Made by a program: the position numbers and the translations under genes. A stretch of 64,000 nt of DNA from an uncultured Pseudomonadota bacterium. Lineage in GTDB: Bacteria > Myxococcota_A > Polyangia > Fen-1088. The notes under the pieces were generated by a model. The model did not search any database and was not told the DNA's origin. It saw nothing but the letters and a program-made list of their open reading frames with translations. Positions 1 to 64,000 of the stretch are shown piece by piece. The number at the start of each line of letters is the position of its first letter. Within the stretch, counting starts at the first letter, position 1. Location: contig CAWKBC010000041.1 of NCBI GenBank assembly GCA_963847705.1, forward strand, positions 1 through 64,000. The letters are read 5' to 3'.

Positions 1-1
1 G

Positions 2-709
2 CACGTGGTCGAAGCGCTGGGCGATCTCCAGCGCGGCGGGCGTCTGGCCGGCGACGAGCTGCAGCGTCTTCATCAACAACCCGCCGAAGTCGGTGGCGTT
101 GGCCGCCGCCAGCCGCTCCTCGTAAAGCTTGTAGGCCTTGCCGATCACGTCGTCGAAGTAGTCGTCCGAGTTGAACGCGTCCGCCGTCGTCCCGTTGTTC
201 TTGGCGCGGTCGATCGCCGAGAGGACCTGCCGCACCGGGAACATCCGCTCCGGGACCTTGAGGTCGGTCAGCACCCGGCCGAGGAGTCGCTTCTGGTCGT
301 CGTCGTCGTAGATGACGAAGTCCTTGCGCAGCCCGACCGCCTCGCCCCACGTGCGCAGGATGCGGGCCGAGATGGCGTGAAACGTCCCCACCCACAGGCC
401 GCGGCTGCCGACCTTCATCCGCTCCCAGAGCAGCTTGTCGACCCGCTCGCGCAGCTCGCCGGCCGCCTTGTTGGTGAAGGTGACGGCGACGATGCGGCGT
501 GGGTCGGCGCCGGTCGCCACCAGGCGCGCCAGCCGGTAGGTGATGACCCGCGTCTTGCCCGAGCCCGCACCGGCCACCACCACCATCGGCCCGGGCGGCC
601 GCAGCACCGCCTCCAGCTGCGCCGGGTTCAGCTCCCGCGCCAGCACCTCGGGCGAAAACGGCGCGGGGCGCTGCTCGGTCGGCTCAGGCGCGGCGGGGGC
701 TGCTTCCAT
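2..709 (-). CDS. uvrD: UvrD/PcrA superfamily 1 DNA helicase, N-terminal part (runs off window)
   Basis: Manual translation from ATG 709: ELNPAQLEAV, VVAGAGSGKTRVIT (Walker A), AVTFTNKAA, WVGTFHAI, DFVIYDDDDQ. Confidence 0.93.
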   Translation of the reverse strand, partial: MEAAPAAPEPTEQRPAPFSPEVLARELNPAQLEAVLRPPGPMVVVAGAGSGKTRVITYRLARLVATGADPRRIVAVTFTNKAAGELRERVDKLLWERMKVGSRGLWVGTFHAISARILRTWGEAVGLRKDFVIYDDDDQKRLLGRVLTDLKVPERMFPVRQVLSAIDRAKNNGTTADAFNSDDYFDDVIGKAYKLYEERLAAANATDFGGLLMKTLQLVAGQTPAALEIAQRFDHV

Positions 710-784
710 CCGCGCTTACTCTGTCAAATCGGGGCGCGCGAGGCGATCCCCATTTCGGATTTCGCGGTTGGCGCCGCGGGCTGG

Positions 785-2584
785 TTACGACGCCCGGCTG
801 GTGATGCCGCGGTGGCGCAGCAGGTCGGCGATCTGGGCGATCACCTCGTGCTCGGGCTCGGTGCCGGTGATGCGCAGGTCGCAGGCCATGGTGCTCGAGC
901 CGCTGGGGTCGACGTCGATGAGCAGCATCGGCGCGTCGGGGGCCAGCGCCTGCACGGCGGTCGCGTCCGCGAGGCCGATGGCGTTGGTGGTCGACACCAC
1001 GATGAGGCCGGCGTTCAACAACAGGTGGGCGACCTCGCCGAACCTGCGGACCAGCTCGGACTGCGCGGCGTCGACCCACAGGTCGTGATCGACGCCGAGG
1101 AGCACGTTCTGGCCGTCGAGCATGTAGACGTTGCGCCCCGCCTCGAACAGCGCCTTTTCCAGCGCGCGCGCGTGGGTGTGCTTGCCGGTGCCGGCCTTCC
1201 CCACGAACATGATCAGCGCCGAGCGGTGGCCGTGGCGCGCGGCGCGGTCGGCGCTGGTGACGCCCCCGGGAACCCAGTTGAAGTCCCGCACGCGCGCCTC
1301 GGCGCGCAGGTCGCCGAGCTCGTCGGAGACGGCGGCGGTGATGATCCCGCCCCCCGCCACGTCGTAGCCGTCGACGATCACGAACCGTCCCGTCGCCTCG
1401 CAGTCGGCGGTCAGATCGAAGGCCACCGGCTGGCGCAGCTCGAGGACCACGTCGGCCACGTCGTTGCGGCCGACTTCGTCCTTCTCCAGCCGATGATCGA
1501 GCTGGCTGGCGTCGATGACCTTGTTGATCTTCTGCAGTTGCACCGGCAGCGCCGCCGTGCCGAGCTTGATCTTGTAGTCGCGCCCGCGGACCAGCGGCTT
1601 CTTGCCGAGCCAAATCAAGTTGGTGCGGATCCGCGTGGAGACCTGGGGCGGCTTGTCGACGTGGCTCATCACCTCGCCGCGGGTCACGTAGATCTCCTCG
1701 GAGAGGGCGAACCCGGTCGACCAGCCGGCGTCGATGCTGGTGCGCGGGGCGGTGTTGAACCCCTCGATGCTCTTGATGGTCGAGATCTTGTTGGACGGCG
1801 AGAAGACCACCTTGTCGCCGACCGCCACCTTCCCGGCCTCGATCCGCCCGGCGAAGATCCGGCGATCGTCGCCGTGCTCGGTGAACTTGTAGACCGCCTG
1901 CAGCGGCATCCGCAGCGGCTGGTCGCTCTTGGACGGCGCCTTGGGGAGTGTGTCGAGCAGCTCGAGCAGGGTCGGCCCGTCGTACCAGGGGGTCTCCTTG
2001 CCGCGCGTGGCCAGGTTCACGCCGGCGACGGCGGCCACCGGCACGAACTGCCGGGGGCTGACCGCGCCGATCCCCTCGAGAAACGCCCGGTACTCGGCCT
2101 CGATCTTCTTGAAGTGGTCCTGGTCGTACTTGACCAGGTCCATCTTGTTCACGCAGACCACCACCTGCCGGATGCCCAGCATCGAGAGGATGTAGCCGTG
2201 GCGCCGGCTGTTCTCGCGCACGCCCTCCTTGGCGTCGATCACCAGCACCGCCGCCTCGGCGCGCGCGGCGCCCGAGATCATGTTCTTCAGAAACTCGATG
2301 TGCCCGGGGGCGTCGATGATGATGTAGTCGCGCGTCTTGCTCTTGAAGAAGCAGCGCGCGGTGTCGATGGTGATCCCCTGGTCCTGCTCGTCGGAGAGCG
2401 CGTCCAGCAAGAACGCGTACTCGAACGGCTTGCCGGTCCGCTCGCACTCGCGCCGCACCGACTCCAGCTTCCCCTGCGGCAACGCCCCCGTGTCGGCCAG
2501 CAACCGCCCGACCACCGTGCTCTTGCCGTGATCGACGTGCCCGACGATGACGACGTTGAAAGTATCGCGCTGGGCCTCGCTCAT
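785..2584 (-). CDS. cysN: Sulfate adenylyltransferase large subunit with C-terminal APS-kinase-like domain (CysN/CysNC)
   Basis: [20 protein letters not shown] and NKMD GTPase motifs; C-terminal [18 protein letters not shown] CysC-like region; start set at MSEAQ; next to cysD. Confidence 0.92.
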
Positions 2585-2614
2585 ACTCGTCGAACTCCTA
2601 TCATATCGACCTCT

Positions 2615-2706
2615 GTCCAAGCACCGGAAGGGCGAGCTTTGCTCGCCCGGCCAACGACACGGGCAACAAGGAACCGGCTGGTGGGGGGACTGGTCCCCCC
2701 GCCCCT
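2615..2706. repeat. Dispersed palindromic (REP-like) element, intergenic copy
   Basis: GTCCAAGCACCGGAAGGGCGAGCTTTGCTCGCCC hairpin then GGGGGGAC..GTCCCCCC hairpin; GTCCAAGCACCGG is shared with the copy at 36612. Confidence 0.65.
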
Positions 2707-2708
2707 GG

Positions 2709-3620
2709 TCACATGTACCCCTTGCGGCGCAGCTCCTCGAGGCCGTGCTTGCCGTCCTGCAGGCGGCCGGAGCGCTCGGCGATGTTCCGCAGCGAGCCGC
2801 TCTTGAGCTCGGTGATGATGTCGTCCACGTTCTTCGAGGTGCTCTTGATGGGCGACTGACAGGGGCCGCAGCCGAGGCTGCGGTAGCGCGTTCCACTCCC
2901 CTGGTCGTAGTAGAGCGACACCGTGGGGATGCTCTCCCGCTTGATGTACTCCCAGATGTTCAGCTCCGTCCAGTCGAGGAGCGGGTGGATGCGCACGTGC
3001 GTCCCCGGCGCGAAGTCGGTCTTGAACTGGTTCCAGAACTCGGGCGGCTGATCGCCCACGTCCCAGTCGTCGTTCTTGTCACGCGGCGAGAAGTAGCGCT
3101 CCTTCGAGCGGCTCCCCTCTTCATCGGCGCGCGCGCCCACGATGACGCCGGTGTAGGGGGCGTGGTCCGGATCGACCTCGTACTTGCCAGTCTTGAGGTT
3201 CATCCGCATCCGCTCGCCCGTGCCGTGCAGCGTGGCGGCCAGCGCCCCGCTCTTGAGCTTGCCGCAGCACTCGGTGCGCGCCGACGCTTGCTCCTCGGCG
3301 GTCATCTTGGGGTTCGCCTTCAGCTTCTCGGGGAAGGTGTCCTTGGCCGCCAGCGCCGCTTTGTTCTGGCCGACGATCATCTGCAGCTTGTACTCCATGG
3401 CCAGACGGTCGCGGTAGGCGATCATCTCGGGGAGCTTGTAGCTGGTGTCGATGTGGACCAGCGGGAAGGGGATGTGGCCGAAGAACGCCTTGCGCGCCAG
3501 CCAGAGGAGAACCGTCGAGTCCTTCCCGATCGACCACAACATGCAAAGGCGCTCGAAGTGACGGAACGCTTCCCGGAAGATGTAAACGCTCTGCTGTTCG
3601 AGTTGCTCCAGGTGATCCAT
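2709..3620 (-). CDS. cysD: Sulfate adenylyltransferase small subunit
   Basis: [66 protein letters not shown]. Confidence 0.96.
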
Positions 3621-3664
3621 GAACCGCTTATCTTGCCACAGGGACGGCTGGACGGCGCGTCAGC

Positions 3665-5524
3665 TCAGTTCGGAGCTGCCAGGAGCTCACGCTCCGCTTC
3701 GCGCAGCGTCTGCTTCCACTCAGGATCTCCAGGAACGGCCGCCACGGCCTTCCGGTAGAGCCTCACCGCGTCGCCGATCCGCCCGAGCCGCCGCAGATGA
3801 TCGCCGTAGTCGACCAGCGTCTGATGGCAGCCCTCCCGATCGTGCTGCAGCGCCGCCTGAAACAGCTCCGACGCGCGCGAGGTGTTGCCGGCGAAGCCAT
3901 GCTCCAGCGCCGCCTGGTGCAGCGCCCAGTGATCGTCGGGCTCGAACGCCAGCGCCAGGTCGTAGGCGTCGGCCGCGTCGGTGTGGCGCTCCATCTCGGC
4001 GTAGATGTCGCCGCGGATCGCCGCGATGAAGAAGGGATCGCCTCCGCGACTGCCGGCCTCCCCTATTGCTTCGAGCGCCTCCAGGGTGCGGCCCTGCTCG
4101 AGCAGGACCTGCGCCAGCTTGGCGTAGCCGAGCCCGTAGGTCGCGTCCATCGCCACCACCTGGCGAAACGCCGCCTCGCCCTCCTTGAGGTGTCCCGCCT
4201 CCAGCTCGGCGTCGCCGAGCTCGCGCCATCCGTCGACCAGCGCCGGGTTGAGCTCGATCGCGCGCTTGGCGACGGCCGCCGCGTCGGGGGCGCGCACGGC
4301 GTTGAGCGCCTCGGCGAGAAATGCCTGTGCGGCGCCCAGATCGACCAGGGCCGGGAGAGCGGCGACCGCCCGCGCATCGCGCGCGGCCTGGGCGGCACGC
4401 CCCGCCTCGAGCTCCTCGCGCGCGGCCTGCAACCGGGCCAGCCCCTCGCGCAGGGCCGGCGTCGGCGCCCGCAGCTTGGCCAGATCGCGATCCAGCGGAT
4501 CGAGCGCCGCCACGATGCGGACCGCCAGCGCCCCGACGTTCGAGATCGGACCGGTGAAGGACTTGCCGGAGCCCTTGCCCGACGCCTTGTCGGTCTCCTT
4601 GCCGGCTTTCTCGCCGACTTTCTGGCCGTCCTGCTCCGTCTCCGACGGCTCGGCCAGCGCGGCCAGCGCTTCGCCGCGCCAGAACGCCGCCGTGGCCACC
4701 GTCGCCTCGCCAAGGAGTGCCCGCGCCGCCGCCACCGCGGCCGTGTCGCCCCGCTCGGCCGCCAGCACCGAGACCAGCGCCGCCGCGTCGAGCCGCGCGT
4801 CGTCGTCGCGCGCGCCGATCGGCTCGAGCGCGATCGCGTCACTGAACGCCCGCAGCGCCCCCTCTTGATCTCCGACGCGCACCGCGCGCATCCCGATCGC
4901 CAGCATCAGAGCCGGCGTGGGGGGCGTCGCGGCGCGCAGGGCCGCCGCCAGCGTCGCGTCGATCTCCGCCGCGCGCCCTTCGGGCTCGAGCAGCTCGGCG
5001 AAGTCGAGCCAGTGGTCGGCAAGGCCGGGATCGCGGTGGCAGCGCGCCTCACAAAGAGAGATGGCTGATTCGCCCGGCACACCGACCGAGGCCAGCTCGG
5101 CGCAAAGCACGTGCAGGAAGCGCAGGCACGAGGTCCCGACCCGATCGACCCCCTGCTCGGTCACCTCGACCACCGGCCATTCGCCGTCGCCGCTCGCCTC
5201 TTCGGCGTCGAGCGCGTACCGGCGCCCCGCCCGATCGACGATCGGCCACAGCCCGGCCGGCCAGTGCGAGATCCCCGGCGTCCGGCGTGCGCCCGAGACC
5301 CGCGCCACCGCCTCGTCCATCGTGAGGAGCCGCGTCTCAGGACCAAGCAGGCCACCGTCGTGGGCGGCGAGAAAAGCCGCCAGCCCGGGCGGCGGCGCCA
5401 TCCCCATGACCGACTGGAACCGGGCCAGCCCGTCAGGCGCGACGCCCCGGAACAGGACCGCGTCCGGCAGCGCGGAGACCACCCGTTCTATTTCGCCGAT
5501 CAGCGTACGGGCGGGCTCCTTCAT
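3665..5524 (-). CDS. SMI1/KNR4-like N-terminal domain plus TPR repeat protein
   Basis: N-terminal GVAPDGLARFQSVMGMAPPPGLAAFLAAHDGG resembles SMI1/KNR4; C-terminal TPR-like helices (AIELNP..WRELGDA, YGLGYAKLAQ, AVRLYRKAVAAVPGDP). Confidence 0.65.
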   Translation of the reverse strand: MKEPARTLIGEIERVVSALPDAVLFRGVAPDGLARFQSVMGMAPPPGLAAFLAAHDGGLLGPETRLLTMDEAVARVSGARRTPGISHWPAGLWPIVDRAGRRYALDAEEASGDGEWPVVEVTEQGVDRVGTSCLRFLHVLCAELASVGVPGESAISLCEARCHRDPGLADHWLDFAELLEPEGRAAEIDATLAAALRAATPPTPALMLAIGMRAVRVGDQEGALRAFSDAIALEPIGARDDDARLDAAALVSVLAAERGDTAAVAAARALLGEATVATAAFWRGEALAALAEPSETEQDGQKVGEKAGKETDKASGKGSGKSFTGPISNVGALAVRIVAALDPLDRDLAKLRAPTPALREGLARLQAAREELEAGRAAQAARDARAVAALPALVDLGAAQAFLAEALNAVRAPDAAAVAKRAIELNPALVDGWRELGDAELEAGHLKEGEAAFRQVVAMDATYGLGYAKLAQVLLEQGRTLEALEAIGEAGSRGGDPFFIAAIRGDIYAEMERHTDAADAYDLALAFEPDDHWALHQAALEHGFAGNTSRASELFQAALQHDREGCHQTLVDYGDHLRRLGRIGDAVRLYRKAVAAVPGDPEWKQTLREAERELLAAPN

Positions 5525-5845
5525 GCCGACGGTTTAGTCCGCCATCTCCTGACAAGCAAGCCCGGCCAGGCCCCACGCGCCGAGACTGGCCCAAGACTGA
5601 CCCGGACCGACCAAGGACCGTTCCGAAGACCGGCTGACGACCAGGCAAAATGCGGCACCCGAACCGTCAATTGGCCCAGTGCGTCTTCGGCCGACCAGCC
5701 AACCGCCTGGCGAGCCCGCAGATCTGGGCCTTCGAGCCGCCCTGAAAAAACAGGCGTAGTTGTTTGTAGCCCATCATCCAAAAAAAAAGCTCGCTCAAGT
5801 CGGTCGCACCGTGAGAAACTTGAGTAGGTTTTCGCCGCGGCCACC

Positions 5846-7210
5846 ATGGGAAGAATCCTTCTATGCGACGACGAAGAGTCTCTGTGCCGGAGCCTGGGGC
5901 GCATTCTGCGCTCGGCGGGTCATGAAGTTGTCACGCAGAACGGCGAGCAGGGTCTGGCCCGCCTGCGCCAGGAGCGGTTCGACCTCATCCTGACCGACAT
6001 CCGCATGCCGGATGTCAGCGGGTTCGACATCCTGGCCGCCGCGCGTTTGCACGCGCCCGGCACCCCGGTCATTGCCATGAGCGGCAGCGCCGAGATCCCG
6101 GACGCCGTGCGGGCGATGCACGCCGGCGCGCGCGACTTCCTGATCAAGCCGTTCGAGACGCGCACGCTGGAGGAGTCAGTGGCAGCGCTGCTGAAGCCCA
6201 CGCCGCCCGAGCCGGAGCCCGACGCGCTCGCCTGGCGCGACAAGCACGCCCCCTGGCTGCTCGGCAACGACGCCAGCCTGCTTCCCGCGCTGGGTTTGCT
6301 GGCCCAGGTGGCCGACACCAGCTGCACCGTCCTCATCACGGGCGCGTCAGGAACCGGCAAGGAGCTGGTCGCGCGCTCACTGCACGCCGGCTCGGCGCGC
6401 AAGAACAAGCCGTTCGTGGCGGTGAATTGCGCCGCCATCCCGGCGAACCTGGTCGAGTCGGAACTGTTCGGTCACGCCAAGGGCTCGTTCACCGGCGCCT
6501 CGAGCGCGCGGACCGGCCGGTTCGCGCAGGCCGACACCGGCACGATCTTCCTCGACGAGATCGGCGAGATGGAGATTGGCGTCCAGGCCAAGCTGCTGCG
6601 CCTCATTCAGGACGGCGAGCTCTACCCCGTCGGCGAAGAGACCCCCACCCGCATCGACGTCCGCATCCTGGCCGCCACCAACCGCAACCTCGAACGCGAG
6701 GTGGCCGCCGGAAAGTTCCGCGCCGATCTCTACTGGCGCCTCAACGTCATCCCGGTCGAGATGCCGTCGCTGCGCGAGCGCCCGGGCGACATCGCGCCCC
6801 TGGCCGAGCACTTCCTGCGCCGCTCGAACGAGCGGCACAAGCGAGCCGTCGTCGGCTTCGAGCCCACCGCGGTGGGCGCGCTCGAGGCCTATCAGTGGCC
6901 CGGCAACATCCGCGAGCTGGAGAACCTGGTCGAGCGGCTGGTGATCGTCAAAGGCAAAGGGACGATCGCGATGACCGATCTGCCGCAGGCGGTCCGCACC
7001 CCCCGCTCCCTGACGCCCAGCAAGGGAACGCCGATCCCCGGCCTGCCCGAGGACGGGACGGATCTGCGCGCCATGCTGGAGGCGGTCGAGGACCGCATGA
7101 TCGGCGAGGCGCTGGAGCGCACCGGCGGCAACAAGAACCGCGCCGCCGAGCTGCTGGGATTGAACCGAACGACGTTGGTCGAAAAGCTCCGCCGCAAGCG
7201 CGTCGCGTAG
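5846..7210 (+). CDS. Sigma-54-dependent response regulator (NtrC/AtoC family: REC-AAA+-Fis HTH)
   Basis: ILLCDDE, DIRMP, GASGTGKELVA, ESELFGHAKGSFTGA, FLDEIGE, WPGNIRELEN, NRAAELLGLNRTTL. Confidence 0.95.
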   Translation: MGRILLCDDEESLCRSLGRILRSAGHEVVTQNGEQGLARLRQERFDLILTDIRMPDVSGFDILAAARLHAPGTPVIAMSGSAEIPDAVRAMHAGARDFLIKPFETRTLEESVAALLKPTPPEPEPDALAWRDKHAPWLLGNDASLLPALGLLAQVADTSCTVLITGASGTGKELVARSLHAGSARKNKPFVAVNCAAIPANLVESELFGHAKGSFTGASSARTGRFAQADTGTIFLDEIGEMEIGVQAKLLRLIQDGELYPVGEETPTRIDVRILAATNRNLEREVAAGKFRADLYWRLNVIPVEMPSLRERPGDIAPLAEHFLRRSNERHKRAVVGFEPTAVGALEAYQWPGNIRELENLVERLVIVKGKGTIAMTDLPQAVRTPRSLTPSKGTPIPGLPEDGTDLRAMLEAVEDRMIGEALERTGGNKNRAAELLGLNRTTLVEKLRRKRVA

Positions 7211-7245
7211 GGCACCTTCGGCTCGGTGCGCGCTAAGCTGCCTGC

Positions 7246-7593
7246 GTGAACGTTCAGCTGTTCGGGACCAAGAAGTGCGCGGAGACGCGCAAGGCCGAGC
7301 GTTGGTTCAAGGAGCGCCGGGTCACGTTGCACGTCGTCGACCTCGCGCAAAAAGGGATGGCGCCCGGCGAGCTGCGCAACGTCGCCGCGCGCGCCGGCGG
7401 CTGGGAGGCGCTGATCGATCGCGGCGGGAAGCGCTACCTCGACAAGGGCCTCAAGTACGCCGCGCCGACCGGGCCGCGCATCGAGCAGGCGCTGGTCGAC
7501 GATCCGCTGCTGCTCCGCACGCCGATCGTCCGCTCGGAAGGGCGCGCGACCGTGGGGTACGTGCCGGAGATCTGGGAGACCTGGCTTGGGTGA
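7246..7593 (+). CDS. ArsC/Spx/MgsR family protein
   Basis: QLFGTKKCAETRKAERWF and PLLLRTPIVR..ATVGY. Confidence 0.85.
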   Translation: MNVQLFGTKKCAETRKAERWFKERRVTLHVVDLAQKGMAPGELRNVAARAGGWEALIDRGGKRYLDKGLKYAAPTGPRIEQALVDDPLLLRTPIVRSEGRATVGYVPEIWETWLG

Positions 7594-7853
7594 GCGCTAC
7601 GCGATCGTGACGAAGAGTTAACTTCCCCTCGACGCAACTGCGTTTAATGTCGAGGGTAGAAAAACGTAGCACCCGGTGGAGCCGAACGGGGAAGAGGTTG
7701 GTCGAGGTAGGCGAGGCCCCACCCGGTGTGCGTTCTAAAAAACAGCGTGGGCAGTCGGATCTTCGCGGGAGTGGGTGGCTTCCGTCTTCGCGTATCGAGA
7801 TTCTCGTCGCGAGGAGCCTTTGGGCGGAGAAAGATTCGGTGCCCACGCTTCTG

Positions 7854-8927
7854 CTATGCCGGTGGTCGTGGCTTTTCGTTGAGAGCATCGACGAACAGGC
7901 TGTCGGCGAGGCCAGCCAGGCCCGGGGTCCAGCGGGCGAGATGGCAGAGTACCTGTGAGGCTCTGACGACGGTGGCCGACAGAGGCTCCAGCAGGTCGAT
8001 GTCGCTGGGCTGAGCGTTCAGCGAAAGGAAGCCGTCGGGAGAGAGCGAGGTCGGGCCGACGAGCGCCGAGAACAGGCGTCGCATCTCTCCCGGTGTCCAG
8101 GCCCGCACGCGGAAACCGTACGGCGGCCGGTGCACGCGACGGAGCGAGTCGCGGGCGCGCTCCAGCAGTGCCGTCGTCTGATTGTAGAGTTGTCGAGCGC
8201 CGAGAACGTTCGCCAGTTGCACGCGAACCTTCCCTCCAGGACGGGTCACGCGGGACATCTCGCGGACGATCTCCGTGACGACGGCCTTGTCCAGATGCTG
8301 CAAGACGGAGTAGGAAAACGTCACGTCGATGCTGTCCGTGTCGAAGGGAAGGTGGCGGGCATCGGCCACCACATAGGCGACCTCGAGCCCCAGCTGCCGA
8401 GCGACGCGTCTTCCGGCAAGAGCTGCGGTCAGCGAGGGGTCGACGGCGACTGCCTTGAACCCCGCCCGACTGGCAGCGAGCGCCCAGCGGCCCCAGTTGG
8501 AACCGACGTCCAAGAGGACGTCGCCCGACCTGGGGAGAAGGCGAATCTCGGGAATCGGATAGCGAAGCAGTGGTCGCCGGTAGTGGCGGTAGAGCTGGCC
8601 ACAGGTCGCCGTCAGCCAGCGCTCGACGAAGGGATCGACGAAGGGATCGACGACGGGATCGACGACGGGATCGACGACGGGATCGACGACGGGACTCCCC
8701 GCGGCGGCGGCGGTCACCTGTTCTCGATGAGCTGCGACATCCTGGGTGGTGGTCCACCACGTGTGGTGGGTCCGAGGCCGATCCTCGCGCAGGAGAACCG
8801 GCACGCCCGCCACGAGGGGGAAGGAGTGCCGGGCAGGGCAATCCAAGGTCTGGTCTCTGGTGGCGAGACGAAGACCGTCGTAGGGACAGGTCAGGTGCCG
8901 GTCGAGCCAGGGTTCGATCCAGCTCAC
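7854..8927 (-). CDS. Trm112-like N-terminus fused to class I SAM-dependent methyltransferase
   Basis: LTCPYDG..CPARHSFPLVAGVPVLL (Trm112-like); LLDVGSNWGRW, ADARHLPFDTDSIDVTFSYSVLQH, RVTRPGG; GTG 8927 start is tentative (ORF open to 9002). Confidence 0.8.
   Translation of the reverse strand: MSWIEPWLDRHLTCPYDGLRLATRDQTLDCPARHSFPLVAGVPVLLREDRPRTHHTWWTTTQDVAAHREQVTAAAAGSPVVDPVVDPVVDPVVDPFVDPFVERWLTATCGQLYRHYRRPLLRYPIPEIRLLPRSGDVLLDVGSNWGRWALAASRAGFKAVAVDPSLTAALAGRRVARQLGLEVAYVVADARHLPFDTDSIDVTFSYSVLQHLDKAVVTEIVREMSRVTRPGGKVRVQLANVLGARQLYNQTTALLERARDSLRRVHRPPYGFRVRAWTPGEMRRLFSALVGPTSLSPDGFLSLNAQPSDIDLLEPLSATVVRASQVLCHLARWTPGLAGLADSLFVDALNEKPRPPA
8623..8694. repeat. 12-bp tandem repeat x6 (TCGACGAMGGGA) encoding PVVD/PFVD units in the methyltransferase
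   Basis: Directly visible; frame-preserving. Confidence 0.9.
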
Positions 8928-8958
8928 GAGGCTTCTGGCCCCCAGCAAGGGCCCGATC

Positions 8959-9264
8959 TCAACGGACCGGATCCGGCACTGACGCCACCAGGCCCTGACC
9001 ACTCAGCTCGGCAAGCAGCCCTCCAATGTCCCGTGTCAGGACCGCCGCATCGACCTCGTACTTCCCGCGCAGCTCTTCCACCAGCTCGGTCAGCATCAGA
9101 GGGCGGACCAACAGGCGAAAGACATCAGCACCGACTTGGTTCACTCTCCACGTGGTGCCCGTAGCCAGGTCCACCAGGAGCAATCCACCCTGGGACGTGT
9201 TCCTCGAGACCACGTTCGGGCAAACTCGGTAGCGAACCCCCGCAGCCACCTCCGGACTATACAA
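8959..9264 (-). CDS. PqqD-family RiPP recognition element (RRE, lasso B1-like)
   Basis: LLLVDLATGTTWRVNQVGADVFRLL..ELVEELRGKYEVD..DIGGLLAELSGQGLV; start uncertain (TTG 9264 or GTG 9249). Confidence 0.85.
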   Translation of the reverse strand: MYSPEVAAGVRYRVCPNVVSRNTSQGGLLLVDLATGTTWRVNQVGADVFRLLVRPLMLTELVEELRGKYEVDAAVLTRDIGGLLAELSGQGLVASVPDPVR

Positions 9265-9281
9265 CCCGGTAGCTCCAACAC

Positions 9282-10412
9282 ATGTACAAGCTCGACCACT
9301 ATCTCGGCATGATGCGCGATCGCCGCCGGATCGAGGCCCACGCTGAGGCCGTGCGGCGCGTGGTCAAACCTGGCGACGTGGTGCTCGACCTCGGGGCGGG
9401 GACCGGGGTGCTCTCCTTCATGGCCGTGCGCGCGGGCGCCGGACGGGTCTACGCCGTCGACCCCCATCCGATCATCGAGATCGCCCAGGAGGTCGCCGCC
9501 GCCAACGGGTTGGCGGAGCGCATCGCCTTCATTCAGGCCGACGCCCAGACCGTCGAGCCACCGGAACAGGTCGACTGCCTGATCGGCGACGTGCGCGGCG
9601 CCCTGCCGATCCTGGGCGACAATCTCGACCTCTGGGAGCGGGTGCGCCGCCGATGGTTGCGTCCAGAGGGGAAGACCATTCCGGTGAGCGACGACATGTT
9701 CGTTGCCGTGGTCGCCGCGCCGAAAGCACACGCGCGCGTCGTCGACTGGGGCGAGCCACGCCCTGAGGCCCACTACGACGTCGTTCGTCAGTTCGCCTCG
9801 GACATGACGTCATCCGCGAGATTCGATCCGGGAGAGGTCGTCTCGGCGGCGCAGAAATTCTGCTCTGTCCGCTACACGCAGGAGAACCCGAGAAAGTTCC
9901 AGCGCGAGCTTCGATTCGAGGTGAACGGCGACGTCACCATCACCGGATTGGCCGCCTGGTTCTCGGCGACGCTCGCAGAGGGTGTCTGGTTCGACACCTC
10001 GCCCGGGTCGGGGACCATGATCTACGGCCAGGCGTTCTTTCCATTGAGCAGACCGAGGCCCGCGCGCAAGGGCGAGGTCATCGTGGTCGATCTGGCGGCA
10101 CATCGGATATCGTCCAATACAATCTGGAACTGGCGCATCGGAGCAGAGACCGACCCCCGCTGGGAAGAGAGCCACTCCACGTTCCGAGGCGAAGCCTTGG
10201 GCCTCAACCGTCTGTCATTGATGGAGGGGACCCGATCTCCCGCATTGTCGACCGAGGGTGTCCTGGTCCGCCAGATTCTGAACGCCGTCGACGGTGAGAC
10301 GTCGGCGCGAGCGATCGCCGAAGCCATCGCCGCCGCTGGAGCGAACAGCCTCTCGTCCGTGGACGAGGCGCTCTCTCAGGTGATCCGGGTGATGGGGCTG
10401 TACGCAAAGTGA
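9282..10412 (+). CDS. PRMT-like class I SAM methyltransferase with C-terminal helical extension
   Basis: HYLGMMRDRRRIEAHAEAV, VVLDLGAGTGVLSF, VYAVD, PEQVDCLIGD, LRPEGKTIP, TGLAAWFSATL (PRMT beta-barrel-like). Confidence 0.82.
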   Translation: MYKLDHYLGMMRDRRRIEAHAEAVRRVVKPGDVVLDLGAGTGVLSFMAVRAGAGRVYAVDPHPIIEIAQEVAAANGLAERIAFIQADAQTVEPPEQVDCLIGDVRGALPILGDNLDLWERVRRRWLRPEGKTIPVSDDMFVAVVAAPKAHARVVDWGEPRPEAHYDVVRQFASDMTSSARFDPGEVVSAAQKFCSVRYTQENPRKFQRELRFEVNGDVTITGLAAWFSATLAEGVWFDTSPGSGTMIYGQAFFPLSRPRPARKGEVIVVDLAAHRISSNTIWNWRIGAETDPRWEESHSTFRGEALGLNRLSLMEGTRSPALSTEGVLVRQILNAVDGETSARAIAEAIAAAGANSLSSVDEALSQVIRVMGLYAK

Positions 10413-10465
10413 ACGGGCCGGTCCCCGAAGCCCCGCGCTTCAGCTTATTCACGTAGACTCGTCCT

Positions 10466-12013
10466 GTGAGTCTCAAGACTCGGCGCGTCCTCCTGATGGT
10501 CGCGATGGGAGCGATCGTCTTCGAGCCCTTCCTGTTCGCCGGATCGTTCGCTGGTGACGCCGAGGTTCATCTCGTCTTTGCCGAGAGCGCCTCCCACGGG
10601 AGGTTCTTCGAGTTCAACCCGGGAGAGCGCGTCTCCGGCGAGACGAGCCCAGGCTACATGTTGCTGGGCGCGGCTCTGTTCCACGTGATGCCCGCCCACT
10701 GGGTCCCTGTCGCGTTGAAGTTGCTCGGACTCGGGGCGTGGTACCTGCTCTGCTGGCTGGTCTACCGCGTCGCCACGAGCATCTTCGCTGCCGACGGCGA
10801 GGAACGCCGCGCCTGGCCAGCGGTCGCCGCGGTGACGGCCGCGCTCATTCCCGGGTCCGTCTACAACGCAAACGTCGGGATGGAAAATGGTCTGTTCGCG
10901 GCGGTTGTTTGGTGGTGGATCGAGCTCGCCGATCGATGGAGCTGGTTCCGCCCCGCGGAGCCTCGGGCGGAGGAAGGGCCGCTCGGCCGAGAGCTCGCGC
11001 TGGCCACCTTGCTGGGCGTCTCGTGCTGGCTGCGCCCCGAGGGATTCGTGCTCGCCGGTGCGGCCCACGCCTCTCGATATTGGACGGCGCGGCCTCGAGC
11101 GCGGCGCTGGCTGGCCGGACTGTCCCTGGTCGTCGTCATCGGGCTGGCGAGCGTCGTCTTCCAGTTCGCCTGCACCGGTGACTGGGTCGCGACCTCCATC
11201 CTCTCCCGCCGTGTTCTGACGATGTCGAGATCTCTGTCCCTGGGGCCGCTGGCCATCGACCCCACGTTTGCGGGGCGCCTGCTCCTCTATTTCCCTTTGA
11301 CGGCCTGCTTCGTCTGGGGTGTTTGCCGACGGCAGAGCCCTGGTTCCGAGCTGGAGAAGTTCCTTCTGACGTTGCTGGCCCTCTTCTTCGTTTTCTACAC
11401 GTGCGTCACCGGTTCCGCCCAGCTCAGCCGCTACGTGATCTTCTTGATGCCAATCTTCGCCATCGGCGCGGCGCACGGTGCGCGTGCTCTTTGGGAGAGC
11501 GGAGAGCGCAACCAGCGGCAGCTGCTGGCAGTCGCGGCCCTGGTATTCGGCGTCACCAATGTCGCCGAGCTCTGGTACCGTCGAGGGCACTACTCACAGG
11601 ATCTCCTCAGCAGCGCCATGACAGCCCCTCGAGAGCGCCGGGCGCAGACTGATGCTCTCCTGAACGAGCTGGACCAACCATCGAAGCGCCCCGTCGTTCT
11701 GGCGTTGGAGGCCGTTCAGGCCCGATACGAGCTGGACGGCCGGATCACGATTCGGTCGCTCGACGGGCGCGTCGACCGCGCCCTGCTGGCGTTCGTTCAC
11801 GCCGGCGCAATCGACCATATCGGATATCTCAAGGCGCGCGGCGTGGACTACCTTTTCAAGCCGCCGTCATACAATCGGGATCTCTCGGTCTGGTCCCTCT
11901 CGGACCTGGCCACCCTCAAACCTGGCGAAGCCGTCCGTCGTGACGGGCTGCGGTTGCGGCGTCTCACCTCGGCGGCCTTCGCCGTCGAGACAGCAGATTC
12001 GCCGGCCCGCTGA
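10466..12013 (+). CDS. Polytopic membrane protein, probable GT-C fold glycosyltransferase (ArnT/PMT-like)
   Basis: Many hydrophobic segments; GDAEVH, FNPGERVSGETSPGY, GMENGLF, LRPEGFVL, RYVIFLMP motifs. Confidence 0.6.
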   Translation: MSLKTRRVLLMVAMGAIVFEPFLFAGSFAGDAEVHLVFAESASHGRFFEFNPGERVSGETSPGYMLLGAALFHVMPAHWVPVALKLLGLGAWYLLCWLVYRVATSIFAADGEERRAWPAVAAVTAALIPGSVYNANVGMENGLFAAVVWWWIELADRWSWFRPAEPRAEEGPLGRELALATLLGVSCWLRPEGFVLAGAAHASRYWTARPRARRWLAGLSLVVVIGLASVVFQFACTGDWVATSILSRRVLTMSRSLSLGPLAIDPTFAGRLLLYFPLTACFVWGVCRRQSPGSELEKFLLTLLALFFVFYTCVTGSAQLSRYVIFLMPIFAIGAAHGARALWESGERNQRQLLAVAALVFGVTNVAELWYRRGHYSQDLLSSAMTAPRERRAQTDALLNELDQPSKRPVVLALEAVQARYELDGRITIRSLDGRVDRALLAFVHAGAIDHIGYLKARGVDYLFKPPSYNRDLSVWSLSDLATLKPGEAVRRDGLRLRRLTSAAFAVETADSPAR

Positions 12014-12015
12014 AC

Positions 12016-12044
12016 TTGACACGGCCGGGAGCCTTCCAAACACT
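12016..12044 (+). promoter_or_regulatory. Possible sigma-70-type promoter for the RRE and RRE-kinase genes
   Basis: TTGACA-N17-AACACT ending 9 nt before ATG 12054; perfect -35, weak -10. Confidence 0.3.
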
Positions 12045-12053
12045 GTCTGTTCC

Positions 12054-12335
12054 ATGAAGGATGATCCCCGAGCCCCGCTGGCCCCTCCGGCGGTCGTCAT
12101 GCAGCCCACCGAGAGCGGTGCGGTTCTGATGGACCCGGTGACGGGCGACTGCTTCGAGCTCAACCGACTCGGCGCCGAGATTTGGAGCCTCCTGGCAGCA
12201 GGTGATTCGTCCTCGCAGATCGCGACCAAGCTGGCCCTCAGATATGAGGTCCCCGAGATGACGGTCGCGGCCGACGTGCAGACCCTGGTCGCCGATCTGG
12301 CGCGACATGGTCTCCTCGACCTTCGGGACCGATGA
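12054..12335 (+). CDS. PqqD-family RRE protein
   Basis: AVLMDPVTGDCFELNRLGAEIWSLL..IATKLALRYEV..ADVQTLVADLARHGLL. Confidence 0.9.
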   Translation: MKDDPRAPLAPPAVVMQPTESGAVLMDPVTGDCFELNRLGAEIWSLLAAGDSSSQIATKLALRYEVPEMTVAADVQTLVADLARHGLLDLRDR

Positions 12336-13318
12336 CCAGAATCGCGCATCACGCGCTGCTGAAGTTCGACGCCGCAGCCCTGCTACTGGATCTGCGATCG
12401 GGCGGTCTTTTCCAGCTGAACGAATCGGCGACCTTCGTCTGGGAACACTGGCTGGGGGAGATGACCACCGGGGAGATCGCATCGGCGCTCGCCCAGACTT
12501 ACAGACTCCCCCTCGAGACCGCCGGTGAGCACGTCGCGGCGGCGCTGGCGAGCAAGGCGATCGCGGCTCCGCCACCCACCGAGTTCGTCTACGAGCGTTG
12601 GGCGAACCGGTACCTGTTTTCCCGCGGGGCCGAGTCGATTCTGACCGTCGACGATCGGGGCGGCGCGATCGCGCTCGCCGAATCCTCGCCGATCGCGGTC
12701 GATGACCTCCGCAACGTGTTGCTGGCGATCTCGCCCAAGCTCCTGGCGCTGCGCGGTCACTGCGTGCTGCACGCCTCCGCGGTGCTGCTGGGGAGCGAGG
12801 TCTTGGCATTCTGTGGCGAGAGCGGCGCGGGAAAGACGACGACCGCGCGAGCGCTGGCGCAGGCAGGCGCCAGCCTCGTTTGCGAAGACAAGCTGGTGAT
12901 CCAGAGGCGAGGCGATTGCGTCGAAGCGGTGACCGGCATCGAGGCGATGCTGTTGCGCTGGTCGCAGGCGGCGGCAGAGACCCTGCTGACTGGCACGGCG
13001 GCCCCTTGCCCCGATCTCGATCACTCGGACGGCCGCCAGCCTCTTGCCCTGCGCGAGATCGGGTTCATCGATGCGACGCGCCGCAAGGGTGGAGAGATCG
13101 CGGCCGTCCCGCTGACCCCGCTGGCAGGCGCTGCCGGTGTCTTTCGTAACACCTTCTACGGCTCCGACGTCTCAGGCGACTGGGCGCGACAGCTCCACCT
13201 GGCCGGGGAGATCGCCCACCGAGTCGCCACCTACGAGCTCACGATGCCGGCCGGGACGGAGCGGCTGCCGGCGGCGGCGGCGAATCTGGCGCGGCGGGGA
13301 TCGCTCAGATCGCGATGA
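12332..13318 (+). CDS. RRE (PqqD) domain fused to HPr-kinase-like P-loop kinase
   Basis: N-terminal LLLDLRSGGLFQLNESATFVWE..IASALAQTY; then VLHASAV..FCGESGAGKTTTA..LVCEDKLVI; ATGA overlap with the upstream RRE gene. Confidence 0.82.
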   Translation: MTRIAHHALLKFDAAALLLDLRSGGLFQLNESATFVWEHWLGEMTTGEIASALAQTYRLPLETAGEHVAAALASKAIAAPPPTEFVYERWANRYLFSRGAESILTVDDRGGAIALAESSPIAVDDLRNVLLAISPKLLALRGHCVLHASAVLLGSEVLAFCGESGAGKTTTARALAQAGASLVCEDKLVIQRRGDCVEAVTGIEAMLLRWSQAAAETLLTGTAAPCPDLDHSDGRQPLALREIGFIDATRRKGGEIAAVPLTPLAGAAGVFRNTFYGSDVSGDWARQLHLAGEIAHRVATYELTMPAGTERLPAAAANLARRGSLRSR

Positions 13319-13691
13319 CTGCGTCGTAGCGCTCGGTCGCCGGATCGGACTCCAGCCAGGCGTGGCCGGACCCCGGTCGGCCGCCCAGCTGCAGACCGGC
13401 GAAGAACCGCTCGCGCGCAGCGCCTCCGTCGAGCGCAATCTCGATCAGCGCCCGCCGCACGCAGTTCTGGCCGCCCGGCAACCGCCGGTCGACCGCGCCA
13501 ATCAGCCGCTTCAGTCGTCTGCGCGCAGCCGGAGAGCGTGCCCCGCGCGCGACACCGCCGCACCGGGCCACGGCCACCGCCCGATGGAGGCTCAGCTCCC
13601 GTCTCCATCGATCGACCAGGGGGATGAGCCGTACCACCCCCCAAAGATCCCGGGCCAGCCCGGGAGCGCCTCTCAAACCAGACGAGGACAT
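13305..13691 (-). CDS. Lasso peptide leader peptidase B2 (transglutaminase-like)
   Basis: NCVRRAL (catalytic Cys) and GHAWLE (catalytic His); directly downstream of the precursor. Confidence 0.85.
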   Translation of the reverse strand: MSSSGLRGAPGLARDLWGVVRLIPLVDRWRRELSLHRAVAVARCGGVARGARSPAARRRLKRLIGAVDRRLPGGQNCVRRALIEIALDGGAARERFFAGLQLGGRPGSGHAWLESDPATERYDAVIAI

Positions 13692-13716
13692 GGCCCCGAA
13701 CAAACCTCCCGAGGCC

Positions 13717-13905
13717 TCAGCCAGCTTGGTTCGGTTTGATCGTCGGATTCGCGTCCGGAGAGGTCCCGGTGCTGCCGGCGAGCAGATCTCTCGCGTTCCC
13801 CACCAGAGTCAACGTCGGCGCTTCATATCGCGAAACGGGCGAACCCACACGCTCGCCCATCGAACCTGCCGGGACTTCGCCATTTCCACTCTTGGGATCG
13901 CTCAT
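13717..13905 (-). CDS. Lasso peptide precursor, 62 aa; predicted core GSTGTSPDANPTIKPNQAG
   Basis: Leader YEAPTLTLVGNARDLLA matches YxxPxLxxxG; Gly1 and Asp8; GGAG upstream of ATG; sits between cyclase and B2. Confidence 0.88.
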   Translation of the reverse strand: MSDPKSGNGEVPAGSMGERVGSPVSRYEAPTLTLVGNARDLLAGSTGTSPDANPTIKPNQAG

Positions 13906-13909
13906 CTGG

Positions 13910-15787
13910 TCAGCTCCGGCCACTATTGTAATTGAAAACCCCGCGAAGCCAAGCCTCAAGACCGCCAAGCGCCAGGACCGTGGAGAGGCTCTGTGCCGGG
14001 AGTGTGGCGCCACCATTCAGCGCGGTCTCGAACATTGCGCGCGCGATCCCGCGATCCACGAATGGGGAGCTCACCCACGCACCCGTCCGAAAGAAAGGAG
14101 CCAGGCTCGGAACGGTGCGTCGCGCCGTGGCCTTCCAGACGTCGGTCCACGGTTTCTGGCCCCTGCGACCCGCGAACTCGGGCGGAAGGAGCGGACCGAG
14201 GGCGTCCCGTCCGGTGCGTCGGTGATGCCCCCGCGGATCCCGTTGCGCCCAGGGGAGGGCCATGACGCATTCGATCAGTCGAACGTCCGCGTGCGGCAGG
14301 CGAACCTCGAGACCGTCCTCGCTTCCGTAGTCGGTCATCCCTTCGATCTGCGCTCCCGTGCGGGGGCGTGTGAGCCGCGCCCAGAGATCCGCCAGCAGGT
14401 GTGAGGACCAATCGACCGAGGGGAGCTCGAGCAGCTCCGCTGAAGGGGGATAGATCTCTCGCAGGCGAGGGCCCATCCACTCGGGAGGGGGCGCGAAACC
14501 ACCCTCGAGCCGATGCGCGATCGTTGGGGCCAGGGCCGGATTGAGGATGCCGAGCCCCCAGTCGATGGTGTGTCGAAGCGCCGAGAAGCCGAGCCCCGCG
14601 CGACGCACGTGGCGAAGCACGATGTCCAGCCGCGCACGGCGGACGAAGTCGCGCAGGACGCCTCCGGCGTACCAGACCTCGTCTCCCATGAACCCCGAGA
14701 CGAGGACGCGGGCGCCCTTCTGCCGTGCAATCTCCAGATCACGCCGAGGGCCCCCGGCCAACCCGATCCGGACAGTGGGCGCACCCCGGAAGACACCAGG
14801 GAACGACGAGGAGGTCTCCTCGATGATGTTCCAGCGAAGCCCTTCGAACGAGACACGCGACGCGACCGCGTCCATGTAGTTCGACTCGTCGCAGGCGAAC
14901 CCAGGCGCCAAGGCCGAGACCATGATCAGCGGCGCGCGGCCGGGTTCGGATCGGTAGACCTCCTCTGCGGCCATGAGGATGGTGCTCGAATCGAAGCCGC
15001 CACTCGAATGGGCCACGATCGGATGGTCGGACTCGAGTCGATCGCGCACCGCTCTCCGAAACACACTCCGCAGGCGTTCACAGTTCTCGTCGTACGACAG
15101 AGAGGTATCGGGCGTCGCCGGCGGCATCCAGTACCGACTCTCCACCACCTCACGCGCGGTCGCGATCAAACGGTGGCCTGGCCGAAGGCGAACGAAACCT
15201 CGAAAGAGTGTCCGTCTTGGATCGGACACATGCTCGCTCAGCAGATCCAGAATCTGAGGGGCGGCGAGCTCGTCCAGCGGATCGTTCAGCAGCGGCATGA
15301 GCTGATGCAGCCGAGAGGCCACGACGATCCCCTCGGACGCCTTTCGAAAGAACAGGGGTCTCGTCCCCAGATGGTCCCGTGCGGCGAACAGGATTCGCCG
15401 ATCGTCGTCCCAGGCCGCGAAGGCAAAGTCGCCGACCAGATGGCGTGGACTCTCCGGGCCCCAGCGCAGGTAGGCCTGCCTTGCCAGCTCGAGATCCGCG
15501 CACTCTCCTTGTGACGCGGCTATCCCCAGCTCGGCGAGCAGCTCGGGACGGTTGTAAAGACGCACGTCGCCGCAGAACAAGAGCCCGCGGGCGGCATCCC
15601 AGGAGGGCGCCGCCTGCTCATCGCGCCGGACCACGGCCCATCGGCTCAGACCGGCGGCGCCGTGAGGCGACTCGGCGAACCTGGTGCCCTCGGACGGATC
15701 CAGTGGAGGCGCCTCGAAAAGGCGCCGGGCAGTTGCCCTCACCGGCGGGCCGTCGACGAAAGCTGCCGCTAGTCCAAAGACAAACAC
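13910..15787 (-). CDS. Lasso cyclase (asparagine synthetase-like C protein)
   Basis: RLYNRPEL, GDFAFAAWD, ARDHLGTRPLF, HSSGGFDSS, SGFMGDE, EVRLPHADVRL; no N-terminal catalytic Cys. Confidence 0.88.
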   Translation of the reverse strand: MFVFGLAAAFVDGPPVRATARRLFEAPPLDPSEGTRFAESPHGAAGLSRWAVVRRDEQAAPSWDAARGLLFCGDVRLYNRPELLAELGIAASQGECADLELARQAYLRWGPESPRHLVGDFAFAAWDDDRRILFAARDHLGTRPLFFRKASEGIVVASRLHQLMPLLNDPLDELAAPQILDLLSEHVSDPRRTLFRGFVRLRPGHRLIATAREVVESRYWMPPATPDTSLSYDENCERLRSVFRRAVRDRLESDHPIVAHSSGGFDSSTILMAAEEVYRSEPGRAPLIMVSALAPGFACDESNYMDAVASRVSFEGLRWNIIEETSSSFPGVFRGAPTVRIGLAGGPRRDLEIARQKGARVLVSGFMGDEVWYAGGVLRDFVRRARLDIVLRHVRRAGLGFSALRHTIDWGLGILNPALAPTIAHRLEGGFAPPPEWMGPRLREIYPPSAELLELPSVDWSSHLLADLWARLTRPRTGAQIEGMTDYGSEDGLEVRLPHADVRLIECVMALPWAQRDPRGHHRRTGRDALGPLLPPEFAGRRGQKPWTDVWKATARRTVPSLAPFFRTGAWVSSPFVDRGIARAMFETALNGGATLPAQSLSTVLALGGLEAWLRGVFNYNSGRS

Positions 15788-15844
15788 AATCGCCAGCGCG
15801 CCCGGTTTCTCAAGCCGGCGCCAGCCCGGAAGGGGCCAGGGCTC

Positions 15845-17872
15845 TCAGTAGAATACGACGACTCGCCCCACCTTGCCGGGCGCAAACTCGCCGATGGCGA
15901 AGTCGGCGTATCCATCCTCGTTGGAGTCGACAATGAGGCTCATCCCTCCGTAGCCCTCCCAGTTGCCCGGGAAGTGATTCGGGGCCTTGACGATCGAGGG
16001 GACCACAGCGGCTTGAGCGGCCGCCACGTCTACGATTCCCGACATCGAGGCGAGGGCGTTCCCGTTCACGATGTAGATCGGCGTGCCCGTTTCGGACTGT
16101 CCGGCCACCACGAGATCCGGAACCGTGTCGCCTCCGATGAACGAGACACCTTGCGAAGTCCCTTTGACGCCTCCGCCAAGATTCACGACGCCGAACGAGT
16201 TGCCCGCCGTGGTGTCCTCCAACCGTACGGTGGGAGCCGGCGCGCTTCCGGATGCGCCCAGGAGCGGTCCCATCGACGCAGTACCCAAGTTGACGTCCAC
16301 GAACGGCGGAGTTGCGGAGGTCGCAGCGACCGATACGGCGCCCGGACCTCCGATCGACCCCAGGAATCCAAGATCGAATCCGTAGAAGTCGGCGGCGGTC
16401 GTGACCGTCGAGTCGTTCGCCCCGCTCGCGGTCAACACACCCGTCGGGGCCTGTCCCGCGAACGCGTAGATTGCGCTCGCGCCGGGCGCCGACGTGACCA
16501 GCGAGGCCCCGGCCGGGCTGGGGAAGAACTGGCCGATGCCGATGGTCGTCAGGCCCAAGAACCCGCCCGCGACCGTCCCGTCGACTTCGATGGTCCCGGC
16601 GCCGGGGATCGTCCCTGACGCAAACGCGCTGCTGCCCTTCACGATGAGGAGACTCCCGGCGTTCGTCTTGGCCAGGGCGAAGCCAATCGCCAGATCGTCG
16701 GACCCGCTTCCGTCGAAGTTCCCGAGCCGCGCCATTCCCGCCGGCTGGATCGACCCCACTCCGCCGGCAAACGTCCCGTCGGCGGTCAGAATGTAGTTCG
16801 CCTGCGTGTCTGTCAGCGTCGCGGGCCAGCTGTTCGTCGTTCCCCAGGAGGAGGGCGGGTTCTTGCGGCTGAAGATGTAGATCTTCCCGCCGCCGCCGTC
16901 GTTCGGCGACGCGATCGCGATATCGGCAAGCCCGTCTCCATCCAGGTCACCCGCGTTGACGACGGCCTGGCCAAAGTCAGCGACCGTCCCCGTGATCGTG
17001 ATCGAAGGTGTCGAGGCATATCCAGCCGCGGTGCCGAAGTAGATGTAGGCATGATTGCCGCCGTCAGCGCCGACAATCAGATCGGAGAACCCGTCCGCCG
17101 TGAAGCTCAGGCTTCCCGCCGTTCCGAAGTCCCCGGAGCCGTCGAGATCCTGCCCGATTCCGTCGGTGCCGGTTCCAGAGAGCGTGGTCGTCAAGAACTG
17201 CGCCTCGACGGCGACGGCGGTGGCCATGATGGTCCCACGCGTCCCGGAGCCGTCCTTGCCCACGATGGCAAAGTAGTAGCCCTGCTCGATGTTGAGGTTC
17301 TTGACGACCATTCCATCGAGCTTGCCAGGCGCCGCGGGCACGCCCGTGTATGCGACCGTCAAGGTCACGGTGGTGTCGTCGAAATTGGCGGTCGTGATGG
17401 GAACCTTGGCCACCCGAATGTCGTAGCCGGCGACCGTCCCGCCCGTGCCGGTCGCCGGTGCGGGCCAGGTGAGGCTGAAGGAGGTTTGACGCCGATCCAG
17501 AACGACGGCGGTCAGTTCGAGAGGAACCGCCGCGTCGGTGCCGCCGTCGGTTTCGGATTTCCCAGCGCCGCCGCCCTGACCGCCGGTTCCACTGCCCGCG
17601 CTCCCCGCAGGACCACCGGAGGCGCCGCCCGCGCTGCCCGCAAGACCACCGGCGCCGCCGCCCGCGCTGCCCGCAAGACCGCCGGCGCCGCCGCCCGCGT
17701 TGCCCGCAAGACCGCCGGCGCCGCTGCCCGCGCTGCCCGCATGACCGCCGGAGCCCGTGCCTGCGCTTCCTGCATGACCGCCGGAGCCCCCGTTACCAGA
17801 CCCACCGCCGCATCCGCCAACGACGAGAATCCCTACCAGCGAGAGAAATCGAAACTGCGACGACCTTCCCAT
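15845..17872 (-). CDS. Lipoprotein with Gly-rich linker, FN3-like domain and FG-GAP (integrin-alpha-like) repeats
   Basis: Lipobox LVVGGC; GGSAG repeats; LTWPAP..GYDIRVAK; DFGQAVVNAGDLDGDGLADIAI, NFDGSGSDDLAIG, DSNEDGYADFAIG. Confidence 0.8.
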   Translation of the reverse strand: MGRSSQFRFLSLVGILVVGGCGGGSGNGGSGGHAGSAGTGSGGHAGSAGSGAGGLAGNAGGGAGGLAGSAGGGAGGLAGSAGGASGGPAGSAGSGTGGQGGGAGKSETDGGTDAAVPLELTAVVLDRRQTSFSLTWPAPATGTGGTVAGYDIRVAKVPITTANFDDTTVTLTVAYTGVPAAPGKLDGMVVKNLNIEQGYYFAIVGKDGSGTRGTIMATAVAVEAQFLTTTLSGTGTDGIGQDLDGSGDFGTAGSLSFTADGFSDLIVGADGGNHAYIYFGTAAGYASTPSITITGTVADFGQAVVNAGDLDGDGLADIAIASPNDGGGGKIYIFSRKNPPSSWGTTNSWPATLTDTQANYILTADGTFAGGVGSIQPAGMARLGNFDGSGSDDLAIGFALAKTNAGSLLIVKGSSAFASGTIPGAGTIEVDGTVAGGFLGLTTIGIGQFFPSPAGASLVTSAPGASAIYAFAGQAPTGVLTASGANDSTVTTAADFYGFDLGFLGSIGGPGAVSVAATSATPPFVDVNLGTASMGPLLGASGSAPAPTVRLEDTTAGNSFGVVNLGGGVKGTSQGVSFIGGDTVPDLVVAGQSETGTPIYIVNGNALASMSGIVDVAAAQAAVVPSIVKAPNHFPGNWEGYGGMSLIVDSNEDGYADFAIGEFAPGKVGRVVVFY

Positions 17873-17935
17873 GAGCGCACCCCCCTTGGCCGACGGTTGT
17901 TCGTTGCACCTTCGACAAGTCGTCGTTTATCACCT

Positions 17936-20900
17936 TTAGTAAAAGACGACCACCCTTCCGACCTGGCCAGGTGCGAACTCGCCCACCGCGAAGTCGGGTT
18001 GTCCGTCGCCGTTCGAGTCAGAAATCAGCCCCGCTCCACCGTAGCCGCGCCAATCGGACGGGATCTGCCCCGTGACCTTGATTACGGTCGGCACCAGGCC
18101 CAGCTGCAGTTGCGCGCCCGAGACATCGACGTTCCCCGAGAGTGAGGGCATCGCCGCGCCGTTCACGATGTAGACCGGAGCTCCAGTCTCGGACTGACCA
18201 CCGACGACGAGATCGGGTGCCGCGTCGCCGCCAACGAGCGACAACGTCTGGGAGGTCCCTTTGACGCCGCTCCCCAGGTTCACGACTCCGAAGGAGTTTC
18301 CAGCCTGCGCATCGCTCAACCGGAAGGAGGCGGCGGGAGCGCCGCCGGCCACGCCCAGCAGAGGTCCAGTCGCGGCGGTCCCGAAATGGACGTCGACGTA
18401 GGCAGGCGCCGCGTACGGTGCCCCGATCGTCACCGCGCCAACAGAGCCGCCGACCGACCCCAGGTAACCCAGGTCGAACCCGTAGAAGTCCGCGGCCGGC
18501 GCAACCACCGAGTCGTTGGCCCCCGCGGCGGTCAGGACACCGGATGGCGACTGCCCCGCGAATGCATAGATCGCGCTCGCACCAGCGGCCGCCGTCACGA
18601 GTCCCGGTCCATTTGGTGACGGGAAGAACTGCCCGATTCCCACGGTGGCGAGACCGAAGAACCCGCCCGCGGCCGTCCCGTCGATCTCTATCGTTCCCGC
18701 TCCCGGGATCGTCTGCGAAGCGAAGCTCGAGCCCCCCTTCACGACGAGCAGGCTCCCCTTCAATCCGTTGTCGAGAGCGAACCCGATCGCCAGATCGTCC
18801 GAGCCCGTCCCGTCGAAGTTGCCGAGCCGCGCCATCCCCGCTGCCTGAATCGAGCTGATGCCCCCGGCGAAGGTCGGATCAGCCGTCAATACGTAGTTCG
18901 CCTGGGTGTCCGACAACGTTGCTGGCCAGCTGTTGGTCGTCCCCCAAGAGGCGGGCGGATTCTTGCGGCTGAAGATGTAGATCTTTCCGCCGCCGCCGTC
19001 GTTGGGCGAGGCGATCGCGATGTCCGCCAGACCATCACCGTCGAGATCTCCGGCATTCACGACCGCCTGCCCGAAGTCCGCCACCGATCCGGTGATCGTA
19101 ATCGAGGGCGTCGCCGAGTAGCCGGCCGCGGTCCCGAAGTAGACGTAGACGTGAGTTCCATTGTCGGCACCGACGATGAGGTCGGAGAATCCGTCAGCCG
19201 CAAAGCCCAGACCGTTCGCGGTTCCGAAATCACCGGAGCCGTCCAGGTCCTGCCCCACCCCGTCCGTCCCGACGCCGGTCAGGACCGTGGTCAGGAAGTG
19301 CGCAGTCGTCGCGGAGGCCGTCGTCACCATCGCGCTGGTGGTCCCCGCGACATTGCTCGCCTCGACCGCGAAGTAGTACCCGTTCTCGATGTAGAGGCTG
19401 CTGACGTTGATGCCATCGAGCTGGCCCACGTTCGCCGGCGTTCCACTGTAGGGAACCGCGACCGTAACGGTGCTGTCATTGAAGTTGCTGGCGGTGATCG
19501 GCACCTTCGCATACCGGACCTGGTAGCCGGCGACGTTCCCGCCATTGCCATCGCTGGGCGCCGTCCAGGTCAGCTGCATCGTGGTCTGCCGCCGCAGGTT
19601 TGGTGGGATTGATACATTCAATCCCGCCGGCGCGTTCGGTGTCGCGGTATCCACCGTCACCGTCACGGTCCCACTCCCCACGCCCGCGCCCGGCACGTTG
19701 TCCGTCGTGGCGAGGATCGTCTGGGTCCCCTCGGGGATGGTGACGCTGTTGAGCTGCGCGTGGCCGGTCGCGTCCGTCAGGGCGCTGCCGAACGTCGTGG
19801 CGCCGTCACTGAAGGTGATCTGGCTGCCGTTCACCGGCGCGCCGCTGGCCGTCACGGTGACCGCCAGGCTCCCTTGCCAACCGGGCGTGCTCGGGTCGGT
19901 GTCGGCGATGCAGCCGGGGGTGGTCGAACCGTTCGGGCACAGCAACGCGCCCGCGGTCGGCGTCGTGAACGTCACCACCGGGGCGGTCCCGACGGTCACG
20001 GTGCAGGTGGCCAGCACGGTCGCGTTGCCGGCCGGATCGCTTTCGGTCGCGACCAGCGCGTTCTGGCCCTCGGCGAAGGCGACGCTGCCGAAGGTGGCGA
20101 CACCGCCGACGTAGGCCGGCGTGTCGTAGGTGGTGGTGACACCGTTGTTGGTCACGTCGGCGACGACCAGCTTGTCGTCGGCGGTGTAGGCGACGTCCTC
20201 GGTGACGGTGGTCGCCGACTGCGTGAAGCTGCCGCACAGGCCCGCGGGCGAAACCAACGCCAGGCTCGGCACCACCGTGTCGACCCAGACGTCGTCGGGC
20301 TGGCTGGTGCCGGTGTCGGCGCTGTTGGTGGCCGAGGTGATGGAGACCTGCAACTCCGTCGCGGTGGCCAGCGTGCCGTCGGCGTTCTCATTGCTCTCGG
20401 GCAGCGTCACGCCCACGAAGTGGGCCACGAAGCCGGACCCGTTCGGGCAGTTGTCGCCGGCGGCGGCGGCGGTGGTGAGGATCGCGCTCCCCAGCTGGAC
20501 CAGGCTGCTGTCGCCCTTGTGGCCGACGAACAGCGTGGCCGTCCCGGCGGTGTCGGTGCAGGCGACGACGTCGGCCTGAGCGCCCGGCGTGCTGGCGTCC
20601 TCGTCGAGGACTCCGGCGGGGGCGTTGGCCGCCAAGATGTGCTTGGTGGGATCGGTGAACGTGGGCGCGTCGGACGCGGGCCTGACAATCTGAACCCCCG
20701 GCAACGACGAGGCGCAGGTGACGCCCGTGATCGTCTGGGTCGTCGGGTTGCCAGCGGCGTCGTTCAGCGTGAAGGTCAGGCTGAACGGTGCGGCGCCCGG
20801 GCAGGCCAGGCTGACGCAGGTCGAGGTGTTGACGGCAGAGACCGCGACGCAGGAGGGTGTGGCCGACGAGCCGAGGGTGACGCAGAGGTTGTTCCGGCCG

Positions 20901-22111
20901 CTGCCGAGCGAGCCCGCCAGGCTGGCGGCGTCGCTCGAGCTCGTCTGGGCGCAGGCGTTGACCGTTCCGCCGACGACGAACTGGCCCGCGGTGGGGCTGT
21001 TCACGGCCAGGGCGGGCGGAGTGGTGTCGACGGTGAAGCTGCTCTTCGTCGAGGTTCCGGTGATCCCCTCTTTGTTGAGGCAAGTCGCGATCACTTCGTA
21101 CGTGCCGTCGGGAACCAGGGTCAGCCCGAAGCTGGCGCTGCCGCCCGAGACGATGGCGCTGGGCGTGCCGTCGACGGGCGTGCCCGGCGCGGCGGCGTTG
21201 TCGACCGCCAGCGTGACGGTCTGGCCGTCCTCGGCGCTGGTGCTGACCACGAAGGTCGCCTGGTAAGGCGAGCTGCTGGAGCTCGAACGATCGCCCTGCG
21301 GCGTGGGGACGCCGTTCAGATCCGGGTGCGTCGCGCTGATCACCGGCGCGCTGATCGTGCAGGTGGGCGGGCTGTCCGGGCAGCTCACCGTCACGTTTTC
21401 CGTGACACTGCAGGCCGCCGTGCTCGGGTACTGGATCGACAGCTGCTGAGCCGTGCTGCTGGTCGCGAGCTGAACCGCGAAGGACGCCGTGCCGCCGCTG
21501 ACCTTGACGGTCTTGAGCAGCGAGGTGCCGTCATAAAGGGTCACGTCGGTCCCGTCCGGCGCGCCGGAGGTGATGGTGACCGTGTATTGGAATCCGTCGG
21601 CGCAGGTCTGGTCGCTGTCGTCGGCGACGGTCAGGAGCGCACCTGATGTCGGCGCCGTGAACGCGGTCGTGTAGCAGGCCGTCGCGCCGCCGGTGCCACC
21701 ACCCGCGCCACCGGTGCCGCCACCTACGCCGCCCGTGGCGCCGCCCACCCCACCCGTTCCAACGAGGCCCCCCGTTCCGCCGCCCTTGCCGCCGACGCCG
21801 CCGGTGCCGCCACCGACGCCGCCCGTCGCGCCGCCCACCCCGCCCTTGCCGCCGGCGCCGCCGCCGACGCCGCCCGTGGCGCCGCCGACACCGCCCGCGC
21901 CGCCGTCCGTTGGGCTGCCCGCAACGCCGCCGCTTCCACCGTCGATGGTGCCGCCTGCTCCGCTCCCTCCCCCGCTCCCGCCGACTCCGATGGAGCCACC
22001 GGTTCCCGTCTGCGCGGGGGCGTTGTCACCACACCCGACGGTGAGCCCGACAACGGCGAGCAACGGAAGCGAAAACGAGAACGAAGCTAAACGAGCGCGG
22101 ATGTACCCCAT
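17936..22111 (-). CDS. Large surface lipoprotein: Gly-rich stalk, Ig-like repeats, FN3-like domain, FG-GAP repeats
   Basis: Lipobox LTVGC; TVDTTPP and DAAGN Ig-like motifs; C-terminal region closely paralogous to 15845..17872. Confidence 0.82.
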   Translation of the reverse strand: MGYIRARLASFSFSLPLLAVVGLTVGCGDNAPAQTGTGGSIGVGGSGGGSGAGGTIDGGSGGVAGSPTDGGAGGVGGATGGVGGGAGGKGGVGGATGGVGGGTGGVGGKGGGTGGLVGTGGVGGATGGVGGGTGGAGGGTGGATACYTTAFTAPTSGALLTVADDSDQTCADGFQYTVTITSGAPDGTDVTLYDGTSLLKTVKVSGGTASFAVQLATSSTAQQLSIQYPSTAACSVTENVTVSCPDSPPTCTISAPVISATHPDLNGVPTPQGDRSSSSSSPYQATFVVSTSAEDGQTVTLAVDNAAAPGTPVDGTPSAIVSGGSASFGLTLVPDGTYEVIATCLNKEGITGTSTKSSFTVDTTPPALAVNSPTAGQFVVGGTVNACAQTSSSDAASLAGSLGSGRNNLCVTLGSSATPSCVAVSAVNTSTCVSLACPGAAPFSLTFTLNDAAGNPTTQTITGVTCASSLPGVQIVRPASDAPTFTDPTKHILAANAPAGVLDEDASTPGAQADVVACTDTAGTATLFVGHKGDSSLVQLGSAILTTAAAAGDNCPNGSGFVAHFVGVTLPESNENADGTLATATELQVSITSATNSADTGTSQPDDVWVDTVVPSLALVSPAGLCGSFTQSATTVTEDVAYTADDKLVVADVTNNGVTTTYDTPAYVGGVATFGSVAFAEGQNALVATESDPAGNATVLATCTVTVGTAPVVTFTTPTAGALLCPNGSTTPGCIADTDPSTPGWQGSLAVTVTASGAPVNGSQITFSDGATTFGSALTDATGHAQLNSVTIPEGTQTILATTDNVPGAGVGSGTVTVTVDTATPNAPAGLNVSIPPNLRRQTTMQLTWTAPSDGNGGNVAGYQVRYAKVPITASNFNDSTVTVAVPYSGTPANVGQLDGINVSSLYIENGYYFAVEASNVAGTTSAMVTTASATTAHFLTTVLTGVGTDGVGQDLDGSGDFGTANGLGFAADGFSDLIVGADNGTHVYVYFGTAAGYSATPSITITGSVADFGQAVVNAGDLDGDGLADIAIASPNDGGGGKIYIFSRKNPPASWGTTNSWPATLSDTQANYVLTADPTFAGGISSIQAAGMARLGNFDGTGSDDLAIGFALDNGLKGSLLVVKGGSSFASQTIPGAGTIEIDGTAAGGFFGLATVGIGQFFPSPNGPGLVTAAAGASAIYAFAGQSPSGVLTAAGANDSVVAPAADFYGFDLGYLGSVGGSVGAVTIGAPYAAPAYVDVHFGTAATGPLLGVAGGAPAASFRLSDAQAGNSFGVVNLGSGVKGTSQTLSLVGGDAAPDLVVGGQSETGAPVYIVNGAAMPSLSGNVDVSGAQLQLGLVPTVIKVTGQIPSDWRGYGGAGLISDSNGDGQPDFAVGEFAPGQVGRVVVFY

Positions 22112-22233
22112 GAACTCTCCGAATCGGCGTTTTTGCGCGTGAAGTAAAGAAATTGGCCGGCCGATTCTATGTGTTTTTGAAAGGCACGCCAGCCGGTAAG
22201 TGGCGGTTGGGGTGATATAATTAGCGGCCTGCC

Positions 22234-23229
22234 ATGACCACCACAGCTCTGCCTCGGCTCGACGGGAACCTGGGCGGGTCGCGGGCGCCGGCAGAGCTGT
22301 TGTCGGCGCTAGAGGCGAACATCGCCCGGGTGCTGCGCGGCAAGCCCGGCGTGATCCGTCACGCGGTGATCGCGCTCTGCGCGCGGGGCCATCTGCTGAT
22401 CGAGGACGTGCCCGGCGTGGGGAAGACCACCTTGGCCCGCGCGCTGGCCCGCTCGATCGGCGGGACGTTCCACCGGATCCAGTTCACCAGCGACCTCCTG
22501 CCGTCCGATGTGCTGGGCGTTTCGGTCCTCGATCCCAAGACCAGCGAGTTCGAGTTCAAGCCGGGGCCGGTGTTCGCGAACCTCGTCCTGGCCGACGAGA
22601 TCAACCGAACGCCGCCGCGCACGCAGAGCGCGCTCCTCGAGGCGATGAACGATGGACAGGTGTCGGTCGACGGGCGCTCGTTCCCGCTGGAGGCGCCGTT
22701 CCTGGTGATGGCGACGCAGAACTCCGAGGAGCACTACGGGACCTACCCGCTCCCCGAGTCGCAGATGGATCGCTTCCTCTTGCGGCTGCGGATCGACTAC
22801 CCCGCGCCCGAGGACGAGCGGCGCATCCTGCTCGAATCGCCGGGGCGACCCGACGAGGATCTGGCCCGGCTCCAGGCCGTCTTGAGCGTGGCCGAGGTTC
22901 GGCGGCTGCAGGATGCCGCCGAGCGGGTGCACTTCTCGCCCGAGCTCGCCGACTATGTCGTCGCGGTGGCGCGGGAGACGCGGCGCTCGCCGCACCTCAC
23001 GGTCGGTGTCTCGCCGCGCGGCGCGCTGGCCTGGCGGAACGCCGCGCGGGCTGCAGCGCTGGCCGAGGGGCGCGACTACGTCCTCCCCGACGATCTGAAG
23101 TCGCTGGCGGCGCCGGTGCTGGCGCACCGGGTGATCCCGGCGTCACCCGTCGAGGCGGTGGCGCGGTCGCGGCAGGACGTCGAGCGGGTGCTCGCCGAAA
23201 TCCTCGATCGCCTCCCGGCCCCGGGGTAG
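22234..23229 (+). CDS. moxR: MoxR-family AAA+ ATPase
   Basis: [64 protein letters not shown]. Confidence 0.95.
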
Positions 23230-23235
23230 CCCCAC

Positions 23236-24288
23236 ATGAGAATGATGCGCCGCCGATTCCCTCCCACCCGCGAGGGGTGGTGGTTCCTGCTGGCGACGCT
23301 GTTCGTCGGCGCGGTGGCGATCGACGCGGGGATCAACCTCTTCTTTCTGACCTTCGGGATGATGGCCTGCCTCCTGGCGGCGAACTGGCTGATGTCGACG
23401 CTGGGGCTCGGCGGGCTGCGCGTGCGCCGGATCCTGCCGCCGGTGATTCACGCCGGCACGCCCTACCTCATGGGAATCGCGCTCGAGAACCGGAAGCGCC
23501 GGTTGCCGTCGTTCTCGATCGAGGTCGAGGATCTCGTCGAGGGACGCCCGATCGACAAGCGCTGCTACTTCTTGAAGCTCCCGGCCGGGCGCTCGCAAGA
23601 GACGTCTTACCGGCACACGATCAGCCGCCGCGGGCGCCACAAGCTGTCGGGATTCCGGCTGGCCACCAAGTTCCCGTTCGGGCTCATGGCCCGCGCGCGC
23701 GAGGTGAAGGACGCGGCGGAGATGGTGGTCTACCCGGCGCTGGCCGTGCTGCCGCCGGCCCTCCTGCGAGGGCTGCCGTCGCCGCCGGCGCCCGCGCGCC
23801 AGCAGGGGCCGAGCCGGCACGGCGAGCTGGCGGGGCTGCGCGCGTTTCGCCCAGGTGACGATCCGCGCGGCATCCACTGGCGGACCAGCGCGCGGCGCGG
23901 AATGTTGTTGGTGCGCGAGCACGAGGACGACGAGGGGCAGGAGGCGACGATCGTCTTCGACAACGACGCGCGGTCGGGGGCCGAGGCCTTCGAGCTGGCG
24001 GTCTCGCGCACGGCGGCGCTGTGCGTGGAGCTGGCGCGGCGCGGGCTGGCGGTGGGGCTCGTCACCCGCGGGTGCGAGGTCCCCCCCTCCGCCGGTCCGG
24101 GACATCTGGCGCACCTCCTGCGGCTGCTCGCCTTCATCGCGCCCGAGGCGCGCCCGCTGCCTCGCCTGCGCCGCCGCGCGGTCGCCCGCGTCTCGCCCGA
24201 GGGGGAGCTTCACCTGGGCCACCTCGATCGCGCGGCATCGGGAGGAGACGGAGACGCGCCCGCGGTCCCGGTTCTCACCACCGCATGA
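23236..24288 (+). CDS. DUF58 domain protein
   Basis: PTREGW, RRGRH..KFPFGL..VVYP, LRAFRPGDDPRGIHWRTSAR, VREHE. Confidence 0.9.
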   Translation: MRMMRRRFPPTREGWWFLLATLFVGAVAIDAGINLFFLTFGMMACLLAANWLMSTLGLGGLRVRRILPPVIHAGTPYLMGIALENRKRRLPSFSIEVEDLVEGRPIDKRCYFLKLPAGRSQETSYRHTISRRGRHKLSGFRLATKFPFGLMARAREVKDAAEMVVYPALAVLPPALLRGLPSPPAPARQQGPSRHGELAGLRAFRPGDDPRGIHWRTSARRGMLLVREHEDDEGQEATIVFDNDARSGAEAFELAVSRTAALCVELARRGLAVGLVTRGCEVPPSAGPGHLAHLLRLLAFIAPEARPLPRLRRRAVARVSPEGELHLGHLDRAASGGDGDAPAVPVLTTA

Positions 24289-26522
24289 GGTTCCAGGCCG
24301 CCCACAAGCTGGTGACCTACCTGCTGGTGCTGTCGGCGCTGGCGGCGCTCGGGACCACGCGCGTGCTCGGCCCGGGGAGCGCGATCGCCTTCCTGATCGT
24401 CTGCGCCTGTTCGTTCGGCGTCGACGCCGGCTCACCTCGACTGACCGCCGCGCTCGATCGCGCGGCCGGCGGGGTGCGCGCGGCGACCGGCCTCCTCCTG
24501 GTGGGAATCGTCTGGCGGATCTGGCGGCGCATGCCCGACGCGGATCTGGCCCCGGCGTTCGATCTGGTGCTGGTGCTGCTCGGCTACAAGCTGCTCTACC
24601 GCCGCAACCACCGCGACTACGTCCACATCTACGCGCTGTCGTTCATCCTGGTGCTGGTCGCCTCGACGATCACGGCGACGTTCCTCTTCGTGGCGGCGTT
24701 CGCCGTCTACGTCGTGCTGGCGACCTGGGCCCTCATCCTGTTCCACCTGCGCCGCGAGATGGAGGAGAACTACCTGGTCCGGCACTCGGCGCAGGCCCCC
24801 AGCCAGAAGGTCGGCATCGGGCGGATTCTCGGGTCGCGCCGGGTGGTCGGGCGGGCGTTTTTCGCCGCCACCTTCGTGGTCGCGGCGGCGGTGTTCGTCG
24901 GCGCGCTCGGCGTGTTCGCCTTCGTCCCTCGCCTCGGCGCCGGGTTCGTGCTGGGGGCGCGCCCGCAGCCGAACCTCATCGGGCTCTCCGACGAGGTGGT
25001 GCTCGGGCGCTACGGAACGGCGTCGGGGGCGCGCCACGCGGTGGTGCTGCGGGCGACACTCCCCCGCCTGCGGGCGCTCGGCAGCGAGGCGGTCCGGCGG
25101 GAGGCCGCCGAACGGCTCTACTTCCGCGGCGCGGTCTACGACACGTACGAGCGCGGGCGCTGGCTCCGCAGCCGGCGCCCCGAGCTGCGCACCGTGATCG
25201 ACGAGGCCGGTGGCCGCGCCTTCATTCACGAGCTCGGCGAGCCATCCTCCGCCGCGACGACCGACACGCTGGCCGGCGCGGAGCGACAGGAGATCGAGGC
25301 GGTCGGCATTCCGGCGGCGGTCCTGTTCGCCGTCGATCGCCCGGTGGCCTTCGAGCTGCCGTCGACGCGGCTGGGGGCCGGCGGCGTCGTCGGCGTGGTG
25401 CCGCGCTGGTCGGGCGAGGCGGCGCTGCGGGTCGGCGGCGACGCCCAAAACGGCCTGGGCGATGGATTCGTCACGCTGGCCCACGCGCACTACGTCGCCT
25501 ACTCGCGCCCGCGCGCGCTGGCCGCGCCGGCCCTGGACACGCGCGCCCAGCTGGACACCCTCGCGCTGCCCGAAGGGCTTCCCGAGCTGAAGGAGCTGGG
25601 GGCGCGGCTGGGCGGCCGCGGCGTCAGCGAAAAAAGCGACAGCGAAAAGATCGGGGCGGTGGTCGCCTGGCTCCGGTCCGGACACGCCTACACCACGCGG
25701 CCGCCGGAGCGTCCGGCCGGGGTCGATCCGGTCGACGACTTCCTGTTCCGCCAAACAGCTGGCCATTGCGAATTCTTCGCCTCGGCGGCGGTGCTGCTCC
25801 TGCGCGCCGCCGGCGTCCCGGCGCGCTACGTGACCGGGTTCCGCGGCGGTGAGTGGAACCCGATCGGCGGCTACGTCGCGGTGCGGGGCGAGCGCGCACA
25901 CGCCTGGGCCGAGGCGTTCGTCGCCGGGGCCGGCTGGACGCGCGTCGACGCCACGCCGCCCGCCGATGCGCTGGCGCCGGCCGGCCGGCTGGACGAGACC
26001 AGCGACGCGCTGGACTTCTTCTGGAGCCGTTGGGTCGTCGGCTACGACCTCGGCCGCCAGCGCGATCTCGCCCATCAGGCCTGGCACGGCCTGGGGCACT
26101 TCGGCCCCGGCGCGCCGCTCGGTCAGATTCTGATCGCCCTCGTCATCGGTGCGGCGCTCACCGCCCTGGGGGTCGCCGTCCGCCGCAGGCGACGCCGGCA
26201 CGCGCGCGGGCTCCCTCTCAGCGCGGCGGCCGGTGGAGCGCGCGCCCGAGCGCCCCGCGCGGAGGGGGCCGTCGATCGGCTCTACCGCCGCACGCTGGGG
26301 CGGCTGTCCCGCCTCGGGTGGCCGCGACGCCCCAACGAGACGCCGCACGAATACGCGGCGCGCCTCCGGACCACCGGCCCGTTCGCGGGAGACGACGCCT
26401 TCGACGGCCTCACCGCCCGCTACGCCGCCGCCCGCTTCGGCGGCCGGCAGCCGGCGGATGAGGCGGTGGCGGCGCTCGGACGGACGATCGGGGATCTTCT
26501 CTCCGGATCGCAGCAAAACTAA
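24285..26522 (+). CDS. Membrane transglutaminase-domain protein (TgpA-like; DUF3488-transglutaminase-DUF4129)
   Basis: N-terminal TM helices; DFLF..GHCEFFASAAVLLLRAAGVPARYVTGFRGGE, AHAWAE, WTRVDATP; C-terminal RRPNETPHEYA; ATGA overlap with DUF58. Confidence 0.9.
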   Translation: MRFQAAHKLVTYLLVLSALAALGTTRVLGPGSAIAFLIVCACSFGVDAGSPRLTAALDRAAGGVRAATGLLLVGIVWRIWRRMPDADLAPAFDLVLVLLGYKLLYRRNHRDYVHIYALSFILVLVASTITATFLFVAAFAVYVVLATWALILFHLRREMEENYLVRHSAQAPSQKVGIGRILGSRRVVGRAFFAATFVVAAAVFVGALGVFAFVPRLGAGFVLGARPQPNLIGLSDEVVLGRYGTASGARHAVVLRATLPRLRALGSEAVRREAAERLYFRGAVYDTYERGRWLRSRRPELRTVIDEAGGRAFIHELGEPSSAATTDTLAGAERQEIEAVGIPAAVLFAVDRPVAFELPSTRLGAGGVVGVVPRWSGEAALRVGGDAQNGLGDGFVTLAHAHYVAYSRPRALAAPALDTRAQLDTLALPEGLPELKELGARLGGRGVSEKSDSEKIGAVVAWLRSGHAYTTRPPERPAGVDPVDDFLFRQTAGHCEFFASAAVLLLRAAGVPARYVTGFRGGEWNPIGGYVAVRGERAHAWAEAFVAGAGWTRVDATPPADALAPAGRLDETSDALDFFWSRWVVGYDLGRQRDLAHQAWHGLGHFGPGAPLGQILIALVIGAALTALGVAVRRRRRRHARGLPLSAAAGGARARAPRAEGAVDRLYRRTLGRLSRLGWPRRPNETPHEYAARLRTTGPFAGDDAFDGLTARYAAARFGGRQPADEAVAALGRTIGDLLSGSQQN

Positions 26523-26615
26523 CGGTCCCCCTGACAAAATGGCAGAGTCCCTGGCAAGCCCCCGCCAGACCGGCACCAATGCCCACCCCAGCCCACCTAT
26601 CCTGCGACCTTCGCA

Positions 26616-26631
26616 GGGCATCTTCCTTGCA
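26616..26631 (+). promoter_or_regulatory. Putative sigma-54 (-24/-12) promoter
   Basis: GGGCATCTTCCTTGCA fits GG-N10-GC, 32 nt before ATG 26664. Confidence 0.55.
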
Positions 26632-26663
26632 CTGCGCCTGCTGGGCCGGGAAAGGGAACTGCC

Positions 26664-27929
26664 ATGTCTAACCGCACGTCGCTTAAGTCACTCGTCATTG
26701 CCGCCTCCATCGCCGGCCTGATCGTGATCGCCACCGCAGGGCGCGCGGAGGCGCAGATCAGCGGCACGGGCGGCACGCTGGGCGTCACCGGGACGGGCGG
26801 CACCACCGGCAGCACGGCGTTCGCGGCCGGCGACTTCTTCACCACGATTCAGCAGCAGACCAACCCTCCAGCCAACCTGACCACGTTCGAGCTCTCCCGC
26901 TTCTTCAACCAGGCAGCCTGCGACTGCTCGACCCCGGTCAACATCTTCATCGCGCTGCTCGCCAGCGGCATCGCCAAACGGACCACCGCCGGCATCACCT
27001 CCGGGCAGCTCTACATCGTGCTCGGGAACGGCTGCACCTCGTTCGATGCCGGCTCGATAACGGTCGGTGGTTGTCTCACGATCGCCAGCGAGCCGGTGCT
27101 CACGTTCCTGAACCAGGCCTCCTACACAATCCCCACGGACGCACGCACGCTCAGCACCTACTTCAACGCGACCGGCGTACCCGTCGACGGCGGCTTCACG
27201 ACGACCGGCAACACCATGACCGGCACGGCGACTGCCTGCACCTCCCCCCTCGGCCAGGCGTTCACGACGACGGTCAACTTCAACTTTGACTTCGGCGACG
27301 GCCAGATCGACCTGAGCGTCCCGATGACGTTGCAAATCGATCTCTCCCCACCCCCGGCGCCTGCCGGCGTCAAGGTCCAAGGGGGAGACGAGGCGCTGGT
27401 GCTCAACTGGCAGTCGGTCGATCAAGCCATCACCACCGATCTGCTCGGCTATCAGATCCTCTGCAGCCGTGCGGACAAGTATCAGGTGTTCAACGAGGTT
27501 GGGAACGACGCCGGGGGGACCAGCTCTGGTCCCTTCGGGGCGGCCTTCCAGACCTGCCCCGCCACGCAGACCGGGATGGGCGTCGAGGGCCTCGATCCAA
27601 CCTTCGTCTGCTCGGGTCTGCTCTCGGCGCAGGCGACATCGGATCGGGTGGAGATCCTGCAGAACGGCATCACGTACGCGGTTGCGGTGGTCGCCATCGA
27701 CAACAGCGGCAATCCCAGCCCTCCGCTGGTCAACTACGGAACACCGATCAAGACGCTGAGCTTCTACGACGTCTACCGTGATCAGACGCCCCAAGGGCAG
27801 GCCGCCGGGGGCTTCTGCGCCGTCTCGACCGCGGGGCCGCGAGCAAAGACCACGGCCGCCGGACTGGCGCTGGTCGCCGTGGTCGCGGTCGGCTCGGTCG
27901 TGGCCCGCCGGCGAAGGAGACGTCCGTGA
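26664..27929 (+). CDS. Secreted Cys-containing FN3 protein with MYXO-CTERM-like anchor (MXAN_2561-like)
   Basis: Signal peptide; PPPAPAGVKVQGGDEALVLNW, YAVAVVAIDNSGN; C-terminal AAGGFCAV, TM helix, RRRRR. Confidence 0.7.
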   Translation: MSNRTSLKSLVIAASIAGLIVIATAGRAEAQISGTGGTLGVTGTGGTTGSTAFAAGDFFTTIQQQTNPPANLTTFELSRFFNQAACDCSTPVNIFIALLASGIAKRTTAGITSGQLYIVLGNGCTSFDAGSITVGGCLTIASEPVLTFLNQASYTIPTDARTLSTYFNATGVPVDGGFTTTGNTMTGTATACTSPLGQAFTTTVNFNFDFGDGQIDLSVPMTLQIDLSPPPAPAGVKVQGGDEALVLNWQSVDQAITTDLLGYQILCSRADKYQVFNEVGNDAGGTSSGPFGAAFQTCPATQTGMGVEGLDPTFVCSGLLSAQATSDRVEILQNGITYAVAVVAIDNSGNPSPPLVNYGTPIKTLSFYDVYRDQTPQGQAAGGFCAVSTAGPRAKTTAAGLALVAVVAVGSVVARRRRRRP

Positions 27930-28711
27930 GACGATATTTCGCCCACGGCGCGTTGGCCACGGCCACCGGGTTGACCTTGCTGGTGGCGGCGTCGGGCGCA
28001 TCGCGCGCGCAGGACTTCGCTCAGGAGGCGGCCCAGGTCGAGGGAGACACCTACAACCGCTACAAGTCGCCGCAGCGGTTCGCCTTCGAGCTGACGTTCG
28101 GTCCGTACATCCCCGACATCGACAGCGAGTTCAACGGCGCGCGGACGCCCTACAAGGACTACTTCGGCTCCGGCGCGAACCTGCTGACGCGGGTCGAGTT
28201 CGATTACCAGTTTTGGCACCGCTACGGCTCGCTCGCGGCGGGCCTCGGCGTCGGCTACTTCTCGGTCACCGGCACGGCGCCGGTGGCCAACGGAACCGGC
28301 CTGCCGAGCGGCGATCAGTCCCAGCTGAAGATCATTCCCATCAGTCTCTCGGCGGTCTACCGATTCGACTACCTTCTGCAGGAGCGCGGCTTCCCGCTGG
28401 TTCCCTTCGGCAAGCTCGGGCTCGACTGGGCCTACTGGCAGAACACCGACGGCAACGGCAACATCGCCGACGCCGACAGCAGCGGACGCGGGCGCGGCGG
28501 GACGCTGGGGTGGCACGTCGCCGGTGGCATCGCGCTGGTGCTCGACTTCCTCGATCCGGACGCCTCGCACGACTTCGATCAGGACCTCGGCGTGAACCAC
28601 ACCGCGCTCACGTTCGAGTTCTTTCACGCGGACATCTCCGGCCTCGGCGAAGCCGATCGGCTCCACGTCGGCGACACCAACTGGACGCTCGGGCTGCTGC
28701 TCGAGTTTTGA
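27926..28711 (+). CDS. Outer-membrane beta-barrel protein (MXAN_2562-like)
   Basis: SPQRFAFELTFGPYIPDID, AVYRFDY, PFGKLGLD, LDFLDP; terminal LLLEF; coupled to the upstream gene. Confidence 0.75.
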   Translation: MRRYFAHGALATATGLTLLVAASGASRAQDFAQEAAQVEGDTYNRYKSPQRFAFELTFGPYIPDIDSEFNGARTPYKDYFGSGANLLTRVEFDYQFWHRYGSLAAGLGVGYFSVTGTAPVANGTGLPSGDQSQLKIIPISLSAVYRFDYLLQERGFPLVPFGKLGLDWAYWQNTDGNGNIADADSSGRGRGGTLGWHVAGGIALVLDFLDPDASHDFDQDLGVNHTALTFEFFHADISGLGEADRLHVGDTNWTLGLLLEF

Positions 28712-28741
28712 GCCAGGGGTCGCAAGGTCGGCAGGGTCGGA

Positions 28742-29481
28742 TTGGCTAAGCGCTTCCGCGTCGTCGTCGAGTACGACGGCACCGACTTTTCCGGCTGGCA
28801 GCGCCAGGTCGAGGAACGGACGGTCCAGGGGACCCTGGAGGACGCCCTCAAGGCGATGACCGGCGAGAGCGTGTTCGTGCGCGGCGCCGGCCGCACCGAC
28901 GCCGGCGTCCACGCCGACGGCCAGGTGGCGACCTTCGACATCGGGGTCGACATCCCTCCCCACGGTCTTTTGCGCGGGCTCAATTCGGTGCTCCCGCCCG
29001 ACGTGGCGCTGGTCGACGTCGCGGAGGCGGCCCTCCGACTTCGACGCCCGCTTCTCGGCGCGCGGCAAGGTCTACCGCTACACCGTCTGGAGCCACTTCG
29101 TCCGCTCGCCGCTGCGGCGCGCGCCGCGCCTGGCACGTGCGCGAGCCGCTGGACGTCGAGGCGATTCGCACCGCAGCCGCCGCGCTGGTCGGCGACCACG
29201 ACTTCCGCGCCTTCCGCGCCTCCGACTGCGACCGCCGCACCACCCGCCGCGTCGTGCGCGCCATCGACGTCGATCGCCAGGGCGCGGTCCTCACCCTCGA
29301 CGTCGAGGCGACGGCCTTCCTCAAGAACATGGTCCGCATCCTGGTCGGGACCTTGATCGATATCGGCCGCGGCCGCGTCCCCCCCGACGCCGTCGCCCGC
29401 ATGCTGGCGACCGGCGACCGCACCATCGGCGGCATGACCGCCCCCCCGCAGGGCTTGACGTTACTGCGCGTGATTTACTGA
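28742..29481 (+). CDS. truA: tRNA pseudouridine(38-40) synthase, interrupted by two apparent +1 frameshifts (about 29033 and 29120)
   Basis: EYDGTDFSGWQRQ and AGRTDAGVHA in frame 1; DFDARFSARGKVYRY in frame 2; GDHDFRAF, AFLKNMVRILVG, TAPPQGLTL in frame 3. Confidence 0.9.
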
Positions 29482-30206
29482 GCCCGCGGCCTGCTCGGCG
29501 CGGCTGGTTCCCCCAGCATCTGGGCGATGCGGGCGTGGACCAGCTTGAGCATGCGATCGCGGTCGGCGGGACCGAGCCCGGCGGTCGAGATCGGCTCGCC
29601 GATCGTCAATCGGACCTGACCGGCCCGGATCATCGGGGAACCAGGCGGCATCAGCGCGCCGCTCCCCTGGATCGCCATCGGGACGATGGCAGCGCCCGAA
29701 TCGATCGCCAGGTGGAAGCCCCCCTTCTTGAACGACCCCAGCCGCCCGTCACGGGTGCGCGTCCCTTCCGGGAAGATCACCACCGACTGCCCGGCTTTGA
29801 TCCGCCGCGCCGCCTCGTCGATGCTCCGCCGCGCCGCCACCGCGTTCTGGCGGTCGATGAAGATGAAGCGGCCGGCGCCCATGGCCCAGCCGAACAGCGG
29901 GATGAACGAGAGCTGCTTCTTGGCGATGAACCGGAACGACAGCGGCACACCGATGAAGACCGCCCAGATGTCGATCATCGAGGCGTGGTTGGCCATGAAG
30001 ACGTAAGGGCGCTTGGGGTCGAGCTTTTCGGCCAGCGCGACCTTCAGCTTCACCCCCGGCACGCCGAGGACGATGCGCGACCAGACGCGGGCGATGGCCA
30101 TCACCGCCTCGCCGGTCCGGTCGAAAAGCGGGGTCAACACCGCGATCACCGACCCGAGCAGGGTGGCGACCACGAACGAGACGAGGGAGAGCGCCGCGCG
30201 GATCAT
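29475..30206 (-). CDS. plsC: 1-acyl-sn-glycerol-3-phosphate acyltransferase
   Basis: NHASMID (HX4D), FIAKKQL, FIDR, IFPEGTRT, FKKGGF. Confidence 0.9.
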   Translation of the reverse strand: MIRAALSLVSFVVATLLGSVIAVLTPLFDRTGEAVMAIARVWSRIVLGVPGVKLKVALAEKLDPKRPYVFMANHASMIDIWAVFIGVPLSFRFIAKKQLSFIPLFGWAMGAGRFIFIDRQNAVAARRSIDEAARRIKAGQSVVIFPEGTRTRDGRLGSFKKGGFHLAIDSGAAIVPMAIQGSGALMPPGSPMIRAGQVRLTIGEPISTAGLGPADRDRMLKLVHARIAQMLGEPAAPSRPRAQ

Positions 30207-30296
30207 GAACGGACGAGGAGGGTCATCGGGAGGGTCCTGTGAAGGTCAGGGGGAACTCCATGGAGAACCCCCAGGCGTGCTATCTTTTCATCCACC

Positions 30297-31160
30297 GTGG
30301 ACTTCCGGAAGACCTACTACATTCTTCCGAACCTGTTCACACTCTCGAGCGTCTTCTGCGGGTTCATCTCCATCTCGCTGTCGGCCTCCTCGGGAACGAC
30401 CGGGAGTGATCTCTACCAGGCCGCGCTGGCCATCTGCTTCGGCTTCTTTTTCGACACGGCTGACGGCCGTGTGGCCCGGCTGACCAAGACCCAGACCGAC
30501 CTCGGCCGCGACCTCGATTCGCTGGCCGACGCCATCACCTTCGGCGTGGCGCCCGCCATGATGGTCTACAAATTCGGCCTGACCAGCTTCGGACGGCTGG
30601 GGATCTTCTTCGCCGGGCTGTTCGTCTGCGCCGGGGTGATGCGGCTGGCGCGCTTCAACGTGCTGTCGCGGCGCGAGGCGGCGGCCGGGATCCACGCCCC
30701 TGGAAAATACACCCTCGGTCTGACCATCCCCGCCGCGGCCAGTGTGCTCGTGTTGATGGTGGTGGTGGCGCACAACGTCCACCCCTACCGCATCGCCAGC
30801 GACGGCGTGGTGGCGGGGGTCGTGCTCGTGCTGTCGTACCTGATGGTCTCGCGGGTGAAGTTCAGGTCATTCAAGGATCTGCGGCTGACCAGACGGACCG
30901 TCCAGCTGGCGGTCCTCATCGGCGGCTGCTGGGTCCTGGTCGCGATGAACGGGGTCGACAAGGCGCTCATCTTCCTCGTCCTGATCATGGCCTACATCAT
31001 GCTGGGTCTGGCCGAGACGCTGCTGCTCATGCGGCGCTCCTTCATCCAGCAGCGCCGCGAGAAGGCCGCGGCCGCGGACGCAGCGGCAGCGGCCGATGAC
31101 GACACGCCCGGCGACGAAGAGGTCCTGCGCGAGCTCGGCGCCTTCGACGAAACTACTTAG
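30297..31160 (+). CDS. pssA: CDP-diacylglycerol--serine O-phosphatidyltransferase
   Basis: LPNLFT, DTADGRVARL..GRDLDSLADAITFGVAPA, RLARFN, LMVS. Confidence 0.9.
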   Translation: MDFRKTYYILPNLFTLSSVFCGFISISLSASSGTTGSDLYQAALAICFGFFFDTADGRVARLTKTQTDLGRDLDSLADAITFGVAPAMMVYKFGLTSFGRLGIFFAGLFVCAGVMRLARFNVLSRREAAAGIHAPGKYTLGLTIPAAASVLVLMVVVAHNVHPYRIASDGVVAGVVLVLSYLMVSRVKFRSFKDLRLTRRTVQLAVLIGGCWVLVAMNGVDKALIFLVLIMAYIMLGLAETLLLMRRSFIQQRREKAAAADAAAAADDDTPGDEEVLRELGAFDETT

Positions 31161-31581
31161 AAGATTTGAGCTTCGGCTTGCCCTTGGCCGCTGCGGCGGA
31201 TGAGCCGCCGTCGTCGAGCTCGACGAACGCGCCCCACGCCGCGCCGATGAGCGGTCCCATCAGGACCGGAAGCTCGACCAGCGGGCGGTCGGGGACACCC
31301 AGCTTGGCGGCGAAGGCGACGTGCGCGCCGCCGAAGAGCTTGCCGGCGCCCCAGTAGAGGGCGCCGCCGACGACGGCGCCGAAGATCCCCTTGAGCGCGG
31401 TGGTCCAGACGGTGTCCTGGCGCCAGGGGGGCCGGCCGCACAGGATGCCGGCCAGCCCACCGACGACGGCATAGGTGACGGTCGCCAGGAACCCGCCGCC
31501 GATCCCGAGCTTGAAAGCGCCTGCGCCAATCAGCGCACCGACGACGCCGCCCTTGAGAAGGCCGAGAAGAACGCGCCCCAT
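31153..31581 (-). CDS. Hypothetical Gly-rich membrane protein
   Basis: MGRVLLGLLKGGVVGALIG..; several TM segments; fills the gap between pssA and malQ. Confidence 0.65.
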   Translation of the reverse strand: MGRVLLGLLKGGVVGALIGAGAFKLGIGGGFLATVTYAVVGGLAGILCGRPPWRQDTVWTTALKGIFGAVVGGALYWGAGKLFGGAHVAFAAKLGVPDRPLVELPVLMGPLIGAAWGAFVELDDGGSSAAAAKGKPKLKSSK

Positions 31582-31645
31582 GCGGCAACTATAGCAGGCG
31601 AAAACCGCGCCGAGCCCCGTCCGCGACGTTAAGCTTAAGTCATCG

Positions 31646-33231
31646 TTGCGCTTGCCAAGGCTTACCGATCGGACCAGTGGCGTGCTCCTGCACCCGACCA
31701 GCCTTCCCGGCGGGGATCTGGGCGCGACGGCGCGCGAGCTGGTCGATTTCCTGGCTGCAGCCGGACAGAGCTGGTGGCAGATGCTGCCGGTCGGACCGAC
31801 CGGGTACGGCAATTCGCCCTACAGCGCCCAGTCGGCGTTCGCGGGCAATCCGGCGCTGGTCGATGCAGAGCGTCTGCTCGAGGACGGCCTCCTGGCCGCC
31901 GGCGACCGGCGCCGCACCCACGAAGAGCAGTTGAGCCGGGCCTTCCTGGCCTTTTCCGAGGGTGGTGGGGTGAATCACCCCGATTTTCGCCGTTTCACCG
32001 GGCAGGCGGAGGGATGGCTGGACGATTTTGCCGTCTATCGCGCGCTCAAGGGCGTCCAGGGCGAGGTTCAGTGGACACGCTGGCCCTCGCCCCTGCGTGA
32101 GCGCGACCCAGAGGCGCTGGCGCACTTCTGCCGCGGCCACCAGAGAGAGCTCGATTTCACCCGGTTCGTGCAGTGGCGCTTCTTTGGCGACTGGCAGGTC
32201 CTGCGCGATTACGCCCACGTGCGCGGGCTCGGCCTCATCGGCGACCTGCCGATCTTCCTGGCGCACGACAGCGCGGACGTCTGGTTGAACCGCCACCAGT
32301 TCTATCTCGACGGGGCCGGGGAGCCGACGCTGGTGGCCGGCGTGCCGCCCGACTACTTCAGCGCCACCGGCCAGCGCTGGGGGAACCCGCTCTACCGCTG
32401 GGCGGAGATGCGCGCCACCGGGTTCGCCTGGTGGATCGCCCGCTTCCGCGCGACGCTGGCGCTGTTCGACGCCGTCCGCCTCGATCACTTCATCGGCTAC
32501 ACCCGCTACTGGGCGATTCCGGCGCGCGAGCCGACGGCGGTGAAGGGCCGCTGGCGGCCCGGGCCGGGGGCGCGGTTCTTTCGGGCGGTCGCCGCGGCGC
32601 TGGGCGAGCTGCCGCTCATCGCCGAGGATCTCGGGGCGGTCACGCCGGCGGTCGAATCGTTGCGCGCGCGGTTCGGGTTCCCGGGGATCAAGCTCCTGCA
32701 GTTCGCCTTCGGGACCGATCCGCAGGCGCCCAGCTTCCTGCCCCACAACTACCCGCGCGCGGCGGTCGCCTACACCGGCACGCACGACAACGACACCACC
32801 GTCGGATGGTTCCAGGCGCTCGGCAGCGGCAGGCACGCCCCCGGACAGTCGCCGCCCGAGCGGCAGGCGGTGCTCCGCTACCTGGGCGCGCCCGACGGTG
32901 ACGGCGCAGGTGAGGCCGGAGAGAAGATCCATTGGCGCATGATTCGGGCCATCATGGGATCGGTGGCCGACATGGCGATTGTTCCAGTGCAGGACCTGCT
33001 CGGGCTCGGATCGGAGGCGCGCATGAATCACCCCGGCACCGCCACCGGCAACTGGTCATTCCGCCTCGAGCCCGGCGCGTTGACGCCCGCCATCGCCGAC
33101 CGGCTGCGCGACCTCACCGAGACCTACGGACGTGCGAGGCAGGATGCGAGCGCAGGCGAGCTCACTTCGCCGGACCGAGCGGGGGAGCGGGGGGACCAAG
33201 GGCGCGCAGCGCCCGACGCCCCCCGGACTCA

Positions 33232-33235
<4 letters not shown>
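31646..33235 (+). CDS. malQ: 4-alpha-glucanotransferase (GH77)
   Basis: [65 protein letters not shown]. Confidence 0.95.
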
Positions 33236-36545
<3,310 letters not shown>

Positions 36546-36578
36546 CTAGACTAGAGGCGCCTCAGGAGTTTCCGAAGG

Positions 36579-36693
36579 CGACCTGGATGCCGGAGGGCGC
36601 GACGCGCCCGGGTCCAAGCACCGGGAGGCTCGGCTTTGCCGAGCCGGCATCGACGGCCCGCGGGGGAGCTCGTGAGGGGGGACACCCCCTCAC
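36579..36693. repeat. Dispersed palindromic (REP-like) element, intergenic copy
   Basis: GTCCAAGCACCGG, GGCTCGGCTTTGCCGAGCC hairpin, GCCCGCGGGGGAG, GTGAGGGGGGACACCCCCTCAC hairpin. Confidence 0.7.
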
Positions 36694-36783
36694 GGCGCCG
36701 AAGGCGCGCGGAGGGGGGACACCCCCTCACGGCGCCGAAGGCGCGCGGAGGGGGGACACCCCCTCACGGCGCCGAAGGCGCGC
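36674..36783. repeat. 37-bp tandem repeat x3 containing a hairpin, between convergent genes
   Basis: GAGGGGGGACACCCCCTCACGGCGCCGAAGGCGCGCG at 36674, 36711 and 36748 (last copy 1 nt short); no spacers. Confidence 0.92.
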
Positions 36784-38259
36784 TTAAAACCCGTAGGCGA
36801 TGCCGACGTTGATGTCGAGGTTGAAGGTGAAGTCCCAGAAGCCGAGCGCCGCGTTCGCCTGACCGACCAGCGAAAGGTTGTCGGTGAGATCGTAGAAGAC
36901 GCCGCCGCCCGGACCGACCAGGATGGGCCCCCCCTGGATGGTGTCGACGCAGGACTGGTTCATCATCGGCCCGCAGCCGGTGGGGGCGCGGGAGGGGTGC
37001 AGCGTCACCACGTGTCGGATGTAGCCGCCGCCGCCCATCAGCGAAAAGAATGGGTGAAAGCTCCCCTCGTCGCCCCCCAGCTTCCAGGTCGCCTTGGCAA
37101 ACGCCGCGAAGGCGTAGTGCGCCGTCCTGTAGTCCACCCCGTTGAAGTACGGATCGACGGTGCCGGTGATGATCTGGTAGCGCAGCTGGAGTGACAGCAT
37201 CAGCGACGAGGTCAGCCAGTAGCCGACCTCGGGCGCGATCTGCAGCAGCGACGCGGGGGCGACGCCCGGCGGCGAGATGCTCACGTCGTGGTTGGTGTCG
37301 CCCGCCCCGGTGGCCCATCCGAACCCGCTCCCCAACATGAAGGCCACGAAGTACTTGTGGTCAGGCTCGTCGTCCTCTTCCTCTTCGCCTTCCCCTTCGG
37401 GCTTGTGCACGGCGGCCTTGGCCCCGCCGAGGTTGATGACCAGCGGGCTGTCGACCGTCCCCTTGGTCGCCACCGCGTTGCCGTCCGCGTCATCGGCCTC
37501 TACGTAGTAGGCCACCGTTGCGCCCAGCGTGGCCGTGGTGGGGATCTCGGCGCCATAACGCCCCTCGGCAACCGCTTTCATCTCGCGCCCCAGGAACTCG
37601 GTGGCGCCCTCCGGGCGGTAGGCGAGGACCATCTTGTCGAACTTCAGGTCGGCCTGGACGGCGACGGTGACCGAGATGGCGCTCCCCTTCTTTCCGTCGG
37701 TGATCGGCTGGTGGACGATCCCGGACGGCTCTTCGCTTTGCTCGGGAGGCGGGGTGGCGGCCGGCGGCGCCGCTGGCTCGGGCGCCGCCTCCGGGGGCTC
37801 GGGGCTCGCGGGCGGCGGCGCGCTGGGGGACGCCGGGGGGGCGGCGGTCGCGCCGCTCTTGGCCTCGTTGAAGGCGTCGGTCAGCTCAGGCGTGACCAGC
37901 GCCTTCGTGAGGTTGATCGTCGCCTGGATCTCCAGCGCCTTTCTGAACTGTTTGATGCCGAGATCGCGCTGCTTGAACCCGGTGATGATCACGATCCCCA
38001 TGTGGATGTGGGTGCGCGCCGTGATGGGGTGCTGCTGGAGCCCCGTCGAGTCCGCCAGGTCGAGCGCCTGCTTGAGGATCTTGCGGGCATCGTCGAACTT
38101 CTGAGCCTGCAGCGCCGCCACGGCGTCCTTGTTCATCTGGGTGATCTTCGCGATCGTCTCGTCCTGCGACTCGGCGCGGGCCAGTGACGACAGCGACAGA
38201 ACGACGAGCAGCGCGCAGAGCCCGCGCAACAGTGAAGACGCGGGCGGCCACGTGGTCAT
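36784..38259 (-). CDS. Secreted protein: TPR-like N-terminus, Pro-rich linker, Ig-like domain, C-terminal OM beta-barrel
   Basis: Signal peptide; ARKILKQAL..FRKALEI helices; MVLAYRP..YYVEA; amphipathic strands ending IAYGF. Confidence 0.65.
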   Translation of the reverse strand: MTTWPPASSLLRGLCALLVVLSLSSLARAESQDETIAKITQMNKDAVAALQAQKFDDARKILKQALDLADSTGLQQHPITARTHIHMGIVIITGFKQRDLGIKQFRKALEIQATINLTKALVTPELTDAFNEAKSGATAAPPASPSAPPPASPEPPEAAPEPAAPPAATPPPEQSEEPSGIVHQPITDGKKGSAISVTVAVQADLKFDKMVLAYRPEGATEFLGREMKAVAEGRYGAEIPTTATLGATVAYYVEADDADGNAVATKGTVDSPLVINLGGAKAAVHKPEGEGEEEEDDEPDHKYFVAFMLGSGFGWATGAGDTNHDVSISPPGVAPASLLQIAPEVGYWLTSSLMLSLQLRYQIITGTVDPYFNGVDYRTAHYAFAAFAKATWKLGGDEGSFHPFFSLMGGGGYIRHVVTLHPSRAPTGCGPMMNQSCVDTIQGGPILVGPGGGVFYDLTDNLSLVGQANAALGFWDFTFNLDINVGIAYGF

Positions 38260-38555
38260 GCGGTGCTTGCCTCTGGGGGAAAAAGGAAGGCTCAAGCTGA
38301 GCTCCCTTTGTAACACGAAATTCCACAATCCTTCTAGCGCTTGACCGGTCGGAAACCGGGTCCGCGCCGGCCGGAGGCGGCACCGGCCGGTCGGCCTAAC
38401 CTCCGGCCAAGGCTCAGGGAAATACCGCAACGAGGGGTCGCGGCATGGGGGGGACCTCCTATTTATCCCCCCAACCTCTTGCGCCCATCCGGGGGGTGCT
38501 TAATTGCCATATTTGCTGCCCGAATGCTGTTTCCTGGAAACCGGAGGTGACCACC

Positions 38556-38795
38556 ATGCTGCTCGATCCCAATGACCTGCTCACGCCGAGCGACGCAGCC
38601 CGCGTCCTCGGCCTTTCTGCGGACTCCGTCCGCGTTCTGTCCGACAACGGCCGGCTGCCGGGGATGAGGACCGTCGGAGGACGGCGCCTCTTCCGACGCG
38701 CCGACGTTGACCGGCTGGCCATAGAGCGTGCGGGCCATGTGGCGCACGCGCTCAGCGCGCGGCAGCAGCCCATGGCGCCCCGCGCGGAGGAATGA
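38556..38795 (+). CDS. Small MerR/excisionase-like (HTH_17, BldC-like) DNA-binding protein
   Basis: LLTPSDAARVLGLSADSVRVLSDNGRLPGMRTVGGRRLFRRADV; GGAGG RBS. Confidence 0.85.
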   Translation: MLLDPNDLLTPSDAARVLGLSADSVRVLSDNGRLPGMRTVGGRRLFRRADVDRLAIERAGHVAHALSARQQPMAPRAEE

Positions 38796-40063
38796 CCAAC
38801 CAGCTGGAGGGTCGGTCGATGCGACCGAGCCGCGACCGCGACCGCCGTTTGCTCGATACCATGCCCCAGTGCATCTGGGCGGCGGACGCGGAGGGGCGGG
38901 TCAACTACTGGAACCGCGCCGGGCTGGAGTATTGCGGCCTGGACGCGGCCAGTCTGACCGACAGCTCGTTCTGGGAGATGCTCCACGTGGACGATCGCGA
39001 CGAGGCGCGCGTCCACTGGGAGCGTGGCCTGCGGGGCGAGCCGCCTTTCCAACGCCAGGTGAGGCTGAGACGCGCCAGCGATGGCCTCTTTCGCTGGCAT
39101 CTGGTCCGCGCCGTCGCCGAGCGCGACGAGGCGGGCACGGTGGTGGGCTGGATCGCCACCGCCACCGACATCGACGACCAAAAGAAGGCCGAGGACCTCC
39201 TGCGGGAGGCGGTGATCCTGCGCGACGACTTCCTGTCGGTCGCCTCGCACGAGCTGCGCACGCCGCTGACCGCGCTCAAGCTGGAGGTTTCGAACCTGCT
39301 TCGATTGGCGCGCCTCGACGCCGGGTCGGAGCGGGCGCGCCTGATTGCCAAGGTCGAGAAGATCGACGCGCAGACGGCGCGCCTGCGTGGCCTCATCGAC
39401 GACCTGCTCGACGTCTCCAGTCTGGCGGCCGGACAGCTCGAGCTGCAGCTCGGTCAGGTCGATCTGGCCGAGGTCGCAGGCGAGGTCGGCGCGCGGTTCA
39501 TCGACGAAGCGGCGCGTCTCGGCAGCCGGCTGACCATCGACGCCCGGGACCAGGCGATCGGATGTTGGGATCGCGAGCGGCTCGAGCAGATCGTGTCGAA
39601 CCTGATCTCGAACGCGGTCAAGTACGGGGACGGCAAGCCGATCGATGTCGCCGTCCGGGCGGAGGGGAGGCAGGCGCGGCTGATCGTCCGCGATCAGGGG
39701 CTCGGCATCGCCCCCCGCGATCAGGAGCGGATCTTCGGCCGATTCGAGCGCGCGTCCAACAGCGTGAACTTCGGGGGGATTGGCCTGGGGTTGTGGATCG
39801 TCAAGCAGATCGTCAACGTGTTCGGCGGCGCCGTCGGCGTGGAGAGCAGCCCCGGGGCCGGCTCGATCTTCACCGTCGAGCTCCCCTATGCCGCCCTCGC
39901 TCAACGAATCGCGTGGAGGGCCAAGCCCCAGGAGCCAGCCATCACCGCCAAGGCGGCGGCTCCCAGCAGCAGCTGCACGGTCGTGCGCGGCGCCCGGATG
40001 TTGCCGAGCGCCGCGACCGAGCCGATGGCCGCGCCCAGCCCCAGCCCGAAGAGATGGGCGTAG
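38792..40063 (+). CDS. PAS-domain sensor histidine kinase
   Basis: PAS (LDTMPQCIW..HVDDR), ASHELRTPL, NLISNAVKY, DQGLGI, GIGLGL, GSIFTVELP; tail overlaps the rhomboid gene. Confidence 0.9.
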   Translation: MTNQLEGRSMRPSRDRDRRLLDTMPQCIWAADAEGRVNYWNRAGLEYCGLDAASLTDSSFWEMLHVDDRDEARVHWERGLRGEPPFQRQVRLRRASDGLFRWHLVRAVAERDEAGTVVGWIATATDIDDQKKAEDLLREAVILRDDFLSVASHELRTPLTALKLEVSNLLRLARLDAGSERARLIAKVEKIDAQTARLRGLIDDLLDVSSLAAGQLELQLGQVDLAEVAGEVGARFIDEAARLGSRLTIDARDQAIGCWDRERLEQIVSNLISNAVKYGDGKPIDVAVRAEGRQARLIVRDQGLGIAPRDQERIFGRFERASNSVNFGGIGLGLWIVKQIVNVFGGAVGVESSPGAGSIFTVELPYAALAQRIAWRAKPQEPAITAKAAAPSSSCTVVRGARMLPSAATEPMAAPSPSPKRWA

Positions 40064-40786
40064 GTGTCGGCGCCCGGGCCGACGCCCAGCATGGCGTAGA
40101 GCCCCAGGCCCGCGCCGAGGGGCACCCAGGCGTACTTCCGCCGCGCCCCGCCGCGCAGCCGCCGGACCACCTGCAGCCCCGCGCAGAGGCCCAGCGCCGC
40201 GAAGGTCGCCGTGGAGGCCCCGACCGAGACGAACGCGGTCTGGTGCACCGCCGCGGTGAGGAGGTTCGCCGTCCCGGCAACGGTGAGAATCACCAGCGCC
40301 CCCAGGCCACCGCCCAGCCAGCGTCCAACCGCCGCCACGAAGATCAGCGCGGCGACGACGTTCCCCGCCAGGTGGAGCAGATCGGCGTGCAGCGTGAGCG
40401 CGGTCAGCGCCCGCCACCACTGGCCGGAGGCGATCCGCTCGGCGGAGGCGGCCCCCGCCTGGAACCAGCGCGAGCCAGCCCCCGGCTCTGCCCAGGGCCC
40501 CGCGACCCAGAACATCGCGCAGAGCCCGAGCGCGGAGAGAATCCCCAGCGCGCTCGGCCCGGTGTCGGGCGCCGGGGGATTCCGGCTTGACCGGACCTTC
40601 GGCGTCGAACCCGCCGAGGGCCGTCTCGGCGGCGAGCGCGTCGGCGGGGTCGACCGCCAGCACGAACCGCCCCTCGCGCTCGTCGAGCTGGTAGGCGATC
40701 CCGGCGGCCGCCAGCACCAGCGCCCAGTCACCCGCCTGGGTCGGGTTGGCGGTCGCCCGCACCAGGGCTTCGGGAGCGTCACTCAT
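39901..40786 (-). CDS. Rhomboid intramembrane serine protease, apparent frameshift in G-run near 40575
   Basis: WWRALTALTLHADLLHLAGN, VGASTA, AHLFG; N-terminus MSDAPEA..ALVLAAAGIAY is in the adjacent frame. Confidence 0.85.
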
Positions 40787-40790
40787 CGTC

Positions 40791-40850
40791 CCGAGCCTGC
40801 CGAGCCTGCCGAGCACGCCGAGCACGCCGAGCCCGCCGAGCCTGAGCCTG
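40791..40850. repeat. 9-bp tandem repeat (CCGAGCMYG) x6 in divergent intergenic region
   Basis: ccgagcctg ccgagcctg ccgagcacg ccgagcacg ccgagcccg ccgagcctg plus partial unit. Confidence 0.85.
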
Positions 40851-40926
40851 TACGCCGTCTTGACGGTCGAACCACCGGTGATAGCTTGATCGATCTTCGT
40901 CGCGGGTGCGACGCCGAGGTGCTCCG

Positions 40927-41619
40927 ATGATCGGGAACGTCGATCATTTCGTCGGCCAGCAGATTCTGCTCTGGCAGGAAGAGCGGAAGATCGCGGAACG
41001 CAAGGGGATCCAGGGCAAGACCGTCCAGCAGCCGATGATCTGCCTGTCGCGGGAGTATGGCGCGCGCGGGGCCGAGATCGGGCGGCTGGTGGCGGAGGAG
41101 CTGGGGTTCCGGTTCTACGCCCAGGAGCTGATCCACGACGTGGCCCAGGAGGCCCAGGTGCGGGACCAGCTGATCGAGTCGCTCGACGAGCGGGTGCAGG
41201 ACAGCATCTCGACCTGGGTGTCGGGCCTCATCAAGCGCGGGGTCTTCGCCCCCAGCGACTATCTGCGAAACCTCTCCAGGGTGGTGCTGACGCTGGGCCG
41301 CCACGGCAAGGGGGTGATCGTCGGGCGGGGCGCGCACTTCCTGCTCGACCCGCAAGCCACGCTGCGCGTGCGGGTCATCGCGCCGCTGCCGACCCGGGTG
41401 GCACGCATCGCCGCGCGCGACGGGGTCGGCGCGGACGAGGCGCACGCCAAGATCCTGCGCATCGACGGCGAGCGGATCGCTTTCAACAAGCAGCACTACG
41501 GCGCCGACATCGCAGACCCGTCCCACTACGACCTGGTCGTCAACGCCGGGACACTGGGGATCGAAGGGGCCGCCGATCTCACCGTTCGGGCCTTCCGCAC
41601 CAGGTTCAGTCAAGGCTAG
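40927..41619 (+). CDS. Cytidylate kinase-like family protein
   Basis: ICLSREYGARGAEIG, VIVGRGAHFLL, VRVIAPL..R, DPSHYDLVVN. Confidence 0.88.
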   Translation: MIGNVDHFVGQQILLWQEERKIAERKGIQGKTVQQPMICLSREYGARGAEIGRLVAEELGFRFYAQELIHDVAQEAQVRDQLIESLDERVQDSISTWVSGLIKRGVFAPSDYLRNLSRVVLTLGRHGKGVIVGRGAHFLLDPQATLRVRVIAPLPTRVARIAARDGVGADEAHAKILRIDGERIAFNKQHYGADIADPSHYDLVVNAGTLGIEGAADLTVRAFRTRFSQG

Positions 41620-41628
41620 AACCGTCTC

Positions 41629-43026
41629 ATCACGACGGCAGCAACCTCCTCACTGACGCTGACCTTCCGGGGCGGCACCATCGAGCTCGGCGGGCTTTCG
41701 CAGGGCTCGCCAGCGCCGCCCGGGTGCCTGTGGGATCCCCGCACGGCCTGCTTTCGTGCGCCGGCCGCCGGCTACGCGGCGCTGCGGCGGGCGCTGGCGC
41801 GTGATGGCCATGCGGTCGAGGATCGCGCGCGCGGCTACAGCGAGCTTCCCGCCGGCGCGCTCGTCAGACGAGCGTCGCGGCCCTATCAAGACGAGGCGCT
41901 GGCCGCCTGGCGCGCCGCCAGGGGGCGCGGCGTGGTGGTGCTGCCGACCGGCGCGGGAAAGACGCACGTCGCCTGCCTGGCGATCGACGACCGCCGCCGG
42001 AGCACGCTGGTGCTGGCCCCGACGCTGGATCTGGTGCGGCAGTGGTACGACGTCCTGCGGGCGACGTTCGGCGTTCCGGTCGGCGTGATCGGCGGCGGCG
42101 ACTACAGCGTCGAGGCGCTGACCGTGTCGACCTACGACTCGGCGCACCTTCACATGGAGCACCTGGGAAACAAGTTCGGTCTCCTGGTGTTCGACGAGTG
42201 CCATCATCTGCCAGGGCCAGCCTACGCGCTGGCGGCGCGCGCGGCGGTGGCGCCGTTCCGGCTGGGGTTGACGGCGACGCCCGAGCGCGCCGACGGCCGC
42301 CACGCCGATTTCGACGAGCTGTGCGGCCCCATCGTCTACCGCAAGGACATCGTCGATCTCTCGGGCGGCTACCTGGCGCCGTACGAGACGGTGCGGCTCA
42401 CGGTCGAATTGGGACCGGACGACCGCCGCGCCCACGACGAGGCCCGCGCGGTCTACCGCGACTTCATCGCCCGGAACGGCATCCGCATGTCGAGCCCGTC
42501 GGGGTGGTCGGACTTCATCATCCGATCGTCGCGCTCTGAGGACGGCCGCCGCGCGATGGCCGCGTACCGCAAGCAGCGCGAGATCGCCTTCGCCGCGCCG
42601 GCCAAGCTCGACTACGTGGGCCTCTTGCTCGAGCGTCATCGCGAGGACAGGGTCCTGCTCTTCACCCAGGACAACGCCACCGCCTATGCGCTGTCGCGCC
42701 GGTTCCTGATCCCGATCATCACCCACGAGACGCGCGTGCGCGAGCGGAGCGAGATCCTGGCCGGGCTGGCCCGGGGGGCGCGAAATGGCGATGGCTACGG
42801 CGCTCTCGTCACCTCCAAGGTGCTCAACGAGGGGGTCGACATCCCGACCGCCAACGTGGCGGTCGTGGTGTCGGGGAGCGCCTCGGTCCGCGAGCACGTG
42901 CAGCGTCTCGGGCGCATCCTGCGCGCACAGGCCGGCAAGCACGCTCTGCTCTACGAGCTGGTCACCGCCAACACGGCCGAAACCTTCACCAGCGCCCGGC
43001 GGCGCGATCACAGTGCTTACCGCTGA
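41629..43026 (+). CDS. XPB/Rad25-like SF2 helicase (ResIII plus helicase C); start codon uncertain
   Basis: RPYQDEAL, LPTGAGKT, DECHH, LGLTATPER, VLNEGVDIP, QRLGRILR; the RPYQ motif lies upstream of the first GTG (41932). Confidence 0.85.
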   Translation: MTTAATSSLTLTFRGGTIELGGLSQGSPAPPGCLWDPRTACFRAPAAGYAALRRALARDGHAVEDRARGYSELPAGALVRRASRPYQDEALAAWRAARGRGVVVLPTGAGKTHVACLAIDDRRRSTLVLAPTLDLVRQWYDVLRATFGVPVGVIGGGDYSVEALTVSTYDSAHLHMEHLGNKFGLLVFDECHHLPGPAYALAARAAVAPFRLGLTATPERADGRHADFDELCGPIVYRKDIVDLSGGYLAPYETVRLTVELGPDDRRAHDEARAVYRDFIARNGIRMSSPSGWSDFIIRSSRSEDGRRAMAAYRKQREIAFAAPAKLDYVGLLLERHREDRVLLFTQDNATAYALSRRFLIPIITHETRVRERSEILAGLARGARNGDGYGALVTSKVLNEGVDIPTANVAVVVSGSASVREHVQRLGRILRAQAGKHALLYELVTANTAETFTSARRRDHSAYR

Positions 43027-44338
43027 CCTGGTGAGCGCGCGCCGCCGCGGCGACGAGCTGCGCCTGGCGCCGACCGACGATGCCCGGCGGGAGCGGATCG
43101 CCACGCTGGCGGCGGCGCTGACCGCGCGGGCGCGCCAGGAGGTCGGCAACCTGCGCGACGACGTCGAGGAGGCGCTGCGCCAGACCGCCACGGCGCTGGA
43201 AGACGGCGGCGATCGCCGGTTGGGCGCGGCGGTTGGCAAGCTGGTGCGCGACGGGCTCCGCTTCGAGGAGACCTCCGGCCAGACCGCGACCGAGCTGCGG
43301 CGTGAGCTGTTCACGCAGGCGGCGGCTGCGCGCCGAGGCGCCGGCCCGGCCCCCTTCGATCGCGCGGCGTTCCTGGAGAGCTTCGCGCGCGCACGAGGGA
43401 CGACCGCGCGGGCGCTGGAGGCGGCGCTCTACGCCGATCGCCCTGGCGCCCAGCGCCTCCTGGCGGTCGAGGTGCCGGCGCCCGCGCTGGTGGCGGCCGG
43501 GTTCGGGATCTCCGAGGCGCAAGCCGTCCTGCTGAGGGCAACCAAGATCGTCGCCGAGATCGAGGCCGGCGACGCCGCGCTCTACCGCCGCCTCTTCCGC
43601 ACGCTGAAGTTCCTGCGCCTCCTGCCGGTCATCACCCGTCTCGATCAAGCGCGGGACCCCTGGGAGGGTTCCCGCTCCCCCCCGCGACAGACTTCGCCCG
43701 GCAAAGCCGGACTCCGTCCACGCCAACAACGTGGCGGCTACCGGGTCGAGATGGACGGCCCGCTCAGCCTGTTTCAAGGCGGCGGTCGCTACGGGCTCTC
43801 GCTGGCGCTGGCCCTGCCGGCGATCGCCGCCTGCGATCGCTGGAGGCTGGACGCCGACGTTCGCTGGGGCGCGGAGCGCCGCCCGCTGCGCTTTCGACTG
43901 GCGGGCGAGGAGCCCAGCGTCGCGCTCGCGACGGCGGGCGACCCGGCGCGGGGCGACGCGCTTCCCGATGAGCTCGCGGCCTTCATCACCGCCTTCGCGC
44001 GCGTGACGACCGACTGGAAGATCGATCGCGCGCCCGCCATCCTCGATCTCCCGGGGGCGGGGCTCTGCGTCCCCGATCTCTGCTTCGTGCGAACCGCCGA
44101 CGGCGCGCGCGTTCACTTCGAGCTGCTCGGCTTCTGGAGCCGCGAGGCGGTGTTCCGGCGGATCGACCTGGTGCGGGCCGGCCTGCCGCAGAGGATCCTC
44201 TTCGCCGCCAGCAAGAGCCTGCGCGTCGGCGAGGCGCTCCTCGACGACGCGCAGACCGCGGCGCTCTACGTTTTCTCCCGGGTGCTCAACGTCCGCACCA
44301 TCCTCGATCACCTGCAGCGGATTGCGCCGGCACTTTAG
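43013..44338 (+). CDS. DUF790 family (Bax1-like) endonuclease
   Basis: MLTADL, LYAD, AQAVLLRA, DGPLSLF..RYG, CVPDLCF..HFELLGFWS PD-(D/E)xK-like core; overlaps the helicase stop. Confidence 0.85.
   Translation: MLTADLVSARRRGDELRLAPTDDARRERIATLAAALTARARQEVGNLRDDVEEALRQTATALEDGGDRRLGAAVGKLVRDGLRFEETSGQTATELRRELFTQAAAARRGAGPAPFDRAAFLESFARARGTTARALEAALYADRPGAQRLLAVEVPAPALVAAGFGISEAQAVLLRATKIVAEIEAGDAALYRRLFRTLKFLRLLPVITRLDQARDPWEGSRSPPRQTSPGKAGLRPRQQRGGYRVEMDGPLSLFQGGGRYGLSLALALPAIAACDRWRLDADVRWGAERRPLRFRLAGEEPSVALATAGDPARGDALPDELAAFITAFARVTTDWKIDRAPAILDLPGAGLCVPDLCFVRTADGARVHFELLGFWSREAVFRRIDLVRAGLPQRILFAASKSLRVGEALLDDAQTAALYVFSRVLNVRTILDHLQRIAPAL
43653..43724 (-). repeat. REP-like element copy lying in frame inside the DUF790 gene
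   Basis: Reverse complement GGCGTGGACGGAGTCCGGCTTTGCCGGGCG..CGCGGGGGGGAGCGGGAACCCTCCCAGGGGTCCC resembles the 60413 copy. Confidence 0.65.
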
Positions 44339-44355
44339 ACGAGCCCAGAGCGGGC

Positions 44356-46269
44356 TCACTCGCCGTCGAAGTCGCCGGTGGTTCCGGTTCCATCGGCAGC
44401 GTTGTCGACCATGCCGGGCGGAACGGGGTAGTCACCCGAGCTCGGGCCGCCCGTCCCCAGGACTCCCGGCGGGATGCCGTGATAGACGACATCGCCGCCG
44501 TTGCCGTTGTGCACCCCACCCCGGGCCACCAGCAGCCCGTCGTTCTTCATCCAGTTGCAGGTGTTGCCATGTTCGCCATCGCAGTTGAGGAAGATGGCGA
44601 TCTCTTCCTGGTCGGCAGGGAAGTCGGCCACGCCGTCCGTTCCGTTGTTGCGGCCGCTGCCCCCGGTCGACCCGCTGCCGCCCGAGGCGTCGAGGAGACC
44701 GGAGGGCGTCACGTCCAGGTTGCCTTTGCAGACCTGGACCCCGTTGTGGTTGTTGTCGGAGAAGAAGTAGATCATCCCGCCGCCGCCGCCGATGCCACCG
44801 GGATCGGGCGCGCTGCCGCCCCGCACGCTGATGTTCCCGGCGATGGTCTCGTCACCGTCCTTGGTCCAGAACCAGACGTGGCCGCCGCCGCCGGCGGTGC
44901 CGCTGCCCCCTGAGTTGCCTCCCTCGACGGTGATCTTCGCCGATTGATCGATGGCGACGGCGCCGTCGGTCGGCGTCAGCTCCATGTCGATGCGCCCGCC
45001 GTCGGCGCCGTTGCCGCTGCCGCCCACCATGATCGAACCGCCGCTGGCGTCGATCTCCCCGCTGATGTGCACACCGCCGCTGCCGGGATCCTTGCGGGCC
45101 CCACCGTTGAGGAGGCCACCCGCGCCGGGCGCGGTCACCGAGTTGCCGCCCCGCAGGTCCAGCTCCAGCGGGCCTGCGACGTTGACGTTCCCGGTGTCGG
45201 GCTCAGGCGTGATGGTGCCGCCAGTGCCCGCCGCGGCGCCGCCGGCGCCCCCGCTGACGACCACCGGCACGAAGATGGTGATCGCCGTGGGCGGCGTGGT
45301 TTCGCCGATGTGAACCGCGCCGGCGGCGCCACCGGCGATCGTCCCACCGGAGGCCGCGGTGCTGGCCACCCCCCCGCGCCCGTCGACGGTGCCGCCCACC
45401 GCCACCGAGCCGGTCGCGTCGATGGTCAGCGCCGCCGCCGCACCCCCTTGCGCGCCACTGCCGCCGCTGCCGCTGGCGGCGCCGCCCCGAATGAGGATCG
45501 TCCCCGCCAGGACGACGTCGCCGCTCGACTGCACGGTGAGCGCGCCGGCCGCGCCGCCGCTCTGGGTCCCGTCGCCGCCGGCGCTCGTCAGCTTGCCGGT
45601 GACGATCACCTGTTTGGCCGCCAGTCGAAGCGCGCCGCCCGCCTCCCCCGATCCGGAGGCGCCGCTCGTGTCGACGGCGCCGCTGACGTAGATGGTCCCG
45701 CCCACCTCGAGGTCGAGCCCCTGGCGCCCGGCGCCGAGATCGCCGGCCTGCAGCGTGGCCGCCACGTAGAGATCGCCGCTGACCGAGATCTTGCGGGTGG
45801 CGTCGCTCCCGCTCGTGGTCACGTCCGCGCTGACCACCGCGTCGCCGGTGATCGAGACGTCCGCGCCCAGCGCCGATGCGGCGATGGGCGTGGCTCCCGC
45901 TGGTGCGGCGGGGATTGTCGTCGGGGCGGGCGCCTGGGTCGGATCGAACGAGGTGTCCCCCTGCGAGACCAGGTGCACGACGCCCCCGTTTTGCCCCTGA
46001 CCGCTGGCCGAAAGCGCCGTGCCCCCCTGGACGCTCACCTGGGCGGTCAGCGCCGTCCAGGGAGAGCTCGCGACGCCACCGTCGTCGGCTCCCCCGGGCG
46101 ACGAACCGATCCCTCCCGTCGGTCCCGAGCTGCCTCCGCTTCCGCCGACCGTCGCCTTGCCGCTGCCGCCGCAGGCGGCAGCACCGACGAGCAACAGCGT
46201 CAGCGCCGCGCGCTGCCCGCGTCCCCCTCCGTCACCACCCCGTCCCCCTCGTCTCTCGCTCATCCCCAT
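44356..46269 (-). CDS. Gly-rich secreted lipoprotein with probable beta-helical repeats
   Basis: Lipobox GAAAC; recurring GGxGGxV/I..G.I.xxGG repeats. Confidence 0.65.
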   Translation of the reverse strand: MGMSERRGGRGGDGGGRGQRAALTLLLVGAAACGGSGKATVGGSGGSSGPTGGIGSSPGGADDGGVASSPWTALTAQVSVQGGTALSASGQGQNGGVVHLVSQGDTSFDPTQAPAPTTIPAAPAGATPIAASALGADVSITGDAVVSADVTTSGSDATRKISVSGDLYVAATLQAGDLGAGRQGLDLEVGGTIYVSGAVDTSGASGSGEAGGALRLAAKQVIVTGKLTSAGGDGTQSGGAAGALTVQSSGDVVLAGTILIRGGAASGSGGSGAQGGAAAALTIDATGSVAVGGTVDGRGGVASTAASGGTIAGGAAGAVHIGETTPPTAITIFVPVVVSGGAGGAAAGTGGTITPEPDTGNVNVAGPLELDLRGGNSVTAPGAGGLLNGGARKDPGSGGVHISGEIDASGGSIMVGGSGNGADGGRIDMELTPTDGAVAIDQSAKITVEGGNSGGSGTAGGGGHVWFWTKDGDETIAGNISVRGGSAPDPGGIGGGGGMIYFFSDNNHNGVQVCKGNLDVTPSGLLDASGGSGSTGGSGRNNGTDGVADFPADQEEIAIFLNCDGEHGNTCNWMKNDGLLVARGGVHNGNGGDVVYHGIPPGVLGTGGPSSGDYPVPPGMVDNAADGTGTTGDFDGE

Positions 46270-46290
46270 GGCTCCGCCCTTCGTCGTTTC

Positions 46291-47718
46291 CTATTGGCCG
46301 CCGCCGTCGGTGCCCCCGCACCCTTCGTCGACCTGGCCGTTGCAGTTGTCGTCGATCCCGTTGCCACAAATCTCCGCCGCGCCCGGGTGCACGGCCGCGT
46401 TGGTGTCGTCGCACTCGTCGCACCATCGGTAGCCGTCGCCGTCGGCGTCGGTCGCCGCGGCGGGCACCCCGCGCTCGCAGTCGACGAACGTCTGGAGATA
46501 GCTGGCGCGCTGGGCGACGACGGCACGCGCGGTCGCGGTCGCCTGCTGGACCTGCGCGGCGGTGGCCCAGGCGTGGGGATCGCTGCCGGCCGCATCGGCG
46601 ATCTGCTGCGACCAGCTGTCGATCCACCCTTGAATCTGACCGACGTCCCACCTGGCCAGCAGACCGGCGATCGCCTCGGCGTACTTGGCGCGCCACCCGG
46701 CGTCGCCGAGGACGATCATCCACTTGTCGCCCGGCAGCGGTGCCGGCTTCGCCCGCGCGTACCAAAAATAGACCGGATGGTCGGTCGCCCCCACCAGATC
46801 GAAGTCGGACAACCAGTCGAAGGTCGAGTCGGTGTCGTCGGGGAGAAAGACGTAGCCGGCCGACCCCTGATCGTAGAGGTAGAAGTTGTGCGAGCCGCCG
46901 TAGTAACCGTCGGCGTCGTTGAGCAGCGCCTCGGCCGCCCAGGAGGTCAGCGAGCCTTGAATGTCGACGATGGCAGCGAGCGAGCCCAGGTCCTCGGCCG
47001 CCAGGAAGGTGGTGAGCCGTCCGTAGTTGGGGCTCATCTCGTTGGTCTCTGCCTGCGTCGCCCCCTTCCAGAGATCGCCCGCGGCATTCGAGGGGAAGAA
47101 CTGCTTCACCACCGCGTCTCCCACCCCCTGTTCGACCGAGTAGAGGCCGTAGTACGCCCCGTTGATCTCCAGCCGCCCGTTGACCGAGCAGGGGGCCAGG
47201 ACGCCGACCTGGCGCAACCAGTGTTGAGAGAGGCGATCGTGCAGGAACGTCCAGTCGGAGCGCGGCATGTCGAACACCAGCTTCGTCACGCCGTGGAACT
47301 TGCCGCTCGGGTTGGTCTGATCGAACGAGACGTCGAACTGCATCTTGGCGCGAGGGCCGTCGAGCGTGACGGTCTGGTACCAGGACGAGGCGCCGTGCAG
47401 CTTGACGGCGGCGTCGCTCACCGTCTCGTTGCCGAGGTGAAAGACGATCGGATGGTAGACGGTGAAGTCGGCGCCGCTCTCGAGCGCCGCAAGATTGTTG
47501 AATTCGGCCTCCATGGCCGTCCAGTCCGCGTCGCTGATGTCGAAGGAGTAGGTCGCCAGCGTCCCTTCATCGAACAGATCGGCACAGGCCGACGGCGCCG
47601 CCCCGTCGGGCTGATCCTTGGCGACGGCGCCGGTCGTCGAATGCGAGCTGCCGCAATCGACGAGCGCGATCAATGAGACCGTCGCCACCCCTGCGAAAAA
47701 CCCGTATGCGCCGCGCAT
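46291..47718 (-). CDS. CotH kinase family lipoprotein with C-terminal putative metal-binding (MopE-like) repeat
   Basis: AVKLHGASS, LEINGAYYGLYSVEQ, DGY..HNFYLY, LPDDTDSTF; DADGDGY..CDDTNAAVHPGAAEICGNGIDDNCNGQVDE; start 47718 or 47724. Confidence 0.85.
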   Translation of the reverse strand: MRGAYGFFAGVATVSLIALVDCGSSHSTTGAVAKDQPDGAAPSACADLFDEGTLATYSFDISDADWTAMEAEFNNLAALESGADFTVYHPIVFHLGNETVSDAAVKLHGASSWYQTVTLDGPRAKMQFDVSFDQTNPSGKFHGVTKLVFDMPRSDWTFLHDRLSQHWLRQVGVLAPCSVNGRLEINGAYYGLYSVEQGVGDAVVKQFFPSNAAGDLWKGATQAETNEMSPNYGRLTTFLAAEDLGSLAAIVDIQGSLTSWAAEALLNDADGYYGGSHNFYLYDQGSAGYVFLPDDTDSTFDWLSDFDLVGATDHPVYFWYARAKPAPLPGDKWMIVLGDAGWRAKYAEAIAGLLARWDVGQIQGWIDSWSQQIADAAGSDPHAWATAAQVQQATATARAVVAQRASYLQTFVDCERGVPAAATDADGDGYRWCDECDDTNAAVHPGAAEICGNGIDDNCNGQVDEGCGGTDGGGQ

Positions 47719-47745
47719 CGTCATCTCCAGTCCGGCCCGATGTTG

Positions 47746-47761
47746 AGCAAGCGCGGTGCCC
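47746..47761 (-). promoter_or_regulatory. Putative sigma-54 (-24/-12) promoter
   Basis: Minus strand GGGCACCGCGCTTGCT, near-consensus TGGCAC-N5-TTGCW, just upstream of the CotH gene. Confidence 0.65.
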
Positions 47762-47933
47762 GGACCTGCCTCCGAAAATCGGCGCCCAATCGCCGGCAAT
47801 TCGACAGAACGGGAACCATGATGTCGCCCCGCGGTAACGAGCAACGACAGCGAACAACGATGAACGCCGACGGCCGGAGCGCCTTGGCGGCGCCCTTCTC
47901 GATGGCCGGCGAGTTGCTTGTGTGTTGAGGACG

Positions 47934-49739
47934 ATGGACTTCGGCGGGCGGTGGCAAATGGGCGTGAGGCTGGACACGGGGAACGACGGGAGGTGCGCCA
48001 GGAGACGGGTTGTCTCAGGAGCACTGGGCGGCCTGCTGGCCGCCGCCGTCTGGACGTTGGGCTGCGGCGGCGGATCGAGTGGCAGCGGCGCGCACGCGGA
48101 GGGGGGATCGCACATCAATCAAACCGGCGCGGCCGGTCTCTCCATCAACGAGATCATGTCGCTCAACGTGCTGACCACGAAGGATGAGAACGGCGTGGCG
48201 TCGCCCTGGATCGAGATCCACAACCCGACCGGGCAGGACGTCGATCTGACCGGCTACGCGCTGACCGACGACTTCAATACACCCCAAAAGGCGATCCTCC
48301 CGGCGGGCCTGGTCGTCAAGGCGAACGGGAATCTCCTGCTGTGGGCCGATCAAAATCCGTCAGCGGGCCCGGCGCACGTCAACCTGTTCCTTCCGGCCGC
48401 CGGCGGTTCGATCGGGCTGGCGGGCCCGGACGGCTCGTTCATCGACCGGCTGACCTTCGGTGCCCAGGACGTCGATCTCTCCGCGGCGCGCGAGCCCGAC
48501 GGCTCGACCAACTGGGTCACGGAATGGAACGCCTCGCCGGGCGCGGCCAACCCGATGGGGATGGGAATGGGGCAACCACTTACCCAGGCTGCCAGCGATC
48601 CGCCCGAGATGATCCCCCCCGCCGGCGACCTGAGCGACCAGGTCCTCGGCTACGACCTGCAACCGCAGTTCGACCTGCAGATCTCCGACGACGGCATCAC
48701 CTCGCTGCGCGCGGCACCGACCACCTGGGTCCAGGCGACGCTGACCTTCCAGGGGCGCGCCTACGGTCCGATCGGCGTGAACCTCAAGGGGACCTCGTCC
48801 TTCCAGCCGATCGACCAGAAGCCGGCGTTCCGGGTGGACATCAACCACTTCGTCAAAGGAGCGCGGCTGTTCGGGCTCAAGGAGATCCTGCTCAACAACA
48901 TGGTGCAGGACCCCTCGATGATTCACGAGCGGCTGGCCTACTGGATCGGTCGCCAGATCGGCTCTGTCCCGACCCCCCGTTCGAACCACGCCTGGGTGAC
49001 GATGAACGGCACGGCGCTGGGCCTCTACGCCACCGTCGAGGAGGCCAAGGACACGATGATGGCCTACTCGTTCGCCGACGCGAGCGGCGGCGTCTTCACC
49101 ATCAACTACGCCGATTTCTCCACCAAGTATCTTCCCAACTTCCAGTACCAGGACGGCAATGACGACACCACCCTCATCACCGACACCATGAGCGCGTTGA
49201 CCCAGCAGCCCGCCAGCGCCGCCACCGCGGCCGCCGGCCAGTCCGTCAACATGCACGAGTTCGCGCGCTACTGGGCGCTGATGGTGCTGACGGGCCACTG
49301 GGGCGGCTGGCCCTACGCGCCCGACCCCGAGCCGGTCGGCGCGAACGCGCGCATCTACGCCGACCCGACCAGCAAGCAGCTCTACTTCATCCCTCAGGGG
49401 ATCAACGACGCCTTCGGAACCGGAGACTTCGACTTCATCGCCACGCTGAAGTCGAAGCTGGCCAAGGACTGCGCCCGCACGCCGTCGTGCTTCCAGGACT
49501 TCAGCGGCCAGCTGATGGAGATCTTGGGGAAGGCCCAGCAGCTCAACTGGACCGCCGAAGCGGCGCGGGTGTCGGCGCAGATCGCCTCCTACGTCTCGAT
49601 GGACACCAAGAAGCCGAACAGCGACGCCGACGTGGCGATGTACCAGCAGCAGGTCGCCAACTTCATGAACGATCGCAGCGCCTCCATCACCAAGTACCTC
49701 GTCGCGCCGGCGAGCACCGCGACCGCCAGCACGCCCTGA
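47934..49739 (+). CDS. Lamin-tail-domain plus CotH kinase family lipoprotein
   Basis: INEIMS..PWIEIHNPTGQDVDLTGYALTD (LTD); GVNLKGTSSF, LNNMVQDPSMIHERLAY, GLYATVE; start uncertain (47922-47958). Confidence 0.85.
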   Translation: MDFGGRWQMGVRLDTGNDGRCARRRVVSGALGGLLAAAVWTLGCGGGSSGSGAHAEGGSHINQTGAAGLSINEIMSLNVLTTKDENGVASPWIEIHNPTGQDVDLTGYALTDDFNTPQKAILPAGLVVKANGNLLLWADQNPSAGPAHVNLFLPAAGGSIGLAGPDGSFIDRLTFGAQDVDLSAAREPDGSTNWVTEWNASPGAANPMGMGMGQPLTQAASDPPEMIPPAGDLSDQVLGYDLQPQFDLQISDDGITSLRAAPTTWVQATLTFQGRAYGPIGVNLKGTSSFQPIDQKPAFRVDINHFVKGARLFGLKEILLNNMVQDPSMIHERLAYWIGRQIGSVPTPRSNHAWVTMNGTALGLYATVEEAKDTMMAYSFADASGGVFTINYADFSTKYLPNFQYQDGNDDTTLITDTMSALTQQPASAATAAAGQSVNMHEFARYWALMVLTGHWGGWPYAPDPEPVGANARIYADPTSKQLYFIPQGINDAFGTGDFDFIATLKSKLAKDCARTPSCFQDFSGQLMEILGKAQQLNWTAEAARVSAQIASYVSMDTKKPNSDADVAMYQQQVANFMNDRSASITKYLVAPASTATASTP

Positions 49740-49773
49740 GGCCCCTCGACGCGCCCGCGAGGCTTCGGCGGAT

Positions 49774-51327
49774 CTAGAGCGCGTGCCCGTGAGGCAAACC
49801 GGTGCGGTACTTGCCGTCGCCGTCCACGTCGAGGAACACCGGGTTGGTCAGGGCGAAGGGATAGGCGGTGAAGGTCTTGCCGTCGCCGACCACGGGTGAC
49901 ATCGACCGATCGCCGTCGACGCGCACGACGACGTAGCCGTCGCGCGGCGTGGTGAGATCGAAGGTCTCTTTCAACCGGACGGCGTCGGTCCCCGGCGGGA
50001 CGGTCCAACGCTTGGCCTCTTCGCCGTTCAGGTAGAGCGTCACGCGGCTGACCGAAACCCAGGGCGCCGCCTGCACCGTCACCTCGGCGTGCGCCTTCCC
50101 GCCGCGCGCCGGGACGAGATCGCCGATGGTCCCCCCGTTGACCAGTAGCGAGACGAACGGGCCGGTGGTGAAGAAGACGTGGTGGCCCTTGATCGCAGTG
50201 GCGATCTCCTTCGGGTCGATGCGCTCGGGTTTGTCCTCCCGAACCTTGACGTAGTTGCGCGGGTAGCCGCCGATGTTGAACGTCAGGTGGTGGGTGTCGG
50301 AGTTGCCAGTCGCCGTCACCAGGTGGTCGTGGTTGAGCAACGAGAACCAGTCGTCGACGACGCGATCGACGCTGCGCCGGACCGGATCCTGATAGCCGTT
50401 CATCACCTCCAGCGCATCGAAGTCCCAGGAGAAGCCGGCACGCCCCGCCCGATCGCTGCGCGCGTCGAACTGTCCGAGATCGAAGTAGCCGATCTCGTTG
50501 TCGATGCGCGGGTGATGCACGTTGATGACCGCGCCGGGGGCGTCGCGCCGCACGTCCTTGAAGAAATCGTCGGGCTTGCGGCCGTGGACCAGAATGGCCC
50601 CCTCGCCCGCGCGCTCGATGTCGCGCGGCAGGGGGAAGGCGCCGAAGTGTCCCCAGCCGTTGGTCGTCAGCTCGTCGCCGACGGCGCTGGTGATGTAGCG
50701 GCCGGCGTCCAGCTCCTTGATGTACGGCTCGTAGTCGGAGATGACGTTGTGGTCGGTGGCGACGATCATCTGCACGTCGTCGGCGACGAACTCGAAGATC
50801 CGGTCGTACATCGGGACGCGCGAGTCGGACGAGCGCGCCGCGTGCACGTGAAAGTCGGCCGACAGCCACCCGGGCGTCTCCACGACGTGGGCCAGGCTGG
50901 CCGTGATGGTTGCGCCGCGGGCGGTCAGCTTCAGCTTCCTGGTCGTGGAGATCTCCCACTCGGGCCCGCGGCTCACGGTCACGTCGTAGGTCCCGAGCGG
51001 CAGGCGCGTCACGCCGACGCCGGTCAGCGACATCACCCGGTTGAAGGCGGCGATGGCGCCGTCCCCTTCCTGCCGGGCGATGTCGACGCGCGTGAACTCC
51101 GGATCGTGCGTCCCGTCGACGCCGACGAAGGTCAGCTTGCAGGGGATCGGCTTGCCGGTCTTGGTGTCGCGCACGTCGTAGCCGACGCCGCCTTCAGCCG
51201 GCAGCTTCGGCGGCGCGAGCGCAGGCGCGCCCGCAGTCGCGGCGACGACGGCCGAGATTCCCAGCGCGTACGAGATCCCGACGGCCAGGACCCGCGCCCA
51301 CGATCGCCTTCCCTGTGCGCGCCCCAT
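49774..51327 (-). CDS. Secreted PHP-fold metallohydrolase (CehA/McbA family)
   Basis: SRGPEW, SADFHVH, ATDHN, GHFGAFP, NVHHPR, TGNSDTH, TTGPF, ALTNPV. Confidence 0.85.
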   Translation of the reverse strand: MGRAQGRRSWARVLAVGISYALGISAVVAATAGAPALAPPKLPAEGGVGYDVRDTKTGKPIPCKLTFVGVDGTHDPEFTRVDIARQEGDGAIAAFNRVMSLTGVGVTRLPLGTYDVTVSRGPEWEISTTRKLKLTARGATITASLAHVVETPGWLSADFHVHAARSSDSRVPMYDRIFEFVADDVQMIVATDHNVISDYEPYIKELDAGRYITSAVGDELTTNGWGHFGAFPLPRDIERAGEGAILVHGRKPDDFFKDVRRDAPGAVINVHHPRIDNEIGYFDLGQFDARSDRAGRAGFSWDFDALEVMNGYQDPVRRSVDRVVDDWFSLLNHDHLVTATGNSDTHHLTFNIGGYPRNYVKVREDKPERIDPKEIATAIKGHHVFFTTGPFVSLLVNGGTIGDLVPARGGKAHAEVTVQAAPWVSVSRVTLYLNGEEAKRWTVPPGTDAVRLKETFDLTTPRDGYVVVRVDGDRSMSPVVGDGKTFTAYPFALTNPVFLDVDGDGKYRTGLPHGHAL

Positions 51328-51340
51328 CGCGCCGACGATA

Positions 51341-53032
51341 CTACGACGACTTGGACGGGTCGGGCGCCGAGGTATCTGGCGGCGCCGCTTCGGGCGCCGG
51401 GTTGGCGGGAGGCGCCGCCGCCTTCACGGGTGCCGGAGCACCGCAATCGGGATCGACCGCGCTGGTGTCGGCGATTGGCCAGCCCTTGGAATCGCGATTG
51501 GGCGCACCCCCGCGCGGACCACCTGGCCCACCCTGGTTGTTGCCACGCGCGAAACCGGGACCACGGCCACCACCGCCGCCGCCGGGACCACGGCCACCGC
51601 CGCCACCGGGACCACGGCCACCGCCACCGCCGCCCGGACCGCGACCACCGCCCGGACCACGGCCGCCGCCGGGGCCGCCGCCAAAGCCGCCCGGACCGCG
51701 GGGAGCACCGCCGCCGGGACCGCCGCCAGGAGCAGAGCCGAAGCCGCCCGGACCGCCGCCGCCAGGGCCGCCGCCGAAGCCGCCCGGCCCGCGGGGACCG
51801 CCGCCGCCAGGGCCGCCGCCGAAGCCACCGGGCCCGCGGGGACCGCCGCCGCCAGGGCCGCCGCCGAAGCCACCGGGGCCGCGGGGACCGCCGCCGCCGG
51901 GACCGCCACCCGGGCCGCCGCCGAAGCCACCGGGCCCGCGCGGGCCGCGTCCGCCGCCGGGACCGCCCCCACCGCCCGGTCCACCGCCGAAGCCGCCGGG
52001 ACCACGCGGACCACGTCCGCCGGGCGGGGGACCGCCGGCGGTTCGCCGGTGATCGCGGCGACCATCGCCAGGACCACCGCCGGGCGCCCGGGTCACCATC
52101 CAGCCAGGACCCGCCACCGGGCTTCCGCCCGGGACGCCCTGATCACAATCGCGATCGCGGCCGGAGCCGAACTCGAAGCGACCCGGCTTGTTGCCGCCGG
52201 GGCCGTGGGCGCCACCGATTCCACCCGAGCCGCCGCCCGGCTTCCCGCCGCCGCCACCACCGCCACCGCCGCAATCGTGCCGTCCGGAGCCGCCGCGCCC
52301 ACGATCGTTGCGCCGGGGCTCGCCGCGCGGCATGAGGTCGACCAGGTAGTAGAAGTCGCCCTGCTTCTTCGCGCCGGGAGGCGGATCTTCGCCGCTCATC
52401 ACGCGGATCAGCCGGACGTTGTCGGCACGGTCGCGGATCACCTCGAGCGCCTCCATCAGACGCGCCAGGCGATCCTCTTTGATCCCGAGCTTCTCCTCGA
52501 TCTCGGCGGCCGCGAGCGCAGCGCCAGGATCCGGGGCAGGCTCCGCGGGCGCACCCGCCTCGGCGTCCGCCGATTGCGCGGTCGCCTCGCCGCCGTTCGC
52601 ATCGCCTGCGGGCGCTTCGCCTTCGGGCGCCGCCGGCGTCTCCTCCGCGGATGCGCTCGCCTCGACGGGCGCCGCCTCCGCGGACGCACTCGCCTCGACA
52701 GGCGCCGCCTCGGCCGGAGCGCTCCCCTCGACAGGCGCCGCCTCGGCCGGAGCGCTCCCCTCGGCGGGCTCGGCTTCGCTTCCAGCTTCGACGCCCTCTG
52801 ACGTCAGTGCAGCATCCTCGGCTTCGGCCGTCGCCGCGATCGCCGCTTCGAATCCCGGCTCCGCGCCGGCCGCCTCCGCGACGGGCGTGGCTTCGATCGC
52901 TGCCTCGATCTCCGCCCCCTCGGACGCGACGGGTTCAGCCGCCGGCTTCGGCGGCGGCGCCGGTCGGTGCGTACGCCGCACCTGCGCTGCTTCGCGAAGC
53001 AAGATCCCGGAGAATTCAGTGACGGTTTTCAT
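51341..53032 (-). CDS. Hypothetical protein with acidic Ala/Glu/Pro insert and long GGPRGPGGFGG tail
   Basis: MKTVTEFSG..; small folded-looking core (KLGIKEDRLARLMEALEV..IRVMSGE); RBS-like GAAGAA; low-complexity repeats. Confidence 0.65.
   Translation of the reverse strand: MKTVTEFSGILLREAAQVRRTHRPAPPPKPAAEPVASEGAEIEAAIEATPVAEAAGAEPGFEAAIAATAEAEDAALTSEGVEAGSEAEPAEGSAPAEAAPVEGSAPAEAAPVEASASAEAAPVEASASAEETPAAPEGEAPAGDANGGEATAQSADAEAGAPAEPAPDPGAALAAAEIEEKLGIKEDRLARLMEALEVIRDRADNVRLIRVMSGEDPPPGAKKQGDFYYLVDLMPRGEPRRNDRGRGGSGRHDCGGGGGGGGGKPGGGSGGIGGAHGPGGNKPGRFEFGSGRDRDCDQGVPGGSPVAGPGWMVTRAPGGGPGDGRRDHRRTAGGPPPGGRGPRGPGGFGGGPGGGGGPGGGRGPRGPGGFGGGPGGGPGGGGPRGPGGFGGGPGGGGPRGPGGFGGGPGGGGPRGPGGFGGGPGGGGPGGFGSAPGGGPGGGAPRGPGGFGGGPGGGRGPGGGRGPGGGGGGRGPGGGGGRGPGGGGGGRGPGFARGNNQGGPGGPRGGAPNRDSKGWPIADTSAVDPDCGAPAPVKAAAPPANPAPEAAPPDTSAPDPSKSS
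51560..52030. repeat. Coding tandem repeats (about 48-bp GGGPRGPGGFGGGPGG units)
   Basis: Repeated gggccgccgccgaagcc..gcggggaccgccgccgcc blocks. Confidence 0.8.
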
Positions 53033-53083
53033 CGTTTCTTCGTTCGTCGCGCGGCGCCGCCCTGGGCAGCGTCGGACGGTCCT

Positions 53084-53392
53084 TTACTTCTTGGTCTGGG
53101 CCGCTTCGAGCTTTTTGTACTCTTCAGTGGCGTTCTGGGTCAGAGCGTAATTGTCGAGGTCCTTGTGGCAACCGTCGCAGGTGAACTTCTGTCCGTTCGC
53201 CTTGGCCATCTTCACCATCTCCTTCATCACCTTCTTGGCCTCCGCCCGCCCACCCTTGGCGCAAGCCTTCCCCGTCTCGGTGTCGGGCTTGGTGGCGATG
53301 GTGCACTTGCCGTCGTCAGCCCGGACGGCGCCCGCGGCGACGGCGGCGAACAGGAAGGCAGCGACGGAGAGCTTGGCGATGGAACGGGTCAT
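53084..53392 (-). CDS. Small secreted monoheme c-type cytochrome-like protein
   Basis: Signal peptide, single CDGCH motif, upstream MKEM segment, two extra Cys; GAGGAG RBS. Confidence 0.7.
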   Translation of the reverse strand: MTRSIAKLSVAAFLFAAVAAGAVRADDGKCTIATKPDTETGKACAKGGRAEAKKVMKEMVKMAKANGQKFTCDGCHKDLDNYALTQNATEEYKKLEAAQTKK

Positions 53393-53596
53393 GAAATCTC
53401 CTCGGTCTGCAGGGCGAAGGGACCTACGGGCGACGGCGCAGAGCTTATAGCGCGCCCTCGACCGCGGGGACAACACCCCTTTGCATACTAGGAGTTGCTG
53501 CCCCTACATCGTGGAGCAAACACCCACCACCGAGCCGCAAATCACCGTCGCTGCGGTCTTTTCGCAATGGGCCAAACAGGTCTATAGTTGTCGCCC

Positions 53597-55201
53597 ATGG
53601 CACAGATTTTCCGGAGGGATTCCCGCGTCGTCCTCGCATTGATGGTCGGCGCTTTCTTGTCGTTTGCCGCGTCGCGCGCAGTGGCCCAGGACAACCAGGA
53701 TACGGTCGAAGGGGTCAGGGTCCAGCTCGGGATCACCGGCGGCTACCACTGGTTCGCCAAAGATCTCGAGCTCGGCACGCCCGACGATTCCGCCTCTTCG
53801 AGCCCGAAGAGTGCTCCCGCCTTCGGCATCCGCGCCGGCCTCATGCTGAACCCGATGTTCGTCATCGAAGGCGAGGCGCTGCTGATACCGACGTCCGACA
53901 ATCATGCGGGCCAAAGCGTGCTCATCAGCGCGGAGCGCATCCACCTCCGCTTCAACATCGCGCCCGGCGCCATCGCGCACGGGGTGGTGACGCCGTTCAT
54001 CCTGGCAGGCGTCGGGGCTTCGACCGTTCTCTCCAGCAATCCGCCGGGGGACAACCAGCTTTACATTCACAAGGGCGATACCGACGCGAACTTCTACGCC
54101 GGCGCCGGCGTCATGTTCGCGCTCAACAGGTTGCTTCACCTCCGCATCGACGGCCGCGTGCTCGCCGCCCCCAACACCACCAAGGACGGCTTCTCGCCCG
54201 ACTACGAGCTCACGGCCGGGTTCGGCGTCACGCTCGGCGGCCACGCCCCGCCCCCGCCGCCCGCGCCCGTGGCGCTGGTCAAGGACACCGACGGCGACGG
54301 CATCCCCGACACCGAGGACAACTGCCCCAACGAGGCCGGCCCCCGCGAGAACAAGGGCTGCCCCGACAAGGACACCGACGGCGACGGCATCGTCGACCGC
54401 AAGGACAAGTGCCCCGACAAGGCCGGTCCGCCCGAGCGCGACGGCTGCCCCGAGGAGGACAAGGACAAGGACGGCATCGTCGACTCGAAGGACAAGTGCC
54501 CCGACGATCCCGAGGACAAGGACGGCTTCGAGGACGCCGACGGCTGCCCGGATCCGGACAACGACAAGGACGGCATCCTCGACAAGGACGACAAGTGCCC
54601 GAACGAGCCGGAGACCAAGAACGGCTATCAGGACGAGGACGGCTGCCCCGATGAGGTGCCGGCGCAGGTCAAGCAGTTCAGCGGCGTGGTCAAGGGGATC
54701 AACTTCCGGCGCAACTCGGCCGACATCAAGGCGACGTCCTTCCCGCTGCTCAAGCAAGCGGTCATCGTCTTCAAGCAGTACCCGGCGTTGCGGGTGGAGA
54801 TCTCGGGCCACACCTCGAACGAGGGGAAGCGCGAGTTCAACATGAAGCTCTCGCGCAAGCGCGCCGAGGCGGTGAAGGACTACCTGGTCTCCGCCGGCAT
54901 CGACGAGAATCGGATCGGCACCGTCGGTTACGGGCCGGACAAGCCGATCGCCGACAACGACACCAAGGAAGGGACCGAGAAGAACCGGCGCATCGAGTTC
55001 CGGCTGCTCTCGACCAAGGAAGCGGTCAAGACCCAGCCCGAGCCCGAGGACATCAACCCCTCGCCCGATCGCAAGCACGCCAAGGGTGCCAAAGCGAAGC
55101 CGGCCAAGGGCGACAAGCCCGCCGACGCCGCGGCGAAGAAGCCCAAGGCCCCCAAGAAGAAGAAGGCCTCCGCTCCCGACGACGAGCCGATGCCCAGGTA
55201 A
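53597..55201 (+). CDS. OmpA-family protein: beta-barrel, thrombospondin type-3 repeats, OmpA_C domain
   Basis: DTDGDGIPDTEDNCP repeats; INFRRNSADI, VEISGHT, LSRKRAEAVKDYL, GYGPDKP, NRRIEF. Confidence 0.92.
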   Translation: MAQIFRRDSRVVLALMVGAFLSFAASRAVAQDNQDTVEGVRVQLGITGGYHWFAKDLELGTPDDSASSSPKSAPAFGIRAGLMLNPMFVIEGEALLIPTSDNHAGQSVLISAERIHLRFNIAPGAIAHGVVTPFILAGVGASTVLSSNPPGDNQLYIHKGDTDANFYAGAGVMFALNRLLHLRIDGRVLAAPNTTKDGFSPDYELTAGFGVTLGGHAPPPPPAPVALVKDTDGDGIPDTEDNCPNEAGPRENKGCPDKDTDGDGIVDRKDKCPDKAGPPERDGCPEEDKDKDGIVDSKDKCPDDPEDKDGFEDADGCPDPDNDKDGILDKDDKCPNEPETKNGYQDEDGCPDEVPAQVKQFSGVVKGINFRRNSADIKATSFPLLKQAVIVFKQYPALRVEISGHTSNEGKREFNMKLSRKRAEAVKDYLVSAGIDENRIGTVGYGPDKPIADNDTKEGTEKNRRIEFRLLSTKEAVKTQPEPEDINPSPDRKHAKGAKAKPAKGDKPADAAAKKPKAPKKKKASAPDDEPMPR

Positions 55202-55213
55202 CGCCGGAGGTCG

Positions 55214-56410
55214 TCAGGTCGAGATCGGAATATCGGTCTCGACCGGCTGCCCGTAGTCGACCCCGGGGACCTCGAACCCGAACAGCTTGCGAAAGTCGGT
55301 CCGGAACCCGGCGTAGTCGGAGAGCGCCGAAAGGTTCTCGGTCGTCACCTGGTCCCAGAGCGCGGTCACCTGCGCCTGGATCTCGGGCGCGAGCTCGAGG
55401 TCGTCGAGGCGAATCCGCCCTTCGCCGTCGGTGCGGGGCTGCTGTCCTGGTCCCAGGTGATCCCGGAAGAGGCGCGAGATCTGCTGGTCGGTCCCCTCGT
55501 GCGTCCCCGCCGCCTTCATCACCTTGTAAAGCAGGCTGATGTAGAGCGGGACGACCGGGATCGCCGACGAGGCCTGGGTGACCAGCGCCTTGTTGACGCT
55601 CACGTAGGCCGCGCCGCCCAGGCGGGCGGCCAGCAGCGCCGACAGCTCCGCGGTGGTCCTCTCCAAATCTTCCTTGGCCCGCCCGATCGTCCCCGAACGG
55701 TAGATGGGGAAGGTCAGCGCCGGGCCGATGTAGCTGTAGGCGACGGCCCGGCAGCCTGGCGCCAGCAGATCGGCGTCCGCCAGCGCGCGCACCCAGGCGG
55801 CGAAGTCTTCGCCCCCCATCACCTTGCGGGTCGCCTCCACCTCGGCGTCGGAGGCGGGCGCGATCTCGACCTCCACCACCTGCTCGTTGCCGAGGTTGAT
55901 GCTCTTGCTGCGGAACGACTCGCCGAGCGGCTTCAGGACGGAGCTGTAGCTGACGCCGTCGGCCGGATCGACCCGCTTCGGCGCCGCCAGGCTGTAGACG
56001 ACCAGGTCGAGCTTGCGCCCGGCCCGTTCGAGACCGGCGATCGTCTGGTCCTTGATCTCACGGCTGAAGGCATCGCCGTTGACGATCGCGATCTCGCGGC
56101 CGGCGGCTCCCGCGCGGCGCTGGGCCGCCGCCAGGTTGTACCAGCCGGCCGACGCCGTCTTCTCGCCTTGAGGCGGCCGCTCCAGACAGACCGCCGTCCC
56201 CTGCGCGCCATACCCGAAGACCGCGCTCAGCAGGCTGGAGAGGCCGTAGCCGGTGCTGCCGCCGATCACCAGCGCGGCGCCGAGCCCGGTGCCGGGTGCC
56301 CCCTGCCGGGCAACCGCGATCTCGGCGTCGACGTTGGCGGCACAACCGGCCGGGTGGGCGTTGAGGCAGATGAACCCGCGTATACGGGCGGCGATGACCT
56401 GGCTGGACAT
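55214..56410 (-). CDS. fabV: Enoyl-ACP reductase / trans-2-enoyl-CoA reductase
   Basis: RGFICLNAHPAGC, IGGSTGYGL, SAGWYN, NGDAFS, VYSLAAP, VMGGED, YSYIGP, VTQASSAIP. Confidence 0.95.
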   Translation of the reverse strand: MSSQVIAARIRGFICLNAHPAGCAANVDAEIAVARQGAPGTGLGAALVIGGSTGYGLSSLLSAVFGYGAQGTAVCLERPPQGEKTASAGWYNLAAAQRRAGAAGREIAIVNGDAFSREIKDQTIAGLERAGRKLDLVVYSLAAPKRVDPADGVSYSSVLKPLGESFRSKSINLGNEQVVEVEIAPASDAEVEATRKVMGGEDFAAWVRALADADLLAPGCRAVAYSYIGPALTFPIYRSGTIGRAKEDLERTTAELSALLAARLGGAAYVSVNKALVTQASSAIPVVPLYISLLYKVMKAAGTHEGTDQQISRLFRDHLGPGQQPRTDGEGRIRLDDLELAPEIQAQVTALWDQVTTENLSALSDYAGFRTDFRKLFGFEVPGVDYGQPVETDIPIST

Positions 56411-56478
56411 CGGGCCTTCCTGCCAGCGCCGCGCCGGAAGGTCAAGCGCGACGGTCGAGGTTTGCGCCCAGCCGATCC

Positions 56479-56946
56479 GTGAATAACTTCGCGATCGTGG
56501 ACCTGAAAGCGCTCAAACGGATCTTGGTCCCGACCGACTTCTCCGATCCTTCGGAGGAGGCGCTGAAGACCGCGATCGCCTTCGGGCAGACGTTCGGCGC
56601 CACGCTGGATCTGGTGCACGTCGCGGTGGAGGTCGCCTACCCTCTGCCGCCGCCGATCGACCTGGCTTCGCTGCCGATCGACATCGGTCCGGCGCTCGAG
56701 CGCGCGGCCGAGGGGCTCGCCGCCGAGGAGGCGCGGGTGCGCGAAGCAGGCGTCGCCTGCGAGAGCGCGACGCTGGTCGGGCGCGCCGATCTGGAGCTCG
56801 TGGAGCGCGCGCGCGCGACGACCGCCGATCTGATCATCATGGGGACTCACGGCCGCAGCGGCCTGGCCCACATCATCCTGGGCAGCAACACCGCGCGTGT
56901 CGTCCAGCACGCCCCCTGTCCCATCCTCATCGTCCCCAAGCGCTAG
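56479..56946 (+). CDS. Universal stress protein
   Basis: ILVPTDFS, DLIIMGTHGRSGL..LGSNTARVVQHAPCPIL. Confidence 0.92.
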   Translation: MNNFAIVDLKALKRILVPTDFSDPSEEALKTAIAFGQTFGATLDLVHVAVEVAYPLPPPIDLASLPIDIGPALERAAEGLAAEEARVREAGVACESATLVGRADLELVERARATTADLIIMGTHGRSGLAHIILGSNTARVVQHAPCPILIVPKR

Positions 56947-57431
56947 GCGAGCAGCGACCTCGTCCCGGTGGCGACCCGCCGGCAGGCCAGCGCGCAGTCG
57001 ATGGTCCAGAGCAGCTCGTCCAGATTGATCGGTTTCAAGAGGCAAGCGACCGCGCCGTAGGCCTCCGAGTCGGTGCAAAGGTCGAAGGTCTCGTTTCCGG
57101 TGGTGAGCACCACCGGCACGTCGCTCTCGCGCCGGATCCGCTGCGCCAGATCGACGCCGTGCATGCCCGGCATGCGCAGGTCGGTCAATACCAGGTCCGG
57201 GAGCGCGCGCGGCAGCTTGGCCATCGCCTCGAAGCCGTCTGCCGCCACCTCGACCAGGTAGCCCGCCTCAGCCAACACCTGACCGATGAGCTCGCGTGCG
57301 TCTCGATCGTCGTCGACGATCAAGATTGTATCCCGCCGCTGGCCCACCTCCCCGCTTCCCACATCGATATTCGTCACGATGGTGAATTGAGCAAGAATGG
57401 AACCACCCTCGACGACTCTGTCCGTGATCAC
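56943..57431 (-). CDS. Single-domain response regulator; true start probably downstream of 57431
   Basis: ILIVDDD, DLVLTDLRMPGMHG, VVLTTG, CLLKP. Confidence 0.85.
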   Translation of the reverse strand: MITDRVVEGGSILAQFTIVTNIDVGSGEVGQRRDTILIVDDDRDARELIGQVLAEAGYLVEVAADGFEAMAKLPRALPDLVLTDLRMPGMHGVDLAQRIRRESDVPVVLTTGNETFDLCTDSEAYGAVACLLKPINLDELLWTIDCALACRRVATGTRSLLA

Positions 57432-57570
57432 GCCGCGCCGCTACAAGGTCCCTGATCCGGTTACATCCGCGTAACTCTGCTCTGGGTCGGGTTACTTGTG
57501 TACGATTGAGCCTTCCCCATCCCGCCCAGGCCTTGCAAGGCCTGCCTGAGCCATCTCCCACCCGCACCTC

Positions 57571-58728
57571 ATGCCTCCTGCCCCTCTGATAGACGTCCGC
57601 AACCTCTCGAAGAGCTACCGCGTCCACAAGCGCCCCCCTGGCCTGGGCGCCGCGCTGCGATCGGTGCTCAGCAGGAAGTACGAGCTGGTGAGGGCCGTCG
57701 AAGAGCTGTCATTCCAGATCGGCGAGGGGGAGCGGGTCGGTTTTCTCGGTCCGAACGGCGCCGGGAAGACGACCACGCTCAAGGTTCTGGCGGGCCTGCT
57801 GCACCCGACGTCCGGCGCCGTCCGGGTGGGGTCGTACATCCCCCAGGATCGCGACCCGCGCTTCCTGCAGCTCATCACGCTGGTGATGGGGCAGAAGCAG
57901 CAGCTCCTCTGGGATCTGCCGCCGGCGGAGACCTACGCGATGAACCGCGCGATCTACGACATCCCCCGCGCCCAGGCCGAAGAGACGGTGCGCGCGCTGG
58001 TCGAGCTCCTGGAGATCGGCGACCTCGTCAACAAGCCGACCCGCCAGCTGTCGCTCGGCGAACGGATGAAGTGCGAGCTGGTGGCGGCGCTGCTCCACCG
58101 GCCGCGCGTCCTCTTCCTCGACGAGCCGACCATCGGGCTCGACGTCTCGATGCAGGCCAAGATGCGCGACTTCATCCGCGACTACAACGAGCGCTTCGGC
58201 GCGGCGGTGCTGCTCACCAGCCACTACATGGACGACGTGGTGGCGCTCTGCCCGCGCGTGGTGGTCATCGACCACGGCCGGCTCATCTACGACGGCGACC
58301 TGCAGGAGCTGGCGCGGCGGGTGCGGCCCGACAAGCGTCTCACGGTGCGCCTCTCGCGCGCGGTCGAGCGCGCCGACCTGGAGAGGCTGGGGACCGTGGT
58401 CTCGGCGGACGCGGCGCACGCCGTGCTGTCGGTCCCTCCGGCGCGGTTGCAGGCAGTGGTGCGCGACGCTCTGGCCGCGCTGCCGATCGTCGACCTGACC
58501 ATCGAGGAGGCGCCGCTCGAGGAGGTGATGCGCGAGCTGTTCGGCGCCCGGGCCAAAGAGGCTCACGCCAGGGAGGCGCAGGCCAAGGAGACACAGGCCA
58601 AGGAGGCCCAGGCCAAGGACGCCCAGGCCAAGGACGCCCAGCCCAAGACGACGCAGGACACAGAGACGCAGGAAAAGGCGACCCAGGCCGCCACGGGGGC
58701 GCGCGACGAGACGCGCGCCCACGAATGA
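57571..58728 (+). CDS. ABC transporter ATP-binding protein
   Basis: GPNGAGKTT, LSLGERMK, FLDEPTIGLD, LTSHYM. Confidence 0.93.
   Translation: MPPAPLIDVRNLSKSYRVHKRPPGLGAALRSVLSRKYELVRAVEELSFQIGEGERVGFLGPNGAGKTTTLKVLAGLLHPTSGAVRVGSYIPQDRDPRFLQLITLVMGQKQQLLWDLPPAETYAMNRAIYDIPRAQAEETVRALVELLEIGDLVNKPTRQLSLGERMKCELVAALLHRPRVLFLDEPTIGLDVSMQAKMRDFIRDYNERFGAAVLLTSHYMDDVVALCPRVVVIDHGRLIYDGDLQELARRVRPDKRLTVRLSRAVERADLERLGTVVSADAAHAVLSVPPARLQAVVRDALAALPIVDLTIEEAPLEEVMRELFGARAKEAHAREAQAKETQAKEAQAKDAQAKDAQPKTTQDTETQEKATQAATGARDETRAHE
58552..58690. repeat. 15-bp coding repeat (EAQAK/DAQAK pentapeptides) at the ABC ATPase C-terminus
   Basis: Repeated caggccaagga.. units. Confidence 0.8.
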
Positions 58729-59573
58729 CCAGCGCAGCGCCTCCGGTCCCGGCGCGCCCCGGGCTCGGCAGCGAGATGGGGCGTGCGGCCAAGGCGTTTC
58801 CCACCCTCCTGCGCATCGGCGTCTCCGAGGTGGTCGCCTACCGCGCCGAGTTCGTGGTCTGGATCCTCACCACCAACATGCCGCTCGTCATGCTGGCCAT
58901 CTGGCACGCGGTGGCGGCGGACGGCCCGGTGGGCCGCTTCGATCAGCGCGCCTTCACCGCCTACTACCTGGGCGTGCTGGCGGTGCGCCTCCTGACCAGC
59001 AACTGGGCGGTCTGGCAGCTGTCGATGGAGATCCGCGACGGGACGCTGTCGGCCAAGCTGCTGCGACCGATCCACCCGATCCTGGCGCTGGCGGCCGAGC
59101 ACCTCTCCGCGGTGCCGATGCGCGCGGCGGTCATCTCGCCGGTGGTCGCCATCATGCTCTACAGCGGCTGGGATCGCCTGCTGCGCCACGACCCGGTGTT
59201 GCTGGTGATCCTCCTGGCCTCGCTGGTGGGCGCCTGGCTGCTGATCTTCTTCTCGATGGTGCTGATGGGCTCGCTGGCCTTCTTCGCCGAGAGCGCACTC
59301 GGGATCTTCGAGCTCTGGTTGGGCGTTCACGCCATCTTCTCGGGCTATCTGGTCCCGCTGGAGGCGCTGCCCCACTGGGTGCGCGGCGCCGCCAACGTGC
59401 TGCCGTTTCGGTTCATGCTGGGGTTTCCGGTGGAGACCCTGGTCGGGCTTCTGGGACGGCACGACGCCCTGATGGCCCTGGGCGCCCAGTGGGGTTATGT
59501 GGCGCTCTTCGGCCTGGCGGCGCTCTGGGTCTGGCGGGTCGGCCTGAAGACCTTCTCGGCTTACGGTGGATGA
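58725..59573 (+). CDS. ABC-2 family permease (DUF990-like)
   Basis: VAYRAEF, EIRDGTLSAKLLRP, SGYLVPL..LP, LPFRFM; ATGA overlap. Confidence 0.88.
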   Translation: MTSAAPPVPARPGLGSEMGRAAKAFPTLLRIGVSEVVAYRAEFVVWILTTNMPLVMLAIWHAVAADGPVGRFDQRAFTAYYLGVLAVRLLTSNWAVWQLSMEIRDGTLSAKLLRPIHPILALAAEHLSAVPMRAAVISPVVAIMLYSGWDRLLRHDPVLLVILLASLVGAWLLIFFSMVLMGSLAFFAESALGIFELWLGVHAIFSGYLVPLEALPHWVRGAANVLPFRFMLGFPVETLVGLLGRHDALMALGAQWGYVALFGLAALWVWRVGLKTFSAYGG

Positions 59574-60411
59574 CGTGCCCACCGTCGCCGCCCTCCCCCG
59601 TCCGTACGGCCCGGTCGCGCTGCTGCGCCGTTACGCCGGGCTGTTTCGCGTGCAGCTGGCGATCTCCGCGCTCACCGCGATGCAATACCGCACCGACTTC
59701 CTGGTGCGCGGCCTCATCGCGATCCTCTGGATGGCGGTGACCCTGGCGCCGCTCCTGGTCGTCTTCGGCGTGCGCAAGACCGTCGCCGGCTGGTCGTTCC
59801 CCGAATCGCTGGTGGTGGTCGGCTGGTTCACGCTGCTGCACGCGGTGCTGGAAGGGGCCGTCAGCCCCAGCCTCACGGCCGTGGTCGAGCACGTCCGCCA
59901 CGGCACGCTCGACTTCGTCCTGCTCAAGCCGGCCGATGCGCAGTTCCTGGTCTCGACCGCCAAGATCGAACCGTGGCACGTGGTCGACGTGTTCGGCGCG
60001 GTGGTCATCTTCTGCTACGCCTTCAGCAAGCTCGGCCGCTGGCCACGCACGCTGGAGGTGGGCGCCGGGCTCGCCTTCCTGGCGCTGGCGGTGGTCATCC
60101 TCTATTCCTTCTGGATCCTGGTGGTGAGCGCGTCGTTCTGGGTGGTGAAGGTCGACAACCTCTCCTACCTGTTCGGATCGCTGTTCGACGCCGCCCGCTG
60201 GCCCATCACCGTCTTCCGGGGCGCCCTGCGGATCGTCTTCACCTTCGTCTTCCCGATCGCGCTTCTGACCACCTACCCGGCGATGGCGCTCCTGGGCGAG
60301 CTCGACGGCAAGACGGGTCTGGCGGCCCTGGCGGGCGGCCTCGCCTTCGCGGCCATCGCGCGCCGCGTGTGGCGCCGCGCGCTCGCCATGTACACCTCGG
60401 CCAGCTCCTGA
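59566..60411 (+). CDS. ABC-2 family permease (DUF990-like)
   Basis: MQYRTDF, GWSFPE, VRHGTLDFVLLKP, RWPITVF, YTSASS. Confidence 0.9.
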   Translation: MDDVPTVAALPRPYGPVALLRRYAGLFRVQLAISALTAMQYRTDFLVRGLIAILWMAVTLAPLLVVFGVRKTVAGWSFPESLVVVGWFTLLHAVLEGAVSPSLTAVVEHVRHGTLDFVLLKPADAQFLVSTAKIEPWHVVDVFGAVVIFCYAFSKLGRWPRTLEVGAGLAFLALAVVILYSFWILVVSASFWVVKVDNLSYLFGSLFDAARWPITVFRGALRIVFTFVFPIALLTTYPAMALLGELDGKTGLAALAGGLAFAAIARRVWRRALAMYTSASS

Positions 60412-60412
60412 T

Positions 60413-60509
60413 CGCCTGGACGGAGCCGAGCTTTGCCCGGCGCGGGTCCGCCCGCGGGGGGCAGCGTGAGTCCTTCGTGGGGGGTGGGGGGACCCTCTCA
60501 GGGTCCCAC
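60413..60509. repeat. REP-like element, intergenic copy between convergent genes; possible terminator role
   Basis: TGGACGGAGCCGAGCTTTGCCCGGCG..GCCCGCGGGGGG..GGGACCCTCTCAGGGTCCC. Confidence 0.7.
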
Positions 60510-60511
60510 GT

Positions 60512-60931
60512 TCAAACTGGCACTTTGACGGGGAGGTGGGCGCGGCGCTCGAGGCTGTAGGCCCAGGGGCGCGGGGCGACGGCGAACATCAGCGACGACC
60601 CCAGGAGCGCCACGTTCTTGCCGAAGTTGACCAGGTCCATCTGGCGCATCGCCGGGTCCCGGTCGGCCCAGAAGGCGTGCATGACGACCGTGACCGGCAC
60701 GAAGAACAGGACCAGCGCCGCGATCCCGATGTCGGGGTAGATGCCGAGGATCAGCGTCACGCCCGCGACGCCGAGGAGGAGCCCGGCGACCGCCACGGCC
60801 ACCCCGGGGAGGGGAACGCCCATCGACCCGGCGGAGCGGGCCAGCGAATCGAAGTCGCTGAAGTGGTGGAAGGCGCTCAACAGATAAAACCCGCCCGCCA
60901 ACAGCCGCCCCGCCAAGAAGAGTTCTTCCAT
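60512..60931 (-). CDS. DoxX family membrane protein
   Basis: GRLLAGGFYL..HHF, TVVMHAFW, NFGKNVALLG. Confidence 0.9.
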   Translation of the reverse strand: MEELFLAGRLLAGGFYLLSAFHHFSDFDSLARSAGSMGVPLPGVAVAVAGLLLGVAGVTLILGIYPDIGIAALVLFFVPVTVVMHAFWADRDPAMRQMDLVNFGKNVALLGSSLMFAVAPRPWAYSLERRAHLPVKVPV

Positions 60932-61017
60932 GCTCCCGTCCCCTTCTCCACGAAACGTAACCGCGCTCTCGACGGCAACAAGCCACTTCGTTAACGTGGG
61001 TGCCGATAACGGCCCCC

Positions 61018-62964
61018 ATGGAGATCGAGAGCGAAGCTGGTCCGTCCGAGGCGACAACCGTCCGCGAAATCGACGCCGCGGCACGCGCGCTGGCGGAGCG
61101 GTGGCGCGCCGGCGACCAGGACGATCTCGCGTTGCGGGCGGCCTGTGGCGGCGCGCTGAGCGATCTGCGCGGCGCGTACCGGCGGCGTCCCGAGGCGTTC
61201 AGCCCGGCCACGGTCAGCCTGCTGAAGGAGGTCGGCCGCGCCTTGTCGGCCCCGCAAGCGAGCCCGAGAGAGCCAGGTAAAGGACCCTGGAAGGGTCTTT
61301 TAGATCCCCCGCGGGCGAGCGTCGCCGGGCAGAGCCCGTCGACGCTCACGCGACTCCCCAGAAGGGTCCCCGCACCGGCATCCGGACCCCCGCCCCTGGA
61401 GGTCCTGCGCGACGTCTTCGGCTACCGATCCTTCCGGGCCGGTCAGCTGGAGATCATCGAGACGCTGCTCGCTGGACGGGACTGCGTGGGGGTGATGCCG
61501 ACCGGCGCGGGGAAGTCGCTCACCTACCAGATCCCGGCGCGGGTCCTGGGCGGGATCACGCTGGTGGTCTCGCCCCTCATCGCGCTCATGAAGGACCAGG
61601 TCGATGCGATGACGGAGGTCGGGTTGCGCGCGACCTACCTCTCGGCGTCACTGCCACCCGAGGAGCGCCAGCGGCGGGTCCGGGCGCTCTCCGCGGGAGA
61701 GTACGAGCTCTGTTACGCGGCCCCCGAGGGAATTGAAGCCTCCGTGGGGCGCGTCCTCGGAGGCCTCGACCTCCGTCTCATCGCCGTCGACGAGGCGCAT
61801 TGCATCAGCCAGTGGGGGCATGACTTCCGGCCGGCTTACCGGAACCTCACCGGCCTCAAGCGCAAGTTCGGCGGCGTGCCGATGCTGGCGCTGACCGCCA
61901 CCGCCACCCCCGCCGTCACCGCCGACATCATCGGGCAGCTGGCGATGATCGATCCGGCCTGCTTCCGCGGGCGCTTCTTCCGCCCGAACCTGCACATCTC
62001 GATGTACCGGAAGGGCGAGCACGACGGGACTGCCAGCGCCGGGACGAAGGGTGTCCGCTCGGCCATCACCAACCTGATTCACGCCCGGCGGGGGCAGAGC
62101 GGGATCGTCTACGCGCTCTCCCGCAAGGCCTGTGAGTCGCTGGCCGAGCACCTGCGCGACAGCGGCATCGCGGCGGCGGCCTACCACGCCGGGCTGGACC
62201 CGTCCGAGCGCACCCGGGTCCAGGATGCCTTCTCGCGCGACGAGGTCGACGTGGTGGTGGCGACGGTGGCGTTCGGGATGGGGATCGACAAATCGAACGT
62301 CCGCTACGTGATCCACCGGGACATGCCGCGCTCGATGGAGGCCTACTATCAGGAGATCGGCCGCGCCGGCCGCGACGGGATGCCGAGCGACTGCATCCTG
62401 TTTTATTCCTGGGCCGACGTGATGGCCTTCGATCGCTTCGGTGAGCGACCCGGCGACGACGTGGATCCGGCCGCCCTCGCCCGCCAGCGCGATCAGATCC
62501 GCGAGATGTTCGCCTTCGCCTCGGCGCGCGACTGCCGCCACCGGCTGGTGGTCCGCCACCTCGGGGAGCAGATGGAGCGCTGTGGCGAGTCGTGCGACAG
62601 CTGCGCCGGCCTCGATCCGCTGGCGGCCGCGCGGACCGCCCGGCGGACGCCCCGGCGTCCGGTGGCGAGCCCCACCGACCGGCCGGCGCGCGCGCCCGAG
62701 GAGCTGACGGTGGAGACCGCCGAGCTCTTCGATCGGCTCAAGACCCTGCGGCGATCTCTGGCGGTCGCACGCAGCGTTCCGGCCTACGTCGTCTTCAGCG
62801 ACGCGACGCTGATGCGGATCGCCGAGGAACGGCCGAGCTCGCCTGACGCGCTGCTCGGGATCTCCGGCATCGGACCGAAGAAGCTCGAGCTGTACGGCGA
62901 CGCCTTGCTAGAGCTGGTGGGCCAAGGCCCCACTTCACCGAGCGCCGGCGATGGCCAGGTTTGA
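61018..62964 (+). CDS. recQ: RecQ family DNA helicase with HRDC domain
   Basis: VFGYRSFRAGQ, MPTGAGKSLTYQ, VDEAHCISQWGHDFRP, ATVAFGMGIDK, YYQEIGRAGRDG, Zn Cys cluster, PAYVVFSDATL. Confidence 0.95.
   Translation: MEIESEAGPSEATTVREIDAAARALAERWRAGDQDDLALRAACGGALSDLRGAYRRRPEAFSPATVSLLKEVGRALSAPQASPREPGKGPWKGLLDPPRASVAGQSPSTLTRLPRRVPAPASGPPPLEVLRDVFGYRSFRAGQLEIIETLLAGRDCVGVMPTGAGKSLTYQIPARVLGGITLVVSPLIALMKDQVDAMTEVGLRATYLSASLPPEERQRRVRALSAGEYELCYAAPEGIEASVGRVLGGLDLRLIAVDEAHCISQWGHDFRPAYRNLTGLKRKFGGVPMLALTATATPAVTADIIGQLAMIDPACFRGRFFRPNLHISMYRKGEHDGTASAGTKGVRSAITNLIHARRGQSGIVYALSRKACESLAEHLRDSGIAAAAYHAGLDPSERTRVQDAFSRDEVDVVVATVAFGMGIDKSNVRYVIHRDMPRSMEAYYQEIGRAGRDGMPSDCILFYSWADVMAFDRFGERPGDDVDPAALARQRDQIREMFAFASARDCRHRLVVRHLGEQMERCGESCDSCAGLDPLAAARTARRTPRRPVASPTDRPARAPEELTVETAELFDRLKTLRRSLAVARSVPAYVVFSDATLMRIAEERPSSPDALLGISGIGPKKLELYGDALLELVGQGPTSPSAGDGQV
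61280..61352 (-). repeat. REP-like element copy lying in frame in the recQ N-terminal linker
   Basis: Reverse complement CGGGCTCTGCCCGGCG..GCCCGCGGGGGA..GACCCTTCCAGGGTCC resembles the 60413 copy. Confidence 0.6.
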
Positions 62965-63026
62965 TCCGGGTCGGGATGAGAGCCGAGGTGGGGGCCGGGA
63001 GGCGGGCGGGAGGCGGGGAAGACGCG

Positions 63027-63479
63027 ATGGGAGTGGAAGCAAGCATTCGGACGCTGATCGCGTTCCTGCACGACGAGCTGGCGACGGTGGCCAGCTACCG
63101 GCGCGCGCTGCCGGGGTTTGCGGAGGCGCCCGATGGTGAGGAGCTGCGCGCCTGCCTCGCCTCGCACGAGCGGCGGATCGCCACCCTGGAACAGCGAATT
63201 CGTTTTCTGGGCGGCGATCCGAACGAGCGAGAAAAGGAACAAGACGGCGAACGAAACGACGCCGCCCCGCTGACGGCCCCCGCGCCTGGCCCGGGCGACG
63301 CGGCGGACGCTGCGATCACGGCGCTGGAGGCGAGCGAGGATCGCGGTCTCAAGCACTACCTCGACGACGTTTGCAAGCTGGATCGGGACACGCGCAGCTT
63401 GGTGGCGCGCGAGATCCTCCCCGAGCAGGTGCGCACCTACGACTCGCTGACCGACCTGAAGCTGACCAGACGTTTGTAA
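63027..63479 (+). CDS. Ferritin-like DUF2383-type protein
   Basis: FLHDELATVASY, SHERRI..LGG, ALEASEDRGLKHY, ILPEQVRT. Confidence 0.75.
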   Translation: MGVEASIRTLIAFLHDELATVASYRRALPGFAEAPDGEELRACLASHERRIATLEQRIRFLGGDPNEREKEQDGERNDAAPLTAPAPGPGDAADAAITALEASEDRGLKHYLDDVCKLDRDTRSLVAREILPEQVRTYDSLTDLKLTRRL

Positions 63480-63480
63480 T

Positions 63481-63501
63481 CGGGACCCTAAAAGGGTCCC
63501 G
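63481..63501. terminator. Perfect hairpin directly after the stop codon (no U-tract)
   Basis: CGGGACCCT-AAA-AGGGTCCCG; resembles the terminal hairpin of the REP-like family. Confidence 0.45.
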
Positions 63502-63599
63502 CGATGTGACGCCGGCGGGGGCGATCCGCGCCGGAGGCAATCGACGGCTGCCGTTGCTTCGCTCACGCTCGGAGCTCCGCGGTCGGGGTATGCTGCGGC

Positions 63600-64000
63600 A
63601 TGCTCGCCCGGGCCGGCGCCCGCCTCGTCGCCGTTGCGATCTCGTTGGCAGGCGCGCGAGCGGCGGTCGCTGCGCCGGCCAGCGCCGTCGGCACGGGGGC
63701 GAGCGATCCCGGCGATCTCGCCGGGGCCGCCGGCCCGTCCGCGGCCGACGCCGTGGCGTTCACCGATCCGCGCTTCGGCCCCCGCTATGTGATCGAGACG
63801 GTGCGGATCACCGGCAACCGCAAGACGGCGACCTCACTCATCGTCGGGGAGCTGGCGGTGCTGGGCCTGGGACCCGGCGTCTCCCTCGATGCCTCCGATT
63901 CCAGGGTCGAGGCGGCGCGCTACCGACTGCTCTCGCTCGGCTACTTTCTCGACGTGCACCTCTCGGTGGCGCGCGGCTCGAAGCGCGGGTCGGTGGTGCT
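63600..64000 (+). CDS. POTRA-domain (BamA/TamA-like) outer-membrane protein, N-terminal part (runs off window)
   Basis: Manual translation: signal-like N-terminus, YVIETVRITGNRKT..LLSLGYFLDVHLSVARGSKRGSVV. Confidence 0.75.
   Translation, partial: MLARAGARLVAVAISLAGARAAVAAPASAVGTGASDPGDLAGAAGPSAADAVAFTDPRFGPRYVIETVRITGNRKTATSLIVGELAVLGLGPGVSLDASDSRVEAARYRLLSLGYFLDVHLSVARGSKRGSVV

Follow-up and report, generated by a model that had tools for sequence, protein, structure and literature searches.

Known lasso peptide kinases

The closest described system is the bsf lasso cluster of Bradymonadales (Duan et al. 2023), in which the kinase BsfK phosphorylates Ser3 in the ring of the precursor (PMC10368454). 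The reaction is strongly accelerated by the RRE BsfB1, is strictly confined to position 3, accepts Thr and does not proceed on the leaderless core (PMC10368454). Residues H148, K169, S170, D186 and D187 of BsfK matter for activity, D186A being impaired, and phosphorylation persists after loss of the leader Tyr, Pro and Leu (PMC10368454). The BsfA leader carries Ile(-2); an I(-2)L variant is barely cleaved by BsfB2 (PMC10368454). LppK also acts on an internal residue, namely core Ser3 of a linear peptide (PMC13381572). In LppB, N33 and D70 anchor YxxP leaders; loss of the Asn nearly abolishes binding and D70A weakens it (PMC13381572). The acidic pair of the L. casei HPr kinase is D178-D179 (PMC1885854).

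An older view holds that lasso kinases modify a C-terminal Ser (PMC9266682, PMC8498205, PMC13352647, PMC12639078). The original prediction for the kinase gene studied here took this to be the rule for all characterised lasso kinases and regarded an internal site as a new regiochemistry. The former is contradicted by BsfK acting on ring Ser3 (PMC10368454), and the latter is already on record with BsfK and with LppK at core Ser3 (PMC13381572). Since internal ring phosphorylation has been known since 2023, no new reaction class is to be expected; novelty could lie at most in the exact ring position.

A predicted complete lasso cluster

The window, i.e. the whole stretch of DNA analysed, comprises 64,000 nt. 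Judged by its gene content it holds a complete lasso cluster, as precursor, B1, B2 and cyclase are predicted together. The plus strand carries the stand-alone RRE B1 (12054..12335, 93 aa; PqqD E 2.5e-17; NF033530 E 9e-18, 64.3 bits at a cut-off of 70), in which anchor Asn and Asp are both kept, and the kinase gene K (12332..13318). The minus strand carries the leader peptidase B2 (13305..13691; Transglut_core3 E 9.4e-6) with its Cys-His-Asp residues, the precursor A (13717..13905, 62 aa; NF033521 E 0.0043, 17 bits at a cut-off of 19, and family alignment) and the asparagine-synthetase-like cyclase C (13910..15787, 625 aa), for which the best family is NF033535 (E 1.3e-63, below its cut-off). 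B2 starts with an ATG at 13691, and an in-frame TTG is located upstream at 13703. In 33 B2 homologues Cys and His are invariant and Asp is kept in at least 90%. Family B2 proteins are short (about 128 aa) and match the NCBIfam B2 model poorly.

Two accessory genes precede B1 on the plus strand: an arginine-methyltransferase-like SAM enzyme (9282..10412) and a polytopic membrane protein weakly resembling LA_3751-type glycosyltransferases (10466..12013; NF047440 E 1.8e-4), each with a counterpart in 5 of 25 well-flanked loci. C, A and B2 converge on this plus-strand run of both accessory genes, B1 and K. A second stand-alone RRE (8959..9264; PqqD E 1.3e-11) overlaps the start of an accessory class I SAM methyltransferase (7854..9002; counterpart in 2 of 25 well-flanked loci), and both face away on the minus strand. 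A scan for promoters and terminators yielded nothing decisive.

K joins an RRE to a kinase domain

K encodes 328 aa from ATG to TGA without internal stops. Its start ATG overlaps the B1 stop, and the 3' ends of K and B2 overlap by 14 nt. An RRE is assigned to residues 3-77 (12338..12562) by the PqqD match and the fold of the model. Residues 17-73 match PqqD (PF05402) at E 1.2e-10 with 41.9 bits, well above the cut-off of 23.4. The HPrK/PEPCK-fold kinase domain (12581..13306) contains H147 (12770-12772), the P-loop G162-T169 (12815-12838), E185-D186 (12884-12889) and E204 (12941-12943). With PF05402 above its cut-off and H147 and G162-T169 in place, the ORF has the composition originally described, a PqqD-like N-domain with a LHASAV/GESGAGKTT kinase.

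Downstream of PqqD all P-loop and HPr-kinase matches in Pfam are sub-threshold, and NCBIfam agrees. The kinase part scores 17.2 bits against Hpr_kinase_C (PF07475; E 0.0038, cut-off 33.3) and 14.4 against TIGR00679 (cut-off 240), which places K outside HPr kinase/phosphorylase proper. TIGR04355 is matched at E 5.7e-6 with a score far below its cut-off. PF27840 is found in the precomputed annotation of many K homologues and might be a recent family for RRE-fused kinases.

An AlphaFold2 model of K was built from an alignment (A1) of 69 of 86 homologues and reached a mean pLDDT of 93.3 and a pTM of 0.91. Its N-domain consists of three strands and three helices in the winged-helix RRE fold. Residues 3-77 of the model superimpose on TbiB1 (5v1u) with Z 9.0 (rmsd 2.0, 75 aligned) and on the lasso B1 6jx3 with Z 8.3 (rmsd 2.7, 77 aligned). 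Folding of this domain as an RRE had been named beforehand as decisive, and the model agrees with it. The modelled C-domain resembles PEPCK (Z 9.6, rmsd 4.3, 206 aligned) and HPr kinases (Z 8.3-9.1), Foldseek being in agreement. According to the model, K is a PqqD-type RRE joined to an HPr-kinase/PEPCK-fold domain.

Comparison with known kinases

K resembles BsfK in several respects. Both are HPrK-like kinases of lasso clusters, their cores lack a C-terminal Ser, B1 directly precedes the kinase gene, and motif spacing is equal (H148/K169/D186-D187 in BsfK, H147/K168/E185-D186 in K). A Gly1-Asp8 ring, predicted in the case of K, and a non-Thr aliphatic residue at -2 are also common to both clusters. 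K aligns with the Bsf-type kinase of locus L163 at 31% over 116 aa (E 4e-11; hhalign 97.7%). In contrast, BsfK has a separate RRE and D-D, whereas in K the RRE is fused and the pair is E-D, and K belongs to a separate branch of the tree. The leader has Ile(-2) in bsf but Leu(-2) here, with Val(-2) in 7 of 46 relatives. The conserved hydroxyl is at position 3 there and at 5 or 4 in the RRE-kinase family. Moreover an exporter and a nucleotidyltransferase adjoin bsf; neither adjoins the cluster here, which has a convergent two-operon layout. A bsf-like ABC exporter was seen near only 1 of 49 fused loci.

PadeK, ThcoK, SyanK and PsmK are likewise HPrK homologues with a His-Lys-acid-Asp set (PMC9266682, PMC8498205). 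Such paeninodin-type kinases act on the linear precursor before maturation (PMC9266682, PMC8498205), an ordering that we assume for K too. They differ by a conserved C-terminal Ser in the cognate core, which is absent here. LppK shares with K the HPrK-like fold family and a YxxP leader, and is described with a discrete RRE and internal Ser3 (PMC13381572). Unlike K, it belongs to a linear product with a signal-peptidase-type protease, and the available description gives it no cyclase and no RRE fusion and has it reject Thr (PMC13381572). With HPr kinase/phosphorylase (PF07475) and PEPCK, K has in common the predicted fold and the active-site layout (His, P-loop, acidic pair); it differs from HPr kinase/phosphorylase by an RRE in place of the HPrK N-domain, by scoring below the Pfam cut-off and by its lasso context.

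Distribution and phylogeny of the family

At E<=1e-20 the kinase profile matches 38 of the order's 89 genomes (G084 having unfused relatives only) and 25 of 401 genomes of a phylum sample at E<=1e-12, with fusion in 2 of the 20 strongest fetched. The family B2 profile matches 37 of the 89 genomes, 36 of them common to the kinase profile. For the K family the best 150 of 338 representatives (50% identity, E<=1e-30) were retrieved. The resulting 205-protein set consists of 77 of the 86 homologues (the 9 weakest dropped) and 128 new ones. Named relatives are labelled Polyangia or Myxococcales, which makes this lineage the probable origin of the window.

The RRE is retained in 200 of the 205 homologues. 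Among 49 non-redundant fused loci B2 was found in 47, convergent with K every time. Cyclase C is present in all 25 well-flanked loci and accessory genes in only 2-5 of these. Within the cluster the kinase counts as a core gene. In the tree the fused kinases form one branch (98/92) separate from 15 unfused kinases, and 48 of 49 fused RREs also fall into one branch (SH-aLRT 96, few columns). A joint clade of the fused kinases with 6 rows of the Bsf-type branch was rejected (p-AU 0.021), the test being weak as the group was picked after the tree. Taken together the sequences point to one old fusion event, plausibly of adjacent B1 and K genes such as those of the Bsf-type locus L163.

Two other origins were discarded. 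An assembly artefact or one-off fusion is incompatible with an RRE in 200/205 homologues and 48/49 fused RREs in one branch. Recent duplication of B1 at each locus is not reflected in identity, which is 21% to the cognate and 21% to non-cognate B1.

Variants of the architecture were seen as well. At locus L063 the RRE is located at the C-terminal end. The homologues P0021, P0114, P0123 and P0143 are longer (420-454 aa); P0021 and P0114, both of which were scanned, have two PqqD domains before the kinase, B1 and the RRE-kinase forming a single chain, and P0021 could be a read-through of overlapping genes. Longer fused forms of 736-2100 aa were not found, which is weak evidence. RRE-plus-kinase-like architectures may occur in other phyla, as atlas entries for Pseudomonadota (PqqD-bearing clusters, 383 and 401 aa, at 0.93) would suggest. 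A sister type of the cluster, at loci L141-L144 and L150, combines an arginine-methyltransferase-like gene, cyclase and precursor with a kinase that is unfused and has D-D wherever the motif was read. The same arginine-methyltransferase-like family recurs beside fused kinases, and the window core is devoid of Arg.

A kinase-less complete cluster of the same family was not found among the loci of the order examined. L146 (G005:C50, a 3.6 kb contig) has B1 and B2 without K, cyclase or precursor and unrelated genes at K's usual place, and is apparently a remnant cluster. The literature searched, with few subscription papers covered, contained neither the RRE-kinase fusion nor the E-D swap, the invariant extra Glu, the Leu(-2) leader or a position-5 site.

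The kinase active site is conserved but altered

H147, G162 and K168 are invariant in all 49 locus kinases, and H147, K168 and D186 in 205/205 database homologues, partly owing to similarity-based selection. H147, K168 and D186 are equivalent to H148, K169 and D187 of BsfK. Position 185 is Glu in 43/49 locus kinases and 192/205 homologues and Asp in 14/15 unfused kinases; five fused kinases have D-D. Compared with the paeninodin-type His-Lys-Asp-Asp set, K hence keeps His, Lys and the second Asp, while the first Asp is replaced by Glu185. E204 occurs in 204/205 homologues; in unfused kinases the same column is variable, and Glu is not one of its frequent residues. Asp-to-Glu variants of HPrK were not described in the literature searched. 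The likeliest reading of this conservation pattern is that the kinase is active and its metal site modified. E185-D186 instead of D-D, as well as Leu instead of Thr as penultimate leader residue, had been overlooked in the original prediction.

The fused RRE as putative docking domain

The fused RRE of K keeps the Asn in beta3 (N30) and has His68 at the site of the Tyr-binding Asp in alpha3, both mapped to LppB N33 and D70 by conservation pattern and the 6jx3 alignment, not by superposition. In the stand-alone RREs of these loci the anchor Asn is present in 46/46 and the anchor Asp in 45/46. The fused RREs have the Asn in 42/49 and the Asp in 17/49 (lost in 32/49). Among the 205 database homologues the values are 194/205 for the Asn and 104/205 for the Tyr-binding Asp. 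Fused RREs lack the Gly-Leu at the C-terminal end of the last helix. As BsfK tolerates loss of leader Tyr, Pro and Leu, relaxed selection on the Tyr pocket would fit an RRE that serves the kinase. Judged by its anatomy, the fused RRE of K is a putative docking domain for the precursor leader. RRE-kinase fusions are not mentioned in the main text of the RRE-Finder paper (PMC7470986, where 'kinase' occurs 0 times) or in the available text of PMC12325987.

Precursor and leader

The precursor leader contains Tyr(-17), Pro(-14), Leu(-12) and Leu(-2) (13780-13782) and conforms to YxxPxL. The core (13720-13776) has 19 residues, Gly1-Gly19, including Thr3 (13768-13770), Thr5 (13762-13764) and Asp8 (13753-13755), with cleavage site and core start placed by the Tyr(-17) spacing. 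Counting from Tyr(-17) leads to the same core as described initially, ending in NQAG with Ser/Thr at 2, 3, 5, 6 and 12.

In the family the usual leader Thr(-2), to which Ile and Val are published exceptions, is absent, position -2 being Leu in 39, Val in 7 and Thr in 0 of 46 leaders, found by a search pattern that imposed Tyr, Pro and Gly(-8). Gly-Asn at -8/-7 is conserved in these leaders. Gly1 and Asp8 are each present in 36/46 cores. Two Cys occur in 24/46 cores, none in 22/46 and one in 0/46, in tail-tail or ring-tail positions; this none-or-two pattern suggests a disulfide under selection. Kretsch 2023 is said to list precursors with Ile, Val or Ala(-2) and may include some of the RRE-kinase family.

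Ring hydroxyls are conserved at position 4 or 5

The search covered 58 loci, the fused ORF being intact in 55 and truncated or broken in 3. In 8 of them the script retrieved no precursor and 4 were duplicates, leaving 46 cores. A C-terminal Ser is found in 2/46, and the window core ends with Gly. All 46 cores have Ser/Thr in the ring (positions 2-7), and tails have 15% Ser/Thr. The counts at positions 2 to 7 are 16, 17, 15, 28, 5 and 8. Position 4 or 5 is Ser/Thr in 40 cores and neither in 6. Shuffling within the ring (5000 tries) never attained the values 28 and 40. As control we used another order, in which 14 of 30 loci, kinase-free within 1.5 kb, gave 16 precursors with Thr(-2); this lineage is distant because the search for kinase-less members of the family itself found none. 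Here the ring Ser/Thr counts are 2/16 (position 4 or 5) and 6/16. Fisher values for family versus control are about 1e-7 and overstated, because the genomes are related and not independent and the control lineage is distant. Unfused myxococcal kinase clusters include many with hydroxyl-rich rings and a few without any ring hydroxyl.

Within the kinase clade of the window (100/97) position 5 is Ser/Thr in 12/12 cores, with ACN and TCN codons both in use. Position 3 is so in 9/12, and positions 2, 6 and 12 in 3/12, 2/12 and 3/12. In L004, whose kinase is 72% identical, and in L050 position 5 is the sole ring hydroxyl. Among 15 cores with a single ring hydroxyl it is located at position 5 in 6, at 4 in 6, and once each at 2, 3 and 6. 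Across the kinase tree the hydroxyl switches between 4 and 5 more than once, which argues against a single fixed site.

The comparison across the family thus favours an internal residue over a C-terminal Ser, as predicted originally. Of the 'ring or loop' site proposed there, the ring is favoured by 40/46 cores at position 4 or 5 and 12/12 at 5 in the clade, and the loop is not, with tails at background. Thr5 is the best candidate site, at roughly even chances, and Thr3 comes second. Glycosyltransferase or methyltransferases were dismissed as general cause of the ring Ser/Thr, being present in only 2-5 of 25 loci.

Proposed role and alternative explanations

We predict that K, docked on the linear precursor through the leader, phosphorylates a ring hydroxyl at the expense of ATP. 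Ring phosphorylation of the BsfK kind is probable; with Thr5 as the specific site, the proposal is about equally likely to hold or to fail. Going by the domain anatomy, the fused RRE would bind the leader of the still-linear precursor and would play for K the part that the stand-alone BsfB1 has for BsfK, so that the separate B1 would be free to assist peptidase B2. By analogy to BsfK and PadeK, K would use ATP/Mg, phosphorylation would precede B2 cleavage and cyclisation, and the ring would be closed between Asp8 and Gly1. Several observations count against parts of this proposal. The first Asp of D-D is Glu in most fused kinases, and BsfK D186A is impaired (PMC10368454). The Tyr-binding Asp is mostly lost in fused RREs and is His in K. 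Against Thr5 in particular, the sole characterised ring kinase uses position 3, and Thr3 is present in the window core too.

The same enzyme logic could apply to Thr3, the BsfK position, or to several ring hydroxyls, and the site would not be new. BsfK acts strictly at position 3, where it tolerates Thr (PMC10368454), LppK acts on Ser3 (PMC13381572), and 9/12 cores of the window's clade have Ser/Thr there. However, three close relatives whose kinases have intact catalytic motifs carry Ala, Asn or Glu at position 3. Moreover only 17/46 cores family-wide carry Ser/Thr at this Bsf-type position, and the fused kinases do not group with the Bsf-type ones (p-AU 0.021). We regard this as unlikely. 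Somewhat better placed, though still doubtful, is a partly degenerate fused RRE with a structural or B1-docking function, the leader being brought by B1; this would be compatible with ring phosphorylation. It would account for the Asp loss in 32/49 and the missing Gly-Leu of the last helix, considering that LppB D70A weakens binding (PMC13381572), and it suits the position of B1 next to K with an overlapping start codon and the homologues in which B1 is fused to the RRE-kinase. On the other hand the Asn on which binding by LppB largely depends is kept in 194/205, the domain persists in 200/205 homologues, and the model is confidently that of a full RRE.

The Glu-Asp pair together with Glu204 could also indicate changed chemistry, e.g. 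another metal or phosphate donor, transient phosphorylation leading into a further step, or an ATP-binding scaffold for cleavage or cyclisation. E185 (192/205) and E204 (204/205) are indeed family-specific, unfused kinases having Asp and a variable residue, and an obligatory role would suit the fact that no complete cluster of the family was seen without K. Yet the His, Lys and second Asp for phosphotransfer are invariant, the swap looks tolerated given five fused kinases with D-D, and no lyase-like or other partner among those tested is common to all loci, making such a change quite improbable. Least probable is another target, be it Thr12 or some other residue of the tail, a different protein or a small molecule. 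The fold is common to PEPCK and HPr kinases and would allow for it, but tail positions are at background (Ser/Thr in 3 to 10 of up to 46 cores), and both the RRE and the constant association with lasso genes speak for the precursor.

Returning to a leader-docked ring kinase, its widest form would be a large clade of self-contained RRE-kinases with a rewired site (Glu-Asp plus extra Glu), in which the own docking domain serves as ruler for ring position 5 (4 in some branches) on Leu(-2) precursors. We put this forward tentatively, at clearly less than even chances. If true, lasso kinases would gain a third class of modification site, and the family would supply a leader-programmed peptide kinase that is portable, along with a B1/B2 pair whose P2 preference is new.

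Lasso kinases have been difficult to study, being poorly soluble or turning over slowly when their RRE is absent. With a natural RRE-kinase in a single chain, the influence of leader docking on the modified position could be tested directly; such an enzyme could also find use in peptide engineering as a leader-programmed kinase. The family offers 46 predicted cores behind Leu/Val(-2) leaders, about half of them with a likely disulfide. Products from the lineage of RRE-kinase clusters were not found in the literature searched.

Genomic surroundings

An ArsC-like gene lies beside the cluster in the window (5846-7593, plus strand) and in 10 of 49 loci, usually together with a sigma-54 response regulator. 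Variable accessory genes are located between it and the cluster, resembling a recurring genomic site with high turnover. The RRE at 8959-9264 and the methyltransferase at 7854-9002 (both minus strand) have counterparts together in locus L104. Near 8625-8695 this methyltransferase gene encodes a short run of Asp-Pro units, each of four residues, repeated in tandem. Beyond the cyclase, at 15845-22111, the window encodes FG-GAP repeat proteins; bsf, too, is bordered by an FG-GAP gene. Elsewhere in the genome (G000) two further PqqD-like genes (C17:231863-232093 and C32:271801-272013) are each located near a weakly related kinase-like gene.

Follow-up and report, generated by a model that had tools for sequence, protein, structure and literature searches.

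The window, a 64,000-nucleotide stretch of contig CAWKBC010000041.1 from an uncultured member of the Polyangia, contains a lasso peptide cluster built around a short leftward gene (Table 1) whose 62-residue translation (13717-13905, minus strand) ends in YEAPTLTLVGNARDLLA-GSTGTSPDANPTIKPNQAG. The leader has Y-17, P-14, L-12 and G-8 at canonical positions, and counting from these places Leu at -2 and Asp at core position 8. The predicted core has Thr at position 3, Lys14 as its sole basic residue, a C-terminal Gly and no Cys, and so does not have the two-Cys core of classes III and IV; the 11 residues C-terminal to Asp8 lack Phe, Trp, Tyr, His and Arg, which agrees with the original prediction of a tail without an aromatic or Arg residue. 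Ile13 and Lys14 are candidate plugs. The calculated mass of the cyclic core is 1793.854 Da, or 1873.821 Da with HPO3 added; for the released 19-mer before cyclisation it is 1811.865 Da.

Table 1. Coordinates of the precursor, its elements and the neighbouring genes in the window.
Feature	Coordinates	Strand	Basis
Lasso precursor A, 62 aa (43-aa leader + 19-aa predicted core)	13717..13905	-	Translation, leader model, 34-locus alignment
Conserved leader segment Y(-17)...A(-1), YxxPxLxxxGNxxDLLA	13777..13827	-	Alignment
Leu(-2) codon, replacing the usual Thr	13780..13782	-	Codon position, family comparison
Predicted core GSTGTSPDANPTIKPNQAG	13720..13776	-	Predicted Gly1-Asp8 ring; Asp invariant in alignment
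Predicted acceptor Asp8 codon	13753-13755	-	
GGAG ribosome-binding site	13914..13917	-	Within cyclase 3' end, 8 nt upstream of precursor ATG
Lasso cyclase C, asparagine-synthetase-like; SGGFDS at 262, GFMGDE at 365; no N-terminal Cys	13910..15787	-	NF033535 best, E 1e-63, under its cut-off
Leader peptidase B2, Cys-His-Asp candidates; clade motifs C-V-R-R, G-H-A-W	13305..13691	-	PF13471 at its cut-off
RRE-fused HPr-kinase-like peptide kinase, convergent with B2	12332..13318	+	Domain matches
Stand-alone RRE (B1, PqqD-like); Cys at TfuB1/FusE Tyr33 position	12051..12335	+	Domain matches, alignment
Membrane glycosyltransferase-like protein (accessory)	10466..12013	+	Domain match; in 5/33 other clade loci
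PRMT-like methyltransferase (accessory)	9282..10412	+	E 1e-22 to PRMT6
Second stand-alone RRE (accessory)	8959..9264	-	Domain matches
Class I SAM methyltransferase, N-terminal Zn-ribbon-like segment (accessory)	7854..9002	-	Domain match
FG-GAP/Fn3 predicted lipoprotein, directly upstream of cyclase; C-terminal domain models as integrin-alpha-like beta-propeller	15845..17872	-	
Longer paralogous FG-GAP/Ig predicted lipoprotein; propeller region 75% identical	17936..22111	-	

The cluster has a cyclase, a transglutaminase-like B2, an RRE, a YxxPxL...G leader and an Asp/Glu acceptor at core positions 7-9, while the typical lasso Thr(-2) is Leu in the window. The cyclase, B2 and leader each score below their own NCBIfam lasso cut-offs (for the leader, NF033521 gives a weak match of 17.1 bits against a cut-off of 19). 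In the cyclase the ATP motif is present and the glutaminase Cys1 is absent. Translation of B2 presumably begins at ATG 13691, judging from its 128-aa homologues, and nothing else in the genome matches the B2 family; across 34 aligned rows the Cys and His of B2 are invariant and its Asp is kept in at least 90%, a candidate triad by sequence. A B2 structure model (pLDDT 93.8) gave no match at E <= 0.001 against PDB structures. The kinase keeps the His/P-loop motif, with ED where BsfK has DD. No ABC exporter was found among the 12 window proteins scanned, and among 61 scanned of the 177 called neighbouring proteins there was one ABC transporter. In the class I SAM methyltransferase gene a short tandem repeat at 8570-8700 encodes (PVVD)n/(PFVD)n.

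On one side of the cluster, in the window as in several relatives, lie genes for a MoxR-like ATPase, a DUF58-like protein and a transglutaminase-like protein (22234-28711; assigned in the window from translation and the Pfam matches of relatives), and on the other side an ArsC-family gene (7246-7593). These recurrent flanks suggest a fixed chromosomal site.

Several observations indicate that the precursor is a genuine gene. On the minus strand the GGAG (13917-13914) is followed by the cyclase TGA (13912-13910) and then by the precursor ATG (13905), so that the cyclase stop codon lies between the ribosome-binding site and the start codon as noted originally. In the 27 loci that were scored, the first Met lies from -40 to +43 nt relative to the cyclase stop, a conserved tight spacing that fits translational coupling. 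A genome-wide scan with a loose leader pattern returned 35 matches, only one of which, the window ORF, adjoins a cyclase and B2, and the ORF is therefore more than a chance match. Precursor orthologues lie immediately after the cyclase in 30 other loci. Among 34 leaders the majority base has a mean frequency of 0.84 at the second codon position and 0.51 at the third, and four different codons encode Leu(-2); both features fit a translated gene under selection at the protein level.

Cyclase searches matched 35 of 89 genomes in the window's family (E <= 1e-30) and 49 of 401 in its class (1e-25). We define the clade as the window plus 33 fetched loci whose B2 has the motif C-x-R-R-x-L, 31 in the window's family and three from two other families of the same class; one further locus, L110, passed the motif filter by chance and was left out. 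Precursors in these 34 cyclase-anchored loci were located with a pattern that included neither the -2 residue nor the Asp, and the invariance of the leader Tyr, Pro and Gly in all 34 rows reflects in part that the same residues served as the search pattern. The -2 residue is Leu in 29, Val in five, and Thr or Ile in none, in keeping with the Leu first called in the window. The core Asp is present in 34/34, at position 8 in 27, position 9 in four and position 7 in three. The precursor alignment proposed as a check for an LL[AG]-G..D pattern thus returned Leu/Val(-2) with Asp at 7-9 in every locus and Gly1 in 26/34.

A profile search of a protein database recovered 38 proteins, among them 27 newly parsed precursors (one row unparsed), of which 25 have Leu and two Val at -2, all with Asp at 7-9, a set biased towards the Leu query. 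A quick tree built from 52 cyclases groups all 31 Leu/Val rows within one 33-row clade (SH-aLRT 99) with no Thr rows inside it; L060, L078, L095 and L097 are left out of this tree, having short or frameshifted cyclases. The clade cyclases are merely 26-55% identical, yet Leu(-2) is conserved. B2 has at least 259 homologues at E <= 1e-10, and a B2 profile gave five matches in a 400-genome sample of the phylum, all in the same class. Two homologous precursors carry the source label 'Polyangia bacterium', from which we take the lineage to be myxobacterial. The window family is a lineage-wide Leu/Val(-2) lasso variant with a real precursor gene.

The cores of the family vary in their cysteines, with none in 17 loci, two in the other 17 (L074, L076-L078, L080, L082, L084-L088, L090-L093, L095, L097), and never one. 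In eight of the two-Cys cores one Cys lies beside the acceptor Asp in the ring and the other near the C-terminus; these are predicted to be class III-like lasso peptides with long tails, and a disulfide has likely been added in half of the family. Other loci depart from the window arrangement. L108 encodes a clade-type B2 fused to an N-terminal methyltransferase (L108:10287-11771), with a precursor divergent from the cyclase, a Lys1-Asp7 core, Leu(-2), an RRE with Tyr and an ABC transporter nearby. In family f7, three genomes carry longer reading frames that finish in a clade-type B2 domain (L138:7253-8575, L139:7137-8012, L140:5206-6063), with no cyclase, RRE or precursor detected in neighbourhoods of ~5-7 kb. 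Beside the RRE-kinase operon, NTP_transf_5 nucleotidyltransferases occur in six clade loci (L079, L081, L083, L084, L094, L096) and DUF218 proteins in four (L075, L084, L094, L097); both belong to the variable accessory content of these clusters. L089 (G003) has the FG-GAP and clade cyclase genes followed by a Cys-type RRE, with neither precursor nor B2 detected; the cluster there appears to be broken or to have been reduced.

Thr(-2) is 94% conserved in lasso leaders (PMC11420955). The S2 pocket predicted for McjB consists of F23, M108, L151 and S181 (PMC11420955), and the RRE contributes to S2 via Tyr33 (PMC10368454, citing others). In BsfA, which has Gly1 and Asp8, Ile(-2) has been validated, and BsfB2 barely cleaves I(-2)L and I(-2)V and leaves I(-2)T and I(-2)A uncleaved (PMC10368454). 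The view of the window leader as non-canonical holds in that it differs from Thr, but it is not unprecedented, given validated Ile and the Ile, Val and Ala predicted elsewhere; natural Leu(-2) is not mentioned in the portions of that report available to us (PMC10368454), and a literature search, partly over incomplete texts, found no paper on a natural Leu(-2) lasso family. Given this poor cleavage of Leu(-2) by an enzyme that accepts Ile(-2), Leu(-2) would need a pocket of its own.

An ungapped alignment of the window RRE with TfuB1 sets a Cys against the Tyr of E-Y-W-Q-L-N. We take this Tyr to be Tyr33 of FusE, a numbering checked by eye against BsfB1 Tyr37. The position is occupied by a residue other than Tyr in 30/31 clade RREs (Cys 19, Ala 4, Thr 4, Val 3) and by Tyr in 34/37 outside, counts that were made partly by eye and leave out L089 as a clade-type locus without a precursor. 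An independent test of RRE against -2 residue drew on 40 Acidobacteriota and Sphingomonadales regions and 17 earlier loci: Thr is present at -2 or -3 in 19/19 non-clade loci with a Tyr-RRE and a located precursor, and in 0/2 with a Cys-RRE and a precursor (L208 and L038), whose registers are uncertain and of which L208 also has a second, Tyr-type RRE. L208 (G740, a Bryobacteraceae record) is an unrelated lasso locus whose precursor lacks Thr near the junction; if its core is Ala1-Asp8, then -2 would be Leu, an independent origin.

Immediately before its catalytic His, B2 has Gly in 34/34 clade loci and 119/120 database homologues, compared with Ala in 20/20 outgroup rows and, among 65 parsed unrelated B2 (from 67 Acidobacteriota/Sphingomonadales loci), Ala in 57, Phe in three, Ser in two, Leu in two and Gly in one. 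The residue after the catalytic Cys is Tyr in 17 clade loci, Val in 10 (the window among them), Phe in five and Leu in two, and outside the clade it is Leu in 17/20. If, as we presume, the McjB catalytic residues are C150 and H182, these two positions are those of L151 and S181. The original prediction of an altered B2 S2 pocket is thus upheld as to changed pocket-mapped residues in B2, but the RRE residue has changed too, and the alteration likely involves the RRE as well as B2.

There are counter-examples on both sides of the pocket. L108 combines an RRE Tyr with Leu(-2), and BsfB1 retains Tyr with Ile(-2) (PMC10368454); in B2, the Gly of L176 accompanies a Thr(-2) precursor, the Val(-2) of L213 goes with Phe at this position, and L208 has Ala, and we reject the Gly before the B2 His as a universal marker of non-Thr leaders. 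With these exceptions, and since the clade reflects a single event whose members are kin and not independent, we treat the pocket change as a testable proposal rather than as demonstrated co-evolution; the residue changes may be passengers of one evolutionary event.

We think it probable that the ORF is a class II lasso precursor of a Polyangia Leu/Val(-2) lineage, predicted to be cut after Leu-Ala by B2 acting with the stand-alone RRE, and that the S2 pocket they share has been widened for leucine; the residue comparisons make such a widening likely. The stand-alone RRE would bind the YxxPxL of the leader, and the RRE-fused kinase would likely phosphorylate a ring Ser/Thr (Thr3 or Thr5) on the uncut precursor, as BsfK does. 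Because the core ends in Gly, a ring Ser/Thr is the likelier kinase target; Ser or Thr occurs within core positions 2-6 in 34/34 loci, at position 5 in 24/34 and at position 3 in 14/34. B2 would then release the 19-mer, and the cyclase, consuming ATP, would close the Gly1-Asp8 ring around the tail. Ordinary side chains, with Ile13 and Lys14 the most plausible candidates, likely keep the thread in place, with heat stability perhaps modest and tailoring probably unneeded as a lock.

An alternative that we consider unlikely is that cleavage and cyclisation proceed as predicted and yet leave the tail without stable threading, giving a branched-cyclic or readily unthreading product. Since most lasso locks are bulky aromatics (PMC13352647), the original concern over the plug is fair as a tendency, and threading could be labile because the window core is one of 7/34 with no aromatic, no Arg and no Cys pair. 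Some relatives (e.g. L081, L083) have very small tail residues, and the Cys pair in 17/34 may compensate for weak plugs. However, the Asp8 ring is small, and the argument from a missing aromatic is weak because non-aromatic plugs are known: 17/20 residue types occur at the upper plug position and 14/20 at the lower, terms that are positional rather than mechanical labels (PMC12214591), and the 8-residue ring of lariatin A is held by His12 and Asn14, the Asn plugging a Glu8 ring (PMC4960549). The 34 tails include nine with Phe, Trp or Tyr, 14 with Arg and 13 with neither, and the absence of aromatics is not unusual and a minor point. In the nearest relative, L068 (cyclase 89% identical, same tailoring genes), the core ends T-I-K-P-T-F-A-G-G, so that Ile13-Lys14-Pro15 is kept while the aromatic differs; Ile-Lys-Pro also recurs in L072 and three database relatives. 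Less probable again is the originally suggested steric lock from methylation or glycosylation of the tail, e.g. at Lys14 or Thr12. The window cluster does encode two methyltransferases, one of them PRMT-like, along with an extra RRE and a glycosyltransferase-like protein, and with Lys14 the only basic core residue its methylation may occur here. Nevertheless, of the 33 other clade loci just five have the glycosyltransferase-like gene and three the PRMT-like gene, methyltransferases are missing from most, and L068 combines an identical tailoring set with a tail Phe, all of which argues that a tailoring lock is not the solution used by the family. The membrane glycosyltransferase would more plausibly modify surface proteins, and in L098 a PRMT homologue stands beside a core without Lys or Arg. 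The kinase, matched in all 33 and by these matches the only conserved tailoring gene of the family, targets a ring residue in bsf (PMC10368454).

We regard as very unlikely a cleavage one residue away, producing either Ala1-Asp9, where P2 would be Leu(-3), or Ser1-Asp7, where P2 would be Ala. An acceptor is retained in 30/34 cores when the register moves by -1 and in 31/34 when it moves by +1 (larger shifts, 3-12), and one-residue register shifts are seen in outgroup precursors; but the canonical register, the Gly1-Asp8 of the original prediction, is the only one with an acceptor in 34/34, has Gly1 in 26, and is the validated register of BsfA (PMC10368454), and under a -1 shift P2 would still be Leu in 29/34. 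It is hardly credible that the cluster is decaying and the odd leader a product of relaxed selection: the cyclases of three relatives (L078, L095, L097) are frameshifted and L089 lacks a detectable precursor and B2, but every window gene is intact with catalytic motifs kept, Leu(-2) persists across divergent cyclases with synonymous codon variation, and the frameshifts may be assembly errors.

The PRMT-like gene of the window lies beside its own RRE though the window core lacks Arg. Relatives of the enzyme are also encoded in unrelated lasso loci (Longimicrobium L039, L055, L056, L059 and L062; L037; L048; L098; L118), and a literature search on PRMT-like methyltransferases in lasso loci found no paper.

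In 27/34 clade loci (the window and 26/33 others) an FG-GAP gene immediately precedes the cyclase, ending at most a few hundred bases from it; the observation covers window 15845-22111, L068-L097 and L120. The domain is found in 34 of the 89 family genomes, 32 with a cyclase of the clade type, one in which the contig ends first and one with none nearby; of the 55 genomes without it, 49 have no cyclase match and three have Thr-type clusters. Within the window's genus (26 genomes) FG-GAP and cyclase are both present in 15 and both absent from 11; across the family, gene and cluster are gained and lost together. The propeller domain model (pLDDT 88) best matches integrin-alpha propellers (TM about 0.57-0.60). 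The gene is absent from five clade loci for which flanking sequence is available (L080, L088, L106-L108), and a role essential for biosynthesis is rejected. The bsf cluster is bordered by an FG-GAP gene, treated there as the border, and the bsf paper was the only one that our literature search found with both 'lasso peptide' and 'FG-GAP' (PMC10368454). Co-inheritance as one island accounts for the link equally well as function does. We raise as a speculative and somewhat doubtful idea that the Leu(-2) peptides and the FG-GAP lipoprotein form one unit, in which the surface propeller would bind the (phospho)lasso peptide as a receptor or display scaffold, serving lasso-based adhesion or kin-signalling with a Leu-specific protease in uncultured myxobacteria. 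The linkage provides a lead on the role of these peptides.

No recognition residue in lasso biosynthesis is more conserved than Thr(-2), and Leu is rejected in the single exception that has been validated; the Leu/Val(-2) lineage suggests a protease of new specificity. A natural Leu-specific RRE/B2 pair, with its many B2 homologues and two candidate pocket residues, makes the S2 model directly testable, and lasso engineering could gain from it an orthogonal leader protease. Aromatic-poor cores occur in the family both with a disulfide and without one, and offer material on the minimal plug for an 8-residue ring.

The closest studied system is bsf of Bradymonas sediminis FA350 (PMC10368454), with which the window shares a split B1/B2, an HPr-kinase-like kinase, a YxxPxL leader with an aliphatic non-Thr(-2) residue, Gly1 and Asp8, a Gly/Ser/Thr-rich core without aromatics, and the FG-GAP gene at the cluster border. 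By eye, from the gene sequence in that paper, BsfB2 also has the Gly before the catalytic His, but has the canonical C-L-Q-R-A where the clade has C-x-R-R. The -2 residue is Ile in bsf and Leu/Val in the window clade, BsfB1 keeps the Tyr that is Cys in the window RRE, and bsf has an ABC transporter and a nucleotidyltransferase, neither of which is in the window cluster, whereas the window kinase carries a fused RRE and its operon is convergent. BsfK phosphorylates Ser3, and a mature lasso from bsf was reported as not detected (PMC10368454). The window family would work like the bsf system but lies outside its Ile type.

The canonical Thr(-2) split systems (fusilassin TfuB1/FusE, TbiB1, microcin J25 McjB) have in common with the window the Y-17/P-14/L-12/G-8 leader spacing, the transglutaminase-like B2 and the asparagine-synthetase-like cyclase, and the window RRE is homologous to TbiB1 and TfuB1; the window differs in the replaced Thr(-2), in Cys for RRE Tyr33, and in Gly before the B2 His and Val after the Cys. 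Clusters for phosphorylated lasso peptides (paeninodin PadeK, ThcoK, pseudomycoidin PsmK) also encode an HPr-kinase-like kinase, and the nucleotidyltransferases of six clade loci add to the resemblance, but these kinases act on a C-terminal Ser and the window core ends in Gly (PMC10368454). Lariatin A resembles the window peptide in its 8-residue ring, non-Arg plugs and Ile-Lys-Pro tail, and differs in its Glu8 acceptor, Thr(-2) leader, actinobacterial origin and aromatics in ring and loop (PMC4960549).
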